Source: an uncultured Alphaproteobacteria bacterium (GTDB lineage Bacteria > Pseudomonadota > Alphaproteobacteria > RF32 > CAG-239). Taken from it: a stretch of DNA of 64,000 nucleotides. This document shows positions 1 through 64,000 of the stretch, piece by piece. Position 1 is the first letter of the stretch. Each line of letters begins with the position of its first letter. The notes beneath the pieces were generated by a model, which was given only the letters and a program-made list of their open reading frames with translations, did no database searches and had not been told where the DNA came from. The position numbers and the translations under genes were made by a program. The stretch is taken from contig CAKQPS010000003.1 in the NCBI GenBank assembly GCA_934270475.1, positions 30,261-94,260 on the forward strand, read 5' to 3'.

Positions 1-1
1 G

Positions 2-802
2 CAGGATACTTTTAATGCGCTGCGCCATGTGCCGGATAATTTTGCCGATTTAATGATTGTCGACCCGCCGTATAATTTGACCAAAAATTTTGGTAAAAAC
101 ACGTTTTATCAAATGGATTTGACGGAATATAAAAAATGGCTGGACAAGTGGCTGTCTAAAACCGTGCGGATTCTCAAACCTAACGCCAGCTTGTATATTT
201 GTTCGGATTGGCAGAGTTCTATAGTGGTTCCGCTGGTTGCCGGCAAATATTTCAAATTGCGCAACCGAATTTCTTGGGAACGCGACAAGGGGCGCGCCGC
301 CTCCAATAATTGGAAAAATTGTTTGGAAGACATATGGTTTTTTACCGTGTCGGACGAATATACTTTTAATTTGGACGCGGTGAAAATGCAGAAAAAAGTG
401 CTGGCTCCATATCGCGACGGCAAGGGAAAACCTAAAGACTGGCAGGAAAAAAACGGCGAAAAAACCCGTTTAACGGCACCGTCCAATATTTGGACCGATA
501 TCACGATTCCTTTTTGGTCAATGGCGGAAAATACCGAGCATCCTACCCAAAAACCCGAAAAATTGATTGCAAAGCTGATATTAGCCTCCAGTAATGCCGG
601 CGATGTGGTGTTTGATCCATTTTTGGGTTCGGGAACTACGGCGGTGGTTGCCAAAAAATTAGAACGCCAGTATTTGGGCATAGAACGCGAGCGCAAATAT
701 GTGGCATTGGCGCTTAAACGCTTGGAAATGGCAGCAAAAAACAAAGAAATACAAGGGTATGAGCAGGGAATTTTTAAGAACCGCAATTCCGGTGCTGAAT
801 AA
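2..802 (+). CDS. Site-specific DNA methyltransferase, beta-class (N6-adenine/N4-cytosine), 5'-partial at window edge
   Basis: The reading frame is open back to base 2, with no stop upstream of the GTG at 29. DPPY motif (ADLMIVDPPYNL) lies N-terminal; HPTQKPE and FDPFLGSGTT (AdoMet motif I) lie C-terminal. This is the beta-class motif order. Confidence 0.85.
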   Translation, partial: QDTFNALRHVPDNFADLMIVDPPYNLTKNFGKNTFYQMDLTEYKKWLDKWLSKTVRILKPNASLYICSDWQSSIVVPLVAGKYFKLRNRISWERDKGRAASNNWKNCLEDIWFFTVSDEYTFNLDAVKMQKKVLAPYRDGKGKPKDWQEKNGEKTRLTAPSNIWTDITIPFWSMAENTEHPTQKPEKLIAKLILASSNAGDVVFDPFLGSGTTAVVAKKLERQYLGIERERKYVALALKRLEMAAKNKEIQGYEQGIFKNRNSGAE

Positions 803-878
803 ATGAGAAAAGTCTTGAGTTTTCTCATTTTTCAACTTATATATAGTGCGAAGAATTTATTTTTTTAAGGAAAATCTG

Positions 879-2744
879 ATGAGATTTGGAAAAAATGCGA
901 TTATTTGGTTGTTAGCCTTTGTGGCGCTCTCTTTTGCAATGAGTTTTATGGAGAATAAAAATTTTTCCTCCGGCTATGAAAATTTAGCATTTTCCGATTT
1001 TATGAATGAAGTTAAAGGCAAACGCATTTCCGGTGTAACCATGACTGGTGCGCAAATTTACAGCGTGTCGACCGACGGCAAAAAGTATATGACTTATGCT
1101 CCGTACAGCCCGACAACAGTTGATACTTTGCTGGCGAACAATGTGCGGGTTGATGCTAAGCCTCAGGATACTGCCGGCGATACATTTTGGAGCATTGTAA
1201 TTTCCTGGTTCCCGATGATTTTGCTTATTGGCGTTTGGGTTTTCTTTATGCGCCAAGCCAGTGCCGGAAACAACAAGGCTATGAGTTTCGGCAAGTCGCG
1301 CGCTCGTTTAGTTGAAAACACCAAGCGTGTTACGTTTAACGATGTTGCCGGAGCCGATGAATCCAAGCAAGAGCTTGAAGAAATTGTTGACTTTTTGAAA
1401 GATCCGCAAAAGTTCCAGCGTTTAGGCGGTAAAATTCCAAAGGGAGTTTTGCTGGTCGGACCTCCGGGAACAGGTAAAACATTGCTGGCAAAAGCTGTTG
1501 CCGGAGAGGCAAATGTGCCGTTTTTCTCTATTTCCGGCTCAGATTTTGTTGAAATGTTTGTTGGTGTCGGCGCCTCTCGCGTGCGCGATATGTTTGCCCA
1601 AGCCAAAAAGAACTCGCCTTGCTTGCTGTTTATTGATGAAATAGATGCCGTGGGACGTCACCGCGGTGCCGGTTTGGGCGGCGGCAACGACGAGCGCGAA
1701 CAGACTCTTAACCAGCTGTTGGTGGAAATGGACGGCTTTGAGCCAAACGAAAATGTTATTTTGATAGCCGCCACCAATCGTCCAGATGTTTTGGATCCGG
1801 CTTTGTTGCGTCCAGGGCGTTTTGATAGACAGGTTACGGTCAGCAATCCTGATGTTAAAGGACGTGAGGCAATTTTAAATGTGCATGTCCGCAAAGTGCC
1901 ATTGGCGCGTGATGTGGATTTGTCGGTTGTTGCCCGCGGTACCCCAGGGTTTTCCGGTGCCGATTTGGCTAATTTGGTTAATGAGGCGGCTTTGCTGGCT
2001 GCCCGTCGCAACAAGCGCAAAGTTACTGCCGAAGATTTTGACAATGCCAAAGATAAAGTCTTGATGGGCAGCGAACGCAAGTCTATGGCTATGGACGAGC
2101 AGGAAAAGAAACTGACTGCTTATCACGAAGCCGGTCACGCTATTTGCTCGCTGCATGTTAAAGAAACCGACCCTATCCATAAGGCTACAATTATTCCAAG
2201 AGGCAGAGCTTTGGGAATGGTGCAGCAGCTGCCGGAAAAAGACCAATATTCGTATACCCGCGCTAAAATGTTGTCCCGTTTGATTATCTGCATGGGCGGA
2301 AGAGTGAGCGAAGAGCTAAAGTTCGGCTATGACAAAGTTACTTCCGGCGCGTCGTCAGATATTGCTGCTGCCACTAATTTGGCTCGGGCTATGGTTACCG
2401 AATGGGGTATGAGCGATGTTTTGGGACCTGTGATGTATGCTGAAAATTCTAATGAAGTTTTCTTAGGTCGCAGTGTTACGCAAAATCAAAATATGAGCGA
2501 AGAAACCGCGCGTTTGGTAGATTCGGAAATTAAGCGTTTGGTAACGGAAGCTCATGATGAAGCTGCAAAAATTTTGAAAGAAAATGACAATGAACTGGAA
2601 ACTTTAGCGCAGGCTTTAATGGAATATGAAACTTTGACCGGAGAAGAAATTAAAGAAGTGCTTGCCGGCAAAAAAATAGACCGTACCGAGCAGACTCCGG
2701 TTCCGCAAGAAAAACAAACAAAAGTTTCTGTTCCTGAAGTTTAA
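879..2744 (+). CDS. ftsH: ATP-dependent zinc metalloprotease FtsH
   Basis: N-terminal TM segments, Walker A GPPGTGKT, Walker [15 protein letters not shown] zinc site. ATG at 879 is preceded by AAGGA; the ORF track start at 846 is a GTG extension. Confidence 0.97.
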
Positions 2745-2762
2745 TGAATAAAAGAGGTTAAA

Positions 2763-3659
2763 ATGGATTTTAAAGAATTAGGTTTAACTGAAACCACCAT
2801 AAAAGCAATCAATGAAGCCGGAATTTCTGTGCCAACAACCGTGCAGTCAGATGTTATTCCATCTATTTTGGCGGGAAAAGACGTGTTTGCCATTGCTCCC
2901 GCCGGCTGCGGCAAAACTTGTTCCTATGTTTTCCCGCTGATAGATATTATTGCCCGTCATGAGGCGCAGAATATTTTGGTTATAACCGCAAATTCCAAGC
3001 AGTCGGTGATTGTTTCAGACCGCTTTGCCGTATTTAACAAATATCACGAAATCAGCGAAACGGCTTTAACCGATAAAGAGGAAAATGTTAACGATGAGGC
3101 AAATGTGATTATCGCGTCTCCAAGTTTGTTGGTAGATTTGCTAAAAGAAGATAAATTGGATTTGTCAAATATCAATATTTTGGTGGTTGATGACATTAAC
3201 CTTATCAAAAAACTGCATCAGCTGCAAAATTTGGAACAGGTTTTGGAAGTTTTGCCTGCCGATAAGCAGAACATTGTGTTTACTAACCGCCGCTCCAAAG
3301 AAACGCAGGATATTTTAGATAAAATCTTGAAAACTCCGGCAGAAATCAAAATCGACCGCGCCAAAGAGCAGGAAGCTGTGCAAAATGAAAGCGCTCCGGT
3401 TGCAGTTGAGGAAGAATCTGTAAAGACAAATGCAAAACCAGTTGCAGAAAAATCCGAGCAGGCAACAGAAAATAAGGCTCGTCTAGAACGTAAAGACCGC
3501 CGCGAACAACGTGGCGAGCGCCGCAGAAATGCCGACAAACGCGAGGAAAATCCTAAAGACAGCGAGGCGATGAGCTTAATGCGCAAGTTTCATACTTTTG
3601 GTCGCCGCACGCCGGATTTTCTGCTGACTAAAGTCGAATTAGCGGACGATAATCAATAA
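2763..3659 (+). CDS. DEAD-box helicase-like protein, RecA1 domain only, degenerate motifs, basic/acidic C-terminal tail
   Basis: Q-motif-like GLTETTIKAINEAGISVPTTVQ and motif I APAGCGKT are present. DEAD is replaced by VVDD. There is no RecA2 domain. The tail is K/E/R-rich (RKDRREQRGERRRNADKREE). Confidence 0.6.
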   Translation: MDFKELGLTETTIKAINEAGISVPTTVQSDVIPSILAGKDVFAIAPAGCGKTCSYVFPLIDIIARHEAQNILVITANSKQSVIVSDRFAVFNKYHEISETALTDKEENVNDEANVIIASPSLLVDLLKEDKLDLSNINILVVDDINLIKKLHQLQNLEQVLEVLPADKQNIVFTNRRSKETQDILDKILKTPAEIKIDRAKEQEAVQNESAPVAVEEESVKTNAKPVAEKSEQATENKARLERKDRREQRGERRRNADKREENPKDSEAMSLMRKFHTFGRRTPDFLLTKVELADDNQ

Positions 3660-3749
3660 TTTGTGTTTTTTTGCAAAAAAAACTTGAAAATTTACGCTGT
3701 TAGGCTATAAAAATTCCATAAAAGAATCAAGTTTTTGAGGAGATTAAGA

Positions 3750-4508
3750 ATGTCAGGACATTCCCAATTTAAGAATATTATGTACAGAAAAGGCGCTCAA
3801 GATGCAAAAAAAGCACGCGTTTTCGCTAAATTAGCCCGTGAAATTACCGTAGCCGCAAAAAGCGGTTTGCCTGAGCCGGATAAAAACCCGCGTTTGCGTT
3901 TGGCTATTCAGGCTGCCCGTGCCGAAAGTATGCCGAAAGACAATATTGAACGCGCTATCGCCAAAGCTACCACCGTGGCTGGCGGCGCAGACTTTGTGTC
4001 TATGCGTTATGAAGGTTTTTCTTCAGGCAAAGTTGCCGTTATTGTTGAGGCGCTGACGGACAACAAAAACCGCACAGCCGGAAATGTGCGTACCATTTTT
4101 GGTAAACGCGGCGGCGCTATGGGAGAAAACGGTTCGGTTGCTTTCAACTTTGAACGCATCGGCTATATTCAATATCCGGCATCTGTTGCCAGCGCTGATG
4201 AAATGTTTGAAGCTGCTTTGGAAGCCGGCGCTAATGAAGTTGTTTCTGATGAAAATTATCATGAAATTGAAACTTTGCCGGACGACTTGTCTGCAGTTAC
4301 TAGCGCTTTGGAAGCTAAATACGGCACTCCGTCCGCTTCTCGTTTGGATTGGAAACCGACAGTTAAAGTTGACATCAACGATGTTGACAGCGCTCGTAAG
4401 TTTTTGGAATTTGTTGACGCTTTGGAAGATGACGAGGATGTTCAGCACGTTTATCACAATGCGGAAATCGCCGAAGACGTTATGGCTCAATTAGCCGGCG
4501 AGGAATAA
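3750..4508 (+). CDS. YebC/PmpR family DNA-binding transcriptional regulator
   Basis: N-terminus MSGHSQFKNIMYRKGAQDAKKARVFAKL is the family signature. GAGGAG RBS precedes the ATG at 3750. It sits directly upstream of ruvC, as in many bacteria. Confidence 0.93.
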   Translation: MSGHSQFKNIMYRKGAQDAKKARVFAKLAREITVAAKSGLPEPDKNPRLRLAIQAARAESMPKDNIERAIAKATTVAGGADFVSMRYEGFSSGKVAVIVEALTDNKNRTAGNVRTIFGKRGGAMGENGSVAFNFERIGYIQYPASVASADEMFEAALEAGANEVVSDENYHEIETLPDDLSAVTSALEAKYGTPSASRLDWKPTVKVDINDVDSARKFLEFVDALEDDEDVQHVYHNAEIAEDVMAQLAGEE

Positions 4509-4990
4509 TGCGTATCTTGGGGCTTGATCCAAGTCTATCCTCCACGGGGTGGGGGGTTATTGAAGTGAATGCAAACCGTCTGCAATATGTTGCGGACGGT
4601 TTTATTCCTACTTCTCCAAAAATGCCGATTGAAGAGCGGCTGGATATAATTTTCAACACGTTAAGCGAGGTTATTGAAACCTATCAGCCTGTTGAAGCGG
4701 CGATTGAAAAAACTTTCCTTAATTCAAACCCGGAAACGTCGCTTAAACTTAGTATGGCGCGCGGTGTTGTTATTTTAGCTGCCGGTCACTATCATCTGCC
4801 ACTGTTTGAATTTGACCCGACCAAGGTCAAAAAAGCGCTGGTCGGTGTTGGACATGCCGATAAAAATCAGGTTGAAACCATGGTGAAAATTTTGCTCCCT
4901 GGCTGTAAGCCGAAAAATAACGATGCTTCCGATGCTTTGGCAATGGCGATTACCCGCAGCCATTACCGCACATCTGTTTCCTATAAATAA
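4508..4990 (+). CDS. ruvC: Crossover junction endodeoxyribonuclease RuvC
   Basis: MRILGLDPSLSSTGWGVIE start carries the catalytic Asp. Later ...DASDALAMAI motif. Size is 160 aa. The start overlaps the yebC stop (TAATG). Confidence 0.95.
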   Translation: MRILGLDPSLSSTGWGVIEVNANRLQYVADGFIPTSPKMPIEERLDIIFNTLSEVIETYQPVEAAIEKTFLNSNPETSLKLSMARGVVILAAGHYHLPLFEFDPTKVKKALVGVGHADKNQVETMVKILLPGCKPKNNDASDALAMAITRSHYRTSVSYK

Positions 4991-5023
4991 CCGATTAAAT
5001 CCTAAATTTGGGACAGGTATTCA

Positions 5024-5791
5024 TTAAGGATAAATGTATAGCTGCAAAGTGCAAGCTTCATCTATGTTGCACCACCGACAAAGGCTTTGCGCTTCTGCAA
5101 TGGTTATTGACTTGAGTTTATCTTGGGTAAAGACATTAGCTTTATTATTATTTATAGCATCTTTATCGTATTGAAACATTACAACTTTTTCAATATCTTT
5201 GATATTTTGCTGAGCCACAAATATGGCGTTTTCACAAAAATCTTCGGCGCTGGGAGAAAGCATTGCCGAATTATGCCGTAATCTTAACCGAACCATATAT
5301 TCTAAACGGCTGGAAGTGCTGCCATCAGTATTATTCCAATGAATCATTCCATAATAAACATTTAAATTATTGCCATCTTTATCATAGAGCCAGTCATTTT
5401 TATAAGTTATACCATCAGGAACCAAGCCTAACACATCAAAAATATAGGTTACTTGACCTGAAACATTATTTTTCATTGCGGCGAGTTCTGAACGCAAATT
5501 TATGGCATTGGCAAAAATCTGAACCAGCAGTTCTTTTTGAATATTCGACCGATACATGCGCATTGCTTTAGTGAATCCGGCAATACCACCAACTGATAGA
5601 ACAGCGATAATAGCCAGCACCCCAAGCATTTCTATCATCGAACGACCGGATTGCAACACACTCTTATGGTCATCCTTGGCTTTGAGCGCCAGCTCATTCG
5701 CCGAGGATCCAGTATGGTATATCCGCTTAAAGAATATAGACTTTTTATTTCTGGATGCTCGAGACAGTTCGCTGCGCTCATGCTCAAGCAT
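5024..5791 (-). CDS. Prepilin-type N-terminal cleavage/methylation domain protein (type IV pilin/pseudopilin-like)
   Basis: G|RSMIEMLGVLAIIAVLSVGGIAGFTKAM has Glu at +5 after the Gly, followed by a hydrophobic helix. The ATG at 5791 gives an atypically long 49-aa leader. An in-frame GTG at 5659 would give the typical short leader (VLQSG|). Confidence 0.7.
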   Translation of the reverse strand: MLEHERSELSRASRNKKSIFFKRIYHTGSSANELALKAKDDHKSVLQSGRSMIEMLGVLAIIAVLSVGGIAGFTKAMRMYRSNIQKELLVQIFANAINLRSELAAMKNNVSGQVTYIFDVLGLVPDGITYKNDWLYDKDGNNLNVYYGMIHWNNTDGSTSSRLEYMVRLRLRHNSAMLSPSAEDFCENAIFVAQQNIKDIEKVVMFQYDKDAINNNKANVFTQDKLKSITIAEAQSLCRWCNIDEACTLQLYIYP

Positions 5792-5884
5792 GACGCTGAA
5801 AGAGGTGCGTATTTCTTTACTAACCCCTGCAAAAACGCGCTGAACGGTAGAAAAAGTGCCTTTAATCAGATGTATAGGATTCGC

Positions 5885-5899
5885 AGAGAGAGAGAGAGA
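5885..5899. repeat. (AG)7 dinucleotide microsatellite in the region upstream of the pilin-like gene
   Basis: agagagagagagaga is read directly at 5885-5899. Confidence 0.9.
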
Positions 5900-6057
5900 C
5901 CTTTGGATTGCTTATTTTTCATCTTTCTTTCCTCATTTTAATGTTGATTATTAGATATAGTCTATAGCAGCCTCACGCCATAAGTCAACCCTAAAATCAA
6001 AGCATAAGAATGTCCTAAAGCGTGCAAAAATCGACCATTTAAAAATGGACGCTTCAA

Positions 6058-7422
6058 CTAAAAAACGCGGCGTTCTTTCAGCTCGGCTTTAATCCGTTCG
6101 TCCAAATCTTCTAGTTTAAGCGAAACAGATTTCGTCGGTTTGGCTTTTTTAGCGCGTTCCACTTGTTTTTGCGCTCCGTCTAAGTTGCCGATGGCATAAT
6201 TAAATTCGGCGGCGGCGTAATAAGAAGCCGCTTTTTCTCCGCAGATATTATAGGCGCGGGATAAAAGCTGCCAGCCGGTTGCCGTCGGCACGCTGATAAG
6301 CGATTGCTGCAATAAATTTGCTGCTTTTTGTGCTTGCTGCTTGCTTGGCGAATTTTCTATAATTGCCTGCGCCAAACTGATTTTAAGCAGCGGAGAGTTC
6401 GGCAAAAGTTTCAATGCTTTTTCATAGGCTGCCGCGCTGTCAGCAACTCGTCCGCTTTCAAACAAAAATTGCCCTTTAAGTTCATAAAAATATGGATTAT
6501 TCGGCTGCTGCGCAATTAAATTGTCCATTTCCGCCAATGCACCTGCAATATTGCCAATTCTAAAATCTAAAACCGCGTGGGCATAACGAGCCGGCGCGTC
6601 GTTTCTGCTCACAGGATATAAACGTTTTACTTTGGCTGTATCCAGCATAAAAGCGGCAAGTTTAGCTTTTATTATCGCCAAATCTGCATCTAGTTGGTTT
6701 GTTGTGCTAAAATGATTTTCTTTTGCCGCTTCGTTAAAATGGCTGATACGTTCGTTTGTCATCGGGTGAGTACGGAAATAGTCGCTTTCATCAATGCCGC
6801 TCAAGGCGTTTTGCTGCTTGATTTTGCGCATAAAACGCTTTAGTCCTGCAGTTGATTGTTTGGTTTTGGACAATAATTTAACGGCGCTTTCATCGGCGCT
6901 ACGTTCTTCTTCCACCTGATAATTCAGCATACTGTTCAAGGCAGAGCTTTGCGAGCCTAAAATAACCGCCATCGCGGCATCGCCCCGTCCGGTGGAAACA
7001 GCGGCGGCTCCGGCTGCCAGCATCGAGCCCAGCATAACATATTGCATTTTTTCCAGTTTTAATTTTTGCCGTACGATGTGACCGCCTAAAATATGTCCTG
7101 TTTCGTGCGCCAAAATTCCGGAAAGTTCGTTTGTGTCGTCAATATTCAGCAAAGTTCCGGTATTTACAAACAGATAATTGCCGTCGCTGACAAAAGCGTT
7201 TAAAGAATTATCGCTGACAATAAAAATGTTGTTGGAATTAAAATTGACGCCGGCGGCTTTGAACAGCGGCTGCACCACCTTGGCTACATAGCTTTCGGTT
7301 TCGGCGTCAGAGATTAGGGTTAGTCCTTGACTTAGCGCCGTCTTAAAAGGAAAGGCGGCACATAAGCTCAAGAAACATAGAAAATAAATTTTTCGGATTA
7401 GCCGATAAGTTTTTTCCACCAT
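6058..7422 (-). CDS. M48 family metallopeptidase with C-terminal TPR repeats (BepA/YfgC-like periplasmic protease)
   Basis: Signal peptide and HETGHILGGH (HExxH). The C-terminal half is TPR-like (AYEKALKLLPNSPLL...). Confidence 0.85.
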   Translation of the reverse strand: MVEKTYRLIRKIYFLCFLSLCAAFPFKTALSQGLTLISDAETESYVAKVVQPLFKAAGVNFNSNNIFIVSDNSLNAFVSDGNYLFVNTGTLLNIDDTNELSGILAHETGHILGGHIVRQKLKLEKMQYVMLGSMLAAGAAAVSTGRGDAAMAVILGSQSSALNSMLNYQVEEERSADESAVKLLSKTKQSTAGLKRFMRKIKQQNALSGIDESDYFRTHPMTNERISHFNEAAKENHFSTTNQLDADLAIIKAKLAAFMLDTAKVKRLYPVSRNDAPARYAHAVLDFRIGNIAGALAEMDNLIAQQPNNPYFYELKGQFLFESGRVADSAAAYEKALKLLPNSPLLKISLAQAIIENSPSKQQAQKAANLLQQSLISVPTATGWQLLSRAYNICGEKAASYYAAAEFNYAIGNLDGAQKQVERAKKAKPTKSVSLKLEDLDERIKAELKERRVF

Positions 7423-9665
7423 GATTTTTTCTCCGGCTTAGGTTCTTCAACCGGTTGCAGAACAGCTTTTTCCGTCCGTTCAAAAGATTTTCTATCGCGG
7501 CGGAAACGGCGGCTGCGTCCTCCTTTGCGGAAACGGCGGTTTTCTGTGCTGCTGTCTTCTTCAAAGGATTCGCTGCTGTCTTCAGCCTCGTTTTCATCAT
7601 TAGCCTCAATGTTATCTGCTTCATAGCAGGTCGTTGCTGCTTCTTTGCACGCAATTGTATTCGGCAGCTTTTCCCGCTCAATCTTGAAATCAGAAGCATC
7701 TTTCATAGACGCGTCGCCGGCAATAATAACGCAGATTTGATATTCTTCTTCCAAGGCAGCCAGCTGTTTGCGCTTTTGGTTCAGCAAATATGCGGCGATG
7801 TCTGCCGGAACAGTGGCGGTGATTTTCATATTTTGACCGCGTACGGCTTCGCCTTCAATAGCACGCAAAATCAAAGTCGCTCCGGATTCGATAGTGCGGA
7901 CAACCCCGTGACCGTGGCAGTATGGACAAGTCTCATAGTTGCTTTCCATAAAGGACGAGTGCATGCGTTGGCGGGAAATTTCCAGCAGTCCGAAAATACT
8001 CATTTTGGCAATTTGAATGCGAGCACGGTCGTCTTTCATCGCCTCTTTCATACGCTTTTCAACAGCCACATTGTTTTGCGGCTCGTACATATCAATAAAG
8101 TCAACCACAACCAAACCGGCAAGGTCGCGCATTTTCAGCTGCTTAGCAATTTCATCGGCAGCTTCCAAATTGGTTTTGAGAGCGGTTTCTTCAATATCTT
8201 TTTCTTTGGTGGCGCGTCCGGAGTTTACATCAATAGAAACTAAAGCTTCGGTCGGGTTAATTACCAAATAGCCGCCGGATTCCAACTGAACAATCGGATT
8301 ATGCAGCTTATCCAGCTGAGCCTCAATTTGAAAACGCTGGAACACCGGAGCTTCACCTGGACGGCGGCACTTGATGTGTTTCAAATTATGCGGCGACAAA
8401 ATCTTTACAAAATTGCGCGCTATCTGATAAGCGGCGTCGCCGTCAATAATCACTTCAGAAATATCTTTAGTGTACATATCTCGCAAAGCACGCTTAATCA
8501 AGTTGCCCTCTTCATAAATGATTGCCGGCGGCTGGTTGCGCAATGCGCTGTAGCGGATTGCATTCCAAGTGCGGATAAGATAGTTGTAGTCGCGCACAAT
8601 ATCAGCTTTGGTCTTGTCTTCTCCGGCGGTGCGCACAATCAGCGACATTTCCGGATTAAGCGGCAGTTCTTTGATAATTCCTTTTAAGCGCTTGCGGTCA
8701 TTGGCATTGGTGATTTTTCGTGAAACACCGCCGCTTTTAATGCGGTTAGGCATCAAAACGCAATAGCGTCCGGCTAAAGAAATGTAAGTGGTGCAGGCAG
8801 CGCCTTTGTTGCCGCGCTCTTCTTTAACAACCTGAACCAAAAGAGTTTGCCCTTCTTTAATCACTTCCTGAATGGTGCTGCGGTGAAACAGTTTGCGGGC
8901 GCGTAAAAGCTTGCGCTGTAAATCAAAATTGTATTCAGCCGATTCTTCGTCGGTATCTTCTTCATCGTCATCAACGCAGTCTTCTTCTATTGATTCGTCA
9001 TCTGTGCCGGTGGCATCAGCCATAGTCTTTGGCGATTCGGCTTTTTTACGCGGACGGCGGGTGTAGTGGCGGCGTTTTTTCGGAGCTGCTTCAGCTGTTG
9101 TTTCCTCAGCGGCGGCTTCCTCGTTTTCTTCGGTAGTGGATTCGCTGCTTTCTGCTGCGGTTGTTTCAGTAGAAACTTCTTCGGTAGATTCGCTATTGTC
9201 TTGCAAATAATCATCATTTTCCGGAATAACGTTTTGCGCTGGTTCCAGCTGAGATTCTTCAATTTCCTGAGCTTGTTCAGCTTCCAAACGGCGCTGTGCT
9301 TCCAAAGCCTCTTTTTCTGCTCTATAGCGGGCTTTTTCTGCTTCGCGCTCTTTCAAATATTGAATTTTATTATTGATAATTTCATCAACTTCGGCATTGA
9401 CTTCATTCAAAACTTCTTCTGAAACATTGTAGTAGTCCGGATGAATTTCATTAAAAGCTAAAAAACCGTGCTTGTTTCCGCCGTAATCAATAAAAGCGGC
9501 TTGCAAAGACGGTTCAATGCGAATTACTTTAGCTGTGTAAATATTGCCTTTAATTTGTTTGCGGGAAGATGATTCAAATTCAACATCTTCAACTTTGTTG
9601 CCATCAACAATCACAACGCGGGTTTCTTCCGGTTGAGTGTCGTCAATCAACATTCTCTTAGTCAT
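7398..9665 (-). CDS. rne: Ribonuclease E (RNase E/G family) with a long acidic insertion in the S1 domain
   Basis: MTKRMLIDDTQPEETRVVIVDGNKVEDVEFE...GNIYTAKVIRIEPSLQAAFIDYGGNKHGFL matches the S1 domain. Also the DNase-I-like region, the Zn-link CPYCHGHG and an Arg-rich tail (RRFRKGGRSRRFRRDRK). Start is taken at the MTKRML ATG (9665). Confidence 0.95.
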   Translation of the reverse strand: MTKRMLIDDTQPEETRVVIVDGNKVEDVEFESSSRKQIKGNIYTAKVIRIEPSLQAAFIDYGGNKHGFLAFNEIHPDYYNVSEEVLNEVNAEVDEIINNKIQYLKEREAEKARYRAEKEALEAQRRLEAEQAQEIEESQLEPAQNVIPENDDYLQDNSESTEEVSTETTAAESSESTTEENEEAAAEETTAEAAPKKRRHYTRRPRKKAESPKTMADATGTDDESIEEDCVDDDEEDTDEESAEYNFDLQRKLLRARKLFHRSTIQEVIKEGQTLLVQVVKEERGNKGAACTTYISLAGRYCVLMPNRIKSGGVSRKITNANDRKRLKGIIKELPLNPEMSLIVRTAGEDKTKADIVRDYNYLIRTWNAIRYSALRNQPPAIIYEEGNLIKRALRDMYTKDISEVIIDGDAAYQIARNFVKILSPHNLKHIKCRRPGEAPVFQRFQIEAQLDKLHNPIVQLESGGYLVINPTEALVSIDVNSGRATKEKDIEETALKTNLEAADEIAKQLKMRDLAGLVVVDFIDMYEPQNNVAVEKRMKEAMKDDRARIQIAKMSIFGLLEISRQRMHSSFMESNYETCPYCHGHGVVRTIESGATLILRAIEGEAVRGQNMKITATVPADIAAYLLNQKRKQLAALEEEYQICVIIAGDASMKDASDFKIEREKLPNTIACKEAATTCYEADNIEANDENEAEDSSESFEEDSSTENRRFRKGGRSRRFRRDRKSFERTEKAVLQPVEEPKPEKKSWWKKLIG

Positions 9666-10092
9666 TATATAACCCCATAACATGGCTTAAAATAAGCCGT
9701 TAATCCCACGGGCATGATAATTGTCTGCAAAATCCGCCGACGGCGTAAACTAAAAAATAATACCAAATCCGCACATATTTTTAAAGGCGGCGGCGTTGTT
9801 TTGCTTTTTGTGTCCTTCCGTTATTTCTTCCTTATTCTTCTTGCTTATTAGAAAATGCCGGAAGGGTTATTATCTAACCCAAACTTTTTGTTTCCGTTAA
9901 TGCTGAAAATGATTTTTTCCTGTCTAATAAAAACCCTCAAATTAAAAATCATTTCCAACCGGAAAACATCGTTAGAATAATAAAGAAAAATAAAAAAACA
10001 ATAAATTTTTTAAAATTTTGCCATAAAAATATAAATTTTAACATATTGGTAATAAGTAAATTCTATAATTTTTCGCAAAATGAGGTATATCT

Positions 10093-11334
10093 ATGCGTAA
10101 ATTGCTAAAAAAAATCACAGCCGCGTTGTTTATGTCGGCTTGGGCGCTGTTTTGCACTGCAAAGGCGAATGCTGCGGTGCAGGTTAGTGATTTTCGTATC
10201 GGCAATCAGTCGGACGGAGTGCGCGTGGTTTTTGATATGAGCCAAAGTGTGAATTACCGCGTGTTTTTGCTGGATTCTCCGCAGCGCTTGGTGATTGATT
10301 TGGACAATACTTCCATAAATAATGTGTTTACCGGCGCCAAAAATCAGATTATTTCTAAAACCCGCGTCGGCAAGCTTGACGGCAATAATAAACGCGTGGT
10401 TTTGGAATTGGCTCGTCCGGTTGTGGTTAAAAAAGCCTTTATGCTGCAGCCGCAAAGCGGTAAGCCGTGGCGGTTCGTTGTTGACGCTAAATTAGCCACA
10501 GCGCAGGAATTTAAAAATAATATCGGCAATAAGCATATTGTCACCAATGACACCAAATTTGTTCCGCAGGAAAATAAAAATGAAGAAAGCTGGTTTGGTT
10601 TCGGCAGTCAAAATAACAATACTTCCGGCAAAGCTGCAAAACGCAAGCGCATTATTGTTTTAGACCCCGGACACGGCGGTAAAGACCCAGGGGCAATAGG
10701 CGCACACGGCAAAACTTTTGAAAAAAATATTACTTTGGCAATGGGAAAAGAATTGCAGGAAATCCTGCGCCGCCGCGGTTATACAGTTTATCTGACCCGC
10801 AGCACCGATATTTTTATTCCGCTGCGCCAGCGTATTAAAATTGCGCAAAAATATAAAGCTGATTTGTTTATGTCGCTGCATGCCGACAGTGCGCAAAACC
10901 GTTCGGCAACAGGCTTGTCGGTTTATACCCTTTCGGATAAAGCTTCCGACGCCGAGGCAGCTGCTTTGGCAGAACGTGAAAATAAGGCGGATATCATCGG
11001 TGGTGTTGATTTAGGCGGCAATACCAAGGAAGTTAATGATATTCTGATTTCTTTGTCGCAGACCGACAGCCGCAATAAATCTTCAAAATATGCCACATAT
11101 TTAGTGAAAGAAATGGCAAAAAGCGTAAAATTGGTGAAGAATACCCACCGTTTTGCCGGTTTTGCCGTGCTGAAGGCGCCTGATATGCCGTCGGCTCTGC
11201 TGGAAATGGGATATTTATCCAATAAAACCGAAGAGGCTAATTTAAAAACTCCTGCTTATCGTAAAAAATTGGCAAATTCAGCAGCATCGGCAATTGATAA
11301 ATATTTCAATGATCCTGAAATTGCCTCAAATTAA
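10093..11334 (+). CDS. N-acetylmuramoyl-L-alanine amidase (AMIN domain + Amidase_3), AmiC-like
   Basis: Signal peptide and an AMIN-like N-domain (VRVVFDMSQSVNYRVFLLDSPQRLVIDL). Amidase_3 core: VLDPGHGGKDPGA ... SLHADS ... LLEMGYLSN. Confidence 0.9.
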   Translation: MRKLLKKITAALFMSAWALFCTAKANAAVQVSDFRIGNQSDGVRVVFDMSQSVNYRVFLLDSPQRLVIDLDNTSINNVFTGAKNQIISKTRVGKLDGNNKRVVLELARPVVVKKAFMLQPQSGKPWRFVVDAKLATAQEFKNNIGNKHIVTNDTKFVPQENKNEESWFGFGSQNNNTSGKAAKRKRIIVLDPGHGGKDPGAIGAHGKTFEKNITLAMGKELQEILRRRGYTVYLTRSTDIFIPLRQRIKIAQKYKADLFMSLHADSAQNRSATGLSVYTLSDKASDAEAAALAERENKADIIGGVDLGGNTKEVNDILISLSQTDSRNKSSKYATYLVKEMAKSVKLVKNTHRFAGFAVLKAPDMPSALLEMGYLSNKTEEANLKTPAYRKKLANSAASAIDKYFNDPEIASN

Positions 11335-11425
11335 CATAAACTGCTGTAAACTGTGATATTTTTATTGCATTTTTTTAAGATTGTAATAAATTTTCACTAA
11401 ATTTTAATTCGCTAAGTGAGTATAA

Positions 11426-13840
11426 ATGCTGAGAATTTTATCATATTTAGCCAGTATGGCTTTGTTTTTTTTAATTGTTTTGGTTATTGTCATTACATAC
11501 GGCATTACTAAAATCAATATAACGATTCCTGATTACCGTCAGCTGGAAACCTATGAGCCGCCGGTTACAACCCGTTTGTTTGCGGGAGATGGTCAGGTAA
11601 TGATGGAATATGCTGCTGAAAAGCGTTTGTTTGTACCGATAGAAAAAATACCGGATAAAGTTAAAAACGCGTTTATTGCTGCGGAAGATAAGCATTTTTA
11701 CACTCATTCCGGCATCGACTATTTAGGAATTATCCGTGCGGTTTTGGGCAACCTGAAAAAAATCGGCACCGGACGCCGTCCGGCAGGTGCTTCCACCATT
11801 ACTCAGCAAGTGGCAAAAAACTTTTTGCTGAGTTCAGAGCTTTCGTATACCCGAAAAATTAAAGAAGCGATTTTGGCACGGCGTATAGACAAAGCTTTCT
11901 CTAAAGACCATATTTTAGAGCTGTACCTGAATGAAATTTATTTGGGTAATCGTGCTTACGGTGTTGCTGCTGCGGCTATGAACTATTTTGGCAAGTCGCT
12001 CGATGATTTGACGTTAGATGAAATTGCCTATTTGGCAGCTTTGCCGAAAGGTCCGAACAACTATAATTCTAAAACTCACTATGACGCCGCCGTTGCCCGC
12101 CGCAACTGGGTGATTTCGCGTATGGTGGAAGATGGTTATGCCGATGAAAAAGAAGCCGAAGAGGCAAAAAAACGCCCGCTGCAAGTAGTGGAATATAAAA
12201 GCGGATTCTTAAAAGATACCGAATATTACAGCGAAGAGGTGCGCCGCACCATCAGCCGCAATTTTGGCGATGAGGCGCTGTATCAAGGCGGTTTGATTGT
12301 GCGTACCACCATTGACCCTCGTTTGCAGGAAATCGCAACTAAAGCCTTGCGCAAAGGCTTGCTGGAATATGACCGCCGCCACGGCTGGCGCGGTGCCACA
12401 GCCACTATAAAAATAGATGAAAATTACAAAAAAAGCTTAGCCGAAACCAAACTTACCGGCGGTGCTGAAGAAACATGGCAAAAAGCCGTTGTGCTGAAAG
12501 TTACTAAAGATAAAGCCGAAATCGAGACTGTCGACGGTGCAAACGGTGTAATTCCGTTGTCGCTGCTGGCTTGGGCGCGGCATGCCGAAAAAGGGCAGAA
12601 TATCGGACCGGTGCCGACCTCGGTTGAACAGGTTTTGCACAAAGGCGATGTGGTTTATGTGGAAAAGACTGCCGAAAAAGATAAGGAAAATTATAACTTG
12701 CGGCAAATTCCGGAAGTTGAAGGCGGTATGGCGGTTATGGACCCTCACACCGGCAAAGTTTTGGCTTTGGTCGGCGGATTTTCTTTTGCCAAATCGCAGT
12801 TTAACCGCGCTACTCAGGCTTATCGTCAAACCGGCTCTACTTTCAAGCCGTTTGTATATTTGACAGCGCTGGAACTCGGCTATTCTCCGACAGATTTAAT
12901 TTTGGACGCTCCGTTTGTTTTAGACCAAGGCGAGGGTATGCCGAAATGGAAACCGGTAAACTTTTCTAAAAAGTTTTACGGACTGATGACTCTGCGCCGC
13001 GGCGTTGAGCTTTCTAAAAACCTGATGACCGTGCGTTTGGCGCAGGATATCGGCATGGATAAAATCGTTGATATGTCGAAACGTATCGGCGTAAACGACC
13101 ATTTGGCGCCGTATTTGTCGTCATCTTTGGGCGCGGCTGATACGCGTGTAATCAATATGGTTGCCGCCTATTCGGTGATTGTCAACGGGGGCAAAAAAGT
13201 TCCACCGTATATGATTGAGCGCATTCAGGACCGCAAGGGACATACAATTTACCGCCATGAACAAACTCCTTGTCCGGATTGCAACGCCGCAAAATGGGAA
13301 AATCAGCCGGTTCCTGATTTTCATGTTGAGCGTGAACAAGTGGTTGACCCATTGTCTGCATATCAGATGACCTCTATTCTTGAAGGCGTAGCCACCCGCG
13401 GCACCGGCGCCAGACTGAATGGCTTGCACCGCCACGTTGCCGGCAAAACCGGTACAACCAACGAAACTAAAGACGCATGGTTTGTGGGCTTTACTCCGGA
13501 TTTAGTGGCGGGCGTTTATGTGGGCTATGATGAGCCGATTAGCTTGGGACGCGCCGAAACCGGTGCGCATGCCGCTTTGCCGATTTTCTATGACTTTATG
13601 GCAGAGGCTTTGAAAAACACGCCGGATACAAATTTCCGCATACCGGAAGGAATTAAGCTGGTGCGTGTAAATCCACAGACCGGCAAGCCGTCGTCGCCAA
13701 GCGATTCGACCGTGATTATCGAGGCTTTAAAACCTGATTTTGAATTTAATAACAAGCAGCGCGTTATTGGCGATGATGATGACAATATTGCTGGTCCGGA
13801 AGATGATGACAGCGCTGTGCAAATGGGAGGCGAATATTAA
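11426..13840 (+). CDS. mrcA: Penicillin-binding protein 1A (bifunctional glycosyltransferase/transpeptidase)
   Basis: GT51 motifs (AAEDKHFYTHSGID, GASTITQQVAKN, RKIKEA). Transpeptidase motifs STFKP and KTGTTN. N-terminal TM anchor. Confidence 0.95.
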   Translation: MLRILSYLASMALFFLIVLVIVITYGITKINITIPDYRQLETYEPPVTTRLFAGDGQVMMEYAAEKRLFVPIEKIPDKVKNAFIAAEDKHFYTHSGIDYLGIIRAVLGNLKKIGTGRRPAGASTITQQVAKNFLLSSELSYTRKIKEAILARRIDKAFSKDHILELYLNEIYLGNRAYGVAAAAMNYFGKSLDDLTLDEIAYLAALPKGPNNYNSKTHYDAAVARRNWVISRMVEDGYADEKEAEEAKKRPLQVVEYKSGFLKDTEYYSEEVRRTISRNFGDEALYQGGLIVRTTIDPRLQEIATKALRKGLLEYDRRHGWRGATATIKIDENYKKSLAETKLTGGAEETWQKAVVLKVTKDKAEIETVDGANGVIPLSLLAWARHAEKGQNIGPVPTSVEQVLHKGDVVYVEKTAEKDKENYNLRQIPEVEGGMAVMDPHTGKVLALVGGFSFAKSQFNRATQAYRQTGSTFKPFVYLTALELGYSPTDLILDAPFVLDQGEGMPKWKPVNFSKKFYGLMTLRRGVELSKNLMTVRLAQDIGMDKIVDMSKRIGVNDHLAPYLSSSLGAADTRVINMVAAYSVIVNGGKKVPPYMIERIQDRKGHTIYRHEQTPCPDCNAAKWENQPVPDFHVEREQVVDPLSAYQMTSILEGVATRGTGARLNGLHRHVAGKTGTTNETKDAWFVGFTPDLVAGVYVGYDEPISLGRAETGAHAALPIFYDFMAEALKNTPDTNFRIPEGIKLVRVNPQTGKPSSPSDSTVIIEALKPDFEFNNKQRVIGDDDDNIAGPEDDDSAVQMGGEY

Positions 13841-13842
13841 AA

Positions 13843-14959
13843 ATGAAAGCCGAATTTTATAATTTAATCAATGAAATCAAGCAATCCTTAGCATTGCTGA
13901 GGAGGTCTCTTTGACTATGACAATGCTGTGCAGCGCCGCGAGGAGCTGGAAGCCTTGTCCGCCGACCCCAATCTTTGGGATAATCAGGAAAAAGCCCAAA
14001 AGCTAATGAGTGAAAAAAACACTTTGGAAGCTTCATTAGACGCTTACGACGGCTATGTAAAATCATTGGACGACTATGCCGAAATGGTGGAATTTGCCGA
14101 AAGCGAAAATGATGAGGCTATGCTTAGCGAGCTGCAGCATAATTTAGATGAACTGCAGGCAACGGTTAAGCACGCCGAGCTTGAAGCTTTGCTTTCCGGC
14201 GAAGCCGATGCTAATGACACCTATTTGGAAGTTCATGCCGGCAGCGGCGGCACCGAGGCGATGGATTGGGCGCAGATGCTTTTGCGTATGTACACGCGTT
14301 GGGCTGAAACTCATCACTATAAGGTTGAATATATAGAAGAAACCGAAGGCGAAGTCGCCGGCTTGAAATCTGCAACTATCAAAATCAGCGGACACAACGC
14401 TTACGGCTGGCTGAAGTCGGAAAGCGGCGTGCATCGCTTGGTGCGTATTTCACCGTTTGACAGCGCCGCCCGCCGCCATACCAGCTTTGCTTCTATCGGC
14501 GTCTATCCGGTAGTTGATGATAATATTCAAATTGAAATAAATGAAGCTGATTGCCGTATTGATACTTATCGTGCTTCCGGTGCCGGCGGTCAACATATTA
14601 ACAAAACGGATTCGGCGGTGCGTATTACCCATATTCCGACCGGTATTGTCGTTTCCAGCCAAACCCAGCGTTCGCAATTTCAAAACCGCGATAACTGTTG
14701 GAAAATGCTGCGGGCGCGCTTATATGAAAGAGAAATGCAAAAGCGTGCCGATAAAGCGCATGAAGTGCGTGACAATCAAGGTGATAATGGCTGGGGTTTC
14801 CAAATTCGCTCTTATGTTTTGCAGCCGTACCGCTTGATAAAAGATTTGCGTACCGATGCCGAAACCGCCGATGTAAAAGGCGTATTGGACGGTGATATAG
14901 ATTTGTTCTTGTCGGCAGCGCTGGCGCAAAAAATACAAAATGACACTACAGCCGCTTAG
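13843..14959 (+). CDS. prfB: Peptide chain release factor 2, requires programmed +1 frameshift at 13912
   Basis: Frame 0 reads MKAEFYNLINEIKQSLALLRRSL then TGA (13912-13914). The +1 frame continues DYDNAVQRREELEAL... through the SPF and GGQ (RASGAGGQHINKT) motifs. Confidence 0.95.
13901..13915 (+). promoter_or_regulatory. RF2 autoregulatory +1 frameshift site (internal SD-like AGGAGG, then CTT TGA C)
   Basis: ggaggtctCTTTGAc has the same architecture as the classical prfB recoding site. Confidence 0.9.
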
Positions 14960-14971
14960 TTTGGAAAAATA

Positions 14972-17900
14972 ATGAAAAAACTGTCGCCGCAATCATATTT
15001 CTTTCGTAAAGCCATAGATTTTTTTATGGTTGGAATGTTAGTGGTCGTGCTTTTATTTTTTTGGACATTATATAAAGGTCCGATTTCCGTTCCATATTTA
15101 AAACCGTATATTATTCAGGCTTTGAACTATGATGAAAGCGATTACAGCGTTGGTTTGGGCAAAGTTAATTTGGAGCTGGTGCGTTCGGTGCAGCCGCTGC
15201 GCATTACCGCTGAAGATATTAACCTTAAAAAGAAGGACGGAACTTTTGCCATCAGTGCGCCGAAGCTTTATTTGTCGTTCAGTCTGCGTGCTTTGCTGAA
15301 GGGTATTATTGCTCCAAGCGATGTCAGCTTGGATAATCCGACTGTTTATATTTTTGCCGATTATGGGGTGGAAAAAGAGCATATCGACGAGGCAAACAAA
15401 AAGAAATTGGCGTTTTATGTCGACAAGTTCAAGGATTTTCTGAACAATTATAATTCACCGGAAAAAATTTATCCGGAAAGCTATGTCAATAATATCAATA
15501 TTAAAGGCGCCGAAGTGGAATTTCATGAAGTTGACTTGGGGCGCAAATGGATGCTTTCGGATTTGAACTTTGAGTTCAGCCGCAATTTGGTTAATTTGGA
15601 GCTTAATGCCGACGCTTTGGTTAACCTTAACGATAAAGTTGCATCGGTTGGTTTTGAAAGCGAATATCATGCTTCCAGCGATAAGTTGGATTTGGAAGTT
15701 TATTTTTCCGATTTGATTTTATCGGATATTATGAGCAGTTTGGATACGCAGCCGGCAGAAAATGAAACGCCGCTGCAGTTTAGCATAAATGTGCCGGTTA
15801 ACGGTAAAATTGATACGGAAATAGATGTTTCGGATATTTTGCAGCATCCGGAAAATGCCGCTGCATATTTGAGCGACGCCGTCAAAAAAATCAACTTTGA
15901 GCTGGACGGCGGTCACGGCTATGTAGCTTTTGATAATGATGAAAAGTACAATTATGAAATAGATGAAATGGTGCTTGCCGGAGAGCTGACCGGCGGTTTT
16001 GACGAGCTGAATATTAAAAACGCCGATTTCAAAATGGGCGGACAGACAGCGCAAATCAGTTTTGCCGCCAAGGGGTTGGAAAACTATTATTTGGAACATT
16101 CGCTAGAAGGCGTGACCGCTGAATTTACAGCAAAAATTGATGAATTTTCTTTAGAATATTTATCCCGTTTTTGGCCTAGATATTTAGCCGAGCCGGCTTG
16201 GCAATGGTGCAAGGACGGTTTGACCGGCGGACAGGCGAAAAACGGCAAGTTTGTCTTTAAGTTTGGCTATGACAATAAAGCAAAGTCTTTCGGCTTGCTG
16301 AATTTAGATGGTGTTGCCGATTTGGAAGACGGCGATTTGCACTATTTAGACGGTATGCCTGATGTGCATAATGTTTACGGTCAAGCCAAATTCAGCATGC
16401 AGAATATTTCCATTGATGTAGATAAAGGCGTAAGCGACGGCGTTATCATTACCGGTGGCAATGTCAACATTTATGACTTGCACAAAGACGACAACTTTAT
16501 TTCTATAAATCTTATCGGTAACTCCAGCATTACCGACGCGCTGAATTTAATCAATAATCCGCCTTTGAAAATCGCCGCCGGCATGGGCGTTGATCCTAAA
16601 ACAATTCACGGCAATGTTGATGTGCAGCTGAAATTGGACTTTGAACTGAAACAGGATTTAGACAGCGATGACATAAAAGTTGAAGTCAAGGCAGATTTGC
16701 ACGATGTTTCTAATTCTGACTTTGTGCCAGGGCATACTCTGTCGGCGCAGAATTTGCTGCTGTTGGTTAACTCTGCCGGCTGGAGCCTGAGCGGTGAGGC
16801 AGATTATGACGCTTTGCCGATAAATCTTGCCATAAATGAAAAATTTGCCGAGAAAAAATATAAGAGCAAATGCCATATTTCTTTCAAGCTTGATGACGCG
16901 GCTAAAAAAGCCTTGGGTTTGGATTGGGCGGTTTTGCAGGCGCCGAATATTTCCGGCTATGCTTTGGTTGACGCAGATATAACTGTGCATCAAAATGATG
17001 AAATCTCCGTAAAAGTCAATGCAGATTTGAAAAACACGGCGATTGACTTTGCTTATTTAGGCTTTGTTAAGCCGCTGAACCAAAACGCCAACGCTAGTGC
17101 AGATGTTACTTTGCTGAAAGATAAAGTAAAATCGGTTAAAAATCTGAAACTGCAAAAATCCGGTTTTAATATTGTCGGCGATTTAACTATGTATGCAAAC
17201 GGCAGAGTGAAGTCGGTGGATATCAGCCAAATCAAAGGACCTAAAACCTCGGCGCGCGCCAAAGTCAGCCTGAGTGATTCGCCAAATCCGTGGCTGAAGG
17301 TAGAAATTTCCGGTTTAAGCTATGATTTATCGCCGTTTTTTGAACAGGCTAAAAGCAAACATCAGAAAAATAGCAAACAGCTGCCGGTGCAGGAAAATGA
17401 TGACGACGGTTTGGAAAAGGCTAACAATACCGACATATTTATGACCGTAAACAGCTTGTGGACCAATAACACCACGCCGATTCAAAACTTTGCGGGCAGC
17501 GCTAAAATCCGTAAAGGAATTGGTATGGAAGAGCTGCACATGGTCGGCAACTATGGCATTGACAAGTCTATTAAATTAAAGCTGGACTATATTCCGAAAG
17601 GCAATAAAGAGCATTATCTTTCTATTGACAGTAACAACGCCGGCAGCACATTTAAGGTTTTGCGGCTTTATGACAATATGGTGGGCGGAACTATGAAGAT
17701 TGAAGCGCGCCGCCAAGCCGATAAAAAGTTTATCGGACATATGCAGGTGCGTGATTTCAGCATTCAAAATGCTCCGGTGGTGGCAAAACTTTTGAGCGTG
17801 GCGTCCTTTACCGGTATGTTGGATTTACTGAAAGGCGATGGTTTGACCTTTACGCACTTTAACGCGCCGTTTGAGTATCAATATAAAATATTGACCCTGA

Positions 17901-18208
17901 AACAGGCTAAGGCCGAGGGCAATGTGGTGGGTATTACCACTAACGGCACCTATAACCGCGCTACCGATGATATTAAAATGAACGGCGTGATTGCTCCGGC
18001 GTATAGCATTAACCGCTTTTTGGGCAAAATTCCGGTTGTCGGCAATCTGCTTGCCAGCAAAGACGGTACTATTTTTGCCGCAACTTACAAAATTACCGGT
18101 AACGCCGACGATGCAAAAGTTGATATAAATTCTTTGTCTATGCTCAGCCCTAACTCATTAAAGGAATGGTATGCAAAAAACTTTGGCGACGGCACAAGCG
18201 GATACTAA
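14972..18208 (+). CDS. AsmA-family / YhdP-like large inner-membrane-anchored envelope protein
   Basis: 1078 aa with a single N-terminal TM helix and a long beta-rich body. The C-terminal segment (PVVGNLLASKDGTIFAATYKITGNADDAKVDINSLSMLSP) is typical of the AsmA-like C-terminal region. Confidence 0.7.
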   Translation: MKKLSPQSYFFRKAIDFFMVGMLVVVLLFFWTLYKGPISVPYLKPYIIQALNYDESDYSVGLGKVNLELVRSVQPLRITAEDINLKKKDGTFAISAPKLYLSFSLRALLKGIIAPSDVSLDNPTVYIFADYGVEKEHIDEANKKKLAFYVDKFKDFLNNYNSPEKIYPESYVNNINIKGAEVEFHEVDLGRKWMLSDLNFEFSRNLVNLELNADALVNLNDKVASVGFESEYHASSDKLDLEVYFSDLILSDIMSSLDTQPAENETPLQFSINVPVNGKIDTEIDVSDILQHPENAAAYLSDAVKKINFELDGGHGYVAFDNDEKYNYEIDEMVLAGELTGGFDELNIKNADFKMGGQTAQISFAAKGLENYYLEHSLEGVTAEFTAKIDEFSLEYLSRFWPRYLAEPAWQWCKDGLTGGQAKNGKFVFKFGYDNKAKSFGLLNLDGVADLEDGDLHYLDGMPDVHNVYGQAKFSMQNISIDVDKGVSDGVIITGGNVNIYDLHKDDNFISINLIGNSSITDALNLINNPPLKIAAGMGVDPKTIHGNVDVQLKLDFELKQDLDSDDIKVEVKADLHDVSNSDFVPGHTLSAQNLLLLVNSAGWSLSGEADYDALPINLAINEKFAEKKYKSKCHISFKLDDAAKKALGLDWAVLQAPNISGYALVDADITVHQNDEISVKVNADLKNTAIDFAYLGFVKPLNQNANASADVTLLKDKVKSVKNLKLQKSGFNIVGDLTMYANGRVKSVDISQIKGPKTSARAKVSLSDSPNPWLKVEISGLSYDLSPFFEQAKSKHQKNSKQLPVQENDDDGLEKANNTDIFMTVNSLWTNNTTPIQNFAGSAKIRKGIGMEELHMVGNYGIDKSIKLKLDYIPKGNKEHYLSIDSNNAGSTFKVLRLYDNMVGGTMKIEARRQADKKFIGHMQVRDFSIQNAPVVAKLLSVASFTGMLDLLKGDGLTFTHFNAPFEYQYKILTLKQAKAEGNVVGITTNGTYNRATDDIKMNGVIAPAYSINRFLGKIPVVGNLLASKDGTIFAATYKITGNADDAKVDINSLSMLSPNSLKEWYAKNFGDGTSGY

Positions 18209-18668
18209 ACCCAAAATCGGCGTGGATTTTCATGGGGTGATAAATACCAAACCGGATTTTTTTCAGGAATTTTGCCGTGAAGCCTTAAAAATCGGCTTAG
18301 AAGTTTATATTATCAGCGGCGGACCGCGAGAAACGATTTTAGCCTATTTAAATCAATATCAAATTCCCTATACCAAACTTTGGTGCATATATGATTATTA
18401 CGAGCAGCGGCATCAGGTGGAATTTTATGACGACGGTTCGTTTCATATTGACAATGAGCTGTGGAACAAAGCCAAGGCTGAATATTGCAAAGAGCAGAAT
18501 ATTTGCGTGCATATTGATGACAGCGCTATTTACGGCAGGGAGTTTGCCACGCCTTATTGCCGCTATGACGAACAATCAAACAGCTGTATTTTGAACGGCA
18601 ATAAAATTTCGTTAGAAAATCCGGCGCAGGCTTTGCAGCAAATTTTAGCATATTGCCAGCAAAAATAA
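18171..18668 (+). CDS. Hypothetical protein, possible HAD-like fold
   Basis: KIGVDFHGVIN resembles a HAD motif I variant (DxH rather than DxD). ...VYIISGG... and HIDDS are also present. Function assignment is weak, and the start overlaps the preceding gene by 38 nt. Confidence 0.35.
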   Translation: MQKTLATAQADTKPKIGVDFHGVINTKPDFFQEFCREALKIGLEVYIISGGPRETILAYLNQYQIPYTKLWCIYDYYEQRHQVEFYDDGSFHIDNELWNKAKAEYCKEQNICVHIDDSAIYGREFATPYCRYDEQSNSCILNGNKISLENPAQALQQILAYCQQK

Positions 18669-18969
18669 ACTTTCCTCTTTCAGAATTTTTTTAGCAGCCT
18701 TATTGCAGCTAGGCAGCGTCTACAGTATTTGAGTGTCAAAAAGTGTGTAAAAAAAACGACCGTTTTTTTACACAAATGAGGAAATACAAGGTGTTGAGAG
18801 GTCTAGAATTTTTAATAAAAAAGAGCTGGGAAAGAGTAAGTGGAGAAACTAAGCTAACGCCTCCAGCACTATCGTCATTGCGAGCGCAGCGAAGCAATCC
18901 AATAACCTCGCCCCTTGCGGGAGAGGTCAACACGAAGTGTTAGGTGAGGGGTAATAATATGGGCGCAGT

Positions 18970-19260
18970 ATGATTGAGATGCTGGGCGTGCTGGCAATCA
19001 TCGCTGTGCTGTCGGTCGGCGGTATTGCCGGTTACACCAAAGCCATGGAAAGATATAAACTTATTAAATACCACGAGGGAATAGTGGAACTGGTTTCTAA
19101 CTTTATTCATAATTATCGCGCTTGGGGCAGTCATTATTGTAAAGATGGCGAAGCGTGCCTGAGCAGCTTAACCATAAACGACATTTACGAGATTTGTTAT
19201 TATTACAAGGACAAACCGGATACGTATAAATATGCTATACAGTTTGTTTTCAAAAACTAA
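18970..19260 (+). CDS. Pilin-like paralogue (short), N-terminus MIEMLGVLAIIAVLSVGGIAGYTKAM
   Basis: The first ~26 aa are near-identical at the protein level to the 5024-5791 product, but with many synonymous nucleotide differences. No in-frame start exists upstream of the encoded YGRS. Confidence 0.55.
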   Translation: MIEMLGVLAIIAVLSVGGIAGYTKAMERYKLIKYHEGIVELVSNFIHNYRAWGSHYCKDGEACLSSLTINDIYEICYYYKDKPDTYKYAIQFVFKN

Positions 19261-19262
19261 AT

Positions 19263-19293
19263 AAAAGCCGATAGTTCAGAGCTATCGGCTTTT
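19263..19293. terminator. Bidirectional intrinsic terminator between convergent genes
   Basis: The aaagccgatag / ctatcggcttt stem is flanked by an A-run and a T-run. Confidence 0.7.
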
Positions 19294-19299
19294 AGATTT

Positions 19300-20094
19300 T
19301 TAAGAAAAATTATTTTTTTCCAATTCAGCAAAATATTGCACCGTTTCTTGCGAAAGCTGTTCGGTTGCCGCTTTATCGCAGGCAATGATACCGTGCTGAT
19401 GGTGCTGCAGAGCGGTGATAGGCCAAACATGGGAAACATAGCCTTCAATCGCATGCTGCACGGCTTGAGCCTTTTTAGCACCGCTGGCTAAAATCAAAAC
19501 TTCTTCCGCTTCCATCATGGTTTCGATACCGATAGTCAGCGCCACAGTCGGAACTTTGCTTACGTCATTGCCAAAAAAGCGGGAGTTGGCGCGCAAAGTG
19601 CTTGGTGCCAAAAGTTTGGCTCTAGTGCGGGAGTTTAGCGAAGAATACGGCTCGTTTAAAGCTATATGCCCGTCTTCGCCCACGCCACCGATAAATAGGT
19701 TCGCGCCGCCGCAGTCTTTCAGTGCTTTTTCATAGGTTGCACATTCTTTAGAAAAGTTTGTGGTTAAACCGTTTAAAAAATGCACGTGTTCTTTTTTGAC
19801 ATTTACAAATTTCAAAAATTTATCCCACAAGGCATATTGAAATCCGCGCTCATCGCCGGCGCCGACGCCGACATATTCGCAGGTGCCGAAAAATATGACA
19901 TTTTCAAATGAAATTTTGCCTTCTTTGTAATATTTAGCTAAAACGCTAAACATACCAAGCGGCGTAGAGCCGGACGGCAAGCCCAAAACAAACGGCTTTT
20001 TCGGGGTAGGGCGGTGTTTGTTGATTCTATAAACGACATAATCTGCCGCCCAAGAAGATAAATCTTCGTATGTAGGTTTTATAACAACGCGCAT
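19300..20094 (-). CDS. nagB: Glucosamine-6-phosphate deaminase
   Basis: GLPSGSTPLGMF and GVGEDGHIALNEP motifs of the NagB/6-phosphogluconolactonase fold. 264 aa. Confidence 0.85.
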   Translation of the reverse strand: MRVVIKPTYEDLSSWAADYVVYRINKHRPTPKKPFVLGLPSGSTPLGMFSVLAKYYKEGKISFENVIFFGTCEYVGVGAGDERGFQYALWDKFLKFVNVKKEHVHFLNGLTTNFSKECATYEKALKDCGGANLFIGGVGEDGHIALNEPYSSLNSRTRAKLLAPSTLRANSRFFGNDVSKVPTVALTIGIETMMEAEEVLILASGAKKAQAVQHAIEGYVSHVWPITALQHHQHGIIACDKAATEQLSQETVQYFAELEKNNFS

Positions 20095-20106
20095 TTTATT
20101 TCTCCT

Positions 20107-20316
20107 TTAATAGTGCGGCGGAGGTGTTTCTTCGCTCTGCGGTTTAACAATATCCTGCGACAGCATACTTTTCAGCAAAGCATTTTGCGCTGTCAAAGTA
20201 TCTATGATTTTTCCTTGTTTAACCACCATTTCGCTTAAATCGTCCAAAGCTTTTTGCTGGTTGTCAAGTGTCATTTCAATAGCTATCAAACGCTGATTTA
20301 TTTCCAAATCTATCAT
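20107..20316 (-). CDS. slyX: SlyX family protein
   Basis: 69-aa coiled coil. The pattern INQRLIAIEMTLDNQQKALDDLSEMVVKQGKIIDTL is typical of SlyX. Confidence 0.7.
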   Translation of the reverse strand: MIDLEINQRLIAIEMTLDNQQKALDDLSEMVVKQGKIIDTLTAQNALLKSMLSQDIVKPQSEETPPPHY

Positions 20317-20325
20317 AGTTTGCTC

Positions 20326-22485
20326 CTAAAACAGAGGTTCCACCTGAGGTTTTAAGTCAGAAAGCATTTTCAAATCTTGTTTTTCTTCCTCGCGGTTATC
20401 AATGCGTTTCAGTAATTCTGATTTCTCGGCGTCTGACATTTTAACCATAGTTCCAAAGCCGTTGTTTTTACGATAAGTAGTGCTTAAACCATCATCGCTG
20501 ACTTCATAAGTTAATTGACCGTTTTCATCATATTCTTTATATGATTTTCCGTCCCAAATTCCGGCTTTGTAGTTTTTAACATATTTTACTTTGCCGTCAG
20601 GATAGTAGGCAGTGCGGGCGCCTTCCAATTTGTTACCGGCAAAGCGCATGCTGTAAACTTTGTTTCCTTGTTGGTCAAACGCCGCCGCTTCGCCGCTTAT
20701 AACGCCGTTTTTATATGGAACTTGAGCCATAAGCTGTTCGTTGTCGTAATAAAGCCGCAAATATCCGTTCAGTTCGCCGTTTTTGTAGGTGGCATCGGTG
20801 ATTTTTTTGCCGTTTGCGTCATATTCAATATAGCTGCCGTCGCGTTTGCCGTTTTTAACTTCGGTTACTTCATTAACAGCTTTGTTATCTTCAAAATATG
20901 TTTTAATCACGCCGTCTTGCACACCGTTTTTATAAGGAATATCCGCCATTTTAGCGCCGCTTTCATAAAATAGTTCAAGCGTGCCGTTCATATTGTCGGT
21001 TTTCGGTTTGCCGTTAGCGTCATATTGCAGCTGACTGCCCGAAAGTTCGCCGTTTTCTGTTTTCAGCACATATTTAACCGTGCCGTTTTCATAATAGCCG
21101 GTTTCAGTTCCGGCAAACTGACCGTTTTTAAACAACGCTTCAACCGCGGTGTTGCCGAATGCATCTTTCTTTTTAACAATTCCGTCAAGGGTGTTGTCGG
21201 TAAAGTTCAGCTCTTCATTAACGGTTTTGCCATCGGCTTTATAGGTTATAACTTTGCCCGAAATTTTACCGTTAGTCATATACGTTTGTGCGGCTTTTGT
21301 GCCGTTTTTGTTATATGATATAACTTCACCGTTCAATTCTCCGTTTAAATAATTGGCGGTGCGCGCTATATTTCCGTTGTCAAAATATTCAACAGACTTG
21401 CCGTTCATCACGCCGTCTTTATACATGATGTCATACATCATTTTACCGTTCTGATAAAATCCGACATCGTGCCCGTTCAGCTTGTTATCGGCAAAATCGG
21501 CAACGGATTTCTTTTTGCCGTTTTCATAATACATTTTTGCCTGACCTTCTATAACACCGTCAACATACGGCAGTTCCGAATAAAGATTGCCGTTTCTGAA
21601 ATAAGTTTTCATCAAACCGTTTGGCTGGTCATTGCTGAAATTGATTTCATTTTGCAATTTGCCGTTATCAAAATATTTTTTATAAATGCCGTTGCGCATA
21701 TTGTCGGCAAAGGTCAAATATTCTTCCAGCTGTTTGTTGGGATAATAAGTTTTGGTTACGCCCTGCAGCACGCCGGCAGTATAGTTTGCTTCGGCATAAA
21801 GAACGCCGTTGTCGAAATAGGTTTTCTGCACTCCGTCATACAAATTGTTGACAAAGTTGTTCAGTTCTTTTAGTTCGCCGTTTTCATAATAAACCTGTTC
21901 GGTTCCTTCTACAGAACCGTTGGTATACGGAGTTTCCGAAGAAATTTTGCCGTTTTCAAAATATTGAATGAGTTTGCCGTCGATTTTGCCGTTTTCATTC
22001 ATATTCAGCACATATTTAACTTTGCCGCTTGGGTAATAGCCTGTTTCGGTGCCGAATTGCTCGTTATTTCTAAATTCGGCGGTAGATTCCAATTTGCCGT
22101 TTTTATCATAGGCTTTAACCGGTCCGTTCAGCTGTCCGTTGCGGTAAGTGTAAATTTTTTCCAAACCGCCGTCTTTATAATAGGTTTTGGTTTCGCCATC
22201 TTGATTTCCGGCAACGTAATTAGATTCCGACTTAACATTTCCGTTGGCATAATAAGAGGTCAGCACGCCGTCGATTTTGTTGTTTTTATACGGAGTTTCG
22301 GTTTTAATATTGCCGTTTTGATAATAATCTTTCTGCACGCCGTTTTCATGTTTTGTCTCCAAAGAATCTACATAGCCGTCTTCATCATATAATGATGTTT
22401 TTAAGCTCGGCATCAAATTAAATTTTACGGCAACCAGCAGCATAACGCCTAAGGCAACCAATGCAATCAATCCGGTATTTTTCAT
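20326..22485 (-). CDS. MORN-repeat-variant (YwqK-like) repeat protein with N-terminal membrane anchor
   Basis: About 28 tandem ~23-aa units of the form Y(Y/F)xNG(K/N)(L/V)xxExxYxNGxxxG. N-terminal hydrophobic helix LIALVALGVMLLVAV. Confidence 0.8.
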   Translation of the reverse strand: MKNTGLIALVALGVMLLVAVKFNLMPSLKTSLYDEDGYVDSLETKHENGVQKDYYQNGNIKTETPYKNNKIDGVLTSYYANGNVKSESNYVAGNQDGETKTYYKDGGLEKIYTYRNGQLNGPVKAYDKNGKLESTAEFRNNEQFGTETGYYPSGKVKYVLNMNENGKIDGKLIQYFENGKISSETPYTNGSVEGTEQVYYENGELKELNNFVNNLYDGVQKTYFDNGVLYAEANYTAGVLQGVTKTYYPNKQLEEYLTFADNMRNGIYKKYFDNGKLQNEINFSNDQPNGLMKTYFRNGNLYSELPYVDGVIEGQAKMYYENGKKKSVADFADNKLNGHDVGFYQNGKMMYDIMYKDGVMNGKSVEYFDNGNIARTANYLNGELNGEVISYNKNGTKAAQTYMTNGKISGKVITYKADGKTVNEELNFTDNTLDGIVKKKDAFGNTAVEALFKNGQFAGTETGYYENGTVKYVLKTENGELSGSQLQYDANGKPKTDNMNGTLELFYESGAKMADIPYKNGVQDGVIKTYFEDNKAVNEVTEVKNGKRDGSYIEYDANGKKITDATYKNGELNGYLRLYYDNEQLMAQVPYKNGVISGEAAAFDQQGNKVYSMRFAGNKLEGARTAYYPDGKVKYVKNYKAGIWDGKSYKEYDENGQLTYEVSDDGLSTTYRKNNGFGTMVKMSDAEKSELLKRIDNREEEKQDLKMLSDLKPQVEPLF

Positions 22486-22580
22486 ATTTCCTCCGTTTGC
22501 TGAAATCTTTTAATAATTATATTCATTCATAACACTAAGATTTGTTATCTTCAAGTTTAATTACTTTCATCAACAAAAAA

Positions 22581-23948
22581 CTATGCGTATTGAGTCTGTT
22601 TGTTTTGCAGCAGTTTAATAACGGACGGACGCAGGTTTTGCTGTTGATAATCGGCAATATAGTTTAAGTTTTCGTTTTCTTGCTCACTTAAAGCAGTGTT
22701 AATTCCATAGTTTTGATAATAATTTAGGCTGTCTTGCTCCAAATTTTCAGCCGTGTCGTTTTTACCGTTTTGAGCATAATAAAGCGCTAGTTTATGCTGA
22801 GCATTGGCAATTTGCTGGGCATACAGAATGTCATCGCCTTCAACCACGGTTTGATAAGCGTACACAGCTTTATCATAATCTTTTTGCTGCCAGTAAATAT
22901 CGCCGCAGCGGCTCCAAGCGTTTATGCTTTTCGGAGCCAATTCCAGCGCAAGTTCAAAAGAATTTTGCGCCAGGTCCAAATTGTCGGCGCCAGCAATTGT
23001 GCCAAATAGACAAGCATAGGAAGACGCCTGCGCATAAGCGATGTCTTTTACTAATTTATCTTTAGATTCGGCGCTGTCTATTTGTTGTTTAATTAAATTT
23101 TCCAAAAGGTTAAGACAATATGAGTTGTCGCCGTGCGCCCAGGCTAAAATCGCCTCTTCATCGCTTGGAAGCTCGTTCCGTGCCGGTAAATTATTAAATT
23201 TTCCGGTAGTGCAGAGGCTGATAAAATCTCTGACCGCGCTTATTGTTTGCAAAATTTCTTCTTTTTCGGTTTCGCCGTGATTGCGGTAATATACGGCTTG
23301 GGCAATTTTTTCCGGTGAAACTTCGCGGCTCAGCATATTTATAATTAAGCTTATAAGCTCGTTCATCGATTCTTTTTGCTGTTCATAATTCAAGGCGGTG
23401 TCGTCAGCCAGCTGTTCATGCTGCGGCAAATCATTTTTTTGCCAATCTAACGGTTTGAAAGAATTTTTTTCCGCCTGTTCTTTTAATTTGGCTTTCAGCT
23501 GCAATATATCGTCGGTAACAGCGGAAGATTGCACCAAAACCCTAGAAATTTCTTTTTCTTTTTCCAGCTTGTCTCTTTCGCTCAAAGCCTGAAAATCAGC
23601 ATCTATGGTCAGCCGCGGCTTTTCATTTTCCATAAGTCCTTCTGCTTCGTCAGCCAAGACGGAATGTAGGTTTTCGGCTGGTTGATTGTCTTGCGTATAA
23701 AAAAGTCCGGCATCGTCAGATTCCCCGTCGGCAATACGGAAAGTATCAATAACGGATTTAATGTAAATCAGCAGAATTATTGTTAGAAAGCCGACAAAAG
23801 CCCCCATAATATAAACGCCGTTGGGACCAAACTCATAAATTACGGCATTGTGCAGTTTTTCAATTTTAGCCGCCGCTAAGGCAATAAAATCAGCCAAATC
23901 GGAATTTCCGGTTAAAGAAGCATCAGAAAAGGGATTTTGCTCTACCAT
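22581..23948 (-). CDS. Membrane-anchored TPR-repeat protein, function unknown
   Basis: One TM helix (GVYIMGAFVGFLTIILLIYI). The C-terminal third has TPR-like repeats (AWSRCGDIYWQQKDYDKAVYAYQTVV...). Confidence 0.6.
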   Translation of the reverse strand: MVEQNPFSDASLTGNSDLADFIALAAAKIEKLHNAVIYEFGPNGVYIMGAFVGFLTIILLIYIKSVIDTFRIADGESDDAGLFYTQDNQPAENLHSVLADEAEGLMENEKPRLTIDADFQALSERDKLEKEKEISRVLVQSSAVTDDILQLKAKLKEQAEKNSFKPLDWQKNDLPQHEQLADDTALNYEQQKESMNELISLIINMLSREVSPEKIAQAVYYRNHGETEKEEILQTISAVRDFISLCTTGKFNNLPARNELPSDEEAILAWAHGDNSYCLNLLENLIKQQIDSAESKDKLVKDIAYAQASSYACLFGTIAGADNLDLAQNSFELALELAPKSINAWSRCGDIYWQQKDYDKAVYAYQTVVEGDDILYAQQIANAQHKLALYYAQNGKNDTAENLEQDSLNYYQNYGINTALSEQENENLNYIADYQQQNLRPSVIKLLQNKQTQYA

Positions 23949-24046
23949 TGTTTAATATCCTTTTTTAACGGCTGAATGTATACAGATAAATAAACTGTCA
24001 ACCTAACGCTTTCACTCTACACAATGCGGTAGGTAAAGTAAAGAAT

Positions 24047-25522
24047 TTATTTGTGATTTTCCGCGTTTTTAATAAGTTCTATCAAATTGTTGTCTTCAGT
24101 TTTAAGGGCATATTCCAATGCTATTTTTTGGCTTTCGGCGGCGGCGTTGAAGTCTCCGGATAAATTTTCTACCAAAGCGAGGTTTGTATAATCGGCGGCA
24201 AGCCCGCTGCAGCGGTTATGATTCTGCTCCAAATGCAAAGACTGCTGCAGCAGCGCCTTGGCGCGTGACAAATCGTGTTTTTGCAAATATATCAATCCCA
24301 GCAGGCTATAGGCGTTTGCTGTATGAAAATTTAAACTGTGCAACTCGCTTTCATCTAAAATCTGCCGTAAAATTTTTTCCGCTTTGTCATATTGTTCTTG
24401 CTTGCACAAAGCTTGAGCCTGTAAATAAAGTGATTCGGCATAGGCAGAAAAATTTTGCTGCTTTTGGTAAATTTGGGCGGCTTTCTGCGCTTCTGCGGCA
24501 GCTTTTTGCGGAAATTCCAAGCTTAGCAAAAAATGTCCGATGAGCTGCCGGCTAAAAGCAATACCGCGGTTATTTTGGGCTTGTTTATGCAATTTTAATG
24601 CGGTTTTAGCGGTTTTTAAGGCGTTTTCCACATCTTTGCGGGCAAGCTTTAAAAGTGCAATTTGGTTAAAAATATCAGCCTTCAGCAATTTGTCTTGATG
24701 AATAGCCAAGGCTTTTGTAAATTTGTCTTCAGCTTCTTCAAAACGATTTTCAAACAGCATGAGCATTCCTAAAAGAGCGGTGGTTTGAGCCTGAAAGAGC
24801 GGAAGTTTGGCTTCTTGAAAAATCTTTAAGGCAGATTCCAACATGGTTTGAGCAATATCATTAACGCAGCTTATGCGGTAAATTTCGGCAAGCAGCAGAT
24901 AAGTTTTTGCTTCTTCAAAAATATAGCGCTTTTTTTTGAATATTTTTAAGGCTGCCGAGGCATGTTCCGAGGCAGAAAGCATATCGCCCTCTTGTAAATA
25001 GGTAATGGCGTAAATATATGATTTTTCGGCTTGCAGCGCCAACGATAAATGCTGTTTTTTTAATTGTTTCAGCCAAAAAGTCAGGCTTTGGTCGGCAAAT
25101 AAAATATGCGCAATACCGGCGGCGGCAATTTTATAGGGAGCTTTCAGTTTTTTACGGCAGCGGTATAGCTTTTGATAAACGGGAGGTAGTTCATCGCTGT
25201 GAGCGCTTAATAATAAAGCCAGTGGTTTGTCTTTGGTTGAAAAATAGGCGGCGGCTTTTGCGGTGCGTCCGCCGACTAAATCGGCAAGAGCGGCGTGTGA
25301 TTTTTGGGAAAAACGCCAAAACAAGCGGTTAATCGCCGAATTTATGAGATAGGTTGAAAAATAGCGTCGCCCCAGCATCAGCTGCTGCCGCCGCAAAACA
25401 TTCAGCAGCGCCAGTTTTTTTAAATGGCGCAGACGCAGGCAAACAACAATGCTGCCAAACAATAGGGCTATGCATAACAACAATGCGGCAAAAACGCCTA
25501 AAACAAAATATTTTTCCAACAT
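24047..25522 (-). CDS. Membrane-anchored TPR-repeat protein, function unknown
   Basis: N-terminal TM helix followed by repeated A/L/Y-rich 34-aa-like units (e.g. AYSLLGLIYLQKHDLSRAKALLQQSLHL). Confidence 0.6.
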   Translation of the reverse strand: MLEKYFVLGVFAALLLCIALLFGSIVVCLRLRHLKKLALLNVLRRQQLMLGRRYFSTYLINSAINRLFWRFSQKSHAALADLVGGRTAKAAAYFSTKDKPLALLLSAHSDELPPVYQKLYRCRKKLKAPYKIAAAGIAHILFADQSLTFWLKQLKKQHLSLALQAEKSYIYAITYLQEGDMLSASEHASAALKIFKKKRYIFEEAKTYLLLAEIYRISCVNDIAQTMLESALKIFQEAKLPLFQAQTTALLGMLMLFENRFEEAEDKFTKALAIHQDKLLKADIFNQIALLKLARKDVENALKTAKTALKLHKQAQNNRGIAFSRQLIGHFLLSLEFPQKAAAEAQKAAQIYQKQQNFSAYAESLYLQAQALCKQEQYDKAEKILRQILDESELHSLNFHTANAYSLLGLIYLQKHDLSRAKALLQQSLHLEQNHNRCSGLAADYTNLALVENLSGDFNAAAESQKIALEYALKTEDNNLIELIKNAENHK

Positions 25523-25588
25523 TTACTCTCTATTAGCAATTTTAAGGTTAATATCCCTATAACATTAAATCATAAAGGAAAATTTAAA

Positions 25589-28024
25589 ATGGCTATTACA
25601 AAATTAACTTCCGATAAACTTTACCGTAAATGCGACCCTTCAAAGTTTGATTTTAATTCTACTGCCGATTTAGAAGAGCGTTTGTCCGCTTTGGGACAGG
25701 ATAGGGCAATTCACGCGGTGGAGCTGGGTATTCATATCAAATCCCGCGGTTATAATCTGTTTTGCTTGGGACCTGAGGGAACTGGTAAAACCAGTTTGGT
25801 AAAGCGTATTTTGGAAAAAGAAGCCAAAAACCGCAAAACTCCTGATGATTGGGCGTATGTTTATAATTTTGAAGAGCCGTATAAGCCGATAGCTATGAGT
25901 TTTCCGGCAGGACAGGCAACAGAGTTTGCCAAAGACGTTGACGAGCTTTTAGAAGAGCTGGCAGATTCGCTGCCTGAAATTATCGAGTCCGAAGAATATA
26001 AGGCGGCGCTTGGTATTATCCGTCAAAAATATAAGGCTAAAAAAGAAGAATATATAAATGTTCTGCAGAAAAAAGCTAAAGGCAAGCGCGTATCGCTGCT
26101 GCATATGCAAATGGGGCTGGTTGTGGCTCCAATGAAAGACGGCGAAGTTTTGAGCCCTGATGCGTTTGAGCAGCTTCCAGAAGAAGAAAAGAAACTTGTT
26201 ATGGACGACTTGAACGCCATGCAGGAAGAAATTGAAAACGCCACGCAGGATTTGCCGTGCTGGGAAGAAAAGCAAAAACGCGAGATTACGATTTTGCGTG
26301 AAAAATTTGTGCGTTCAGCTGTAAAAGATCCGATTGATGCCTTGCGCAAAAAATATAAAAGCCAGCAGCCGTCTAGATTTTTGAAGCAAATTCAAGACAA
26401 TATCTTGGATAATATTGATGACTTTGTGCCGACCGACAGTGACAAGCAAGCGGCCGCAGCCGGTACCGAGGAAGATCCGCTGCAGCTGCTTTTAAGTAAA
26501 ATGAAACAGCCGGAAGAAGATAAGTTTGCCAAATTTAAGGTTAACGTAATTGTTAAAAATGTTCCGGATTCCGGCGCTCCGATTATTACTGTCGACTATC
26601 CGACGCAGGGTAATTTGGTGGGCAAAGTTGAGCGCATTCAGCAATACGGCGCATTGCTTACAGACTTTACATTGATAAAAGCCGGTGCTTTGCACCAAGC
26701 TAACGGCGGCTTTTTGCTGCTTGATGCCCGCAAAGTTTTGGAACAGCCTTTTGCTTGGGATTCTTTGAAACGGGCAATTGCCTCAAAGCGCGTAAAGATT
26801 GAGGCTCCGTCGGAGGAAACCAGCTTTACAACCATATCTCTTGACCCAGAGCCGATTCCTTTGGATATAAAAGTTGTGCTGACCGGTGATTTTGAAATCT
26901 ATGAGCTTTTGAGCGAAAGAGATCCTGATTTCCGCGACTTTTTCAAAGTTGAGGCGGATTTTGGTATGATTATGGATAGAAATGCCGAAAACGAGGTGGA
27001 ATATGCCAAACTTATCGGCTCACTTTCTAAAAAGAAACAGCTGCGTTCGCTCAATCGGCAAGCAGTGGCAAGAGTTATTGAATATGCTTCACGCTTGGCT
27101 GATGACGCCGGCAAATTGACCGCACATATTTCTTCTATCGGCGACTTGCTGCGTGAGGCAGATTATTGGGCGAGAGTTTCCAACTCCAAACAAATTGGCA
27201 AAAACCATATTGATCAAGCTATAGAGGCGCAGATTTACCGTTCTGACCGCATTAAAAAAGCCATGCTCGAAGAAATTGACAAGGGCACGATTTTAATGGA
27301 CGTCAAAGGCGAGCGTGTCGGACAAATCAATGGCTTGGTTGTTTATGATTTTTCTCGTTATTCGTTCGGCAAGCCGGCGCGTATTACCACGCAGGTGCGT
27401 ATCGGTAAAGGCGATTTCATTGATATTGAACGTGAAATTTCTATGAGCGGACCAATTCACACCAAAGGCGTGTTGATTTTGAAATCGCTGATAGCCAACC
27501 GCTTTGCCAAACATTCCCCGCTTTCTTTGTCGGCATCAATTGTGTTTGAACAGTCATACGGCGGAGTTGACGGCGACAGCGCTTCTTCTACCGAATATTA
27601 CTGCCTGCTGTCGGCAATTGCTAACCTGCCGATAAAACAGAATATTGCCGTAACTGGCTCAATCAATCAGTTTGGCGAAATTCAGCCAATCGGCGGCGTA
27701 AACGAAAAAATTGAAGGTTTCTTTGATGTTTGCGTTCATAATGGTTTAACCGGCAAGCAAGGTGTTATTATTCCGCGTACCAATGTCGACAATTTAATGC
27801 TGCGCTCCGATGTGGTGCAGGCGGTGGAAGACGGACGTTTCACCATTTATGCTATTGATACGGTTGACGACGGTATTGAAATCTTGACCGGCGTTAAGGC
27901 TGGAAAACCTGATAACAAAGGAAATTATCCAAAAGGAACAGTGAATTATTTAGTGGAAGAGAGCCTTCGTCAATACTATAAAGACTATGCTCACTATGCT
28001 AAAGAAACGCACGGTTGCTTATAA
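25589..28024 (+). CDS. Lon-related ATP-dependent protease (AAA+ domain plus Lon S16 proteolytic domain)
   Basis: Walker A GPEGTGKTS. C-terminal Lon protease domain with GGVDGDSASSTE (catalytic Ser context) and GGVNEKIEGF (catalytic Lys context). Confidence 0.85.
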   Translation: MAITKLTSDKLYRKCDPSKFDFNSTADLEERLSALGQDRAIHAVELGIHIKSRGYNLFCLGPEGTGKTSLVKRILEKEAKNRKTPDDWAYVYNFEEPYKPIAMSFPAGQATEFAKDVDELLEELADSLPEIIESEEYKAALGIIRQKYKAKKEEYINVLQKKAKGKRVSLLHMQMGLVVAPMKDGEVLSPDAFEQLPEEEKKLVMDDLNAMQEEIENATQDLPCWEEKQKREITILREKFVRSAVKDPIDALRKKYKSQQPSRFLKQIQDNILDNIDDFVPTDSDKQAAAAGTEEDPLQLLLSKMKQPEEDKFAKFKVNVIVKNVPDSGAPIITVDYPTQGNLVGKVERIQQYGALLTDFTLIKAGALHQANGGFLLLDARKVLEQPFAWDSLKRAIASKRVKIEAPSEETSFTTISLDPEPIPLDIKVVLTGDFEIYELLSERDPDFRDFFKVEADFGMIMDRNAENEVEYAKLIGSLSKKKQLRSLNRQAVARVIEYASRLADDAGKLTAHISSIGDLLREADYWARVSNSKQIGKNHIDQAIEAQIYRSDRIKKAMLEEIDKGTILMDVKGERVGQINGLVVYDFSRYSFGKPARITTQVRIGKGDFIDIEREISMSGPIHTKGVLILKSLIANRFAKHSPLSLSASIVFEQSYGGVDGDSASSTEYYCLLSAIANLPIKQNIAVTGSINQFGEIQPIGGVNEKIEGFFDVCVHNGLTGKQGVIIPRTNVDNLMLRSDVVQAVEDGRFTIYAIDTVDDGIEILTGVKAGKPDNKGNYPKGTVNYLVEESLRQYYKDYAHYAKETHGCL

Positions 28025-28037
28025 GAAGACAACAAAA

Positions 28038-28071
28038 AACACCGCTTATAAGAATAGGCGGTGTTTTTTTG
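28038..28071. terminator. Bidirectional intrinsic terminator
   Basis: aacaccgc ... gcggtgtt stem with an upstream A-run and a downstream T7 run. Confidence 0.8.
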
Positions 28072-28076
28072 TAAGG

Positions 28077-28472
28077 TTAAACGGAGATTTTTGCGGCTTT
28101 TTCTATCAGCTCTTTAGCATTCAGCATATTTTTATACTGAGCAGAGCCTAAAGAAATGTCAATCATTCCGTTGCGACCTACCCGCGTGAACTCATACTTG
28201 CTGAGAAATTCCTGCGGAGTAAGAATAAACGGGTCGACAATCGGACCGTAAACAATGGTCTCATTAGAAACCAAAGGCTTGTTGTCAAAAATAAAGCTTG
28301 GACCGGTCCATAAAAAGCAAGATGAAACTTTACCTGTTGCTTTATTTTTCATGTAATAGACATTATCACGATTTTTGATAATGTTGCCTGCATACAGCAG
28401 ATAAGCGTCCCAAAAAACTCTCTCCATAGTATAATAATTTAGGCGTAAATCCCATAATGTTACAGTTGCCAA
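28077..28472 (-). CDS. Hypothetical protein
   Basis: 131-aa ORF with ordinary codon usage and no recognisable motif. An alternative ATG lies at MERVFW. Confidence 0.4.
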   Translation of the reverse strand: MATVTLWDLRLNYYTMERVFWDAYLLYAGNIIKNRDNVYYMKNKATGKVSSCFLWTGPSFIFDNKPLVSNETIVYGPIVDPFILTPQEFLSKYEFTRVGRNGMIDISLGSAQYKNMLNAKELIEKAAKISV

Positions 28473-28663
28473 AGCTGCCGCGGGATATGTATAATAATCT
28501 AAATGCGGTTATAGTATACTTATTTTTTTGTCAGAAAACAAGCGTATTTGTAAAAACAGGGCAAAAAAACTTGCAAAACGCCGAAAGAATGTTAATTATT
28601 TATAAAAAATTAAGCAATCATAAGCTTTAATAAACAAAAAAGAATTTTATAAAAGGATATGAT

Positions 28664-29278
28664 ATGAATAGTGTAATGCCCAGCGACGCTTTGGTGCCTA
28701 TGGTGATAGAACAAACACCGAAAGGCGAGCGCTCGTTTGATATTTTTTCTCGTTTGCTGAAAGAAAGAATTATTTTCTTAACCGGCGAAGTTAATGATGA
28801 AACTTCGGCTTTGGTTTGCGCGCAGCTTTTGTTTTTGGAAGCCGAAAATCCAAAGAAAGATATTTTCTTATACATTAACTCCCCTGGCGGCGTGGTGACT
28901 TCCGGTATGGCAATGTATGACACCATGCAGTATATTTCCTGCGATGTGGCGACAATCTGCATCGGTCAGGCTTGCTCTATGGGCTCTTTCTTGCTGGCAG
29001 GTGGCGCCAAAGGCAAACGCTATTCTCTGCCGAACTCGCAGATTATGATTCACCAGCCGTCGGGCGGCGCCAAAGGACAGGCGGCGGATATTGAAATTCA
29101 GGCTAAATTGATTTTGGATTTGCGCAAACGCCTGAATGCTATTTATGCACAAAATACCGGTCAAAAAATCTCGGTTATTGAACGCGCTATGGACAGAGAT
29201 AATTTTATGACGCCGCAGGAAGCGCTTGATTTTGGTTTGATTGACCACATTATCACTAACCGTGAAGAAGTAAAGTAG
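28664..29278 (+). CDS. clpP: ATP-dependent Clp protease proteolytic subunit
   Basis: [18 protein letters not shown], catalytic context [14 protein letters not shown], and IMIHQPSGG. Confidence 0.97.
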
Positions 29279-29285
29279 GTGGAAA

Positions 29286-30554
29286 ATGAGTGAAAATAAC
29301 GAAGAAATTTTGCATTGTTCGTTTTGCGGCAAAAGCCAAAAAGAAGTGAAAAAGCTGGTTGCCGGACGCGGTGTTTATATTTGCAACGAATGCATCGAGG
29401 TTTGCCATTCCATTATGGAAGAAGATGCCGAGCTGGCGCCGGAAAATAAAATCGCCGCTGCTGATGAACCGTTAATGGACAGCCTGCCAACCCCGTCTAA
29501 AATTAAAGAATTTCTTGATGAATATGTGATTGGTCAGGATTATGCTAAAAAAGTTTTATCAGTTGCAGTATACAATCACTATAAGCGCTTGAATAATCCT
29601 AAAAAAGATGAAGTTGATATTACTAAATCAAATGTGATTTTGATTGGTTCGACCGGTTGCGGCAAAACTTTGCTGGCGCAGACTTTGGCAAAGATTTTGA
29701 ACGTGCCTTTTGCTATTGCCGACGCCACCACCCTGACCGAAGCCGGTTATGTGGGCGAAGATGTTGAAAACATTGTGCTGAAACTGGTGCAAAATGCTAA
29801 TTACGATATTGAAAAGGCTCAGCGCGGTATCATTTATATTGATGAAATTGATAAAATATCCCGCAAAGGTGACGGACCGTCCATCACCCGCGATGTTTCG
29901 GGCGAGGGCGTTCAGCAGGCTTTGCTGAAAATTATTGAAGGCACGGTTGCCAATGTTCCGCCTCAAGGCGGACGCAAGCACCCGCAGCAGGAATTTTTGC
30001 ATGTGGATACTAAAAACATTCTGTTTATCTGCGGCGGTGCGTTTGCCGGTTTGGAAAAAATTGTGGAAAAACATGGCACTGAAAGCGGTAATTCTATCGG
30101 CTTCGGCGCTAAAGTGGAAAAAGATGAAAAGACCGTCGGACAAATTCTGAAAGACGTGCGTCCGGAAGATTTGATTAAATACGGACTCATTCCGGAATTT
30201 ACGGGACGTGTGCCGGTTATCGCCACTTTAGACGATTTGAACGAAGATGCTTTAATCCGTGTTTTGACCGAGCCGAAAAACGCATTGGTCAGCCAATACG
30301 CCTCATTGTTCGGCATGGACGATGTCAAATTGACAATCACGCCTGAAGCTTTGCGCGCCATTGCTAAAAAAGCTATAGAACGTAAGACAGGTGCTCGCGG
30401 ATTGCGTGCGATTATGGAAGAAATTTTGATGGAATGGATGTATGAACTGCCTGATAAAAAGGATATTTCTGAAATTGTGATAGATGAAAAAGTTATTACA
30501 GACGGTGAAAAGCCAAAACTGATTCATCAGTCCGCAGAAAAAAAATCTGCCTAA
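29286..30554 (+). CDS. clpX: ATP-dependent Clp protease ATP-binding subunit ClpX
   Basis: Zinc-binding N-domain [17 protein letters not shown]...YICNECI, Walker A GSTGCGKT, Walker [10 protein letters not shown], and IGF loop GFGA. Confidence 0.97.
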
Positions 30555-30564
30555 GCAGCCTAAA

Positions 30565-30605
30565 ATAAAAAAACTTCCGATAGAAAATATCGGAAGTTTT
30601 TTTGT
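30565..30605. terminator. Bidirectional intrinsic terminator shared by clpX and fadL
   Basis: cttccgata / tatcggaag stem flanked by an A-run and a T-run. Confidence 0.8.
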
Positions 30606-30619
30606 TGCTAAGTTAAAGC

Positions 30620-31909
30620 TTAGAATGCGTAGTTTACCGAAAAAGCAAACACTTTCACCGAATTTGAGTAATCGGCAGAAACGTGCGAAGGACCTTCATT
30701 GCCGGTAACAGCCGAGTTCATTCTAGCGCTGTGGGCTTTAATGTAGGTGTAACCCATATCAAAGCTCAAGTTTTCATTATATTGATAGCCCAAACCTGCT
30801 GAATACCAAATACGGTCAGAATCTGGAATACGCGGTGTGCGGTGAGCATAACGAACGGCGCTTTGGTCATAGGCTAAGCCCAAACGCAATTTCCATTGAT
30901 TATCCAGCATATAGCTTGTACCGATGGAATAAAAGTTTGTGTCGCGCCAGTTTTCTTTTACCTGAGCAATGTTGCCTTCCGGTTTGTTTAAGCGGTCGCC
31001 GACAAAAGTCAGATTTTGGAAAGAGCTCCAGAACACGCGCTGATATTCGGCCATAACCGCCCATTTTTCATTGATGTCGTGATAAACACCCATAGAAAGC
31101 ATGGCCGGAGTAGTTAATTTAGCGCTGATTTTTTGATTCATCAAAGCATTTGCCAGCCTTCCGGCGCTTACATATGACGGATCGCCCGAAGCAACCAAAG
31201 CGCTGCCGCTTGATTTCATTTTACCTTTTAATTTGTGGTCTATTTTGCTGCGATAACCAACACCAACACGGGTTGCGTCGCTAAATTCATACATAGCGCC
31301 CAATTGGTAGCCCATGTCAAAATCGTTGCCGTTTTCGGTAACCAAACCGGTTTGAGAACTCTTGTGGCTGCTGGTCAGGTGCGCCCAAACATATTGCATT
31401 TGCACGCCTGCGCCCAAAGATAACTTATCTGTTGCCTTATAAGCAAACATCGGGGTAATTGCGCCGGATTTCAAATCCGAGGTAATACCATGGTCGGAAC
31501 CGACCCAGTCTCTGTCATATTTTGTAATCATGCCAAACGGAGAATTAACTGCGATAGCCGCAAAAGCTCTGTCGTTAAGTTGATATGATACTGTGCCGTT
31601 TGGCGAAACAGCTGCGTGAACCACGTTTTCAACGTCGGCTCCGCGGGTGCCGTTTTTACTCATAACATTTTTAGCTGTGGCGCGCGGTGCGATGTAGGTT
31701 GCGCCCAAGTTTACCTGCAAGCCTTTTTGGCGAGTTAAACCGGCGGCGTTATAATATGCGTAAGAACCGTTTTCTGCACCGGCAGTTGCGCCGGCATAAG
31801 CGTTACCTTGAGCGGCAGCTGACTGTTCTCTTAAATGGAAACCGGCGGCCATAGCGCTGGTAGAGAGCAGAAGGGTGCTCAAGGCGGTTAATGTAAGAAC
31901 CTTTTTCAT
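30620..31909 (-). CDS. fadL: Long-chain fatty acid outer-membrane transporter (FadL/OmpP1 family)
   Basis: Signal peptide MKKVLTLTALSTLLLSTSAMA, then AGFHLREQSAAAQGNAYAG (the family N-terminal hatch). The C-terminus ends in the aromatic residue (…SVNYAF) typical of beta-barrels. Confidence 0.88.
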   Translation of the reverse strand: MKKVLTLTALSTLLLSTSAMAAGFHLREQSAAAQGNAYAGATAGAENGSYAYYNAAGLTRQKGLQVNLGATYIAPRATAKNVMSKNGTRGADVENVVHAAVSPNGTVSYQLNDRAFAAIAVNSPFGMITKYDRDWVGSDHGITSDLKSGAITPMFAYKATDKLSLGAGVQMQYVWAHLTSSHKSSQTGLVTENGNDFDMGYQLGAMYEFSDATRVGVGYRSKIDHKLKGKMKSSGSALVASGDPSYVSAGRLANALMNQKISAKLTTPAMLSMGVYHDINEKWAVMAEYQRVFWSSFQNLTFVGDRLNKPEGNIAQVKENWRDTNFYSIGTSYMLDNQWKLRLGLAYDQSAVRYAHRTPRIPDSDRIWYSAGLGYQYNENLSFDMGYTYIKAHSARMNSAVTGNEGPSHVSADYSNSVKVFAFSVNYAF

Positions 31910-32119
31910 TTTAAACCTTTTTATTATTAAAACATGGTAACCCAAATAAATTTGCGTTACGTAGGGCGCACCATACAGCAATATATCAATTTTGGCAAGT
32001 TTTTGGCGTAAATCTGGGGATAAAATTTGAAAAATATTGTAAAAACAAAAAGTTATATGCGAAAAATGACCTGTTGATGACTCTAGCGTTTTTTCTTTAC
32101 AAATCGTTAATAATAATAT

Positions 32120-34342
32120 ATGGATAAGGTATTATTTAACAACAGAAAGGTTGGACTTGTGAAAGAGTTTGTCAGATTTTGCCTGCGAACGGTTTTGCGT
32201 TTGATGAAAGCAAAATGTATTTTTGAATTTGATGTGAACAATTTGCCGAAAAAGGGCGTTTATGTGGTTAACCACGTTTCTTATTTAGACCCGATTTTGC
32301 TGTTTGCATTTCTCCCTGGTAATCCGGTTTTTGCCCTAAACGGTCATTTGTACCGCCGTCATTGGATTAGTTTTTTGATGGGGCGCGCCGATGTGATAAA
32401 ATTCAATCCGATTGAGCCGTCAGATATTAAAAAGCTGATTGCTAAAGTAGACGAGGGGCGTTTGGTCGTGATTTTTGCCGAGGGACGCATTACCGAAAAC
32501 GGCGGCTTGATGAAAATTTACGAAGCTCCGGGGCTGGTTGCCGATAAGTCTAAATCGCCGATTATTCCGGTTTGGATAGACGGTCCGCAATACGGCTATT
32601 TTTCTAAGACTAAGGGCAAATTGCCGCATCGTCCGCTGCCGAAAATGCGTATCTATGTTGGCAAACCGCGCAGCTTTAAGCTGAAAGACGAACTGCGCCG
32701 CCAGCGCGATCACATCAGTAATGAAGTATATATGATTTTGCGCGAGATGTGCTTTGATATTAACTATGACAAAAATATTTCATTGTTTGCCCAACTGATG
32801 AAAACCGCTAAAGTCTATTCCCGCACAGGTTTCTTTTCTAAACGCCCGCGTATTATAGAAGATATCAACCGCAAGCAAAAGTCTTATAAAGACATTATTG
32901 TTGCTTCTTTTGCTTTGGGGCGCAGCTTTAAAAAGTTTACCAAAGTTGATGAAAATGTCGGTATTCTGCTGCCAAACGCTATTGCCACAGTTTGCACATT
33001 TTTCGGACTTTCGGCATATAACCGCACTCCGGTGATGATTAACTTTTCTGTCGGTTCTAAAAATATGATTTCCATGTGCAAAACCGCGCTGGTTAAAACC
33101 GTTTTGACTTCCCGTGCTTTTATTATTAAAGCTAAAATGGAAAATGTGGTAGAAGATATGAAAAACGCCGGTTGCAATGTGGTATATTTGGAAGATATTG
33201 CTAAAAAAATGTCGCTGTGCACTAAAATCGGCGCTTATATCAGCTATAAAATTAAGCATGTTCCGCACAAAACCGGCGGTGATAAAAAGGCGGTTATTCT
33301 GTTTACTTCCGGTTCGGAAGGCGCTCCAAAAGGCGTAGTTTTGAGTCATGCTAACATCATTGCCAATATCAAGCAGATGACGGCGATTCAAACCATTAAC
33401 TTTAAGGATTTGCTGTTTAACGCCTTGCCGATGTTCCATAGCTTCGGCTTGACGGTGGGCACGTTGTTCCCGTTGTTTGAAGGTTCTAAGCTGTTCTTGT
33501 ATCCGTCTCCGCTGCACTATCGTGTGGTTGCTGAGCTGGTTTATGAACTTGGTGCAACTTTGATGCTGGGTACCGATACTTTCTTGCGCGGTTATGCCAA
33601 AATTGCCCACCCGTACGATTTCCACAATATCCGTCTGATGTATTCCGGCGGTGAGGCTGCTAAGTCTGACACCCGCAGCATGTGGATGGAGCATTCCGGC
33701 GTGCGTATGATGGAAGCTTACGGCGCAACCGAATGTTCTCCGGTTATGACAGCCAACAATGGAATTTTCAATAAATTCGGCTCTATCGGTAAAATTATGC
33801 CGGGGATGCAGTTCAAAATTCTGCCGGTTGACGGTATTGCCAACGGCGGCGAGCTGTGCGTGAAAGGTCCGAATGTTATGCAGGGCTACTATATGCCGAC
33901 TAACCCCGGTGTGTTGGTTCCGCCGGAAGACGGCTGGTATCATACGGGCGATGTGGTGGAAATGGATGAAATCGGATTCTTTACGATTAAAGACCGTATT
34001 AAACGTTTTGCTAAAATCGGCGGCGAAATGGTATCATTAAACGCTGTGCAGGATATGGTTATGGACGCCACAAAGGAAATGGGCGCGGAATACAGCTATG
34101 GTGTAGTTTCGATTCCGCATGAAAGCAAAGGTGAACAGATTGTTTTGGTAACCAATAATGAAAAAGTTACTTCGGCAATGTTGCATGAATATGTCAAAAA
34201 TAACGGCATGTCAGAACTTTATCTTCCGAGAGTGATTTTATATCATGAAAAATTGCCGGTGTTTGCAACGGGCAAGGCGGATAATGTAACGCTTAAAAAA
34301 GAGGTATTAGCCGAGCTTTGTCCGGTGGAAAACGCCGCCTAA
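32120..34342 (+). CDS. aas: Bifunctional 2-acylglycerophosphoethanolamine acyltransferase / acyl-ACP synthetase
   Basis: N-terminal PlsC-type acyltransferase with NHVSYLDP (Hx4D) and FAEGRIT. C-terminal AMP-binding domain: FTSGSEGAPKGV, YGATE, TGD...DR.K. Confidence 0.85.
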   Translation: MDKVLFNNRKVGLVKEFVRFCLRTVLRLMKAKCIFEFDVNNLPKKGVYVVNHVSYLDPILLFAFLPGNPVFALNGHLYRRHWISFLMGRADVIKFNPIEPSDIKKLIAKVDEGRLVVIFAEGRITENGGLMKIYEAPGLVADKSKSPIIPVWIDGPQYGYFSKTKGKLPHRPLPKMRIYVGKPRSFKLKDELRRQRDHISNEVYMILREMCFDINYDKNISLFAQLMKTAKVYSRTGFFSKRPRIIEDINRKQKSYKDIIVASFALGRSFKKFTKVDENVGILLPNAIATVCTFFGLSAYNRTPVMINFSVGSKNMISMCKTALVKTVLTSRAFIIKAKMENVVEDMKNAGCNVVYLEDIAKKMSLCTKIGAYISYKIKHVPHKTGGDKKAVILFTSGSEGAPKGVVLSHANIIANIKQMTAIQTINFKDLLFNALPMFHSFGLTVGTLFPLFEGSKLFLYPSPLHYRVVAELVYELGATLMLGTDTFLRGYAKIAHPYDFHNIRLMYSGGEAAKSDTRSMWMEHSGVRMMEAYGATECSPVMTANNGIFNKFGSIGKIMPGMQFKILPVDGIANGGELCVKGPNVMQGYYMPTNPGVLVPPEDGWYHTGDVVEMDEIGFFTIKDRIKRFAKIGGEMVSLNAVQDMVMDATKEMGAEYSYGVVSIPHESKGEQIVLVTNNEKVTSAMLHEYVKNNGMSELYLPRVILYHEKLPVFATGKADNVTLKKEVLAELCPVENAA

Positions 34343-34432
34343 AATAATGTGCAGCAACGGCTTTTTGTGATTGCGATTTTGCAAAAAGCCGTTATGCTGT
34401 AAAAAGTTTAATTTTTTTGTAAGGATAAAATA

Positions 34433-34918
34433 ATGGTTGGAATAAATAAAGTTATTTTGGTTGGCAATTTAGGAGCTGATCCGGTGGTTAATAACACTCA
34501 GTCCGGCACAAAAGTTGTTAATTTGAATGTAGCAACAACAGACAGCTGGAAAGACCGCAACACTGGCGAGCGTAAAGACAGAACCGAATGGCACCGCGTG
34601 GTGATTTTTAATTCTCAGCTGGCAGATACCGCTGAAAGATATTTGCGCAAAGGTTCTAAGGTATATTTGGAAGGTCAGCTGCAAACCCGTAAATGGACTG
34701 ATAACAACGGTGTTGACCGCTATACCACTGAAGTTGTGCTGCAGAATTTCAACAGTGTTTTGGTTATGCTCGATTCTAAAAACAGCGGCGGAGACGGCGT
34801 TCCTGCTGGCGGCAATGATGTTTTCTCGGCTGCTCCGTCTGCCGGAGGCACATCTTCGGGTTGGGATAACAGTGCGGCTTCTGCTCCGTCAGATTTGGAC
34901 GACGATATTCCGTTTTAA
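34433..34918 (+). CDS. ssb: Single-stranded DNA-binding protein
   Basis: OB-fold start INKVILVGNLGADP, TEWHRVVIF, a Gly/Ser-rich linker and the acidic tip DDDIPF. Confidence 0.96.
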   Translation: MVGINKVILVGNLGADPVVNNTQSGTKVVNLNVATTDSWKDRNTGERKDRTEWHRVVIFNSQLADTAERYLRKGSKVYLEGQLQTRKWTDNNGVDRYTTEVVLQNFNSVLVMLDSKNSGGDGVPAGGNDVFSAAPSAGGTSSGWDNSAASAPSDLDDDIPF

Positions 34919-34993
34919 TGGGGAATTTTTCCCAAGAGGCTTCGGATTCTATCGTCCGGAGTTTCTTTGTTTTAAATAGTGCGAGGTAAAAGT

Positions 34994-36082
34994 ATGAAAG
35001 TTTTGGTTGGTTTAAGCGGCGGTGTAGATTCTTCGGTTACTGCTTGTTTGCTCAAACAACAGGGTTATGAAGTGATTGGCGCCACCATGTCGATTTGGGA
35101 TAAAAACACGCATTTCAGCGGTGATGCCCACGCCGATTCTTGCTTTTCTCCGCACGAAGAACAAGACATTGAGGCTGCGCGCGCTTTGTGCCAAAAAATC
35201 GGGATTCCGTATCATGTTTTAGATTGTTCCGCCCGCTATAAACAAATGGTGCTGGAAAATTTCAAGCATGAATATAAGGCAGGACGCACGCCGAACCCGT
35301 GTGTTATGTGCAATTCGTATATCAAATTTAACGCCTTGCCGGAAGAAGCGGCGGCGCAGGGAATTGAGTTTGACAAGTTTGCAACTGGGCACTATGCGCA
35401 GGTTTGCTTTGATGAAAACCGCAACCGCTATGTGATTAAGCGCGGTTTGGACCACACCAAAGACCAATCGTATTTTTTGTATCGCCTGAACCAAGAGCAG
35501 CTGTCAAAAGTTTTAATGCCGCTGGGCGGACTGACCAAAAAACAGGTGAGGAAATTGGCGCATGAGTTTGGTTTGGAGGTTTCCGACAAACCCGATAGTC
35601 AGGATTTTTATACCGGCGATATCAATGATATTTTGCAAAACGAGCCGCAGGTCGGCAATTTTGTAACCCGTGATGGTCGGGTTTTAGGACAGCATCAAGG
35701 AATTTGGCACTACACGGTTGGGCAGCGCCGCGGTATGGGCATAGCTGCTGAGCGTCCGCTTTATGTGCTGGGCTTCAATAAGGATAAGAATGAAGTTATT
35801 GTCGGTTTTGAAGAGGAGTGTGAGCGCTCCGGATTGATTGCTTCGGACTTATGCGGGGAGGTGGTTGATTTGTCTGCGCCTTTGGACTGTGAAGCCAAAA
35901 TCCGCTCTTCGCAGCAGCCGACGCCGGTTAAAGTTACGCCGCTGCCAGACGGAAAAATTGAGGTTCGTTTTTACTCCAAACAAAAAGCCATTGCCCCAGG
36001 GCAGTCGGTTGTCTTTTATCACAAAAACAGTGATACCGATGAAGTCCTGCTTGGCGGCGGTATAATTGATTCCAATATGTAA
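34994..36082 (+). CDS. mnmA: tRNA 2-thiouridine(34) synthase MnmA
   Basis: PP-loop LSGGVDSS, the NPCVMCN cysteine motif, and DQSYFLY. Confidence 0.93.
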   Translation: MKVLVGLSGGVDSSVTACLLKQQGYEVIGATMSIWDKNTHFSGDAHADSCFSPHEEQDIEAARALCQKIGIPYHVLDCSARYKQMVLENFKHEYKAGRTPNPCVMCNSYIKFNALPEEAAAQGIEFDKFATGHYAQVCFDENRNRYVIKRGLDHTKDQSYFLYRLNQEQLSKVLMPLGGLTKKQVRKLAHEFGLEVSDKPDSQDFYTGDINDILQNEPQVGNFVTRDGRVLGQHQGIWHYTVGQRRGMGIAAERPLYVLGFNKDKNEVIVGFEEECERSGLIASDLCGEVVDLSAPLDCEAKIRSSQQPTPVKVTPLPDGKIEVRFYSKQKAIAPGQSVVFYHKNSDTDEVLLGGGIIDSNM

Positions 36083-36094
36083 ATCATAGAGCCA

Positions 36095-36126
36095 TAAAAA
36101 AACTCATCGAAAGATGAGTTTTTTTA
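36095..36126. terminator. Bidirectional intrinsic terminator between mnmA and the glycan operon
   Basis: aactcatc gaaa gatgagtt stem with flanking A7/T7 runs. Confidence 0.8.
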
Positions 36127-36130
36127 GTTG

Positions 36131-37375
36131 TTATTGTTTTGCCGGAAGAGTGTTTACAAAGTCCATAGCGTTTTTCATACACACATCATGGTTATGATGT
36201 TGATGTTCGCCCCAGCGTCCCACACCATATAAATGGAGCGGCTTAAAGTGCTCTAAAATTTCCGTAATGGCTTTGGTTTTGCCAATCAGCGGCAGCGGGT
36301 ATGCGGCAGGAGTTTTGTAGTTGAACAAATTTCTGCCTTTAAATGTCAGATGGTCGGCGTCAAATCTATCTGCATTAGTTTCGGTAAAAGTACCATAGTT
36401 TTTGCTGTCTTTAGCAAAGTTAGAAATAAAGAACTCCCTATGATGCTGTTCATTCAAATCCGGAACATAGCGCCAATGATACGGTGTCGGGTTCTTGTCG
36501 GTTTCAAACAAAGAAATTACCAGTTTATTATACTTGATTTTTTTGATTTGTTCTTTAATTTCTGCCGGACGTCCCATTGCCTCAAACAAATCAGACCAAG
36601 GCGTAGTGTTTATCACATTTTTTGCCTTAAATTCTTCATTGACAAGCCAAACTTTCTCATCTGCAATATAGCGCAGTTTAGAAACAGATGTATTGAATTT
36701 GATAAATTTATTTATATCGCGGGCAATAGCCTCTATAACCCGACCATAACCGCCGGACAGCGGGTAATATGGGCGGATATGCGCCGGATATTTTTCCACA
36801 TCTTGAGTTTTTTCCAATGAATCGCGTAAAATTTCTTCAACTTCAATTCTCGGAATTTTGTGCAGCCAATCCACGTCCATTTCATTAGAAGGCACGCCCC
36901 ACAATTTGGTGTTATACGGTATAAGATAGTTATCGCAGATTTTGTCGCCGAGTTTCCAGCGTATCCATTCTTCATAGTTATGCGGTTCCGGTTTGCCCAA
37001 AGCTTCTCCATTGCGAATAACCGAAATCAAATATTCTACCTGTTTATCTAAAGGCAGCTGCCACAAGTTTGCTTCTAACGGATAGTCAATATCTTTGCCG
37101 TGAATATGAATTTTAGAAATGCGCGGATTGATTTGATACATTTTTTCTTTTGGAAAATTAGAAAAAACAAAATCTTCCACTTCTTTGTATTTTGTTTGAA
37201 AAAAGTGTCCGCCAATATCGCAAGCGTGTCCGTCTACATAAAAAGTACGGCACAAACCGCCGGCTTCATTTTCCGCCTCCAAGCCTAAAATATTATTATA
37301 GCCTTTTTCTCGCAGTTTTTTTAGCAAAGTCAAACCGGTAATACCTGCACCCAAAACAATATAATCATAAATCAT
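36131..37375 (-). CDS. FAD/NAD(P)-binding oxidoreductase (amine-oxidase / UDP-galactopyranose-mutase-like fold)
   Basis: N-terminal Rossmann dinucleotide motif DYIVLGAGITGLT ... LEAENEAGG. Last gene of the glycan operon. Its specific activity cannot be determined from sequence alone. Confidence 0.55.
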   Translation of the reverse strand: MIYDYIVLGAGITGLTLLKKLREKGYNNILGLEAENEAGGLCRTFYVDGHACDIGGHFFQTKYKEVEDFVFSNFPKEKMYQINPRISKIHIHGKDIDYPLEANLWQLPLDKQVEYLISVIRNGEALGKPEPHNYEEWIRWKLGDKICDNYLIPYNTKLWGVPSNEMDVDWLHKIPRIEVEEILRDSLEKTQDVEKYPAHIRPYYPLSGGYGRVIEAIARDINKFIKFNTSVSKLRYIADEKVWLVNEEFKAKNVINTTPWSDLFEAMGRPAEIKEQIKKIKYNKLVISLFETDKNPTPYHWRYVPDLNEQHHREFFISNFAKDSKNYGTFTETNADRFDADHLTFKGRNLFNYKTPAAYPLPLIGKTKAITEILEHFKPLHLYGVGRWGEHQHHNHDVCMKNAMDFVNTLPAKQ

Positions 37376-37377
37376 TT

Positions 37378-38412
37378 TTATTTTTCCTTAATTTTCAGTA
37401 ATGGAATAAAGCCGAAGAGTTTGTATCTTGTTGTATTATCTTTTTGGTAAATAGATAATAATGGAATTACTCCAAAAAGTTTTATTGCCTTTTTATGCTT
37501 AAATACAGATGGTTGCGAACTTTTTATAATTTCAAGAGAATTTACATAATCAATAAAATCATTATAGTTAAAGTATTTCAGATGTTTATCTAACATAAAA
37601 TGAATAAGTTTTAATAAAAAATTTTTTGGAAATACATTTGGATTATTTTTAGCAAAAAGGTAAATGTTAAAACAATCTTCTAAAGTCATACTTGGATAAA
37701 ATTGTTTTACAATATAATGAATTCTTTTCGCTAGAATAAAAAACGTTCTATATTGTTTAGCTTTATCATCATGCTGTGATGATATACCTCCTAATATATA
37801 GCGAGAGATTACAGTAGGAACTTCTACACCATTATAACCATCTAATATCAATCTAATCATTAAATCATAATCGCCACCATATCCACAATCTGTATTGTAA
37901 CAACCAAGTTTTTTCAATACAGCAAGGCGAATTCCAAATGTAGCGTGAGCATAAGGAACATTGTGCCAAAACGTTGCTAAATTTGGTCTCCATTCAAACA
38001 TAAATTTACCATCACGTGAGAATTGGTGTTCTGTACCATAGCAATAATCAGCCGACTTTTCTTCCATTATCTCAATACATTTTTCTATTACATCATCAGC
38101 ATAATATTGATCATCAGAATTCATAAAAAATACATATTTACCTGTTGCATGAGATATTGCTTTGTTATATCCATCATCAATACCTGCATCTGGTTCAGAA
38201 AAACATTTCAACCAACCTTTGTTCTCATATTTTTTTATTAACTCTAAAGAACCATCTGTAGAAGATCCATCTTCAACAATGTGTTCAATATTTGGGTATG
38301 TCTGATTATGTATACTTTCGCAACACTTCTCAAAAAAAACTTCACGATTGTCAGAGGAAAGATTAAAAGTTGTTGTAATTATTGTAACTTTTGGTAGTTG
38401 TTTTTTTATCAT
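37378..38412 (-). CDS. Family 2 glycosyltransferase
   Basis: VTIITTTFN, IVEDGSSTDGS and FMNSDD (DxD-type) motifs. C-terminal duplicated KLFGxIPLL tail. Confidence 0.85.
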   Translation of the reverse strand: MIKKQLPKVTIITTTFNLSSDNREVFFEKCCESIHNQTYPNIEHIVEDGSSTDGSLELIKKYENKGWLKCFSEPDAGIDDGYNKAISHATGKYVFFMNSDDQYYADDVIEKCIEIMEEKSADYCYGTEHQFSRDGKFMFEWRPNLATFWHNVPYAHATFGIRLAVLKKLGCYNTDCGYGGDYDLMIRLILDGYNGVEVPTVISRYILGGISSQHDDKAKQYRTFFILAKRIHYIVKQFYPSMTLEDCFNIYLFAKNNPNVFPKNFLLKLIHFMLDKHLKYFNYNDFIDYVNSLEIIKSSQPSVFKHKKAIKLFGVIPLLSIYQKDNTTRYKLFGFIPLLKIKEK

Positions 38413-38413
38413 A

Positions 38414-39454
38414 CTACTTTTCCTTTATTGTCAACAATGGAATTAAATTAAATAATTTGTATTTTCTCTTATTTCCTTTACAATGAACTGATAGTATTGG
38501 AATGAAACCGAATAATTTAACAATATTTTGAGATTTATATCGAACAGTATTCATTGAGTTATATACAATATTTTCTGTCATAAACCATAAGTATCTATTT
38601 TGCATTCCTTCATAAAAAGGAGTCATTTTTGCAAAATGCCAAAATGCCCAAATGTTTCTCAAAGGTCTCCTATTTTCAGAATATAAAAACTTCCAAGGCT
38701 TAGTAGGAGTCAGATGTTGTAAAACAATATGTTTAAACTCATTTTCTACATATTCATCTGTAATCTCGGGTGCATTAACGTTTTTAATATTGTTGATTCT
38801 ATCAGCCATATTAAATCGCAAATCCAATTTTTTATAATTATTGCAACCAAAAGCTATGCTAAATATCTCTTCGTTAAAAACAATCAATTTGTCATTATAC
38901 TCACGACATATTTTAATCAATTTTTCACTTGATTTAATCTTCTTTAAATTAAGAACCAGCATACCAGCACTTGGATAGATATGTTTTTTATCAATTCCTA
39001 GATTATTTATGCAATTATTGAATATATAGTCGTTACATCCTAATTCAGGAGTAGCTGCATAAGGATAGTCCTCTAATTCAATGTCATATAACTTTTTTAT
39101 ATCATCCAATGATATCATATCTGTGTCAAGATATATAACTTTATCATAATTTAATTTTAAATCAGGAATCAGTAAGCGAGAATAGCAATCAACAAAGTTG
39201 CCTGATCCCCAGCCTCTTAATCCAGCAAACTGAGTTAAATCGATAGGAATAAATTTTATAGAAAAATTATTAAATTTTTCATTCATATTTTCTAATAATT
39301 TTTTATTAAAATCACAAATTCCGCAATCTAGAATATAAAATTCAATAAATGATTTTGTGTTGTAGCAGACACTAGCCATTGAAGTAGCTAAAATGTCTAC
39401 TAAATCATCTTGTCCTTCATAGAATACAGGGATATGTTCTTGCTTTACAGACAT
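38414..39454 (-). CDS. Family 8 glycosyltransferase (LgtC/RfaJ-like retaining transferase)
   Basis: YSRLLIPDL, VIYLDTDMISLDD (DxD), AGMLVLNLKKI and HLTPTKPW motifs. C-terminal duplicated KLFGFIPIL / KLFNLIPLL tail. Confidence 0.8.
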   Translation of the reverse strand: MSVKQEHIPVFYEGQDDLVDILATSMASVCYNTKSFIEFYILDCGICDFNKKLLENMNEKFNNFSIKFIPIDLTQFAGLRGWGSGNFVDCYSRLLIPDLKLNYDKVIYLDTDMISLDDIKKLYDIELEDYPYAATPELGCNDYIFNNCINNLGIDKKHIYPSAGMLVLNLKKIKSSEKLIKICREYNDKLIVFNEEIFSIAFGCNNYKKLDLRFNMADRINNIKNVNAPEITDEYVENEFKHIVLQHLTPTKPWKFLYSENRRPLRNIWAFWHFAKMTPFYEGMQNRYLWFMTENIVYNSMNTVRYKSQNIVKLFGFIPILSVHCKGNKRKYKLFNLIPLLTIKEK

Positions 39455-39458
39455 TCTT

Positions 39459-40340
39459 CTACACCTTTATTTTTAATTCGGTTAAACCTAAAATTTTTTT
39501 CAGCAAGCTGTTATCCAGCAAAGTTTCTTTAGCTCGTTTAGCCGCAAAAATTTTGCTGTCATCGTCCATACGAATAGGGAGGATTTTGCTTTCATCCAAT
39601 CCATGCCGACGAGCAATTCTTTTGCCAAGTTCATACTTAGATAGGGCTTCATCTCCGCAGATGTTGACAATCGGATACTGACGCGCCTCAGGTGTTTTCA
39701 TCAGCTTAATCAACATTTTCGCCGCGGTGTTAAAATCCAGCATAGAGCGTTTTTGGTCTTCAAACATTTCCATTGTGCCGCCGTTTTTTACGGTTTCTAC
39801 AATTTCATCGTAAAAATGCTTTTTGCCCGGCACCAGGCTCGGTCCCATCAAAACCGGAAACCGCACCGCGTTAAATCCGGCAACGTTAACCATACGTTCG
39901 GCAACAGTCTTATGCGCGCCGTAGCGGTTTGCCGGATGCAGTGCATCGTTTTCTTTAAAGCGGTAACCGTCAATACCTTGTCCGTAAACCACTTCGGTAG
40001 ACGGATAATACAGCGTTTTGATGTTATCCATTCGGTTCAAAAACTCAGCTAGACAAATTACGTTTACCTGCCATGCTGTTTTAGGATTTTTCATCACTAA
40101 ATCAGGGTGATGATAAGCCGCCAAAAACACGACTTTCAAATTTTCTTCCTCAGCACAGATTTTGTTCAAGCGTTCAATATCCGCCATATCGCAAATGTCG
40201 CATTTTTCCCAGTGTAAGCGCGGGTTATCGCTTGTCTGCGGTGTTCTGTCAGTGGCAATTATGCTGTCTGTTGTTTCGCTTAAAATATTTTTAATCAGGT
40301 AGCGCCCTAAAAAGCCGCTGCCGCCAATCAATAAATACAT
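39459..40340 (-). CDS. NAD-dependent epimerase/dehydratase family protein (extended SDR)
   Basis: GGSGFLGRYL glycine-rich motif and YGAHK (YxxxK). Confidence 0.8.
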   Translation of the reverse strand: MYLLIGGSGFLGRYLIKNILSETTDSIIATDRTPQTSDNPRLHWEKCDICDMADIERLNKICAEEENLKVVFLAAYHHPDLVMKNPKTAWQVNVICLAEFLNRMDNIKTLYYPSTEVVYGQGIDGYRFKENDALHPANRYGAHKTVAERMVNVAGFNAVRFPVLMGPSLVPGKKHFYDEIVETVKNGGTMEMFEDQKRSMLDFNTAAKMLIKLMKTPEARQYPIVNICGDEALSKYELGKRIARRHGLDESKILPIRMDDDSKIFAAKRAKETLLDNSLLKKILGLTELKIKV

Positions 40341-40712
40341 TTAAACCTCCGCCGGATAAATATCTTTAACGCCGTTTTCTTCTTCTACTCCTTTGTCATA
40401 CAAAGCCACCATAGTGGTGTTTTGCCTAAACAAAAATGAGTGAACTGCATAAGGCTTTAGCACAAAAAAGTCGCCGTTTTTGACTGTAACTTTTTCTTTT
40501 TGTTCGCCTTTTGCCAAAGAAATTTCAATTTCTCCGTCAATAATATAAAATGCCTCATTATTATGTTTGTGGTAGTGTCCGCCGCGGAAAACTCCGGCTT
40601 TTGATGTGGAAACGTTAATTTGCTTCCAGCCTTGGCGGCACAGCTGCACCAGCGAGCCGCGCTCGTCTTCAAAACAAAAATCAGGTTTTATAAATTCTAT
40701 CAGTTCACTCAT
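40341..40712 (-). CDS. Cupin-fold sugar nucleotide epimerase/isomerase (RmlC / WxcM / CapF-C-like)
   Basis: FEDERGSLVQL ... QINVSTSKAGVFRGGHYH parallels the RmlC-type D.RG...Q.N.S.S..G..RG.H motif. Only 123 aa. Confidence 0.55.
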   Translation of the reverse strand: MSELIEFIKPDFCFEDERGSLVQLCRQGWKQINVSTSKAGVFRGGHYHKHNNEAFYIIDGEIEISLAKGEQKEKVTVKNGDFFVLKPYAVHSFLFRQNTTMVALYDKGVEEENGVKDIYPAEV

Positions 40713-40724
40713 GGATTTTCTCCC

Positions 40725-41801
40725 TTAGTCGGCGTAGGTGGTATTTTCAGCAAAGCCGTTATCATTTAAGAGCTTTTCTTTAGCTGCGATTTTAGCGTCT
40801 TCCTGCACCATTTCATGCGCCAGAGCTGCCAAATCATAGTTCGGCTTCCAGCCCAATACCGTGCGAGCTTTGGTGCTGTCGCCCAACAGCAAATCTACTT
40901 CCGCCGGACGGAAAAATTCCGGATTTACCGCAACTACGACTTTGCCGGTCGCTTTGTTTACGGCTTTTTCCTCAACGCCTTTACCCGACCATTCCAGCTC
41001 AATGCCGCATTCTTTGAATGCTAATTTTACAAAGTCGCGGATAGAAGTGGTAGTGCCTGTTGCCAGTACAAAATCTTCCGGCTTGTCTGCTTGAAGCATA
41101 CGCCACATGCCCTCTACATAGTCTTTAGCATGACCCCAGTCGCGTTTTGAATCCAAGTTGCCTAAATACAAGCAATCCTGCAAACCGGCTTTAATGCGGG
41201 TAGCCGCCAAAGTGATTTTGCGGGTTACAAAGTTTTCGCCGCGGCGCGGAGATTCGTGGTTAAACAAAATTCCGTTGCAGGCAAAAATGCCGAAACTTTC
41301 ACGATAGTTTACGGTAATCCAATAGCCGTAAAGTTTGGCAACACCGTACGGAGAGCGCGGATAAAACGGAGTTTTTTCGGACTGTATCGGCTCTTGAATT
41401 AAACCGAACAGCTCAGATGTAGAAGCCTGATAAAAACGAGTTTTTTTAGTCAAACCGTTAATGCGGATAGCTTCCAGCAGGCGCAAAGTACCGAGCGCAT
41501 CGCTTTCTGCCGTAAATTCCGGGCAATCCCAGCTGATTTTAACATGGCTTTGTGCGCCTAAATTATAAATTTCATCAGGTTCAATTTCTTTTACCAAACG
41601 CACAATGTTTAATGAATCGGTCAAATCGCCGTAGTGCAAATGCAAGTGCGGATTGCCCAGCAAATGTTCAATACGCTGGGTGTTGTGCGAAGAACTGCGG
41701 CGAACCAGCCCATGAACTTCATAGCCTTTTTCCAGCAACAGTTCGCTCAAATATGAACCGTCTTGACCTGTGATACCTGTAATTAACGCTGTTTTTGTCA
41801 T
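40725..41801 (-). CDS. gmd: GDP-mannose 4,6-dehydratase
   Basis: [44 protein letters not shown] and the [11 protein letters not shown] motif. Confidence 0.96.
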
Positions 41802-41902
41802 TGTTTACTCCATTTTTTTAACATTAAAACTTTTTTAGGGGCATTTGTCTGAACCTGTGTATTTTTAATTTGTAAAAGTTCGTGTGCAAATTCATAATCA
41901 TT

Positions 41903-42286
41903 TTATCTCCCCTGATTATGTTTAGAAATTCTATCGTACTGATCGACAAAACGAACAATATCGTTCTCATCAAGAATATCACCCATTTGAATTTCAATAA
42001 ATTCTACAGGATAGTTGGTTTTATTCTCTATCCTGTGTTTAGTTTCTTTGGGAATATCGACAGATTTTCCTGGTAATAATTCCATAGTTTCTTCGCCAAC
42101 AGTGACAGTGGGATTGCCAGAAGTAATAATCCAATGTTCTCCTCTATGATGATGCAGTTGTAGAGATAAGGATGCATTGGGATTTACAGCTATTTTCTTT
42201 ACAATATATTTTTCCCCAAGACTAATAACTTCCCAACTACCCCAAGGTCTGTCACCTTTTTCGTGTAAATGATAATTTATAGCCAT
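41903..42286 (-). CDS. Stand-alone cupin domain of type II phosphomannose isomerase
   Basis: RPWGSWEVI...YIVKKIAVNPNASLSLQLHHHRGEHWIITSG resembles the C-terminal cupin of ManC/PMI type II enzymes. Confidence 0.7.
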   Translation of the reverse strand: MAINYHLHEKGDRPWGSWEVISLGEKYIVKKIAVNPNASLSLQLHHHRGEHWIITSGNPTVTVGEETMELLPGKSVDIPKETKHRIENKTNYPVEFIEIQMGDILDENDIVRFVDQYDRISKHNQGR

Positions 42287-42291
42287 TTTAA

Positions 42292-42732
42292 TTAACTCAC
42301 TTTATTGTTCCATTTTTCTAAAATCCAAGAAGATGAATTGGCTTTGTTGTCGCCGCCGACGCCAAAAGCCAAATCCACCTGACATTCTTTGCAAGTTGCG
42401 GTTTCCGGAATATTATCCTTGCCGCGGTCGCCGCCGTTGGCAAACACCAGATGCGCATCAGGATATTTGGCGCGGGCTTTGCGGATGCCGTCAGACGCCG
42501 TGTTGTCCGAATCATCAAATTCCAACACATCTATCACGCCTTTTAAATTCTCTAAAATCGCCAAACGGGTTTTAATATTGTGGAAATTCTTGCCTTTTTT
42601 ACGGCACAGCCACGCGTCGGAATTAGCTAAAACAATCACTCCGTCTGAATTGGCTGCTGATTGCTTTATCATTTCTATATGCCCTTCGTGTATCGGGTCA
42701 AACCCGCCGCTCACTATGTAATATGTTGTCAT
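42292..42732 (-). CDS. Cytidylyltransferase-family nucleotidyltransferase (RfaE domain II / TagD-like)
   Basis: VSGGFDPIHEGHIEMI carries the (T/H)xGH nucleotidyltransferase signature. 146 aa. Confidence 0.75.
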   Translation of the reverse strand: MTTYYIVSGGFDPIHEGHIEMIKQSAANSDGVIVLANSDAWLCRKKGKNFHNIKTRLAILENLKGVIDVLEFDDSDNTASDGIRKARAKYPDAHLVFANGGDRGKDNIPETATCKECQVDLAFGVGGDNKANSSSWILEKWNNKVS

Positions 42733-43607
42733 TGTGTTTTCCTTTTTGAAAAGTTTTTTTTGAATTTTTTAAATTTGCATTTCAGATGTTTTTTGATTAA
42801 AAACCAAGGATTATTCATCATTTTCATCAATTCAGAATAAATTTCCGGCACATCAAGAAAACCACCGGCAAAACTTGCTATAATTTTTTTGTAAGCCAGC
42901 TTTTTTTGAAAATAACTAAAGCCGCTGTCTTTTACAAAACGTACAATTTCCGCAGCTTCGGCAATAACGTCGTTTTGCAGCTTGCTGCGATATTCCGGCG
43001 ACCACGGCGCTGCGTTGTAATAATATACCGCGTTTGGCACAGCTTTAATTTTGTTGGCAAAATAAAATGCCTTAAAAATAAATATATTGTCTTCCCAACG
43101 TATTTTTTCACTGCATTCAATTTTGTGCTGGTCAAGCAGCGATTTTCTGAAAATCTTGTCAAAGGTGGCTCCGTTTTTCATACTGCCGAATTTCTCGCCA
43201 AACGAGCGGAAAACACGCTCTTTGTCAAACCATACCCATTTGCGCCCGTTCAACATTATATTGCCGCAAACAATATCCGTCTCGTCATCAGCAGCGGACA
43301 GCAGGTTTTTATAAAAATCTTTGTCAATAACATCATCAGCTTCCACAAAACCAACCCATTCGCCATTTGCATTTTGCACGCCGATATTTCTCGCCCCGCC
43401 CGGACCGGTGTTTGCTGTCTGTTCAATAAATTTAATTCTTTTGTCATTAAAACTTTGAAGAATATTCAGCGTATTGTCGGAACTTTGCTTATACACTACA
43501 ATTATCTCAAGATTGGCATAGGTTTGCGACAGCACCGATTTTACGCATTTTTTGATAGTTTTTTCCGCGGCAAACGCCGGAATTATAACGCTGACAAGTT
43601 TTTCCAT
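42729..43607 (-). CDS. Family 2 glycosyltransferase
   Basis: VSVIIPAFAAEKTIKKCVKSVLSQTYANLEIIVV ... EADD. Start is taken at the MEKLVSV ATG (43607), immediately after the upstream stop. Confidence 0.85.
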   Translation of the reverse strand: MEKLVSVIIPAFAAEKTIKKCVKSVLSQTYANLEIIVVYKQSSDNTLNILQSFNDKRIKFIEQTANTGPGGARNIGVQNANGEWVGFVEADDVIDKDFYKNLLSAADDETDIVCGNIMLNGRKWVWFDKERVFRSFGEKFGSMKNGATFDKIFRKSLLDQHKIECSEKIRWEDNIFIFKAFYFANKIKAVPNAVYYYNAAPWSPEYRSKLQNDVIAEAAEIVRFVKDSGFSYFQKKLAYKKIIASFAGGFLDVPEIYSELMKMMNNPWFLIKKHLKCKFKKFKKNFSKRKTQ

Positions 43608-43608
43608 T

Positions 43609-44469
43609 TTATTCGCCTTTATTTTCCAGCACTTCTTTGGTTTTGATAACATACAGCGGGATTTTGCCAAAGAGATAGATTTTGGTTATTTCACCGCGGC
43701 GCACGATTTTTGTTATTTGCAAGCCTAAAAACTTTACGCGGCTGACATATTCCACATAAGGCAAAATCTTTTCCCATAGCAAGGGATTATCTCTCCGCAC
43801 AAAGTCTTTTATTTGCATGGTTTTATCGTCCATTTTTTGCTTTTGCAAATGCGTGGTGTTGCCGGCAAAATTGCGGTAATGAAACAGCACTTCCGGCAGA
43901 TTATGAAATTCTGTTTTGCCCACCAAACGGCAATACATGGCATAATCTTCCGCCGGAGAATATTCTTCTTCATAGCGAATATTGTTGGCTTCAAGCACCG
44001 ATTTACGCACCATCGACGCCGAATGAATCACACAGCATGACACAAGCAGCTGACGGGTGATTTCCTCGTTATTTTCCGGATAAACAACAACTTTTGAACC
44101 AATAATATTCTGTTTAGCGCAGCTAACCACGCCGCATTTGGGGTGAGCGTCCAAATACGCAGCTTCTTTTTCCAAGCGTTCCGGCAGAGATATATCATCG
44201 TGGTCAAAAATAGCTAAATATTCGCCTTGCGCCATATCAATCAACTTGTTGCGGCTGGCGGAAATCCCCATATTTTGAGCATTTTTAGCATATTTTATAC
44301 GTTTGTCGGCATATGATTTTACAATTTTTTCCCTATCATCAGTCGGGCAATCGTCCAAAATCAAAAATTCAAAATCCGTAAAAGTTTGCACCAAAATGCT
44401 CTCAATCGCTGTGCGTAAATACGCTTCAGGTGTTTTATATACCGGCATCAAAACAGAAACTTTAGGCAT
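43609..44469 (-). CDS. Family 2 glycosyltransferase
   Basis: VSVLMPVYKTPEAYLRTAIESILVQTFTDFEFLILDDCPTDD ... FDHDD. C-terminal YLFGKIPLYVIK tail. Confidence 0.85.
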   Translation of the reverse strand: MPKVSVLMPVYKTPEAYLRTAIESILVQTFTDFEFLILDDCPTDDREKIVKSYADKRIKYAKNAQNMGISASRNKLIDMAQGEYLAIFDHDDISLPERLEKEAAYLDAHPKCGVVSCAKQNIIGSKVVVYPENNEEITRQLLVSCCVIHSASMVRKSVLEANNIRYEEEYSPAEDYAMYCRLVGKTEFHNLPEVLFHYRNFAGNTTHLQKQKMDDKTMQIKDFVRRDNPLLWEKILPYVEYVSRVKFLGLQITKIVRRGEITKIYLFGKIPLYVIKTKEVLENKGE

Positions 44470-45084
44470 TGCGAACTGCCTCCAAAGCTTGTATTTTCAA
44501 GATATTGTTATTTATCCAACCAACTATCATTTCCATCGACTCAACATTTAATAATAAGTAAGTAAGGTCCGTTTTTTTCTTATACTCTTAATAGATAATC
44601 TGAGTCAATAGCGATTTTCTATTTTTTGTGGAAAACAGTTAAATATCCAATATTTCATATTTTTTTGATGCTTGCTTTAACTATAAGCATCAAATGGAAG
44701 AAAAAGACTATATTAAATATGCCAAATGAAGGAACTAAAATAAAAGAAGAAGCTCTGCCAAGTAAAAGTTTTAAAAAATGTAAAAATAAAAGCTCAATAA
44801 TCAAAATGTTCAAACCAATCAAAAGTTATGGATTTTAACAATTGCATTTCAATTTCAAAATAAAATTGTCTTCTGTAAAAAGATTGCTCCATTTAATCAC
44901 ATAACATGATTTAAATTTTGAATAAAAAAGATGCCGCTTTAATTTACTTGTAAAATGACAATAACTGTCCAGACCACCACAAAATGCGGCTTGTAAATGC
45001 AATAAATCAAAAATCGGAAAAGCCTGCAAAATCCGGAGTTTTGAGGGGATAAATCGTACAAAAATCGCCGCTGAAAATTTAAAA

Positions 45085-45116
45085 CGAAAAAAGGAGTGAC
45101 AAGTATCACTCCTTTT
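45085..45116 (-). terminator. Intrinsic terminator (minus strand) following the last tandem unit
   Basis: On the minus strand: aaggagtga tactt gtcactcctt followed by TTTTTT. Confidence 0.7.
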
Positions 45117-45119
45117 ATA

Positions 45120-45262
45120 TGGTGGGCGCTGCAAGACTGACTACGCTAACGCTCCGCCGACGCGTTGTTCACAGCCTTTGGCTGCCGGCGTTCTGCCGCC
45201 CGCCTTTCTCTCGCTCTCAAACTTGCTTTCTCGCAAGTTCGAGAACCTTTTAAAATGCCCAC
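45120..45262 (-). ncRNA. Candidate structured small RNA, copy B (unknown family)
   Basis: GC-rich segment in an AT-rich spacer. It has a 5' GUGGGC / 3' GCCCAC(CA) closing stem and an 11-bp internal hairpin (plus-strand 45216-45243). Further hairpins include CAGCC-AAA-GGCUG. A terminator follows on the minus strand. Confidence 0.25.
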
Positions 45263-45292
45263 AAAAAAACCACTCCTAAAGAGTGGTCTTTA

Positions 45293-45435
45293 TGGTGGGC
45301 GCTGCAAGACTGACTACGCTAACGCTCCGCCGACGCATCGTTCACAGCCTTTGGCTGCCGGCGTTCTGCCGCCCGCCTTTCTCTCGCTCTCAAACTTGCT
45401 TTCTCGCAAGTTCGAGAACCTTTTAAAATGCCCAC
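45293..45435 (-). ncRNA. Candidate structured small RNA, copy A (unknown family)
   Basis: Same architecture as copy B. It is followed on the minus strand by the hairpin ccactc-tttag-gagtgg plus a T7 run (plus-strand 45263-45290). Confidence 0.25.
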
Positions 45436-45649
45436 AAAAAAACCACTCCTGAAGAGTGGTCTTTATGGTGGTGGATAGGATATTAAAAGGCGAAATCGGA
45501 TAACTTTCGCGCCATTTTGTGAATTATTCTAACCATTGGTATCTCTAATTGTCCGGACCATTACCCATATCTGGCCACCACTTCTCCCGTATCGAAACCC
45601 TGCTTTCATTACAAAAATAAGAAATGGTGACCAGACTAATTTAGAAAAA

Positions 45650-45755
45650 TGTGTATATTAAAATCACAAATATTTAGAATTTTGTGTATTATTTATCAAA
45701 ATAATGCTTGAATTTTGTGTATTTTTATGTTAAATATAGCTTATAAAATGTGTAT
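45650..45755. repeat. Four TGTGTAT cores at exact 33-bp spacing (degenerate 33-bp tandem array) upstream of the ATPase gene
   Basis: Cores lie at 45650, 45683, 45716 and 45749. The last overlaps a perfect TATAAT (45752-45757), 20 nt before the ATG at 45777. Confidence 0.85.
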
Positions 45756-45776
45756 AATATATTTAAGGAACAGCGA

Positions 45777-47126
45777 ATGTATCGTAAAGCAGAGAAAATA
45801 TTGCAAGCTTGGAAGGCTAATCCGAAAAAAAAGGCCTTATTGATAACTGGTCAACGGCAGGCCGGTAAAACTTATATCGTACGTGAGTTTGGTAAAGCTA
45901 ATTATAAACACTATGTAGAAATTAACTTCATCACAACACCTTCTGCCAAAGATATCTTCTCCGGTGATCTGAACGCAGATACTTTAATCATGAATTTAAC
46001 AGCATTCATCGGAAAGTCATTGGAAAAAGGGAAAACCTTGATATTCCTTGATGAAATACAGGAATGTCCTAATGCAAGAACAGCCATTAAGTTTTTGGTT
46101 GATGATGGTCGATTTGATTACATAGAATCAGGCTCATTATTAGGCGTTCAATATAAGCAAGTTCCATCTTATCCTGTGGGGTATGAAGAAATATACCAGA
46201 TGTATCCGATGGATTTTGAAGAATTTTGTATTGCCAATGGAGTTCAAGCATCAACGCTTGATTATTTGCGTGAATGTTATAAAAAACAGACACCGATAAC
46301 GGATTCCATTCATCAAACCATGTCTAATCTATTCAAGTATTACATTGTTGTCGGCGGTATGCCTGATGTGGTCAAAAGATTTATAAACACACATGATATA
46401 GGACAAGTCGTAAATGTTCAACGAGATATTATTGCCCAATATCGACAGGATATAAGCAAATATTCTACCACCGGCAAAAATATGATTAACAATATATTTG
46501 ATAATATACCATCACAGCTGGATGATAAAAATCGCCGATTTATGCTCTCATCAGTTCAAAAGAACGCCAGACTTCGTGATTATGAGGATTCTTTTGTTTG
46601 GCTTTCAGATGCCGGAGTTGCTCTGCCTTGTTATAATCTGACAGAGCCAAAGATCCCGCTTAAAATTAACGAACAAAGCCGTTTGTTCAAGCTTTATATG
46701 AGTGATATCGGCTTACTATGCGCGATGAGCTTAGAAAATGTTCAATTTGAGATATTGCAAGGTAATTTATCCATAAATATGGGCGGAATTTTAGAAAATG
46801 CCTTTGCCGAACTTTTAAAAGCCAATGGTTTTGCATTGCGGTATCTTAATAAAAAGAATATAGGAGAGCTGGACTTTGTGGTTCAGCAAAATGATGAAGT
46901 CATGCCGATTGAAATTAAATCAGGTAAAGATTATAAAACACATGCCGCACTTAATAATGCCTTAAAAGTTAAGGAATGGAACCTCAAAAAAGGTATTGTA
47001 TTTTGTATGGACAATATCCAAAAAACCGAGAGAATAACCTATCTTCCTTGGTATTTAGTGATGTTTCTAAAACAAAATAATCATGATGAATCAATGATCG
47101 TAAATGTGGATTTAAGTGGATTATGA
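45777..47126 (+). CDS. AAA-family ATPase of the AAA_14/DUF4143 type (ATP-binding protein, function unknown)
   Basis: Walker A-like TGQRQAGKTY and Walker B IFLDEIQ. The size and C-terminal GELDFVV...PIEIKSG motif fit the restriction-endonuclease-like DUF4143 tail typical of this family. Confidence 0.75.
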   Translation: MYRKAEKILQAWKANPKKKALLITGQRQAGKTYIVREFGKANYKHYVEINFITTPSAKDIFSGDLNADTLIMNLTAFIGKSLEKGKTLIFLDEIQECPNARTAIKFLVDDGRFDYIESGSLLGVQYKQVPSYPVGYEEIYQMYPMDFEEFCIANGVQASTLDYLRECYKKQTPITDSIHQTMSNLFKYYIVVGGMPDVVKRFINTHDIGQVVNVQRDIIAQYRQDISKYSTTGKNMINNIFDNIPSQLDDKNRRFMLSSVQKNARLRDYEDSFVWLSDAGVALPCYNLTEPKIPLKINEQSRLFKLYMSDIGLLCAMSLENVQFEILQGNLSINMGGILENAFAELLKANGFALRYLNKKNIGELDFVVQQNDEVMPIEIKSGKDYKTHAALNNALKVKEWNLKKGIVFCMDNIQKTERITYLPWYLVMFLKQNNHDESMIVNVDLSGL

Positions 47127-47473
47127 TAAATTCAACATTATATCATATTTCACTGGACTGATGGGCAATACCAAGTGCAGTATAACATTGTTGCATTTGC
47201 TCTGCAAAAGCGTTATGCGCGGAGTTAAACGCCGAGAATATAGAGCATATTTTCAAGTTTAATGACAAAGCAGAACACTTTTGCAGGCAAACCCAAAGGG
47301 CAAACTTCAAAATTTCATATAAACACCAATTTTCCTCGCACTGTATGCCCAATACAGCCGCTCAAAAAATCAGTATTTCTCTGAAATTTTGAAGAATTGT
47401 GCGACAAACGTCATATTGTACTTGATATTGCCCCATTTCCAAGCATTCATTGTATTAAACGAAAGGAAATACA

Positions 47474-47779
47474 ATGAAAACAGTTAAGATTTACATGGTC
47501 CGAAAACCTTCAGATATTGACGAAGTAATCGAGTTATGCCGGTGCTATAACAATCAGGCAGAGGAAGTAACGGTTGCAGAAACGGTTAACCTGCCGCCAA
47601 TATGGTATGAAGCTGTGTGCCGGAACCCGATGGACAATTATATCTTTTTATCTGGTAAAGGCGGTTATGACGATGAAAACCACCGCCAAGTGGTTGCCTT
47701 ACAATACCCCGGCAAGCCAACGCTTTACGTTGACCCGTCCGGATCCTCTTACTGCCGATACATGGGGGTTGAATTATGA
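47474..47779 (+). CDS. Hypothetical protein (mobile-element-like)
   Basis: 101-aa ORF with an AAAGGA RBS. Its stop overlaps the next start (ATGA). Confidence 0.45.
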   Translation: MKTVKIYMVRKPSDIDEVIELCRCYNNQAEEVTVAETVNLPPIWYEAVCRNPMDNYIFLSGKGGYDDENHRQVVALQYPGKPTLYVDPSGSSYCRYMGVEL

Positions 47780-48033
47780 AAATGCGTAAATATGAGGATA
47801 TCAAGCCGAGCAACCGGACAAACTTTGTGATGGTTTATTATCACGCCGGCCGCACCTTAACTCAAATCGAAACTTTACTGAAAAAGTCCTATGGTAATCC
47901 TCTACCGACAAGACCGCGCGACCGCCTCAACCGCCTGCAATTCAAACTCGAACAAATGACCGCCCGGTACAAACAGTGCGAGAGTGAACTAAAGGCGGAA
48001 TACCAAAAACGGAAAGATTCAATGAATTCTTAA
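47776..48033 (+). CDS. Hypothetical protein (mobile-element-like)
   Basis: 85-aa ORF translationally coupled to the previous one, with a basic, helical C-terminus. Confidence 0.4.
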   Translation: MKMRKYEDIKPSNRTNFVMVYYHAGRTLTQIETLLKKSYGNPLPTRPRDRLNRLQFKLEQMTARYKQCESELKAEYQKRKDSMNS

Positions 48034-48086
48034 GCACATTACTGCTATCGCTGATGTTTTTACACTTGTTATACCTAATTATCTAA

Positions 48087-49154
48087 TTAATCAAAATTAC
48101 TCCAACTTTTTCCGTCAATTAGATTGATAACATCTGAAATGTTTTCAGGTTTATTATTCCAATTCTTTGCAAGGTTTATATACTTTTTGCCAGGAAGACG
48201 CCCACCTAATGAATCTTTTTCAAATCCTTTGGACAACGGAGTTATACTTGACAGTAAAAATAAACGTAGCCCCTTCTTTGCTAAATCTCTTTGCCCATAA
48301 TAATCTCTATCAGCCATAATATTTTTTGCTCTCTTTATCAGTGCGTTCTTATCTTCAATATTACTATATTCTATATCTATATTAAGTTTCGAAGATTTAT
48401 TATCTTTTGTGATATCAACTACTCCATCTATTTCTGCTACAGTTTTTAGTATTTTTCCCTGATCCAATAACCCCATATATTTAGCCTGTTTATGTTTCCA
48501 TGTGCCATTATCAAATGGACAAGAATAACAATTGTGCTTAAGATTTTCAGACATAGTGGTTCCTGTTCTAACAACATCTAGTCTATATTTCCATATAGGA
48601 AGTAGATTTTCATGTAATAAAAATGTTTCAAAATCATTTAACATATAAATAAACATGTCATTTTGGATATTATCAGATATGTGAAGAATTTCTTGATATA
48701 AGTCTATAAAATTTATTGGATATATATGGATATCATCATTTTCGTATCTTTGTTCTATCTCATTTTTTCTATTATTAATTTCCTCCATTGTATTATCAAA
48801 ATTAGAAAGTAATAATAAAAATTTTTTACCATGTTTGTTTTTTAAATTTTCTATATATCCTTCAATTTGATTATTGTAAAACCAATCAAAGTTTTTAGTT
48901 TCAACGTATATGGTAATAGGTTCTTGGGATATGATGCCGTCAGCAATCTGTTTTCCTTTTCTTGTATTAATGCCTTGTTGTTGATAAAAGTTAACACCAA
49001 AATTAAGTTCATCAGTTAAATTTGATAAAATTTGATTGAACAACAAAGGGCTATAACTGTATACCTGATTTAACATAAGTAAACAATAGTTCGTTACACG
49101 ATTTTCTTTTTGATCATAAGTTGTAAAAAATGAAGTTTTGTTTTCCATAATCAT
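48087..49154 (-). CDS. Hypothetical protein with PD-(D/E)xK nuclease-like motif
   Basis: ADGIISQEPITIYVETKNF fits D-x12-E-x-K (codons 48894-48941), with an upstream Glu (KENRVTN). Very AT-rich by eye. No other motif recognised. Confidence 0.4.
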   Translation of the reverse strand: MIMENKTSFFTTYDQKENRVTNYCLLMLNQVYSYSPLLFNQILSNLTDELNFGVNFYQQQGINTRKGKQIADGIISQEPITIYVETKNFDWFYNNQIEGYIENLKNKHGKKFLLLLSNFDNTMEEINNRKNEIEQRYENDDIHIYPINFIDLYQEILHISDNIQNDMFIYMLNDFETFLLHENLLPIWKYRLDVVRTGTTMSENLKHNCYSCPFDNGTWKHKQAKYMGLLDQGKILKTVAEIDGVVDITKDNKSSKLNIDIEYSNIEDKNALIKRAKNIMADRDYYGQRDLAKKGLRLFLLSSITPLSKGFEKDSLGGRLPGKKYINLAKNWNNKPENISDVINLIDGKSWSNFD

Positions 49155-49243
49155 TGTCTCCTATTTGTTGATACATGCTAAAAATACCATAATGTAAAAA
49201 ATTAAAATACCCAAGAGTAAACGGCATCTAATAATTTTATGCT

Positions 49244-49702
49244 TTACAACTTTAAATGCTCTAAAAAGGCCTGACAGCCTTCGTATATATCCCAATAGCT
49301 CTCGTCAAAATTGCCGGTATACCAAGGGTCGCGGATATTACGCGGATTACTGGTAAAATCAAGCAAGCGATGGATTTTGTTTTCCGTATCCGGACCAACG
49401 AGCGATTGAATGTCCTCAATGTTGCTGTCGTCCATCGCCAAAATATAGTCATAATAAGCATAATCGCGCGGACGAATACGACGAGAGTAATGTTCTTCAA
49501 ACGGCACATGCATGGATTTCAGCATCTCGCACGTGCCATGATGAATGCCGGCATGACACATCTCATTGTAACTTTCAGTTGCGGCGGAATCTATTTCAAA
49601 TTTGTCTGCCAAACCGCGCTCCTCAACCATTTGCATAAACACAAACTGCGCCATCGGCGACCGACAAATATTACCCAAACATACAAACAAAACTTTAATC
49701 AT
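49244..49702 (-). CDS. Low-molecular-weight protein-tyrosine phosphatase / arsenate-reductase-fold phosphatase
   Basis: P-loop VCLGNICRSPMA (CX5R-S) at the N-terminus and a DPWY general-acid loop near the C-terminus. 152 aa. Confidence 0.88.
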   Translation of the reverse strand: MIKVLFVCLGNICRSPMAQFVFMQMVEERGLADKFEIDSAATESYNEMCHAGIHHGTCEMLKSMHVPFEEHYSRRIRPRDYAYYDYILAMDDSNIEDIQSLVGPDTENKIHRLLDFTSNPRNIRDPWYTGNFDESYWDIYEGCQAFLEHLKL

Positions 49703-49884
49703 TTTTATTACCTAATTTTACAATTTAATTTTTTATAGCCGTATACCAGAATAAAATCAAGTTTCTTTACTTTTGTACATGCTTATATAACATCTATTGT
49801 AAACGATTATTAACATTTAGCTGTTAAAATATCTTGACATTTAAAAGGAAATATATTATGATTTCTATAAAAGAGAGGTCTACT

Positions 49885-50658
49885 ATGGTTAGCATTTTAA
49901 AAACATTAAGAGAAAAAGAAAACATTTCTCAAGATGATTTGGCATCAGAATTAGGAATTACGCGCCAAACATTAGGTAAATACGAAAATGAGGAAACACC
50001 TTTTCCCTTAGAAACCATTAAAAAACTGGCAAAGATTTTTAATGTTGATTATTCGTGCTTTATCGATAATCGTATGCCAACAACACCGGAATACAATATT
50101 GTTAGTAAACCTAATACTAAACCAAAACAAGATATTCGTATAGATATTCCTCAAGAAAATATTTCTAAATTTAAGCAGGTTTTATTGTACATATTAAATA
50201 AAGTTGGCGCAAAACCAAATGTTGGTCAAACAGTTATCTATAAACTGCTCTATTTTATAGATTTTGATTACTATGAGCTATTTGAAGAACAGCTTATGGG
50301 GTTAAAGTATATTAAAAACACTTATGGCCCTACACCTGTTGACTTTGCAAAACTAATCAAGGAAATGGAAAAAGATGGTGAGCTAGAGGAAATAAAAACA
50401 AAATATTTCAATAAGGACCAAACAAAATATTTGCCGATTAAGGAACCGGATTTAACGATTTTATCTGCTCAAGAACTAAAACACATCGATAAAGAGCTTG
50501 AGCGTTTATCTGATATGACGGGATCAGAATTATCGGCTTACTCCCATAAAGACATTCCATGGATTGGCGCAGATATGGGAGATGTTTTAGATTACGAAGC
50601 TGTTTTTTACAGAAATGATGAGACTTCACGTCGGGAGTATGCGGACGAAAATGATTAA
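49885..50658 (+). CDS. XRE-family HTH fused to a DUF4065 (Panacea / SocA-like) antitoxin domain
   Basis: HTH: LKTLREKENISQDDLASELGITRQTLGKYENEE. C-terminal: VIYKLLYFIDFDYYELFEEQLMGLKYIKNTYGPTPVDF is typical of DUF4065. Alternative ATG at 49858. Confidence 0.75.
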   Translation: MVSILKTLREKENISQDDLASELGITRQTLGKYENEETPFPLETIKKLAKIFNVDYSCFIDNRMPTTPEYNIVSKPNTKPKQDIRIDIPQENISKFKQVLLYILNKVGAKPNVGQTVIYKLLYFIDFDYYELFEEQLMGLKYIKNTYGPTPVDFAKLIKEMEKDGELEEIKTKYFNKDQTKYLPIKEPDLTILSAQELKHIDKELERLSDMTGSELSAYSHKDIPWIGADMGDVLDYEAVFYRNDETSRREYADEND

Positions 50659-51025
50659 CTACGTGACTATTCCCGAATTTAATAAAGATTTCAAATCATT
50701 ATTAAAGCGCTTTAAATCTTTGGAAAAAGACTTTGAAAATATGAAAAAATATACGTTGGAAACCTATTATGAAAAAGGTCAGCCAACAACCGCTTTTGTT
50801 CCGATAGAAGGTTTTTGTTCCGAGAATTATACTTCTAATAAAGTTCGTAAATTTTCGTGTATGACACTGAAAGGACGCGGAGCCGCTTCCGGCATTCGTG
50901 TTATTTTTGTGTGGAAAGAAAGCAAAAGACAAGTAACCTTTATTGAAATGTATTTCAAAGGCGACAAAGAAAACGAAGATAGAGAGCGTTTAGGTAATTT
51001 CATTCAAACTATAGAGGAAAATTGA
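50651..51025 (+). CDS. Putative toxin partner, RelE/ParE-superfamily-like
   Basis: Start overlaps the antitoxin stop by 8 nt. The patterns FNKDFKSLLKRFKSLEKDF...GIRVIFVW...VTFIEMYFKGDKENEDRERL resemble RelE/HigB-type mRNA interferases. Confidence 0.5.
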   Translation: MINYVTIPEFNKDFKSLLKRFKSLEKDFENMKKYTLETYYEKGQPTTAFVPIEGFCSENYTSNKVRKFSCMTLKGRGAASGIRVIFVWKESKRQVTFIEMYFKGDKENEDRERLGNFIQTIEEN

Positions 51026-51046
51026 GGTATTTTGCAGGAGAATATA

Positions 51047-52804
51047 ATGTCAAATGAAGCGTTTAAAGAAGTTGGAAAAAATTTACAAGAAAAAGCAACG
51101 GTAATTTGGAATATTGCCAACCACTTGGCTGGACCGTTCAAACCACACGAATACGGCTTAGTTATCTTGCCGATGACGATTGTCAAGCGTTTTCATGACT
51201 GTTTATTACCACATTATGATGAGATGCAGGCAAAATATGAGCAAGTTAAAAAATTTGAAGTTATCGATGGCTTTATGTGTAAAGCAAGCCACTACCAATT
51301 TTATAACACCAGTAAATTCACGTTTGAAAAGTTATTAGCCGACCCCGCGCACATTGAATCCAACTTTAAGTCTTATTTGAATGGATTTTCGCAAAATGTT
51401 CAGGATGTTTTAGCAAAATTTGAATTTGAAAATATTATCAAACGCATGGTGGAATCTGATACGCTTTATTGGGTTATCAAAGAATTTAATACTGCTAATG
51501 GCTATTTAGGACCGGATAAAATTACGGCGGTTGACTGCGGTTATATTTTTGAAGACCTTGTTCGCCGATTTTCAGAATCTTATGATGAGGAAGCCGGAGC
51601 ACACTTTACCAGCCGCGATATCATTTATTTGATGACAGACCTTCTTCTAACCGATGCCAACTTGCGTGATGAAAACATCTCGGTTTATGATATGACAATG
51701 GGAACAAGCCAGATGTTGTCTTGTATGGAAGAGCGCATTAAACAGCTTAATGCTGATGCTGTTGTTACTTGCTTTGGGCAAGAATTTAACCCATCAACAT
51801 TTGCCATTGCCAAGGCAGATATGCTTATCCGTGGTGGTGAGGCAAACAATATGCGCTATGGCGATACTCTTTCGGATGATAAATTCAAAGGATTTAAGTT
51901 CAAATACCTGATTTCTAATCCGCCGTTTGGTATTGATTGGAAAAAAGAGCAAAAAGCCATAGAAGCTGAACATAACCTCGGCAAAGAAGGACGTTTTGAA
52001 CCGGGATTACCGAAAATTTCTGATGGACAGCAACTATTTATGCTTAACGGCATTGCAAAAATGGCAGATGACGGCAGAATGGCTATCATTCAAAACGGAT
52101 CGCCATTATTTAGCGGCGATGCCGGTTCCGGTCCGTCTGAAATCCGTCGTTATATCTTAGAGAATGACTGGCTTGAAGCTATCGTCCAGCTTTCTAATGA
52201 CCAATTTATGAACACCGGTATTGCAACCTATGTTTGGGTTTTAAATAAAAACAAGCCCGCGCGTAAACAAGGTAAAGTTCAACTAATTGACGCTAGCCAC
52301 TGTTTTGAACCACGTCGCAAATCTATCGGTAACAAGCGTAACGATATTACCGATAAATGCCGCAACATCATCGTGACCACCTTTGGAGAATTTAAAAACG
52401 ATAAAATTTATGGCGATGAGAATGGTATTTATTGTGAAAGCAAAATTTTCAGCACCTTTGACTTTGGCTACCAAAAAATAGTCGTGGAACAGCCACAAAA
52501 AGATGAAAATGGCCAAATTATCATAAAGAAAGGCAAACCGGTTGCTGATACAAATCTGCGAGATACCGAAAATGTGCCGATGAACGAAGACATAAATGAT
52601 TATTTTGAGCGTGAAGTTAAACCTTATGCTCCGGAAGCCTGGATAGATGCTAATAAAACCAAAATCGGTTATGAAATCCCGATGACACGTTATTTTTATA
52701 AGTATCAGGCACCTGAAAAGACATCAGATATTATCGGACGCTTAAATATTCTTGAAACCGACATTACTAACTCGCTGAAACGCTTGTTTCCTAAGGGAGA
52801 ATAA
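51047..52804 (+). CDS. hsdM: Type I restriction-modification system methyltransferase subunit
   Basis: HsdM N-terminal domain and NPPFG catalytic motif (YLISNPPFGIDWKK). The C-terminal segment EIPMTRYFYKY is typical of HsdM. AGGAG RBS precedes the ATG at 51047. Confidence 0.93.
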   Translation: MSNEAFKEVGKNLQEKATVIWNIANHLAGPFKPHEYGLVILPMTIVKRFHDCLLPHYDEMQAKYEQVKKFEVIDGFMCKASHYQFYNTSKFTFEKLLADPAHIESNFKSYLNGFSQNVQDVLAKFEFENIIKRMVESDTLYWVIKEFNTANGYLGPDKITAVDCGYIFEDLVRRFSESYDEEAGAHFTSRDIIYLMTDLLLTDANLRDENISVYDMTMGTSQMLSCMEERIKQLNADAVVTCFGQEFNPSTFAIAKADMLIRGGEANNMRYGDTLSDDKFKGFKFKYLISNPPFGIDWKKEQKAIEAEHNLGKEGRFEPGLPKISDGQQLFMLNGIAKMADDGRMAIIQNGSPLFSGDAGSGPSEIRRYILENDWLEAIVQLSNDQFMNTGIATYVWVLNKNKPARKQGKVQLIDASHCFEPRRKSIGNKRNDITDKCRNIIVTTFGEFKNDKIYGDENGIYCESKIFSTFDFGYQKIVVEQPQKDENGQIIIKKGKPVADTNLRDTENVPMNEDINDYFEREVKPYAPEAWIDANKTKIGYEIPMTRYFYKYQAPEKTSDIIGRLNILETDITNSLKRLFPKGE

Positions 52805-52815
52805 GGACTATAAAA

Positions 52816-53727
52816 ATGGGCAACGATTTAAAAAAGAAAGAAAATTTTCCGCAAATACCACTTTTCGATGACTTGCAAAAAATTTCACAAGCCATTGATA
52901 CTTTTATGACTCCTATATTAAAAACCGTACAAAAATTTGCTGATACAGTTCAACCTATTGTTGAAAAGGCTGGAATAGCTTTTTTAGATTATATAGATAC
53001 AATCCAATTAAAATCAGAGTTAGTAAGAAATTACTGGATTATCATGGATGAAAAATTGCTAAAACTTTTGAAAGATAGCAATAAAAGAAACATACAAGAC
53101 ATTGAACAGATTATTATTGATTACTATAAAGAAAATAACTTTTCCAATCTCAAAGAACTTTTTGAACCCTACAGAGAAAATAAAACATTTGCCAACAGGT
53201 TTCCTGTTATAGATAGCTGTATAACGGTTCTTAAGGATAATTCTTTAGGAGTATCATCTTATGTTGTAATTCCAACTCTTTTGAGCCAAATTACGGGAAT
53301 ATATGATGCTTTTCCAAAGTTGGTTCCTGAACAACAAAAAAAAGAAATCAAAAAACAACTTAATGAAAATAGTAAAAAAATTATCTGTCCTTTAAGTGCT
53401 GATGGCAAGAAACCTTCAAATTGTGAGTTTGTTGCTCAAGGAAATGCTAAAATTAATAAAGACATTTTTGAGCGGTATATGATGGAAAAGGTATCCTATG
53501 GCGTTTATTATAATTACAAAGAAGTCATAGCAAATACATTCAAAAATGGTAAGCAAGTAGATAAAATACAAGATGATATGAGAAAGAAAGGTGTATTCCG
53601 GCATAAAATTTTGCATGGTATTGATATACAATATAATTCAAGCGAAAATGTCGTTAAATGCTTTATGGAGTTGGCGTTTCTGATGAAAATGTACACTCAG
53701 CTTTCAGAGGAGAATACTAATGACTAG
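52816..53727 (+). CDS. Hypothetical protein embedded between hsdM and hsdS; C-terminal Rx4H (HEPN-like) motif
   Basis: 303 aa, 11 nt after hsdM and overlapping hsdS by 8 nt. FRHKILHG lies at 53596-53619, followed by a helix (ENVVKCFMELAFLMKMY). Confidence 0.6.
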   Translation: MGNDLKKKENFPQIPLFDDLQKISQAIDTFMTPILKTVQKFADTVQPIVEKAGIAFLDYIDTIQLKSELVRNYWIIMDEKLLKLLKDSNKRNIQDIEQIIIDYYKENNFSNLKELFEPYRENKTFANRFPVIDSCITVLKDNSLGVSSYVVIPTLLSQITGIYDAFPKLVPEQQKKEIKKQLNENSKKIICPLSADGKKPSNCEFVAQGNAKINKDIFERYMMEKVSYGVYYNYKEVIANTFKNGKQVDKIQDDMRKKGVFRHKILHGIDIQYNSSENVVKCFMELAFLMKMYTQLSEENTND

Positions 53728-55030
53728 GGCTATGAAAGATAGCGGTGTTGAATGGATCGGTGAAATTCCTGAAAATTGGGAAACCGTCAGAACAAAAAAT
53801 GTGGCAACATTATCCAATGGCAATAGCATAAAAGACGACGAAAAATCACAGTATGAGGATTCGACTGATGCCATTCCTTATATTTCAACCAAAGATATTG
53901 ATAGCCTTCATAACATAGATTATTGCAATGGAATGTATGTAAAAAATGATGATTCTAATTTTAAGGTCGCTCATAAAAATTCAATACTTATGTGCATTGA
54001 AGGCGGAAGTGCCGGTATAAAAAAAGCCAAATTAAAACAGGATGTTTGCTTTGTAAATAAACTATGTTGCTTTGAACCTAAGTCGGTAGACTCAGATTAT
54101 TTGTATTATTTCTTAAATAGTCCAAAATATGAGGATCACTTCAAGAGTTTAATGTCAGGTCTAATTGGTGGAGTTAGTATTTCAGATCTTAAAAACATAA
54201 ACTGCACTCTCCCCCCATTATCTGAGCAACAGAAGATTGCGGATTTTTTGGATGAGAAATGCGGGGCGATTGATGAAATTATCAGCAAAACCGAACAATC
54301 TATTGAAGAATATAAAAAGCTAAAGCAATCTGTTATCACTGAGGCTGTAACTAAAGGTGTCCGCCCAAACCGCCCAATGCAAGATAGTAACATTGAGTGG
54401 ATCGGTGAAATTCCACAAAATTGGAGCGTTATAAAACTACGGTATCTTTATCGGTGCCAAAATGGAATAAGCAAATCAGCAGAATTTTTTGGTAAGGGAT
54501 TTCCCTTCGTCTCATATAAAGACGTCTACAATAATGATGTACTACCAGAAACTGTTTCCGGCCTATGTGATGCAACTGAAGAGGAATTAAACAGATATTC
54601 TGTAAAACAAGGAGATATCTTTTTCACAAGAACATCGGAAACAATTGAAGAGATTGGTTTAACATCCATCTGCCTAAATTCATTTGAAAATGCAACATTT
54701 GCAGGATTTTTGATAAGGTGTCGTCCATATACAACAAAATTGGATTTTGAATATTCAAAATACTACATGGCAAGTTCTCATTTGCGCTTATATTTTGTAA
54801 AAGAAATGAATTTAGTTACAAGAGCTTCTCTTAGTCAAGAATTATTAAAGGATTTACAAGTTTTAATTCCACCGCTTGATGAGCAAAAAGAGATTGCTGA
54901 CTATTTGGATGAAAAGTGTGCTGAAATTGATACCTTAATCGAAAAGAAACAACAATTCTTGTCCGAAATGGCAAACTACAGAAAATCTTTAATTTATGAA
55001 TACGTTACCGGCAAAAAGGAGGTTGCATAA
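53720..55030 (+). CDS. hsdS: Type I restriction-modification system specificity subunit
   Basis: Two target-recognition halves, each starting with EWIGEIP(E/Q)NW. Each ends in the conserved helix PPL(S/D)EQ(Q/K)(K/E)IADxLDEKC(G/A)xID. Confidence 0.93.
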   Translation: MTRAMKDSGVEWIGEIPENWETVRTKNVATLSNGNSIKDDEKSQYEDSTDAIPYISTKDIDSLHNIDYCNGMYVKNDDSNFKVAHKNSILMCIEGGSAGIKKAKLKQDVCFVNKLCCFEPKSVDSDYLYYFLNSPKYEDHFKSLMSGLIGGVSISDLKNINCTLPPLSEQQKIADFLDEKCGAIDEIISKTEQSIEEYKKLKQSVITEAVTKGVRPNRPMQDSNIEWIGEIPQNWSVIKLRYLYRCQNGISKSAEFFGKGFPFVSYKDVYNNDVLPETVSGLCDATEEELNRYSVKQGDIFFTRTSETIEEIGLTSICLNSFENATFAGFLIRCRPYTTKLDFEYSKYYMASSHLRLYFVKEMNLVTRASLSQELLKDLQVLIPPLDEQKEIADYLDEKCAEIDTLIEKKQQFLSEMANYRKSLIYEYVTGKKEVA

Positions 55031-56112
55031 TGGATTTTGATGCAATTACCATAGATACCAGTATCTTTGAGGCTTATGGAGCAGAACTAGAAAACGGAAT
55101 ATTAAATAGTATTAAGACGTTTACTAAAAATAAAATAGAAATTGTTATCCCGGATATTATAGAAAAAGAGATACTGTCTCACTTAATTAAGAAAACACAA
55201 GAAAGTCGAAATTCTGCTTACGGCAAATTAAGAGAGCTTAAAAAATATAATTTGTTGAGTGAAACAGAAGTAAATAATTTAATCCATTTACTGGAACAAA
55301 ATAACGTTTTTGATATTGTTAATTGCAGATGGAATGTTTATAAAAAATTAAACAAAATACACATTTTATCAAGTAATAATGTTTTACTAAACGAAGTTAT
55401 ACAAGATTATTTTGATGAAAAACCACCTTTTTCGGAAAAGAAAAAGTATGAATTTCCTGATTCAATTGCATTGAAGACACTTAAAAATTGGGCTGAAACT
55501 AATAATAAAAAAACATTATGTTTTTCGACCGATGGTGATTGGGAAAATTATATAAATGGCGTAGAAAATTTGCGTTATAGTAAGGATATTAGCGGTATTT
55601 TAGGAGAATTAAATAAGGACATACAATTAAGTGATATTGTTAAATTAAAAATAAGTATTGTGTTAACAGCTATTGAGTGTTCGGACATAGGGTTGGAAGC
55701 AGATAAAGAATCGCATCTATGGGAGTCATTCTTTGAGAAAATTGAGCAAATTGTAGAACGAAAAGGTGTCACATTTGGTGGTAATATCAATTTCTATGGT
55801 TCAATAAGTGATTATTCTGTGGGTTTATCTTCTTTCACTTTTCCTAATCATTCGTACGAAATTTTATCTTATGACAATAAAGAAGATGTTATAGATATTT
55901 TAATTCCTATAACTTTAGAATATTTTATTCAAATTGAAGCACAATCAGCAGAAAATAATACTAAGACTGTGTGTTTTCCAGATATTGAGTGTTCTTTTGA
56001 TACCAAAGCTATTATTCAAATGGATTTTAAGACAAAAGAAATTATACAAAATGTAGAAATAACAAGTAGTGTTTTACCTGTAAACTTGGATTTAATAAAA
56101 AACAGTTGGTAA
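55030..56112 (+). CDS. PIN-like domain protein (DUF4935-like) embedded between hsdS and hsdR
   Basis: N-terminal ITIDTSIF followed by IVIPDIIEKEI, FPDSIALKTL and FSTDGDW. This spaced acidic-residue series is as expected for a PIN fold. The start overlaps the hsdS stop (TAATG). Confidence 0.55.
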   Translation: MDFDAITIDTSIFEAYGAELENGILNSIKTFTKNKIEIVIPDIIEKEILSHLIKKTQESRNSAYGKLRELKKYNLLSETEVNNLIHLLEQNNVFDIVNCRWNVYKKLNKIHILSSNNVLLNEVIQDYFDEKPPFSEKKKYEFPDSIALKTLKNWAETNNKKTLCFSTDGDWENYINGVENLRYSKDISGILGELNKDIQLSDIVKLKISIVLTAIECSDIGLEADKESHLWESFFEKIEQIVERKGVTFGGNINFYGSISDYSVGLSSFTFPNHSYEILSYDNKEDVIDILIPITLEYFIQIEAQSAENNTKTVCFPDIECSFDTKAIIQMDFKTKEIIQNVEITSSVLPVNLDLIKNSW

Positions 56113-56131
56113 TCGATTAGGAGGTCGTATC

Positions 56132-59100
56132 ATGGCAATAACTGAAACAAAAGAAAAGAATTTTGAAGCCGATATTGAGAGTTATTTTATCTCAGAAGCT
56201 GGAGGTTACACCAAAGGCAATGCCATTTATGATCCTTCTTGTGCCTTGTTCAAGGACACTTTTATTGAGTTTATCAAAAAAACTCAACCAAAAGCATGGA
56301 AAAAGTTTGAGTTTGCCTATGGAAACAACACCGAGAAAAAATTTATAACTTTCTTCAATGATGCTGTGGAACGTGACGGCATCTTAAAAGTGATGCGCAA
56401 AGGCTTCAAATGTGGTGGTGTTGACTTCAAGGCATGTTATTTTAAGCCGGAATCGACCTTAAATGAGGATGATATAGCTCTTTATAACAGTAATATTTGG
56501 CACTGCTACCGCCAATGGTTTTTCTCCGCAGACAATAATAAATCCGTTGATATGGTTTTGGTATTAAACGGTATACCTTTATTTGCATTTGAGCTTAAAA
56601 ACCAACTAACCGGCCAAGATATTCGTAATGCCGAACACCAGTGGTGCTATGACCGTAATCCGCGTGAATTATGCTTTCGCTTTAATAGCCGAATTTTAGC
56701 TTTCTTCTGCGTGGATTTGCGCCAAGCATCTATGGCCACCAAATTAAACGGTGAAAAAACATTTTTCTTACCATTTAACCAAGGCTCCAATGGTGCGGGC
56801 AATGATGGTGGCGCTGGCAACCCGGCAAATCCGGATGGTTACATGACAAGTTATATATGGGAAAATGTATTCCAGCGTGAATCAATGATGGATATTTTGC
56901 AAAAGTTCATCAACTTGGAAATTACGGAAGAAAAGAAAAAAGGTGGAAAAACCGAAACAAAGAAAACCCTTATATTTCCGAGATATCATCAGTTGGATGT
57001 TGTGCGTAAATTGGTAGCAGATGTTACCGAAAATGGAGCCGGTAAAAGCTATTTAATTGAACATAGTGCCGGTTCCGGTAAATCAAACTCTATTTCTTGG
57101 GTTGCTTATCGTTTAGCCACGATTTTTAAGAAAAACAATGATCCTCTTTTCAAAAGCGTTATCATTGTGACAGACCGCCGCGTATTGGACCAACAGCTAC
57201 AAAACACCGTTGACGGAATGGATCATCTACCGGGATTTGTTGAAACGATTGATAAAGATAAGCATGCTAAAGATTTGAAAACGGCAATTAATGACGGGGC
57301 AAGAATTATTGTAACCACATTGCAGAAGTTTCCGGTGATATATAAGGAAATAGAAGAGGCTCACGGCAAAAATTTTGCGATTATTTGCGATGAAGCGCAT
57401 TCTAGCCAAACAGGCTCTGCCGCCGCAAAATTAAAAATTGCCCTAGCAGATGATGTAGACGCTTTGCGCCAATATGCAGAGTTGGAGGAAAAATCTGAAG
57501 AAGAAATTGATAAAGAAGATCCAATTTTGAAAGAACTTCTAAAGCAGGGTAAGCACAAAAACTTGTCTTATTTTGCCTTTACCGCCACGCCAAAGCCAAA
57601 AACATTAGAGATTTTTGGTTCAGAAGATAGCAACGGGCAGTTTCATCCATTTCACATCTATTCAATGCGCCAAGCTATTGAAGAAGGATTTATTATGGAT
57701 GTTCTGCAAAACTATATGACATATAAAACCTGTTACGCCATTGCTAATAAAACTAAAGATAATCCGGAGGTAAAAGGAATAACTGCCGCTCGTATTATTA
57801 AAAAATATGCCGATTTGCACCCATATAACATTTCATCTAAGGTACAAATTATTATCGAAACTTTCAAAGATATCACTAGCAAAGCTATTGGTGGTAAAGG
57901 TAAAATGATGATTGTGGCGTCTTCTCGTTTAGCCGCAGTTCGCTATTTGCAAGAAATGCGCCGTTATTTGGAAGATATGAAACAAGGACCAAATGCAAAA
58001 GATTATGAAAATATAGATGTTTTGGTTGCATTTTCCGGAACAGTTAAAGATGGTGGCGTTGAATATACAGAGCCACAATTAAATGTTAGAAAAGATGGTA
58101 CTCACATCAGTGAAACACAGTTAAAAAGTGACTTTCATGATGATTTCAATGTGTTAGTCGTGGCCGAAAAATATCAAACAGGTTTCGATGAACCGTTGCT
58201 TCATACAATGATAGTAGATAAGAAACTCAAAGGTGTAAAGGCCGTTCAAACACTGTCGCGCTTAAATCGTGTATGCCCGGGAAAAACGGATACGTTTATT
58301 TTGGATTTTATCAATACGGCTGATGAAATTAAAAAAGCTTTTGAGCCATTCTATACCGAAACCTTCTTAAAAGAATCAATCAATACAGATTTGATATTTG
58401 AGGTTCAAGCAAAAATTGCTGAAGCAAATGTATATAATGAAGCCAATGTAGAGGAATTTGCTAAATTCTATTACAGTGAGGGAACACAATCTGATAAGGA
58501 TTTAGGTAAAATCGCAAGTATGCTTGAGCCTGCTGTGGAGAAATATAGTAAATTAGAGGAAGTTGAAAGATTTGATTTCCGTCGTAATGTTCGTAACCTT
58601 GTTAAATGGTACAATTATATTTCACAAATTAACCGCTTATTTAATGAACAATTGCATAAAGAGGTACTTTATGCCAACGCTTTGAGCAAATTCTTATCCG
58701 AAGATTTGGATCCGGTTGTTGATATTAAAAACAAGCTGAAGCTGGAATATTATAAACTCAAAGAAGTATTTAAGGGCTCCATTTCTTTGGCTGAAGGTAA
58801 AGGCGAAAGTTCTGTTGGAGGCAAAGTTGGTCAAGTTCCAGATCCGGCTTTATTAGATCCATTAAATGAAGTAATTAAGCGGATTAACGAACAGTTTGGT
58901 ATTGATTTAACAGAGGCAGACAAAGTAATTTATAATTCCATCCACGATAAATTGATGGCTGATAAAAAATTACAAAAACTCATAAAATCAAGCAAAGATG
59001 ATGAAGAGAAGATTTTCGCATCATCTATTTTTCCTAAATTCTTCGGAGAAGCGGCAAATGCTGGATTTGATGAGCAAGTAGAAGCCTATAACTCATTATT

Positions 59101-59188
59101 TGAAGATAAAAACAAATATAAAGCTATGATGGCAGTTCTAGCCACACAGTTGTTTAAGGAAGTTAGAGAACAAATAAGAGAAGGTTAA
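56132..59188 (+). CDS. hsdR: Type I restriction enzyme R subunit (HsdR, endonuclease/helicase)
   Basis: N-terminal PD-(D/E)xK region (VDMVLVLNGIPLFAFELKN). SF2 motor motifs SAGSGKS, ICDEAHSSQTG, FTATP and QTLSRLNR. 1018 aa. Confidence 0.93.
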   Translation: MAITETKEKNFEADIESYFISEAGGYTKGNAIYDPSCALFKDTFIEFIKKTQPKAWKKFEFAYGNNTEKKFITFFNDAVERDGILKVMRKGFKCGGVDFKACYFKPESTLNEDDIALYNSNIWHCYRQWFFSADNNKSVDMVLVLNGIPLFAFELKNQLTGQDIRNAEHQWCYDRNPRELCFRFNSRILAFFCVDLRQASMATKLNGEKTFFLPFNQGSNGAGNDGGAGNPANPDGYMTSYIWENVFQRESMMDILQKFINLEITEEKKKGGKTETKKTLIFPRYHQLDVVRKLVADVTENGAGKSYLIEHSAGSGKSNSISWVAYRLATIFKKNNDPLFKSVIIVTDRRVLDQQLQNTVDGMDHLPGFVETIDKDKHAKDLKTAINDGARIIVTTLQKFPVIYKEIEEAHGKNFAIICDEAHSSQTGSAAAKLKIALADDVDALRQYAELEEKSEEEIDKEDPILKELLKQGKHKNLSYFAFTATPKPKTLEIFGSEDSNGQFHPFHIYSMRQAIEEGFIMDVLQNYMTYKTCYAIANKTKDNPEVKGITAARIIKKYADLHPYNISSKVQIIIETFKDITSKAIGGKGKMMIVASSRLAAVRYLQEMRRYLEDMKQGPNAKDYENIDVLVAFSGTVKDGGVEYTEPQLNVRKDGTHISETQLKSDFHDDFNVLVVAEKYQTGFDEPLLHTMIVDKKLKGVKAVQTLSRLNRVCPGKTDTFILDFINTADEIKKAFEPFYTETFLKESINTDLIFEVQAKIAEANVYNEANVEEFAKFYYSEGTQSDKDLGKIASMLEPAVEKYSKLEEVERFDFRRNVRNLVKWYNYISQINRLFNEQLHKEVLYANALSKFLSEDLDPVVDIKNKLKLEYYKLKEVFKGSISLAEGKGESSVGGKVGQVPDPALLDPLNEVIKRINEQFGIDLTEADKVIYNSIHDKLMADKKLQKLIKSSKDDEEKIFASSIFPKFFGEAANAGFDEQVEAYNSLFEDKNKYKAMMAVLATQLFKEVREQIREG

Positions 59189-59200
59189 AGGATTTGAACT

Positions 59201-61222
59201 ATGCATATATCGAATGTAGAAATTCATAATTTTAGAAATTTCAATGATGTAAGAATAAAATTAAAAGATGGAGTAAATGTAATATTGGGTCCCAATAATG
59301 CAGGAAAAACAAATTTATTAAAAGTTATTAATCTGCTATCTAATAGAGAAAATTTGAAAGTTTCAGATTTTAATTATAATAATCTTTTTGATAACGCTAA
59401 AAGCTTTTTAAGTGAAGCACCTAGAATTGAAATAACTTATACTATAGAACATATATTTAATTATGATAAGGTTGATAATGCTATAATAAAATTAAAAAAC
59501 TTTATTGTTTACAATGATGATGGCAATCTCCAGCCACAATCTGATGGAAACTATAAAATTACAGGAAAATTCAAGTTATCTTATGGACTTAATGAAAAAT
59601 TTCTTCAGGAATATAAAAACGATATTCAAAATCTACAAAATTTAGCAAATGAAGAATATTTTAATAACTTTATAGAAATTTTAGAAAAGTATATAGAGTA
59701 CTATACCTGGACATGTTATAATACAAATGATGATATAGTAAATAATTTTTCAGAAATTAGCAATATATTTAGCATAGATTTTATTCCTGCGGACCGAAAA
59801 ACGGACACATTACTTCCGGAAACGAGAAAATTTGTAAAGCAACGGATTAAAGAGGATGAACTATCTCAAGGGAATATAAAAACAGACGTGTCAAAACTTC
59901 TTAATAAGAGACTACAACACATTAAAATGGATATTCAAGAGGAATTCAAAGAAGACCAAGAACATATAGGCATAACCAATGGACACAACATATTAGAAAC
60001 AGACTTTAAATATGATGGTGATGCAGCGGATTGTTTCCAGTTTATATTAAAAGATGAGGATAAACAATATAATCTTCCTTTAGAGAATAATGGATTAGGA
60101 TACAATAATTTAATACAGATTTACAATATTATCAAATTTAATATTCATGACGATTACAATATTATATTGATGGAAGAACCGGAGTCCCATTTGCATCCTG
60201 CTATGCAATATAAGCTATTCAAATATTTACAAAGTTTGGAAGAATCTAAAAAGGGTAAAATAAAAAATCAAATAGTGATTACAACTCACTCGCCTAATAT
60301 ATCTGCATCTTCAAATATAGATGATATTATTAGTGTGCATTACTTTCGAGATTCTGCATATGGAGTTTTAATCGAAAATATCAAAGAAAATTTTATTTCA
60401 GATGATGCTAGTAAAAATCAAAAATTGAAACAATCTAAAGAGCATTTAATGAAGTTTTTAGATGTGACAAGAAGTGACATGCTTTTTACAGAAAAAACAA
60501 TATTAGTAGAAGGTTTAGCTGAAAAAATGTTAATGCCCTTATTCTCAATTCATGAGGAAATGGATTTGATTGATAATCATATTTCTCTTGTGGAAGTTGG
60601 AGGGATTAATTTTAAACATTTCTTGCCGCTATTTAACAATGGGAAAAATAAGGTGCTTTGTATTCGGGATTGTGATTTTTCTTATAAAGATAATAATGAT
60701 AATTTAAATATAAATAAGAAGGAATACGAAGAATATATATCAAAATTGAATATAATTGATAAAGATTATAAAGATAACGTTAATATTTATGGAATTACGC
60801 AAATGAACGGAGGTTCTACTTTTGAAGATGAATTGTATTTAGAGAATATTTGTGAGGATGATAAAGATGAAAGTAAAGATAGTAACTGTAAAAATTTATT
60901 AAAATTAGTTTTACCTGAAAGTATCATAAAGTCTAGATTAATTAAAAGGCTTGATTTTTTATTTTGGTTTGAACACAAAGAAGAAATACCAAACAAGAAA
61001 ATCAGAAATAAAATTATAAATAAACTAGAGATATACAAAAAAATTTACGATAGCTCAAATGATGATAAAAAATATATTGAAGATTTATTTTTTGCAAAAT
61101 TATTTCTGAGTTATGCGTTCAATCAAAAGGGAAATTTAGCTCTTTCAATTTTAGTATCTCCTTTTGCTGATACCTTGAAAACTCCAAAATATATAAAGGA
61201 AGGACTAAAATGGATAAAATAA
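59201..61222 (+). CDS. OLD-family ATP-dependent endonuclease (ABC-type ATPase + TOPRIM), GajA-like
   Basis: Walker A GPNNAGKTN (59288-59311), Walker B/D-loop IILMEEPESHLHP (~60161-60199) and ITTHSP. TOPRIM Glu is in ILVEGLAEK (~60497-60530). Also LVEVGGINF and the DxD-type CIRDCD (~60653-60679). Confidence 0.85.
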   Translation: MHISNVEIHNFRNFNDVRIKLKDGVNVILGPNNAGKTNLLKVINLLSNRENLKVSDFNYNNLFDNAKSFLSEAPRIEITYTIEHIFNYDKVDNAIIKLKNFIVYNDDGNLQPQSDGNYKITGKFKLSYGLNEKFLQEYKNDIQNLQNLANEEYFNNFIEILEKYIEYYTWTCYNTNDDIVNNFSEISNIFSIDFIPADRKTDTLLPETRKFVKQRIKEDELSQGNIKTDVSKLLNKRLQHIKMDIQEEFKEDQEHIGITNGHNILETDFKYDGDAADCFQFILKDEDKQYNLPLENNGLGYNNLIQIYNIIKFNIHDDYNIILMEEPESHLHPAMQYKLFKYLQSLEESKKGKIKNQIVITTHSPNISASSNIDDIISVHYFRDSAYGVLIENIKENFISDDASKNQKLKQSKEHLMKFLDVTRSDMLFTEKTILVEGLAEKMLMPLFSIHEEMDLIDNHISLVEVGGINFKHFLPLFNNGKNKVLCIRDCDFSYKDNNDNLNINKKEYEEYISKLNIIDKDYKDNVNIYGITQMNGGSTFEDELYLENICEDDKDESKDSNCKNLLKLVLPESIIKSRLIKRLDFLFWFEHKEEIPNKKIRNKIINKLEIYKKIYDSSNDDKKYIEDLFFAKLFLSYAFNQKGNLALSILVSPFADTLKTPKYIKEGLKWIK

Positions 61223-63138
61223 CATCTCAAGATGATTTGAAAATTTACAATGATGATAATAATTTTCGAATTTTTGCTGGTCCAGGTGCCGGAAAAACAC
61301 ATTTAGTTATTGAAAATATCAAATTAATTATAAAAAACAGTAAAAAATTAAAATTCAACAATCAACGAAAAATCCTGTGCATCACATATACGAATGCGGC
61401 TGTTGATGAAATTATCAGAAGATTAGGTCCTTTTTCAAAATTTGTTGTGGTATCAACTATCCACTCTTTTATAAATGACTATATTATATCTCCTTTTCAA
61501 AAACAATTGAAACTACAAATTCAAAAAGAATTTAACATTAACATTCCTAAGAAAGCTACATTATCTTCTGTTCAGGAAGGTTTTACTGTATTAAGCGGAC
61601 ATAAAAAAGAAGATATCTATAAATGGATTAAGACGAAATATCCGGAAATTAATGAGAAAATGTATTCTGATATATCGAGAATGAAAATGGCTGATATTTC
61701 TGTTGATATAAGCGACATCAACAAATATCCTTTTAATGAAAATGCAAAGGTGTGTATTAAACAAATAAATAGTAATCAAAATATTTCTAATATTATTAAA
61801 GAATATATTTGGTGTGTTGCTAAGAAATTATCATTTGACGAAATTTTGTATTTTGGGTTTTCTTTATTAAAAAATTATCCTATTGTATCTTACATATTAA
61901 GAGCAGAATTTCCATATATATTACTTGATGAGTATCAAGACACAAATCCAATTCAAAATAAAATTATTAGCATGATATCTGAAAAAGAATGCTCAATTAT
62001 GGTTGTCGGAGATATTGCTCAATCAATTTATTCTTTCCAAGGTGCAAAATATCAAGAATTTCAAAATTTTCAAATAGCATCTCCTCTGAATACAATAACT
62101 AAAGCAATAGAAGATAATCGTAGGTGTAATATAAACATAATTAATTTATTAAATTTTTTAAGACAGACAGATACAGCTTTCCAACAAAAGTGCATACAAA
62201 ACAAAAATACTGATAAAGTCACTTTTATTATTCAAAAAAATAACACTATAAGTAAATCTATATATGAAATTATTCCGAATAATACGCAAATATTATGTCG
62301 TAAATGGACTGAGGCGTTTAATTATATTTCTAATGTTTCTGATGAACAAAAGAAATTAATAAATTCAATTTATAACGCTTATACATATTCTATTAAAAAA
62401 GATTTATCAAAAGAAATAGAATTAAGGAAGGATTTATGGATAAACTCCACCCTAGATATAGCTTCTTTGCAAGAAGCTTATGAAAAGAAAAATCTTCCAA
62501 AGGCATTGAATATATTCGAAAAATATCTTGATATCAAAGATTTATTTAAAAATTTTGATGCAAATAAGATGGCAGACTTAAGCGATATCATAAATTTATG
62601 GAGAGATATTTTTTCTAGTAATATTGAAAATTGTCTTTTAAAAAATTTAATCAAGGATATAAATGTTCGTCTTGATCAATTACAGAATATAAATATATTA
62701 AAGAAATTTGAATATCCGCAATCCACTAATGATGAAAGTTATTTTGATGAAATTTATAAACATGTTGACAGCATAACGTATCCTTGTGCAAAAAAAATTG
62801 TATTAGATTTGTTTTCTCCATCATCAAAGCATATGACGATACATAAAGCAAAGGGAAAAGAATTTGATAATGTTTTAGTTAACTTGGAACCTTTTTCTCG
62901 AGGCGAAGAAAAAACTATAGTTCCAGCAAATGTTTTTATTTGCCCTCAAATTATTGGAGATAATTGTTATAATGAATATACTAGAATAGCATATGTTGGT
63001 TGTAGTAGAGCTAGAAATAAACTCTATATTCATTTAAAGGGAAATGAACAAACTGAAGAAGCAATTAGAAAATCTTTAAATGATTATTATAGTGATAATC
63101 CAGAGAAACAAAATTTCTTTGATTTCATTTATTGTTAA
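61210..63138 (+). CDS. UvrD/Rep/PcrA-like SF1 helicase, GajB-like
   Basis: Motif I AGPGAGKTH (61276-61299), Ia CITYTNAAVDEI, II LLDEYQDTN (~61921-61950) and III VVGDIAQSIYSFQGA. C-terminal TIHKAKGKEFDNV and YVGCSRARNKL. Overlaps the OLD gene by 13 nt. Confidence 0.85.
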   Translation: MDKITSQDDLKIYNDDNNFRIFAGPGAGKTHLVIENIKLIIKNSKKLKFNNQRKILCITYTNAAVDEIIRRLGPFSKFVVVSTIHSFINDYIISPFQKQLKLQIQKEFNINIPKKATLSSVQEGFTVLSGHKKEDIYKWIKTKYPEINEKMYSDISRMKMADISVDISDINKYPFNENAKVCIKQINSNQNISNIIKEYIWCVAKKLSFDEILYFGFSLLKNYPIVSYILRAEFPYILLDEYQDTNPIQNKIISMISEKECSIMVVGDIAQSIYSFQGAKYQEFQNFQIASPLNTITKAIEDNRRCNINIINLLNFLRQTDTAFQQKCIQNKNTDKVTFIIQKNNTISKSIYEIIPNNTQILCRKWTEAFNYISNVSDEQKKLINSIYNAYTYSIKKDLSKEIELRKDLWINSTLDIASLQEAYEKKNLPKALNIFEKYLDIKDLFKNFDANKMADLSDIINLWRDIFSSNIENCLLKNLIKDINVRLDQLQNINILKKFEYPQSTNDESYFDEIYKHVDSITYPCAKKIVLDLFSPSSKHMTIHKAKGKEFDNVLVNLEPFSRGEEKTIVPANVFICPQIIGDNCYNEYTRIAYVGCSRARNKLYIHLKGNEQTEEAIRKSLNDYYSDNPEKQNFFDFIYC

Positions 63139-63335
63139 TTTTTTAGGATAATTTCAATCAATTATGTCGTTTTTATGTAAAGCATTCTAAATCTTTGGTT
63201 CGTACATTTTTTGCAGAAGTTATTGTAAATTTTGAAACAACTAAAGGATTTTCTAAGGTTTTTGTTGTTTTTTTTTACATCGCGTTGATTTTTTAGATTA
63301 TTTATCTCAAATTTGATCATTTATGGAAATTTATC

Positions 63336-63845
63336 TCACAGCTCCTTGCTTAAAATATCCTGGCTTTCGGTGAGCATTTTGCGGATATACTCGTCCAAAA
63401 TTGCGGAGGTTTGGTGTTCGTCGGTTCCGAGTTCGGCGGCGATTAAAGCACCGTAGCGCACTGGGAAGCTCATAAACAAATCTCTCAACGCCCGACCGAG
63501 GTTAAAGGCATAATTGCCGGCACGTTTACGGTCAACCATTTCACCGGTCAACATTCGCAACTTGGCCTTAGCCAACATCGCCCGGTAATAAATATCTGCC
63601 GTCTTGGCCTGCTGAAATGTGCCCATATTGCTCATTCGAACGCCACCTTGCGCCTCAAACAGCGGGTCCGGTTTGCGTTGTTGTGTCGGATCGGTATTCA
63701 TAAACCACTCCCGGTTTGCTTCGTCCACATCAATTTTATCATCTCTCGTCTTATGAATACGCCCGGACTTTATCGCCGTCTGCACCGCATTCAGGTTCAC
63801 CCCGCGAATACGCGCATATTCTCGCATTGATACTAATCTTCCCAT
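63336..63845 (-). CDS. Phage-related HTH protein, terminase small subunit-like
   Basis: N-terminal HTH-like SMREYARIRGVNLNAVQTAIKSGRI is followed by a helical oligomerisation-like region. Start chosen at the internal ATG (63845); the ORF track GTG at 63902 is less likely. Family assignment is tentative. Confidence 0.4.
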   Translation of the reverse strand: MGRLVSMREYARIRGVNLNAVQTAIKSGRIHKTRDDKIDVDEANREWFMNTDPTQQRKPDPLFEAQGGVRMSNMGTFQQAKTADIYYRAMLAKAKLRMLTGEMVDRKRAGNYAFNLGRALRDLFMSFPVRYGALIAAELGTDEHQTSAILDEYIRKMLTESQDILSKEL

Positions 63846-64000
63846 AAATTTCCATTTCAAAACCCTAGGTGACCAGCCGGATTTATAAAATGACCAGCCC
63901 ACATTTTAAGAAGTTATTATAATTATTTGATATTGCATTGTTTTTCAAAGCGCCAGACCAGCCGGAATTTTTCTGTTCAGCTAGCGAAACGGTGCGGCTT

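Follow-up and report, generated by a model that had tools for sequence, protein, structure and literature searches.

Defence genes inside type I restriction-modification (R-M) operons are already documented, with PrrC, DarTG2/RRDM and TgvAB as examples. In the prr locus of E. coli, the anticodon nuclease PrrC is encoded within the EcoprrI type IC R-M system; it is a latent HEPN RNase that is silenced by the R-M enzyme and unleashed by an anti-restriction peptide (PMC12707154, PMC3710099). RRDM of enteropathogenic E. coli, a phage-resistance island of seven ORFs in one direction, comprises RptR, an M48 peptidase and a type I R-M system with DarTG2 inserted between hsdS and hsdR (PMC12255303). 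In Vibrio cholerae VPI-2, two foreign genes, those of TgvAB, interrupt the hsd genes in a five-gene operon; TgvAB is an independent defence, found much more often away from type I R-M clusters than within them (PMC11411939). Two protein classes have also been described in such positions. PIN-like genes, some without antitoxins, are transcriptionally coupled to type I R-M subunits in arrangements that are not conserved between close species; the same study defined PF16289 by a PIN domain at the N-terminus and a C-terminal region of unknown nature, and described most DUF4935 genes as monocistronic (Matelska et al. 2017, PMC5499597). The HEPN families embedded in R-M operons, Abi2/AbiD/AbiF, ApeA, EC042_2821 and pEK499_p136, have a proposed role in multi-pronged defence (Anantharaman et al. 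2013, PMC3710099).

We analysed a 64,000-nt stretch of DNA from an uncultured Alphaproteobacteria bacterium, referred to here as the window. A sequence-only reading had described seven genes at 51047-63138 as one coupled defence system of undescribed architecture. In view of the precedents (PMC5499597, PMC3710099, PMC12255303, PMC11411939) the architecture can no longer be called undescribed. We believe, with a probability of about 0.68, that the locus is an intact defence island built on a conserved type I R-M operon as scaffold, with interchangeable accessory defence genes.

Gene order and transcription signals

The features of the locus are listed below.

49812-49862, + strand: candidate operon promoter (TTGACA, 17 nt, TATGAT at 49834-49862) with a palindrome in front
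49885-50658, + strand: 257-aa protein with HTH_3 and SocA/Panacea domains, predicted to be an antitoxin and autoregulator
50651-51025, + strand: toxin-like ORF, 124 aa, overlapping the antitoxin gene by 8 nt
51047-52804, + strand: hsdM, type I methyltransferase, 585 aa
52816-53727, + strand: X, 303 aa, all-alpha, unannotated family, R262-x4-H267-G268; candidate HEPN-like RNase
53720-55030, + strand: hsdS, specificity subunit, 436 aa, two target-recognition domains
55030-56112, + strand: PIN_12 (DUF4935) protein, 360 aa, N-terminal PIN nuclease domain plus uncharacterised C-terminal region
56132-59188, + strand: hsdR, restriction/translocase subunit, 1018 aa
59201-61222, + strand: gajA, OLD-family ATPase plus TOPRIM nuclease, 673 aa
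61210-63138, + strand: gajB, UvrD-like helicase, 642 aa
63234-63277, + strand: AT-rich hairpin with T9 behind it, just 3′ of gajB, a candidate terminator closing the variable cassette

The seven genes from hsdM to gajB are intact and co-directional, in the order and with the junctions first described. By their coordinates, X follows hsdM after an 11-nt gap and overlaps hsdS by 8 nt, hsdS overlaps the PIN_12 gene by 1 nt (TAATG), gaps of 19 and 12 nt precede hsdR and gajA, respectively, and gajA overlaps gajB by 13 nt. A Shine-Dalgarno-like sequence lies before every start codon of the array. The mechanical ORF of hsdM begins with TTG at 51032; the ATG at 51047, which has an AGGAG Shine-Dalgarno sequence, gives the 585 aa found in all homologues. 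The extent of the array was underestimated, however: counted by the same close spacing it has nine genes and begins earlier, at 49885, with the HTH-Panacea gene and the overlapping 124-aa ORF, which ends 21 nt before hsdM. Such close packing of co-directional genes is ordinary operon structure and no statistical anomaly.

A consensus scan of the + strand from 49000 to 64000 found no terminator-like site, in agreement with the sequence-only reading. Using a permissive search for a hairpin plus T-run in 51047-63138, we obtained three weak candidates, all of them intragenic (T-runs from 52980, 54244 and 59028), and none at any junction. Since the gaps are ≤21 nt, there is no space for an intergenic terminator. 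Neither a promoter nor a terminator for Gabija was detected in the 12-nt hsdR-gajA interval. The candidate terminator at 63234-63277 is defined by its local hairpin and U-tract, the whole 216-nt stretch folding like shuffled sequences (z 0.26); homology to the related locus L001 picks up again at 63276. At the other end, the candidate promoter at 49834-49862 was the top sigma-70-like match in silico in 49-64 kb (11/12 positions). The palindrome preceding it, TTAACA-N6-TGTTAA, is a possible operator, and two related loci, L030 and L001, have retained its arms as well as the −35 box and the Shine-Dalgarno site. On the basis of spacing, Shine-Dalgarno sites and the absence of terminator-like sites, all nine genes are probably co-transcribed from this promoter at ~49.83 kb, with the overlaps translationally coupled.

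The first protein matched SocA_Panacea (63.7 bits, cut-off 25.7) and HTH_3 (57.8 bits) in Pfam and is 100% identical to its L030 homologue. The 124-aa ORF, 98% identical in L030, matched no family in profile searches of Pfam, PADLOC, NCBIfam and PHROGs. Compared with Panacea (PanA) pairs, the window has a predicted antitoxin with a Panacea domain next to an ORF without a family, whose sole resemblance is a weak, sub-threshold one to HigB-2 toxins (E 0.37).

Both Pfam and PADLOC upheld the identity of the type I R-M system. HsdM matched N6_Mtase (PF02384, 180.8 bits) and HsdM_N (PF12161, 68.4 bits) in Pfam and MTase_I in PADLOC (1.7e-217), and its translation contains an NPPF motif. HsdS matched Methylase_S (PF01420) in two stretches and PADLOC Specificity_I over residues 5-435 (9.7e-95); its target-recognition domains vary among related loci and the conserved blocks are kept. 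HsdR matched HSDR_N, ResIII, SWI2_SNF2 and T1R_D3-like in Pfam and REase_I in PADLOC and so has the N-terminal nuclease domain and SF2 translocase that type I R-M requires; its match to TIGR00348 (4.8e-59) is under the equivalog cut-off (200 versus 285 bits). PADLOC also matched both proteins of Gabija, which supports the suspected nature of the OLD/UvrD pair. GajA matched PDLC00069 over residues 1-672 of 673 (2.1e-85), AAA_15 (128 bits) and OLD-like_TOPRIM (50.8 bits), and GajB matched PDLC00119 (1.8e-97) and UvrD-helicase (PF00580, 135 bits). With these full-length matches, the pair is the same as the known GajA (ATPase plus OLD-type TOPRIM) and GajB (UvrD helicase). Nothing differed at the level tested; what is unusual is its placement 12 nt 3′ of hsdR.

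The locus and RRDM are alike in having a regulator gene first, a single upstream promoter (a candidate in the window), an extra gene behind hsdR and, in the gap from hsdS to hsdR, a module of toxin type. They differ in the first gene, which is RptR in RRDM and a predicted HTH_3-Panacea antitoxin with a toxin-like ORF in the window. X and PIN_12 are single proteins without partner antitoxins, and the window also fills the slot between hsdM and hsdS, carries a complete Gabija downstream and is known from sequence alone.

Reassortment of accessory genes among related loci

We compared thirteen related loci. In seven of the loci HsdM and HsdR share 90-99% identity, and three slots vary independently. 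The slot between hsdM and hsdS contains X, is empty or contains two other genes (217-aa and 338-aa); the slot between hsdS and hsdR contains PIN_12 alleles, small ORFs or both; and the slot behind hsdR contains the window Gabija, a second Gabija, CBASS, Hachiman, HipBA, an AAA_13 ATPase or nothing. The window PIN_12 is 98% identical to that of L030, which adjoins Hachiman, and the window Gabija, GajA included, is 99% identical to that of L028, a locus without PIN_12. Gabija of L019 is only 26-27% identical to that of the window (26% for GajA). Modules thus reassort independently on nearly constant HsdM and HsdR, and the proposal that the seven genes form one coupled system is not supported. 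Given the independent slot contents at thirteen loci, we therefore regard the locus as a mix-and-match island and not as a fixed seven-gene machine.

Nucleotide comparison of the window with L019 gave 97.7% identity over hsdM plus X and 97.0% over hsdR, and nearly no similarity in PIN_12 or Gabija. The left flank (a PDC-S01/AAA_14 gene and LMWPc) and the right flank (a terminase-like gene) match L019 at 92-98%. L001 has in common with the window LMWPc, the stretch from LMWPc through X, and the right flank (90%), and gene calls show the same flanking gene content in L028 and L030. The GC content changes in steps, being 0.37-0.39 in hsdM and hsdR, 0.30 in X, 0.28 in PIN_12, 0.26 in gajAB and 0.44-0.49 in the flanks. 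Neighbouring genes are overwhelmingly defence genes (Gabija, CBASS, Hachiman, PDC-S01, retron-like RT, RloB-ATPase). The prr and rlo loci are like the window in having non-hsd genes interleaved among hsd genes. Miller et al., in 2005, reportedly found that the rlo genes occupying a given hsd slot differ from one Campylobacter strain to the next, as the slot contents do in the loci compared here.

We propose that the region forms one arm of an island occupying a conserved chromosomal hotspot of a gut or rumen bacterium, where the hsdM, hsdS and hsdR scaffold would accept swappable genes at three positions. In the window these would be X, a predicted metal-independent HEPN-like RNase, the PIN_12 nuclease and a complete Gabija, with the putative HTH-Panacea toxin-antitoxin pair in front of the R-M operon. 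The conserved hsd sequences would probably act as homology arms, with recombination among related loci swapping the cassettes between them. The parts would then be largely autonomous layers: R-M would cut unmethylated incoming DNA, GajAB would degrade DNA once phage infection perturbs nucleotide pools or DNA ends, and X and PIN_12 may be latent single-protein nucleases, most likely RNases, that serve as abortive-infection effectors and are restrained by their own non-catalytic regions rather than by a dedicated antitoxin. TgvAB (PMC11411939) and DarTG2 in RRDM (PMC12255303) are experimentally studied examples of autonomous or co-regulated systems housed in such operons.

The embedded proteins X and PIN_12

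X had no match in Pfam, PADLOC or NCBIfam and a weak one in PHROGs, to phrog_21960 of unknown function (E 0.0024). Its family consists of 367 representatives at E ≤ 1e-3. The Rx4H motif noticed earlier in the 303-aa protein is real: in 38 family members sharing 19-34% identity with X, the R, H and G of R262-[H/N/S...]-K-I-L-H267-G268 are invariant, and the motif has the form expected of HEPN proteins, Rx4-6H with a polar residue after R. The AF2 model (pLDDT 81.5) has helices throughout, but the whole 303-aa model gave no Foldseek match at E ≤ 0.001 in PDB or BFVD. A profile scan of the 38 members at E ≤ 1 produced one weak HepT-like match (E 0.0097) and none that recurred, and a PDB sequence profile search with X returned nothing relevant. 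The HEPN-like label given to X is thus supported by the invariant motif but not by any HEPN profile or fold match; we consider X a candidate HEPN-like RNase whose HEPN membership is unproven. X shares with the R-M-embedded HEPN families an all-alpha composition, a length of ~300 aa, an R-(polar)-x3-H motif and a position within an R-M operon, but it matches none of their Pfam models and no solved HEPN structure. Provided that X belongs to HEPN in the first place, it would represent a further family.

The 360-aa protein is PIN-like, as had been suspected, and matched PF16289 (PIN_12) with 85 bits (cut-off 32, 1.1e-23). The acidic residues D9, E47, D144, D168 and D170 show no variation among 14 homologues. 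No PADLOC defence model covers X or PIN_12; their defence role is presumed from guilt by association, and their RNase activity is predicted.

An alternative we rate as unlikely is R-M-guarded abortive infection, in which X and/or PIN_12 would be latent RNase toxins held by HsdMS(R), as PrrC is by EcoprrI, until a phage disarms R-M with an anti-restriction protein (Ocr, ArdA or Stp-like), Gabija being a further layer. PrrC is its experimental precedent (PMC12707154, PMC3710099), and the invariance of the putative catalytic residues agrees with it, as does the coupling of X and PIN_12 to hsdS on either side by the 8-nt and 1-nt overlaps. Like prrC, both genes are embedded between hsd genes. The close X clade (≥57% identity) adjoins hsdM/hsdS in 9/9 distinct contexts, the window included, and lies between the two at every co-directional locus; these contexts span three HsdM families with a mutual identity of just 24-42%. 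Homologues of the window PIN_12 lie between hsdS and hsdR at 8/8 distinct loci (P0016-P0022), three of which belong to the window's own allele group, so that the position is conserved in 9 distinct loci counting the window. Such a hypervariable set of PIN_12 genes between hsdS and hsdR is absent from Matelska et al. 2017 (PMC5499597). Furthermore, there is no antitoxin candidate next to X or PIN_12; some restraint must therefore exist, and the Hsd complex is one candidate.

Other features disagree with such guarding. PrrC and RloC are defined by an ABC/Rad50-like NTPase as regulatory domain, followed by a C-terminal HEPN ACNase, whereas neither X nor PIN_12 matched a P-loop/ABC domain in Pfam, and PrrC and RloC have no detectable sequence or fold similarity to X. 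R-M backbones that are 90-99% identical lack X (L012) or PIN_12 (L013, L028) or carry PIN_12 alleles only 26-35% identical to one another; any conserved interface with HsdMS would thus need to accommodate extreme divergence. The same PIN_12 allele is also paired with HsdS proteins just 45% identical. Finally, the survey of homologue neighbourhoods placed the close homologues of both proteins consistently in hsd loci but the distant ones outside: distant X relatives have a KAP NTPase, SIR2 or recombinase gene as neighbour, and distant PIN_12 genes are solitary, on plasmids as well as chromosomes. In this the families are like TgvAB. TgvAB itself acts on DNA as a GmrSD-like type IV restriction enzyme and is unrelated to X and PIN_12, which are predicted RNases.

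We consider it highly improbable that X and/or PIN_12 are not defence effectors at all, but R-M accessory factors (for instance in restriction alleviation control, in assembly or in processing the long operon's mRNA) or selfish addiction/stabilisation genes riding the operon. The lack of a matching defence model would fit this, PIN-domain RNases commonly process RNA, and PIN_12 genes on conjugative plasmids are found in maintenance/leading regions beside psiA, parB or parA, not in defence islands. X also evolves with its locus: compared with the nearest strain, X and hsdM each show 99% identity. However, near-identical R-M operons occur without X or PIN_12, so neither is needed for R-M. Unrelated genes also occupy the slots, the surroundings are overwhelmingly defence systems, and the extreme divergence of PIN_12 alleles fits arms-race/cassette dynamics better than housekeeping.

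The adjacency of the X clade to hsdM/hsdS across three HsdM families is not obviously hitch-hiking. It counts against full autonomy of the layers and would fit a functional tie to the methyltransferase core.

A bolder proposal, which we regard as decidedly unlikely, is that X founds a new HEPN-like RNase family whose hsd-embedded clade would be an NTPase-less, minimal counterpart of PrrC, held on HsdM2S and freed as an abortive-infection RNase by phage anti-restriction attack, with PIN_12 as a second, independently triggered guard. If this were true, type I R-M operons in general would serve as platforms, each recruiting ‘guardian’ nucleases of its own.

Gene array and transcription signals

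A six-frame ORF list reproduced the seven genes, and all the junction values, of the sequence-only reading, which took 51047-63138 to be one coupled defence operon:

51047-52804, + strand, hsdM
52816-53727, + strand, X (303 aa)
53720-55030, + strand, hsdS
55030-56112, + strand, PIN (360 aa)
56132-59188, + strand, hsdR
59201-61222, + strand, gajA (OLD-type gene)
61210-63138, + strand, gajB (UvrD-type gene)

The reported features hold up, and the locus is intact. Its type I R-M system is complete by Pfam, PADLOC and NCBIfam. HsdM carries N6_Mtase and HsdM_N (PADLOC MTase_I, 1.7e-217), HsdS two Methylase_S stretches, and HsdR the HSDR_N, ResIII, SWI2_SNF2 and T1R_D3-like domains. The OLD/UvrD pair, previously called Gabija-like, is a complete Gabija in PADLOC, with GajA (2.1e-85) and GajB (1.8e-97) both matched at full length. 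The PIN-like 360-aa protein belongs to PIN_12/DUF4935 (PF16289, 85 bits; cut-off 32).

A Shine-Dalgarno-like sequence precedes every start codon of the seven genes, and the hsdS/PIN junction is a shared TAATG. The reported absence of a terminator within 51047-63138 was confirmed, since a consensus scan of the + strand from 49000 to 64000 returned no terminator-like site. A looser scan for a hairpin with a T-run gave three weak intragenic candidates in 51047-63138 and none at the junctions. Such tight spacing of the seven genes is ordinary operon structure. By the criterion that the sequence-only reading itself used, the seven genes are present but the unit has nine, over ~49.87-63.28 kb, with the following additional features:

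ATG at 49885, HTH_3 + SocA/Panacea gene (predicted antitoxin), 257 aa as in homologues, directly upstream of the 124-aa ORF
50651-51025, toxin-like ORF of 124 aa, weakly resembling HigB-2 (E 0.37)
63234-63277, + strand, AT-rich hairpin followed by T9, directly 3' of gajB

The Panacea gene and the 124-aa ORF overlap by 8 nt, and the ORF stops 21 nt before hsdM. Across the 15 kb scanned, the top-scoring promoter-like site (TTGACA-17-TATGAT, 49834-49862, 11/12) is located just 5' of the Panacea gene and has a palindrome, TTAACA-N6-TGTTAA, ahead of it. Two related loci, L030 and L001, keep the -35 box, palindrome arms and Shine-Dalgarno site, and the palindrome spacer differs. The hairpin with T9, overlooked by a GC-dependent scanner, is a plausible intrinsic terminator as judged from its sequence; homology to L001 resumes at 63276. 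From these signals we infer that the nine-gene array may be co-transcribed. In L019 and L028 the Panacea/124-aa pair is missing and an opposite-strand 245-aa gene is found instead; therefore modularity extends to the operon's 5' end.

Two internal elements were also observed. A GC-rich + strand hairpin within the 124-aa ORF (50872-50908, dG -15.7 kcal/mol), followed by T5, could be due to chance or could be an attenuator separating the toxin-antitoxin pair from hsdM. A promoter-like site in the conserved 3' end of hsdR (58907-58936, TTAACA-18-TATAAT, 11/12), ~265 nt 5' of gajA, is kept in L001, L028 and L030, with slight changes in L019, L013 and L012; it could drive any cassette behind hsdR.

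Slot contents of related loci and the island's flanks

Only 15 X clusters (at least 57% identity) and 8 PIN clusters were found among 5.8 billion proteins, and the contigs encoding them were taken as related loci. The relative L016 is an Alphaproteobacteria MAG. A third, profile-based homologue search added one further usable protein only; searches with a narrower X alignment and, in genome contigs, with the PIN alignment gave only 5 metagenome loci and 3 loci, respectively. The chromosomal site of the window is also occupied in L019, L001, L028 and L030, an assignment that for L028 and L030 is based on gene content rather than nucleotide comparison. On the left, the AAA_14/DUF4143 and LMWPc phosphatase genes of L019 are 92-98% identical to the window in nucleotide sequence, and L001 is 90% identical from LMWPc through X. 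On the right, the terminase-small-subunit-like gene is 94% (L019) and 90.5% (L001) identical. HsdM and HsdR are 90-99% identical as proteins across seven loci, and three slots around them hold variable genes.

Table. Contents of the three slots in the window (W) and related loci

Between hsdM and hsdS
X: W, L019, L001, L013, L028, L030; also L005 and L032, with R-M only about 40% identical
Empty: L012
217-aa and 338-aa genes: L036

Between hsdS and hsdR
PIN_12 alone: W, L030, L005, L036, L037
PIN_12 and a 144-152-aa gene: L019, L001
PIN_12 with 116-aa and 148-aa genes: L012
118-aa and 148-aa genes, without PIN: L028
Single 141-152-aa gene: L013, L032

After hsdR, same strand
Window's Gabija, 12-20 nt: W, L028 (99% identical)
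Second Gabija, only 26-27% identical to the window's, 12-20 nt: L019
CBASS, 12-20 nt: L001
Hachiman, 12-20 nt: L030
HipBA, 129-170 nt: L005
AAA_13 ATPase, 129-170 nt: L012
No gene close by: L013, L037

Alleles were found to be reused in new combinations. PIN alleles are mutually 26-35% identical though they lie in backbones 98-99% identical; L030 carries the window's allele (98% identity) next to Hachiman and together with an HsdS of only 45% identity, and L028 carries the window's Gabija but lacks PIN. Nucleotide identity falls exactly at the cassette borders, from 94-98% to undetectable. GC content steps from 0.37-0.39 in hsdM and hsdR to 0.30 in X, 0.28 in PIN and 0.26 in gajAB, with flanks at 0.44-0.49. 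Slot contents, allele reuse, identity borders and GC steps together indicate that the modules assort independently. The claim that the seven genes form one coupled system is therefore not upheld, since slot contents change independently across loci whose HsdM and HsdR are 90-99% identical. Gabija as an integral extension of the R-M was rejected, its position being taken elsewhere by CBASS, Hachiman, HipBA or nothing, and so was a PIN specificity tracking HsdS, given that HsdS proteins of 45% identity accompany one PIN allele.

In the window (59170-59215), L019, L001, L028 and L030, the last hsdR codons and the spacer take one of two forms, according to the cargo that follows. One version, including the first three gajA codons, is common to two Gabija alleles 26% identical, and the other to the CBASS and Hachiman cassettes. 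This pattern points to defined joints, located at the start codon of the cassette, for recombination.

Most relatives encode, directly 5' of hsdR, a 141-152-aa protein of one family that has no match in Pfam or PADLOC; its gene often overlaps the hsdR start (L019 13286-13720; L001 13297-13755; L013 12224-12682; L028 9852-10298; L012 11481-11927; L032 6088-6513). It is missing in the window, where a 19-nt gap follows PIN.

The surroundings of the island were also surveyed:

34979-36082, mnmA, a marker of the core-genome side
36000-45000, - strand, GC 0.33-0.40, glycosyltransferase, GDP-mannose dehydratase and related genes, adjoining the defence island
45750-47126, AAA_14/DUF4143 ATPase, 458 aa, PADLOC candidate defence family PDC-S01 (9e-183)
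47474-48033, two small overlapping ORFs (101 aa and 85 aa), no family match
48016-49242, further variable slot, 355-aa ORF on the - strand, no family match
63336-63902, - strand, terminase-small-subunit-like gene (phrog_57, 5e-22), GC 0.49, conserved right flank of the island

The cluster at 36000-45000 resembles an O-antigen or capsule locus. The PDC-S01 gene is 96% identical in nucleotide sequence in L019, and gene calls place one in L028 and L030. The 101-aa and 85-aa ORFs, which may be another toxin-antitoxin-like pair, are adjacent in L001, L028 and L030, split by an inserted gene in L019, and always left of the variable region. The slot matching 48016-49242 holds DUF5655 and a 288-aa gene in L019, a retron-like reverse transcriptase with PRTase-CE in L030, and other genes in L001, where an RloB + AAA_21 pair lies further left. 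The terminase-like protein is 32-37% identical to those of Ralstonia, Rhodobacter and Acidithiobacillus phages; a prophage or satellite may start there and continue past the window end.

The X and PIN_12 families

X had no match in Pfam, PADLOC or NCBIfam, and in PHROGs only a weak match to a family of unknown function. At E<=1e-3, a profile search against 1.84 billion representatives retrieved 367 relatives; the family counts about 370 clusters at 50% identity. No Pfam domain was found among these relatives, 38 family members scanned at E<=1 showing no recurrent family. In the alignment of 38 members, which are 19-34% identical to X outside its own clade, P153, Q158, R262, H267 and G268 are invariant, within the motifs [VI]IPTLxAQxxG and R-[HN]-K-I-L-H-G-[DE]. 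The HEPN signature is R-(polar)-x3-H (Anantharaman et al.). AF2 modelled X poorly from 9 close homologues (pLDDT 53) and confidently from the 38 diverse members (pLDDT 81.5, pTM 0.72), as an entirely helical protein. Foldseek with this model found no match below E 0.28 in PDB and BFVD, and a PDB sequence-profile search gave nothing relevant, only coiled-coil or designed-protein noise. Of the Rx4H/HEPN-like character first proposed, the motif is thus invariant and the model all-helical, but profile and fold matches are lacking; judged by motif and helicity, the odds that X is HEPN-like are roughly even. A PDB sequence-profile search with PIN likewise returned coiled-coil or designed-protein noise only. 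The acidic residues D9, E47, D144, D168 and D170 of PIN are invariant in 14 homologues of widely differing context.

The supposed tie of both genes to hsd holds for close relatives, which are always at hsd genes, but not for distant ones. The X clade adjoins hsdM/hsdS in every distinct context, with three HsdM families of 24-42% mutual identity and, in L009, a divergent arrangement. At every co-directional locus X overlaps the start of the hsdS reading frame by 8 nt; in L005-L008 the overlapped frame is a 32-59-aa stub and the full hsdS begins downstream. PIN relatives in two deep hsd-embedded groups all lie between hsdS and hsdR. In contrast, distant X relatives (26-35% identity) have other neighbours, either a KAP NTPase with DUF2513 or a SIR2 gene with a serine recombinase, and distant PIN_12 genes, whose products are 26-35% identical, occur singly on plasmids, a mobilisable element and a Bacteroidota chromosome. 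DUF4935 genes have been described as usually monocistronic (Matelska et al.; PMC5499597). A plasmid search found neither X homologues nor a nucleotide match of the locus.

On the conjugative plasmids L034 (Erwinia pEB102) and L035 (Providencia IncC), stand-alone PIN_12 genes lie outside defence islands, next to psiA/parB or parA maintenance genes (in L035 at 4980-6101, beside psiA and parB). The wider family may contribute to plasmid establishment or competition.

These distributions bear on a PrrC-like arrangement in which X and/or PIN would be held inactive by the Hsd complex and released upon phage anti-restriction. Such guarding is possible, and likelier for X, which is strictly and positionally conserved beside methyltransferase genes and comes with no antitoxin, than for PIN, whose alleles are extremely divergent. 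However, both proteins lack the PrrC-type NTPase domain, near-identical R-Ms occur without X or PIN, and both wider families are also found outside hsd loci.

A proposed layered defence built around the R-M operon

The evidence fits best with a multi-layer defence island whose scaffold is the type I R-M, not with a single seven-gene system. Conserved hsd genes frame the three cargo slots, and hsd sequences are plausible sites of homologous recombination through which cassettes are exchanged; the hsdR-end and spacer versions common to unlike cassettes are consistent with such exchange. The layers would most simply be autonomous: the R-M would act against unmodified DNA, Gabija would be a separate layer, X and PIN_12 are predicted to be two latent single-protein nucleases, and the Panacea toxin-antitoxin pair would be a further layer whose HTH domain may also control the operon promoter.

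The view that this architecture is undescribed needs narrowing, since there is ample precedent for foreign defence or toxin genes embedded in type I R-M operons. PrrC is one such case (PMC12707154; PMC3710099), HEPN families are embedded in R-M operons (PMC3710099), and PIN-like genes are coupled to type I R-M (PMC5499597). The V. cholerae TgvAB, inside a type I R-M, works independently of the host R-M (PMC11411939). The EPEC RRDM island has seven ORFs under one repressed promoter: the gene of a regulator, a type I R-M operon that carries DarTG2 between hsdS and hsdR, and one trailing gene (PMC12255303). In the literature searched we found no description of the X family, of the hypervariable hsd-embedded PIN_12 set or of combinatorial three-slot refilling as at this one chromosomal hotspot. 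X and the hsd-embedded PIN_12 set are reasonable candidates for new defence genes.

The locus cautions that operon-like tight spacing should not be read as evidence of one multi-gene system. Within one lineage, it shows that a conserved type I R-M operon can stay fixed while different defence cargo is loaded at three or more of its positions. The related loci are natural isogenic-like variants, with the same R-M and different cassettes, and are suited to asking whether embedded genes act alone, in synergy with the R-M, or as its guards.
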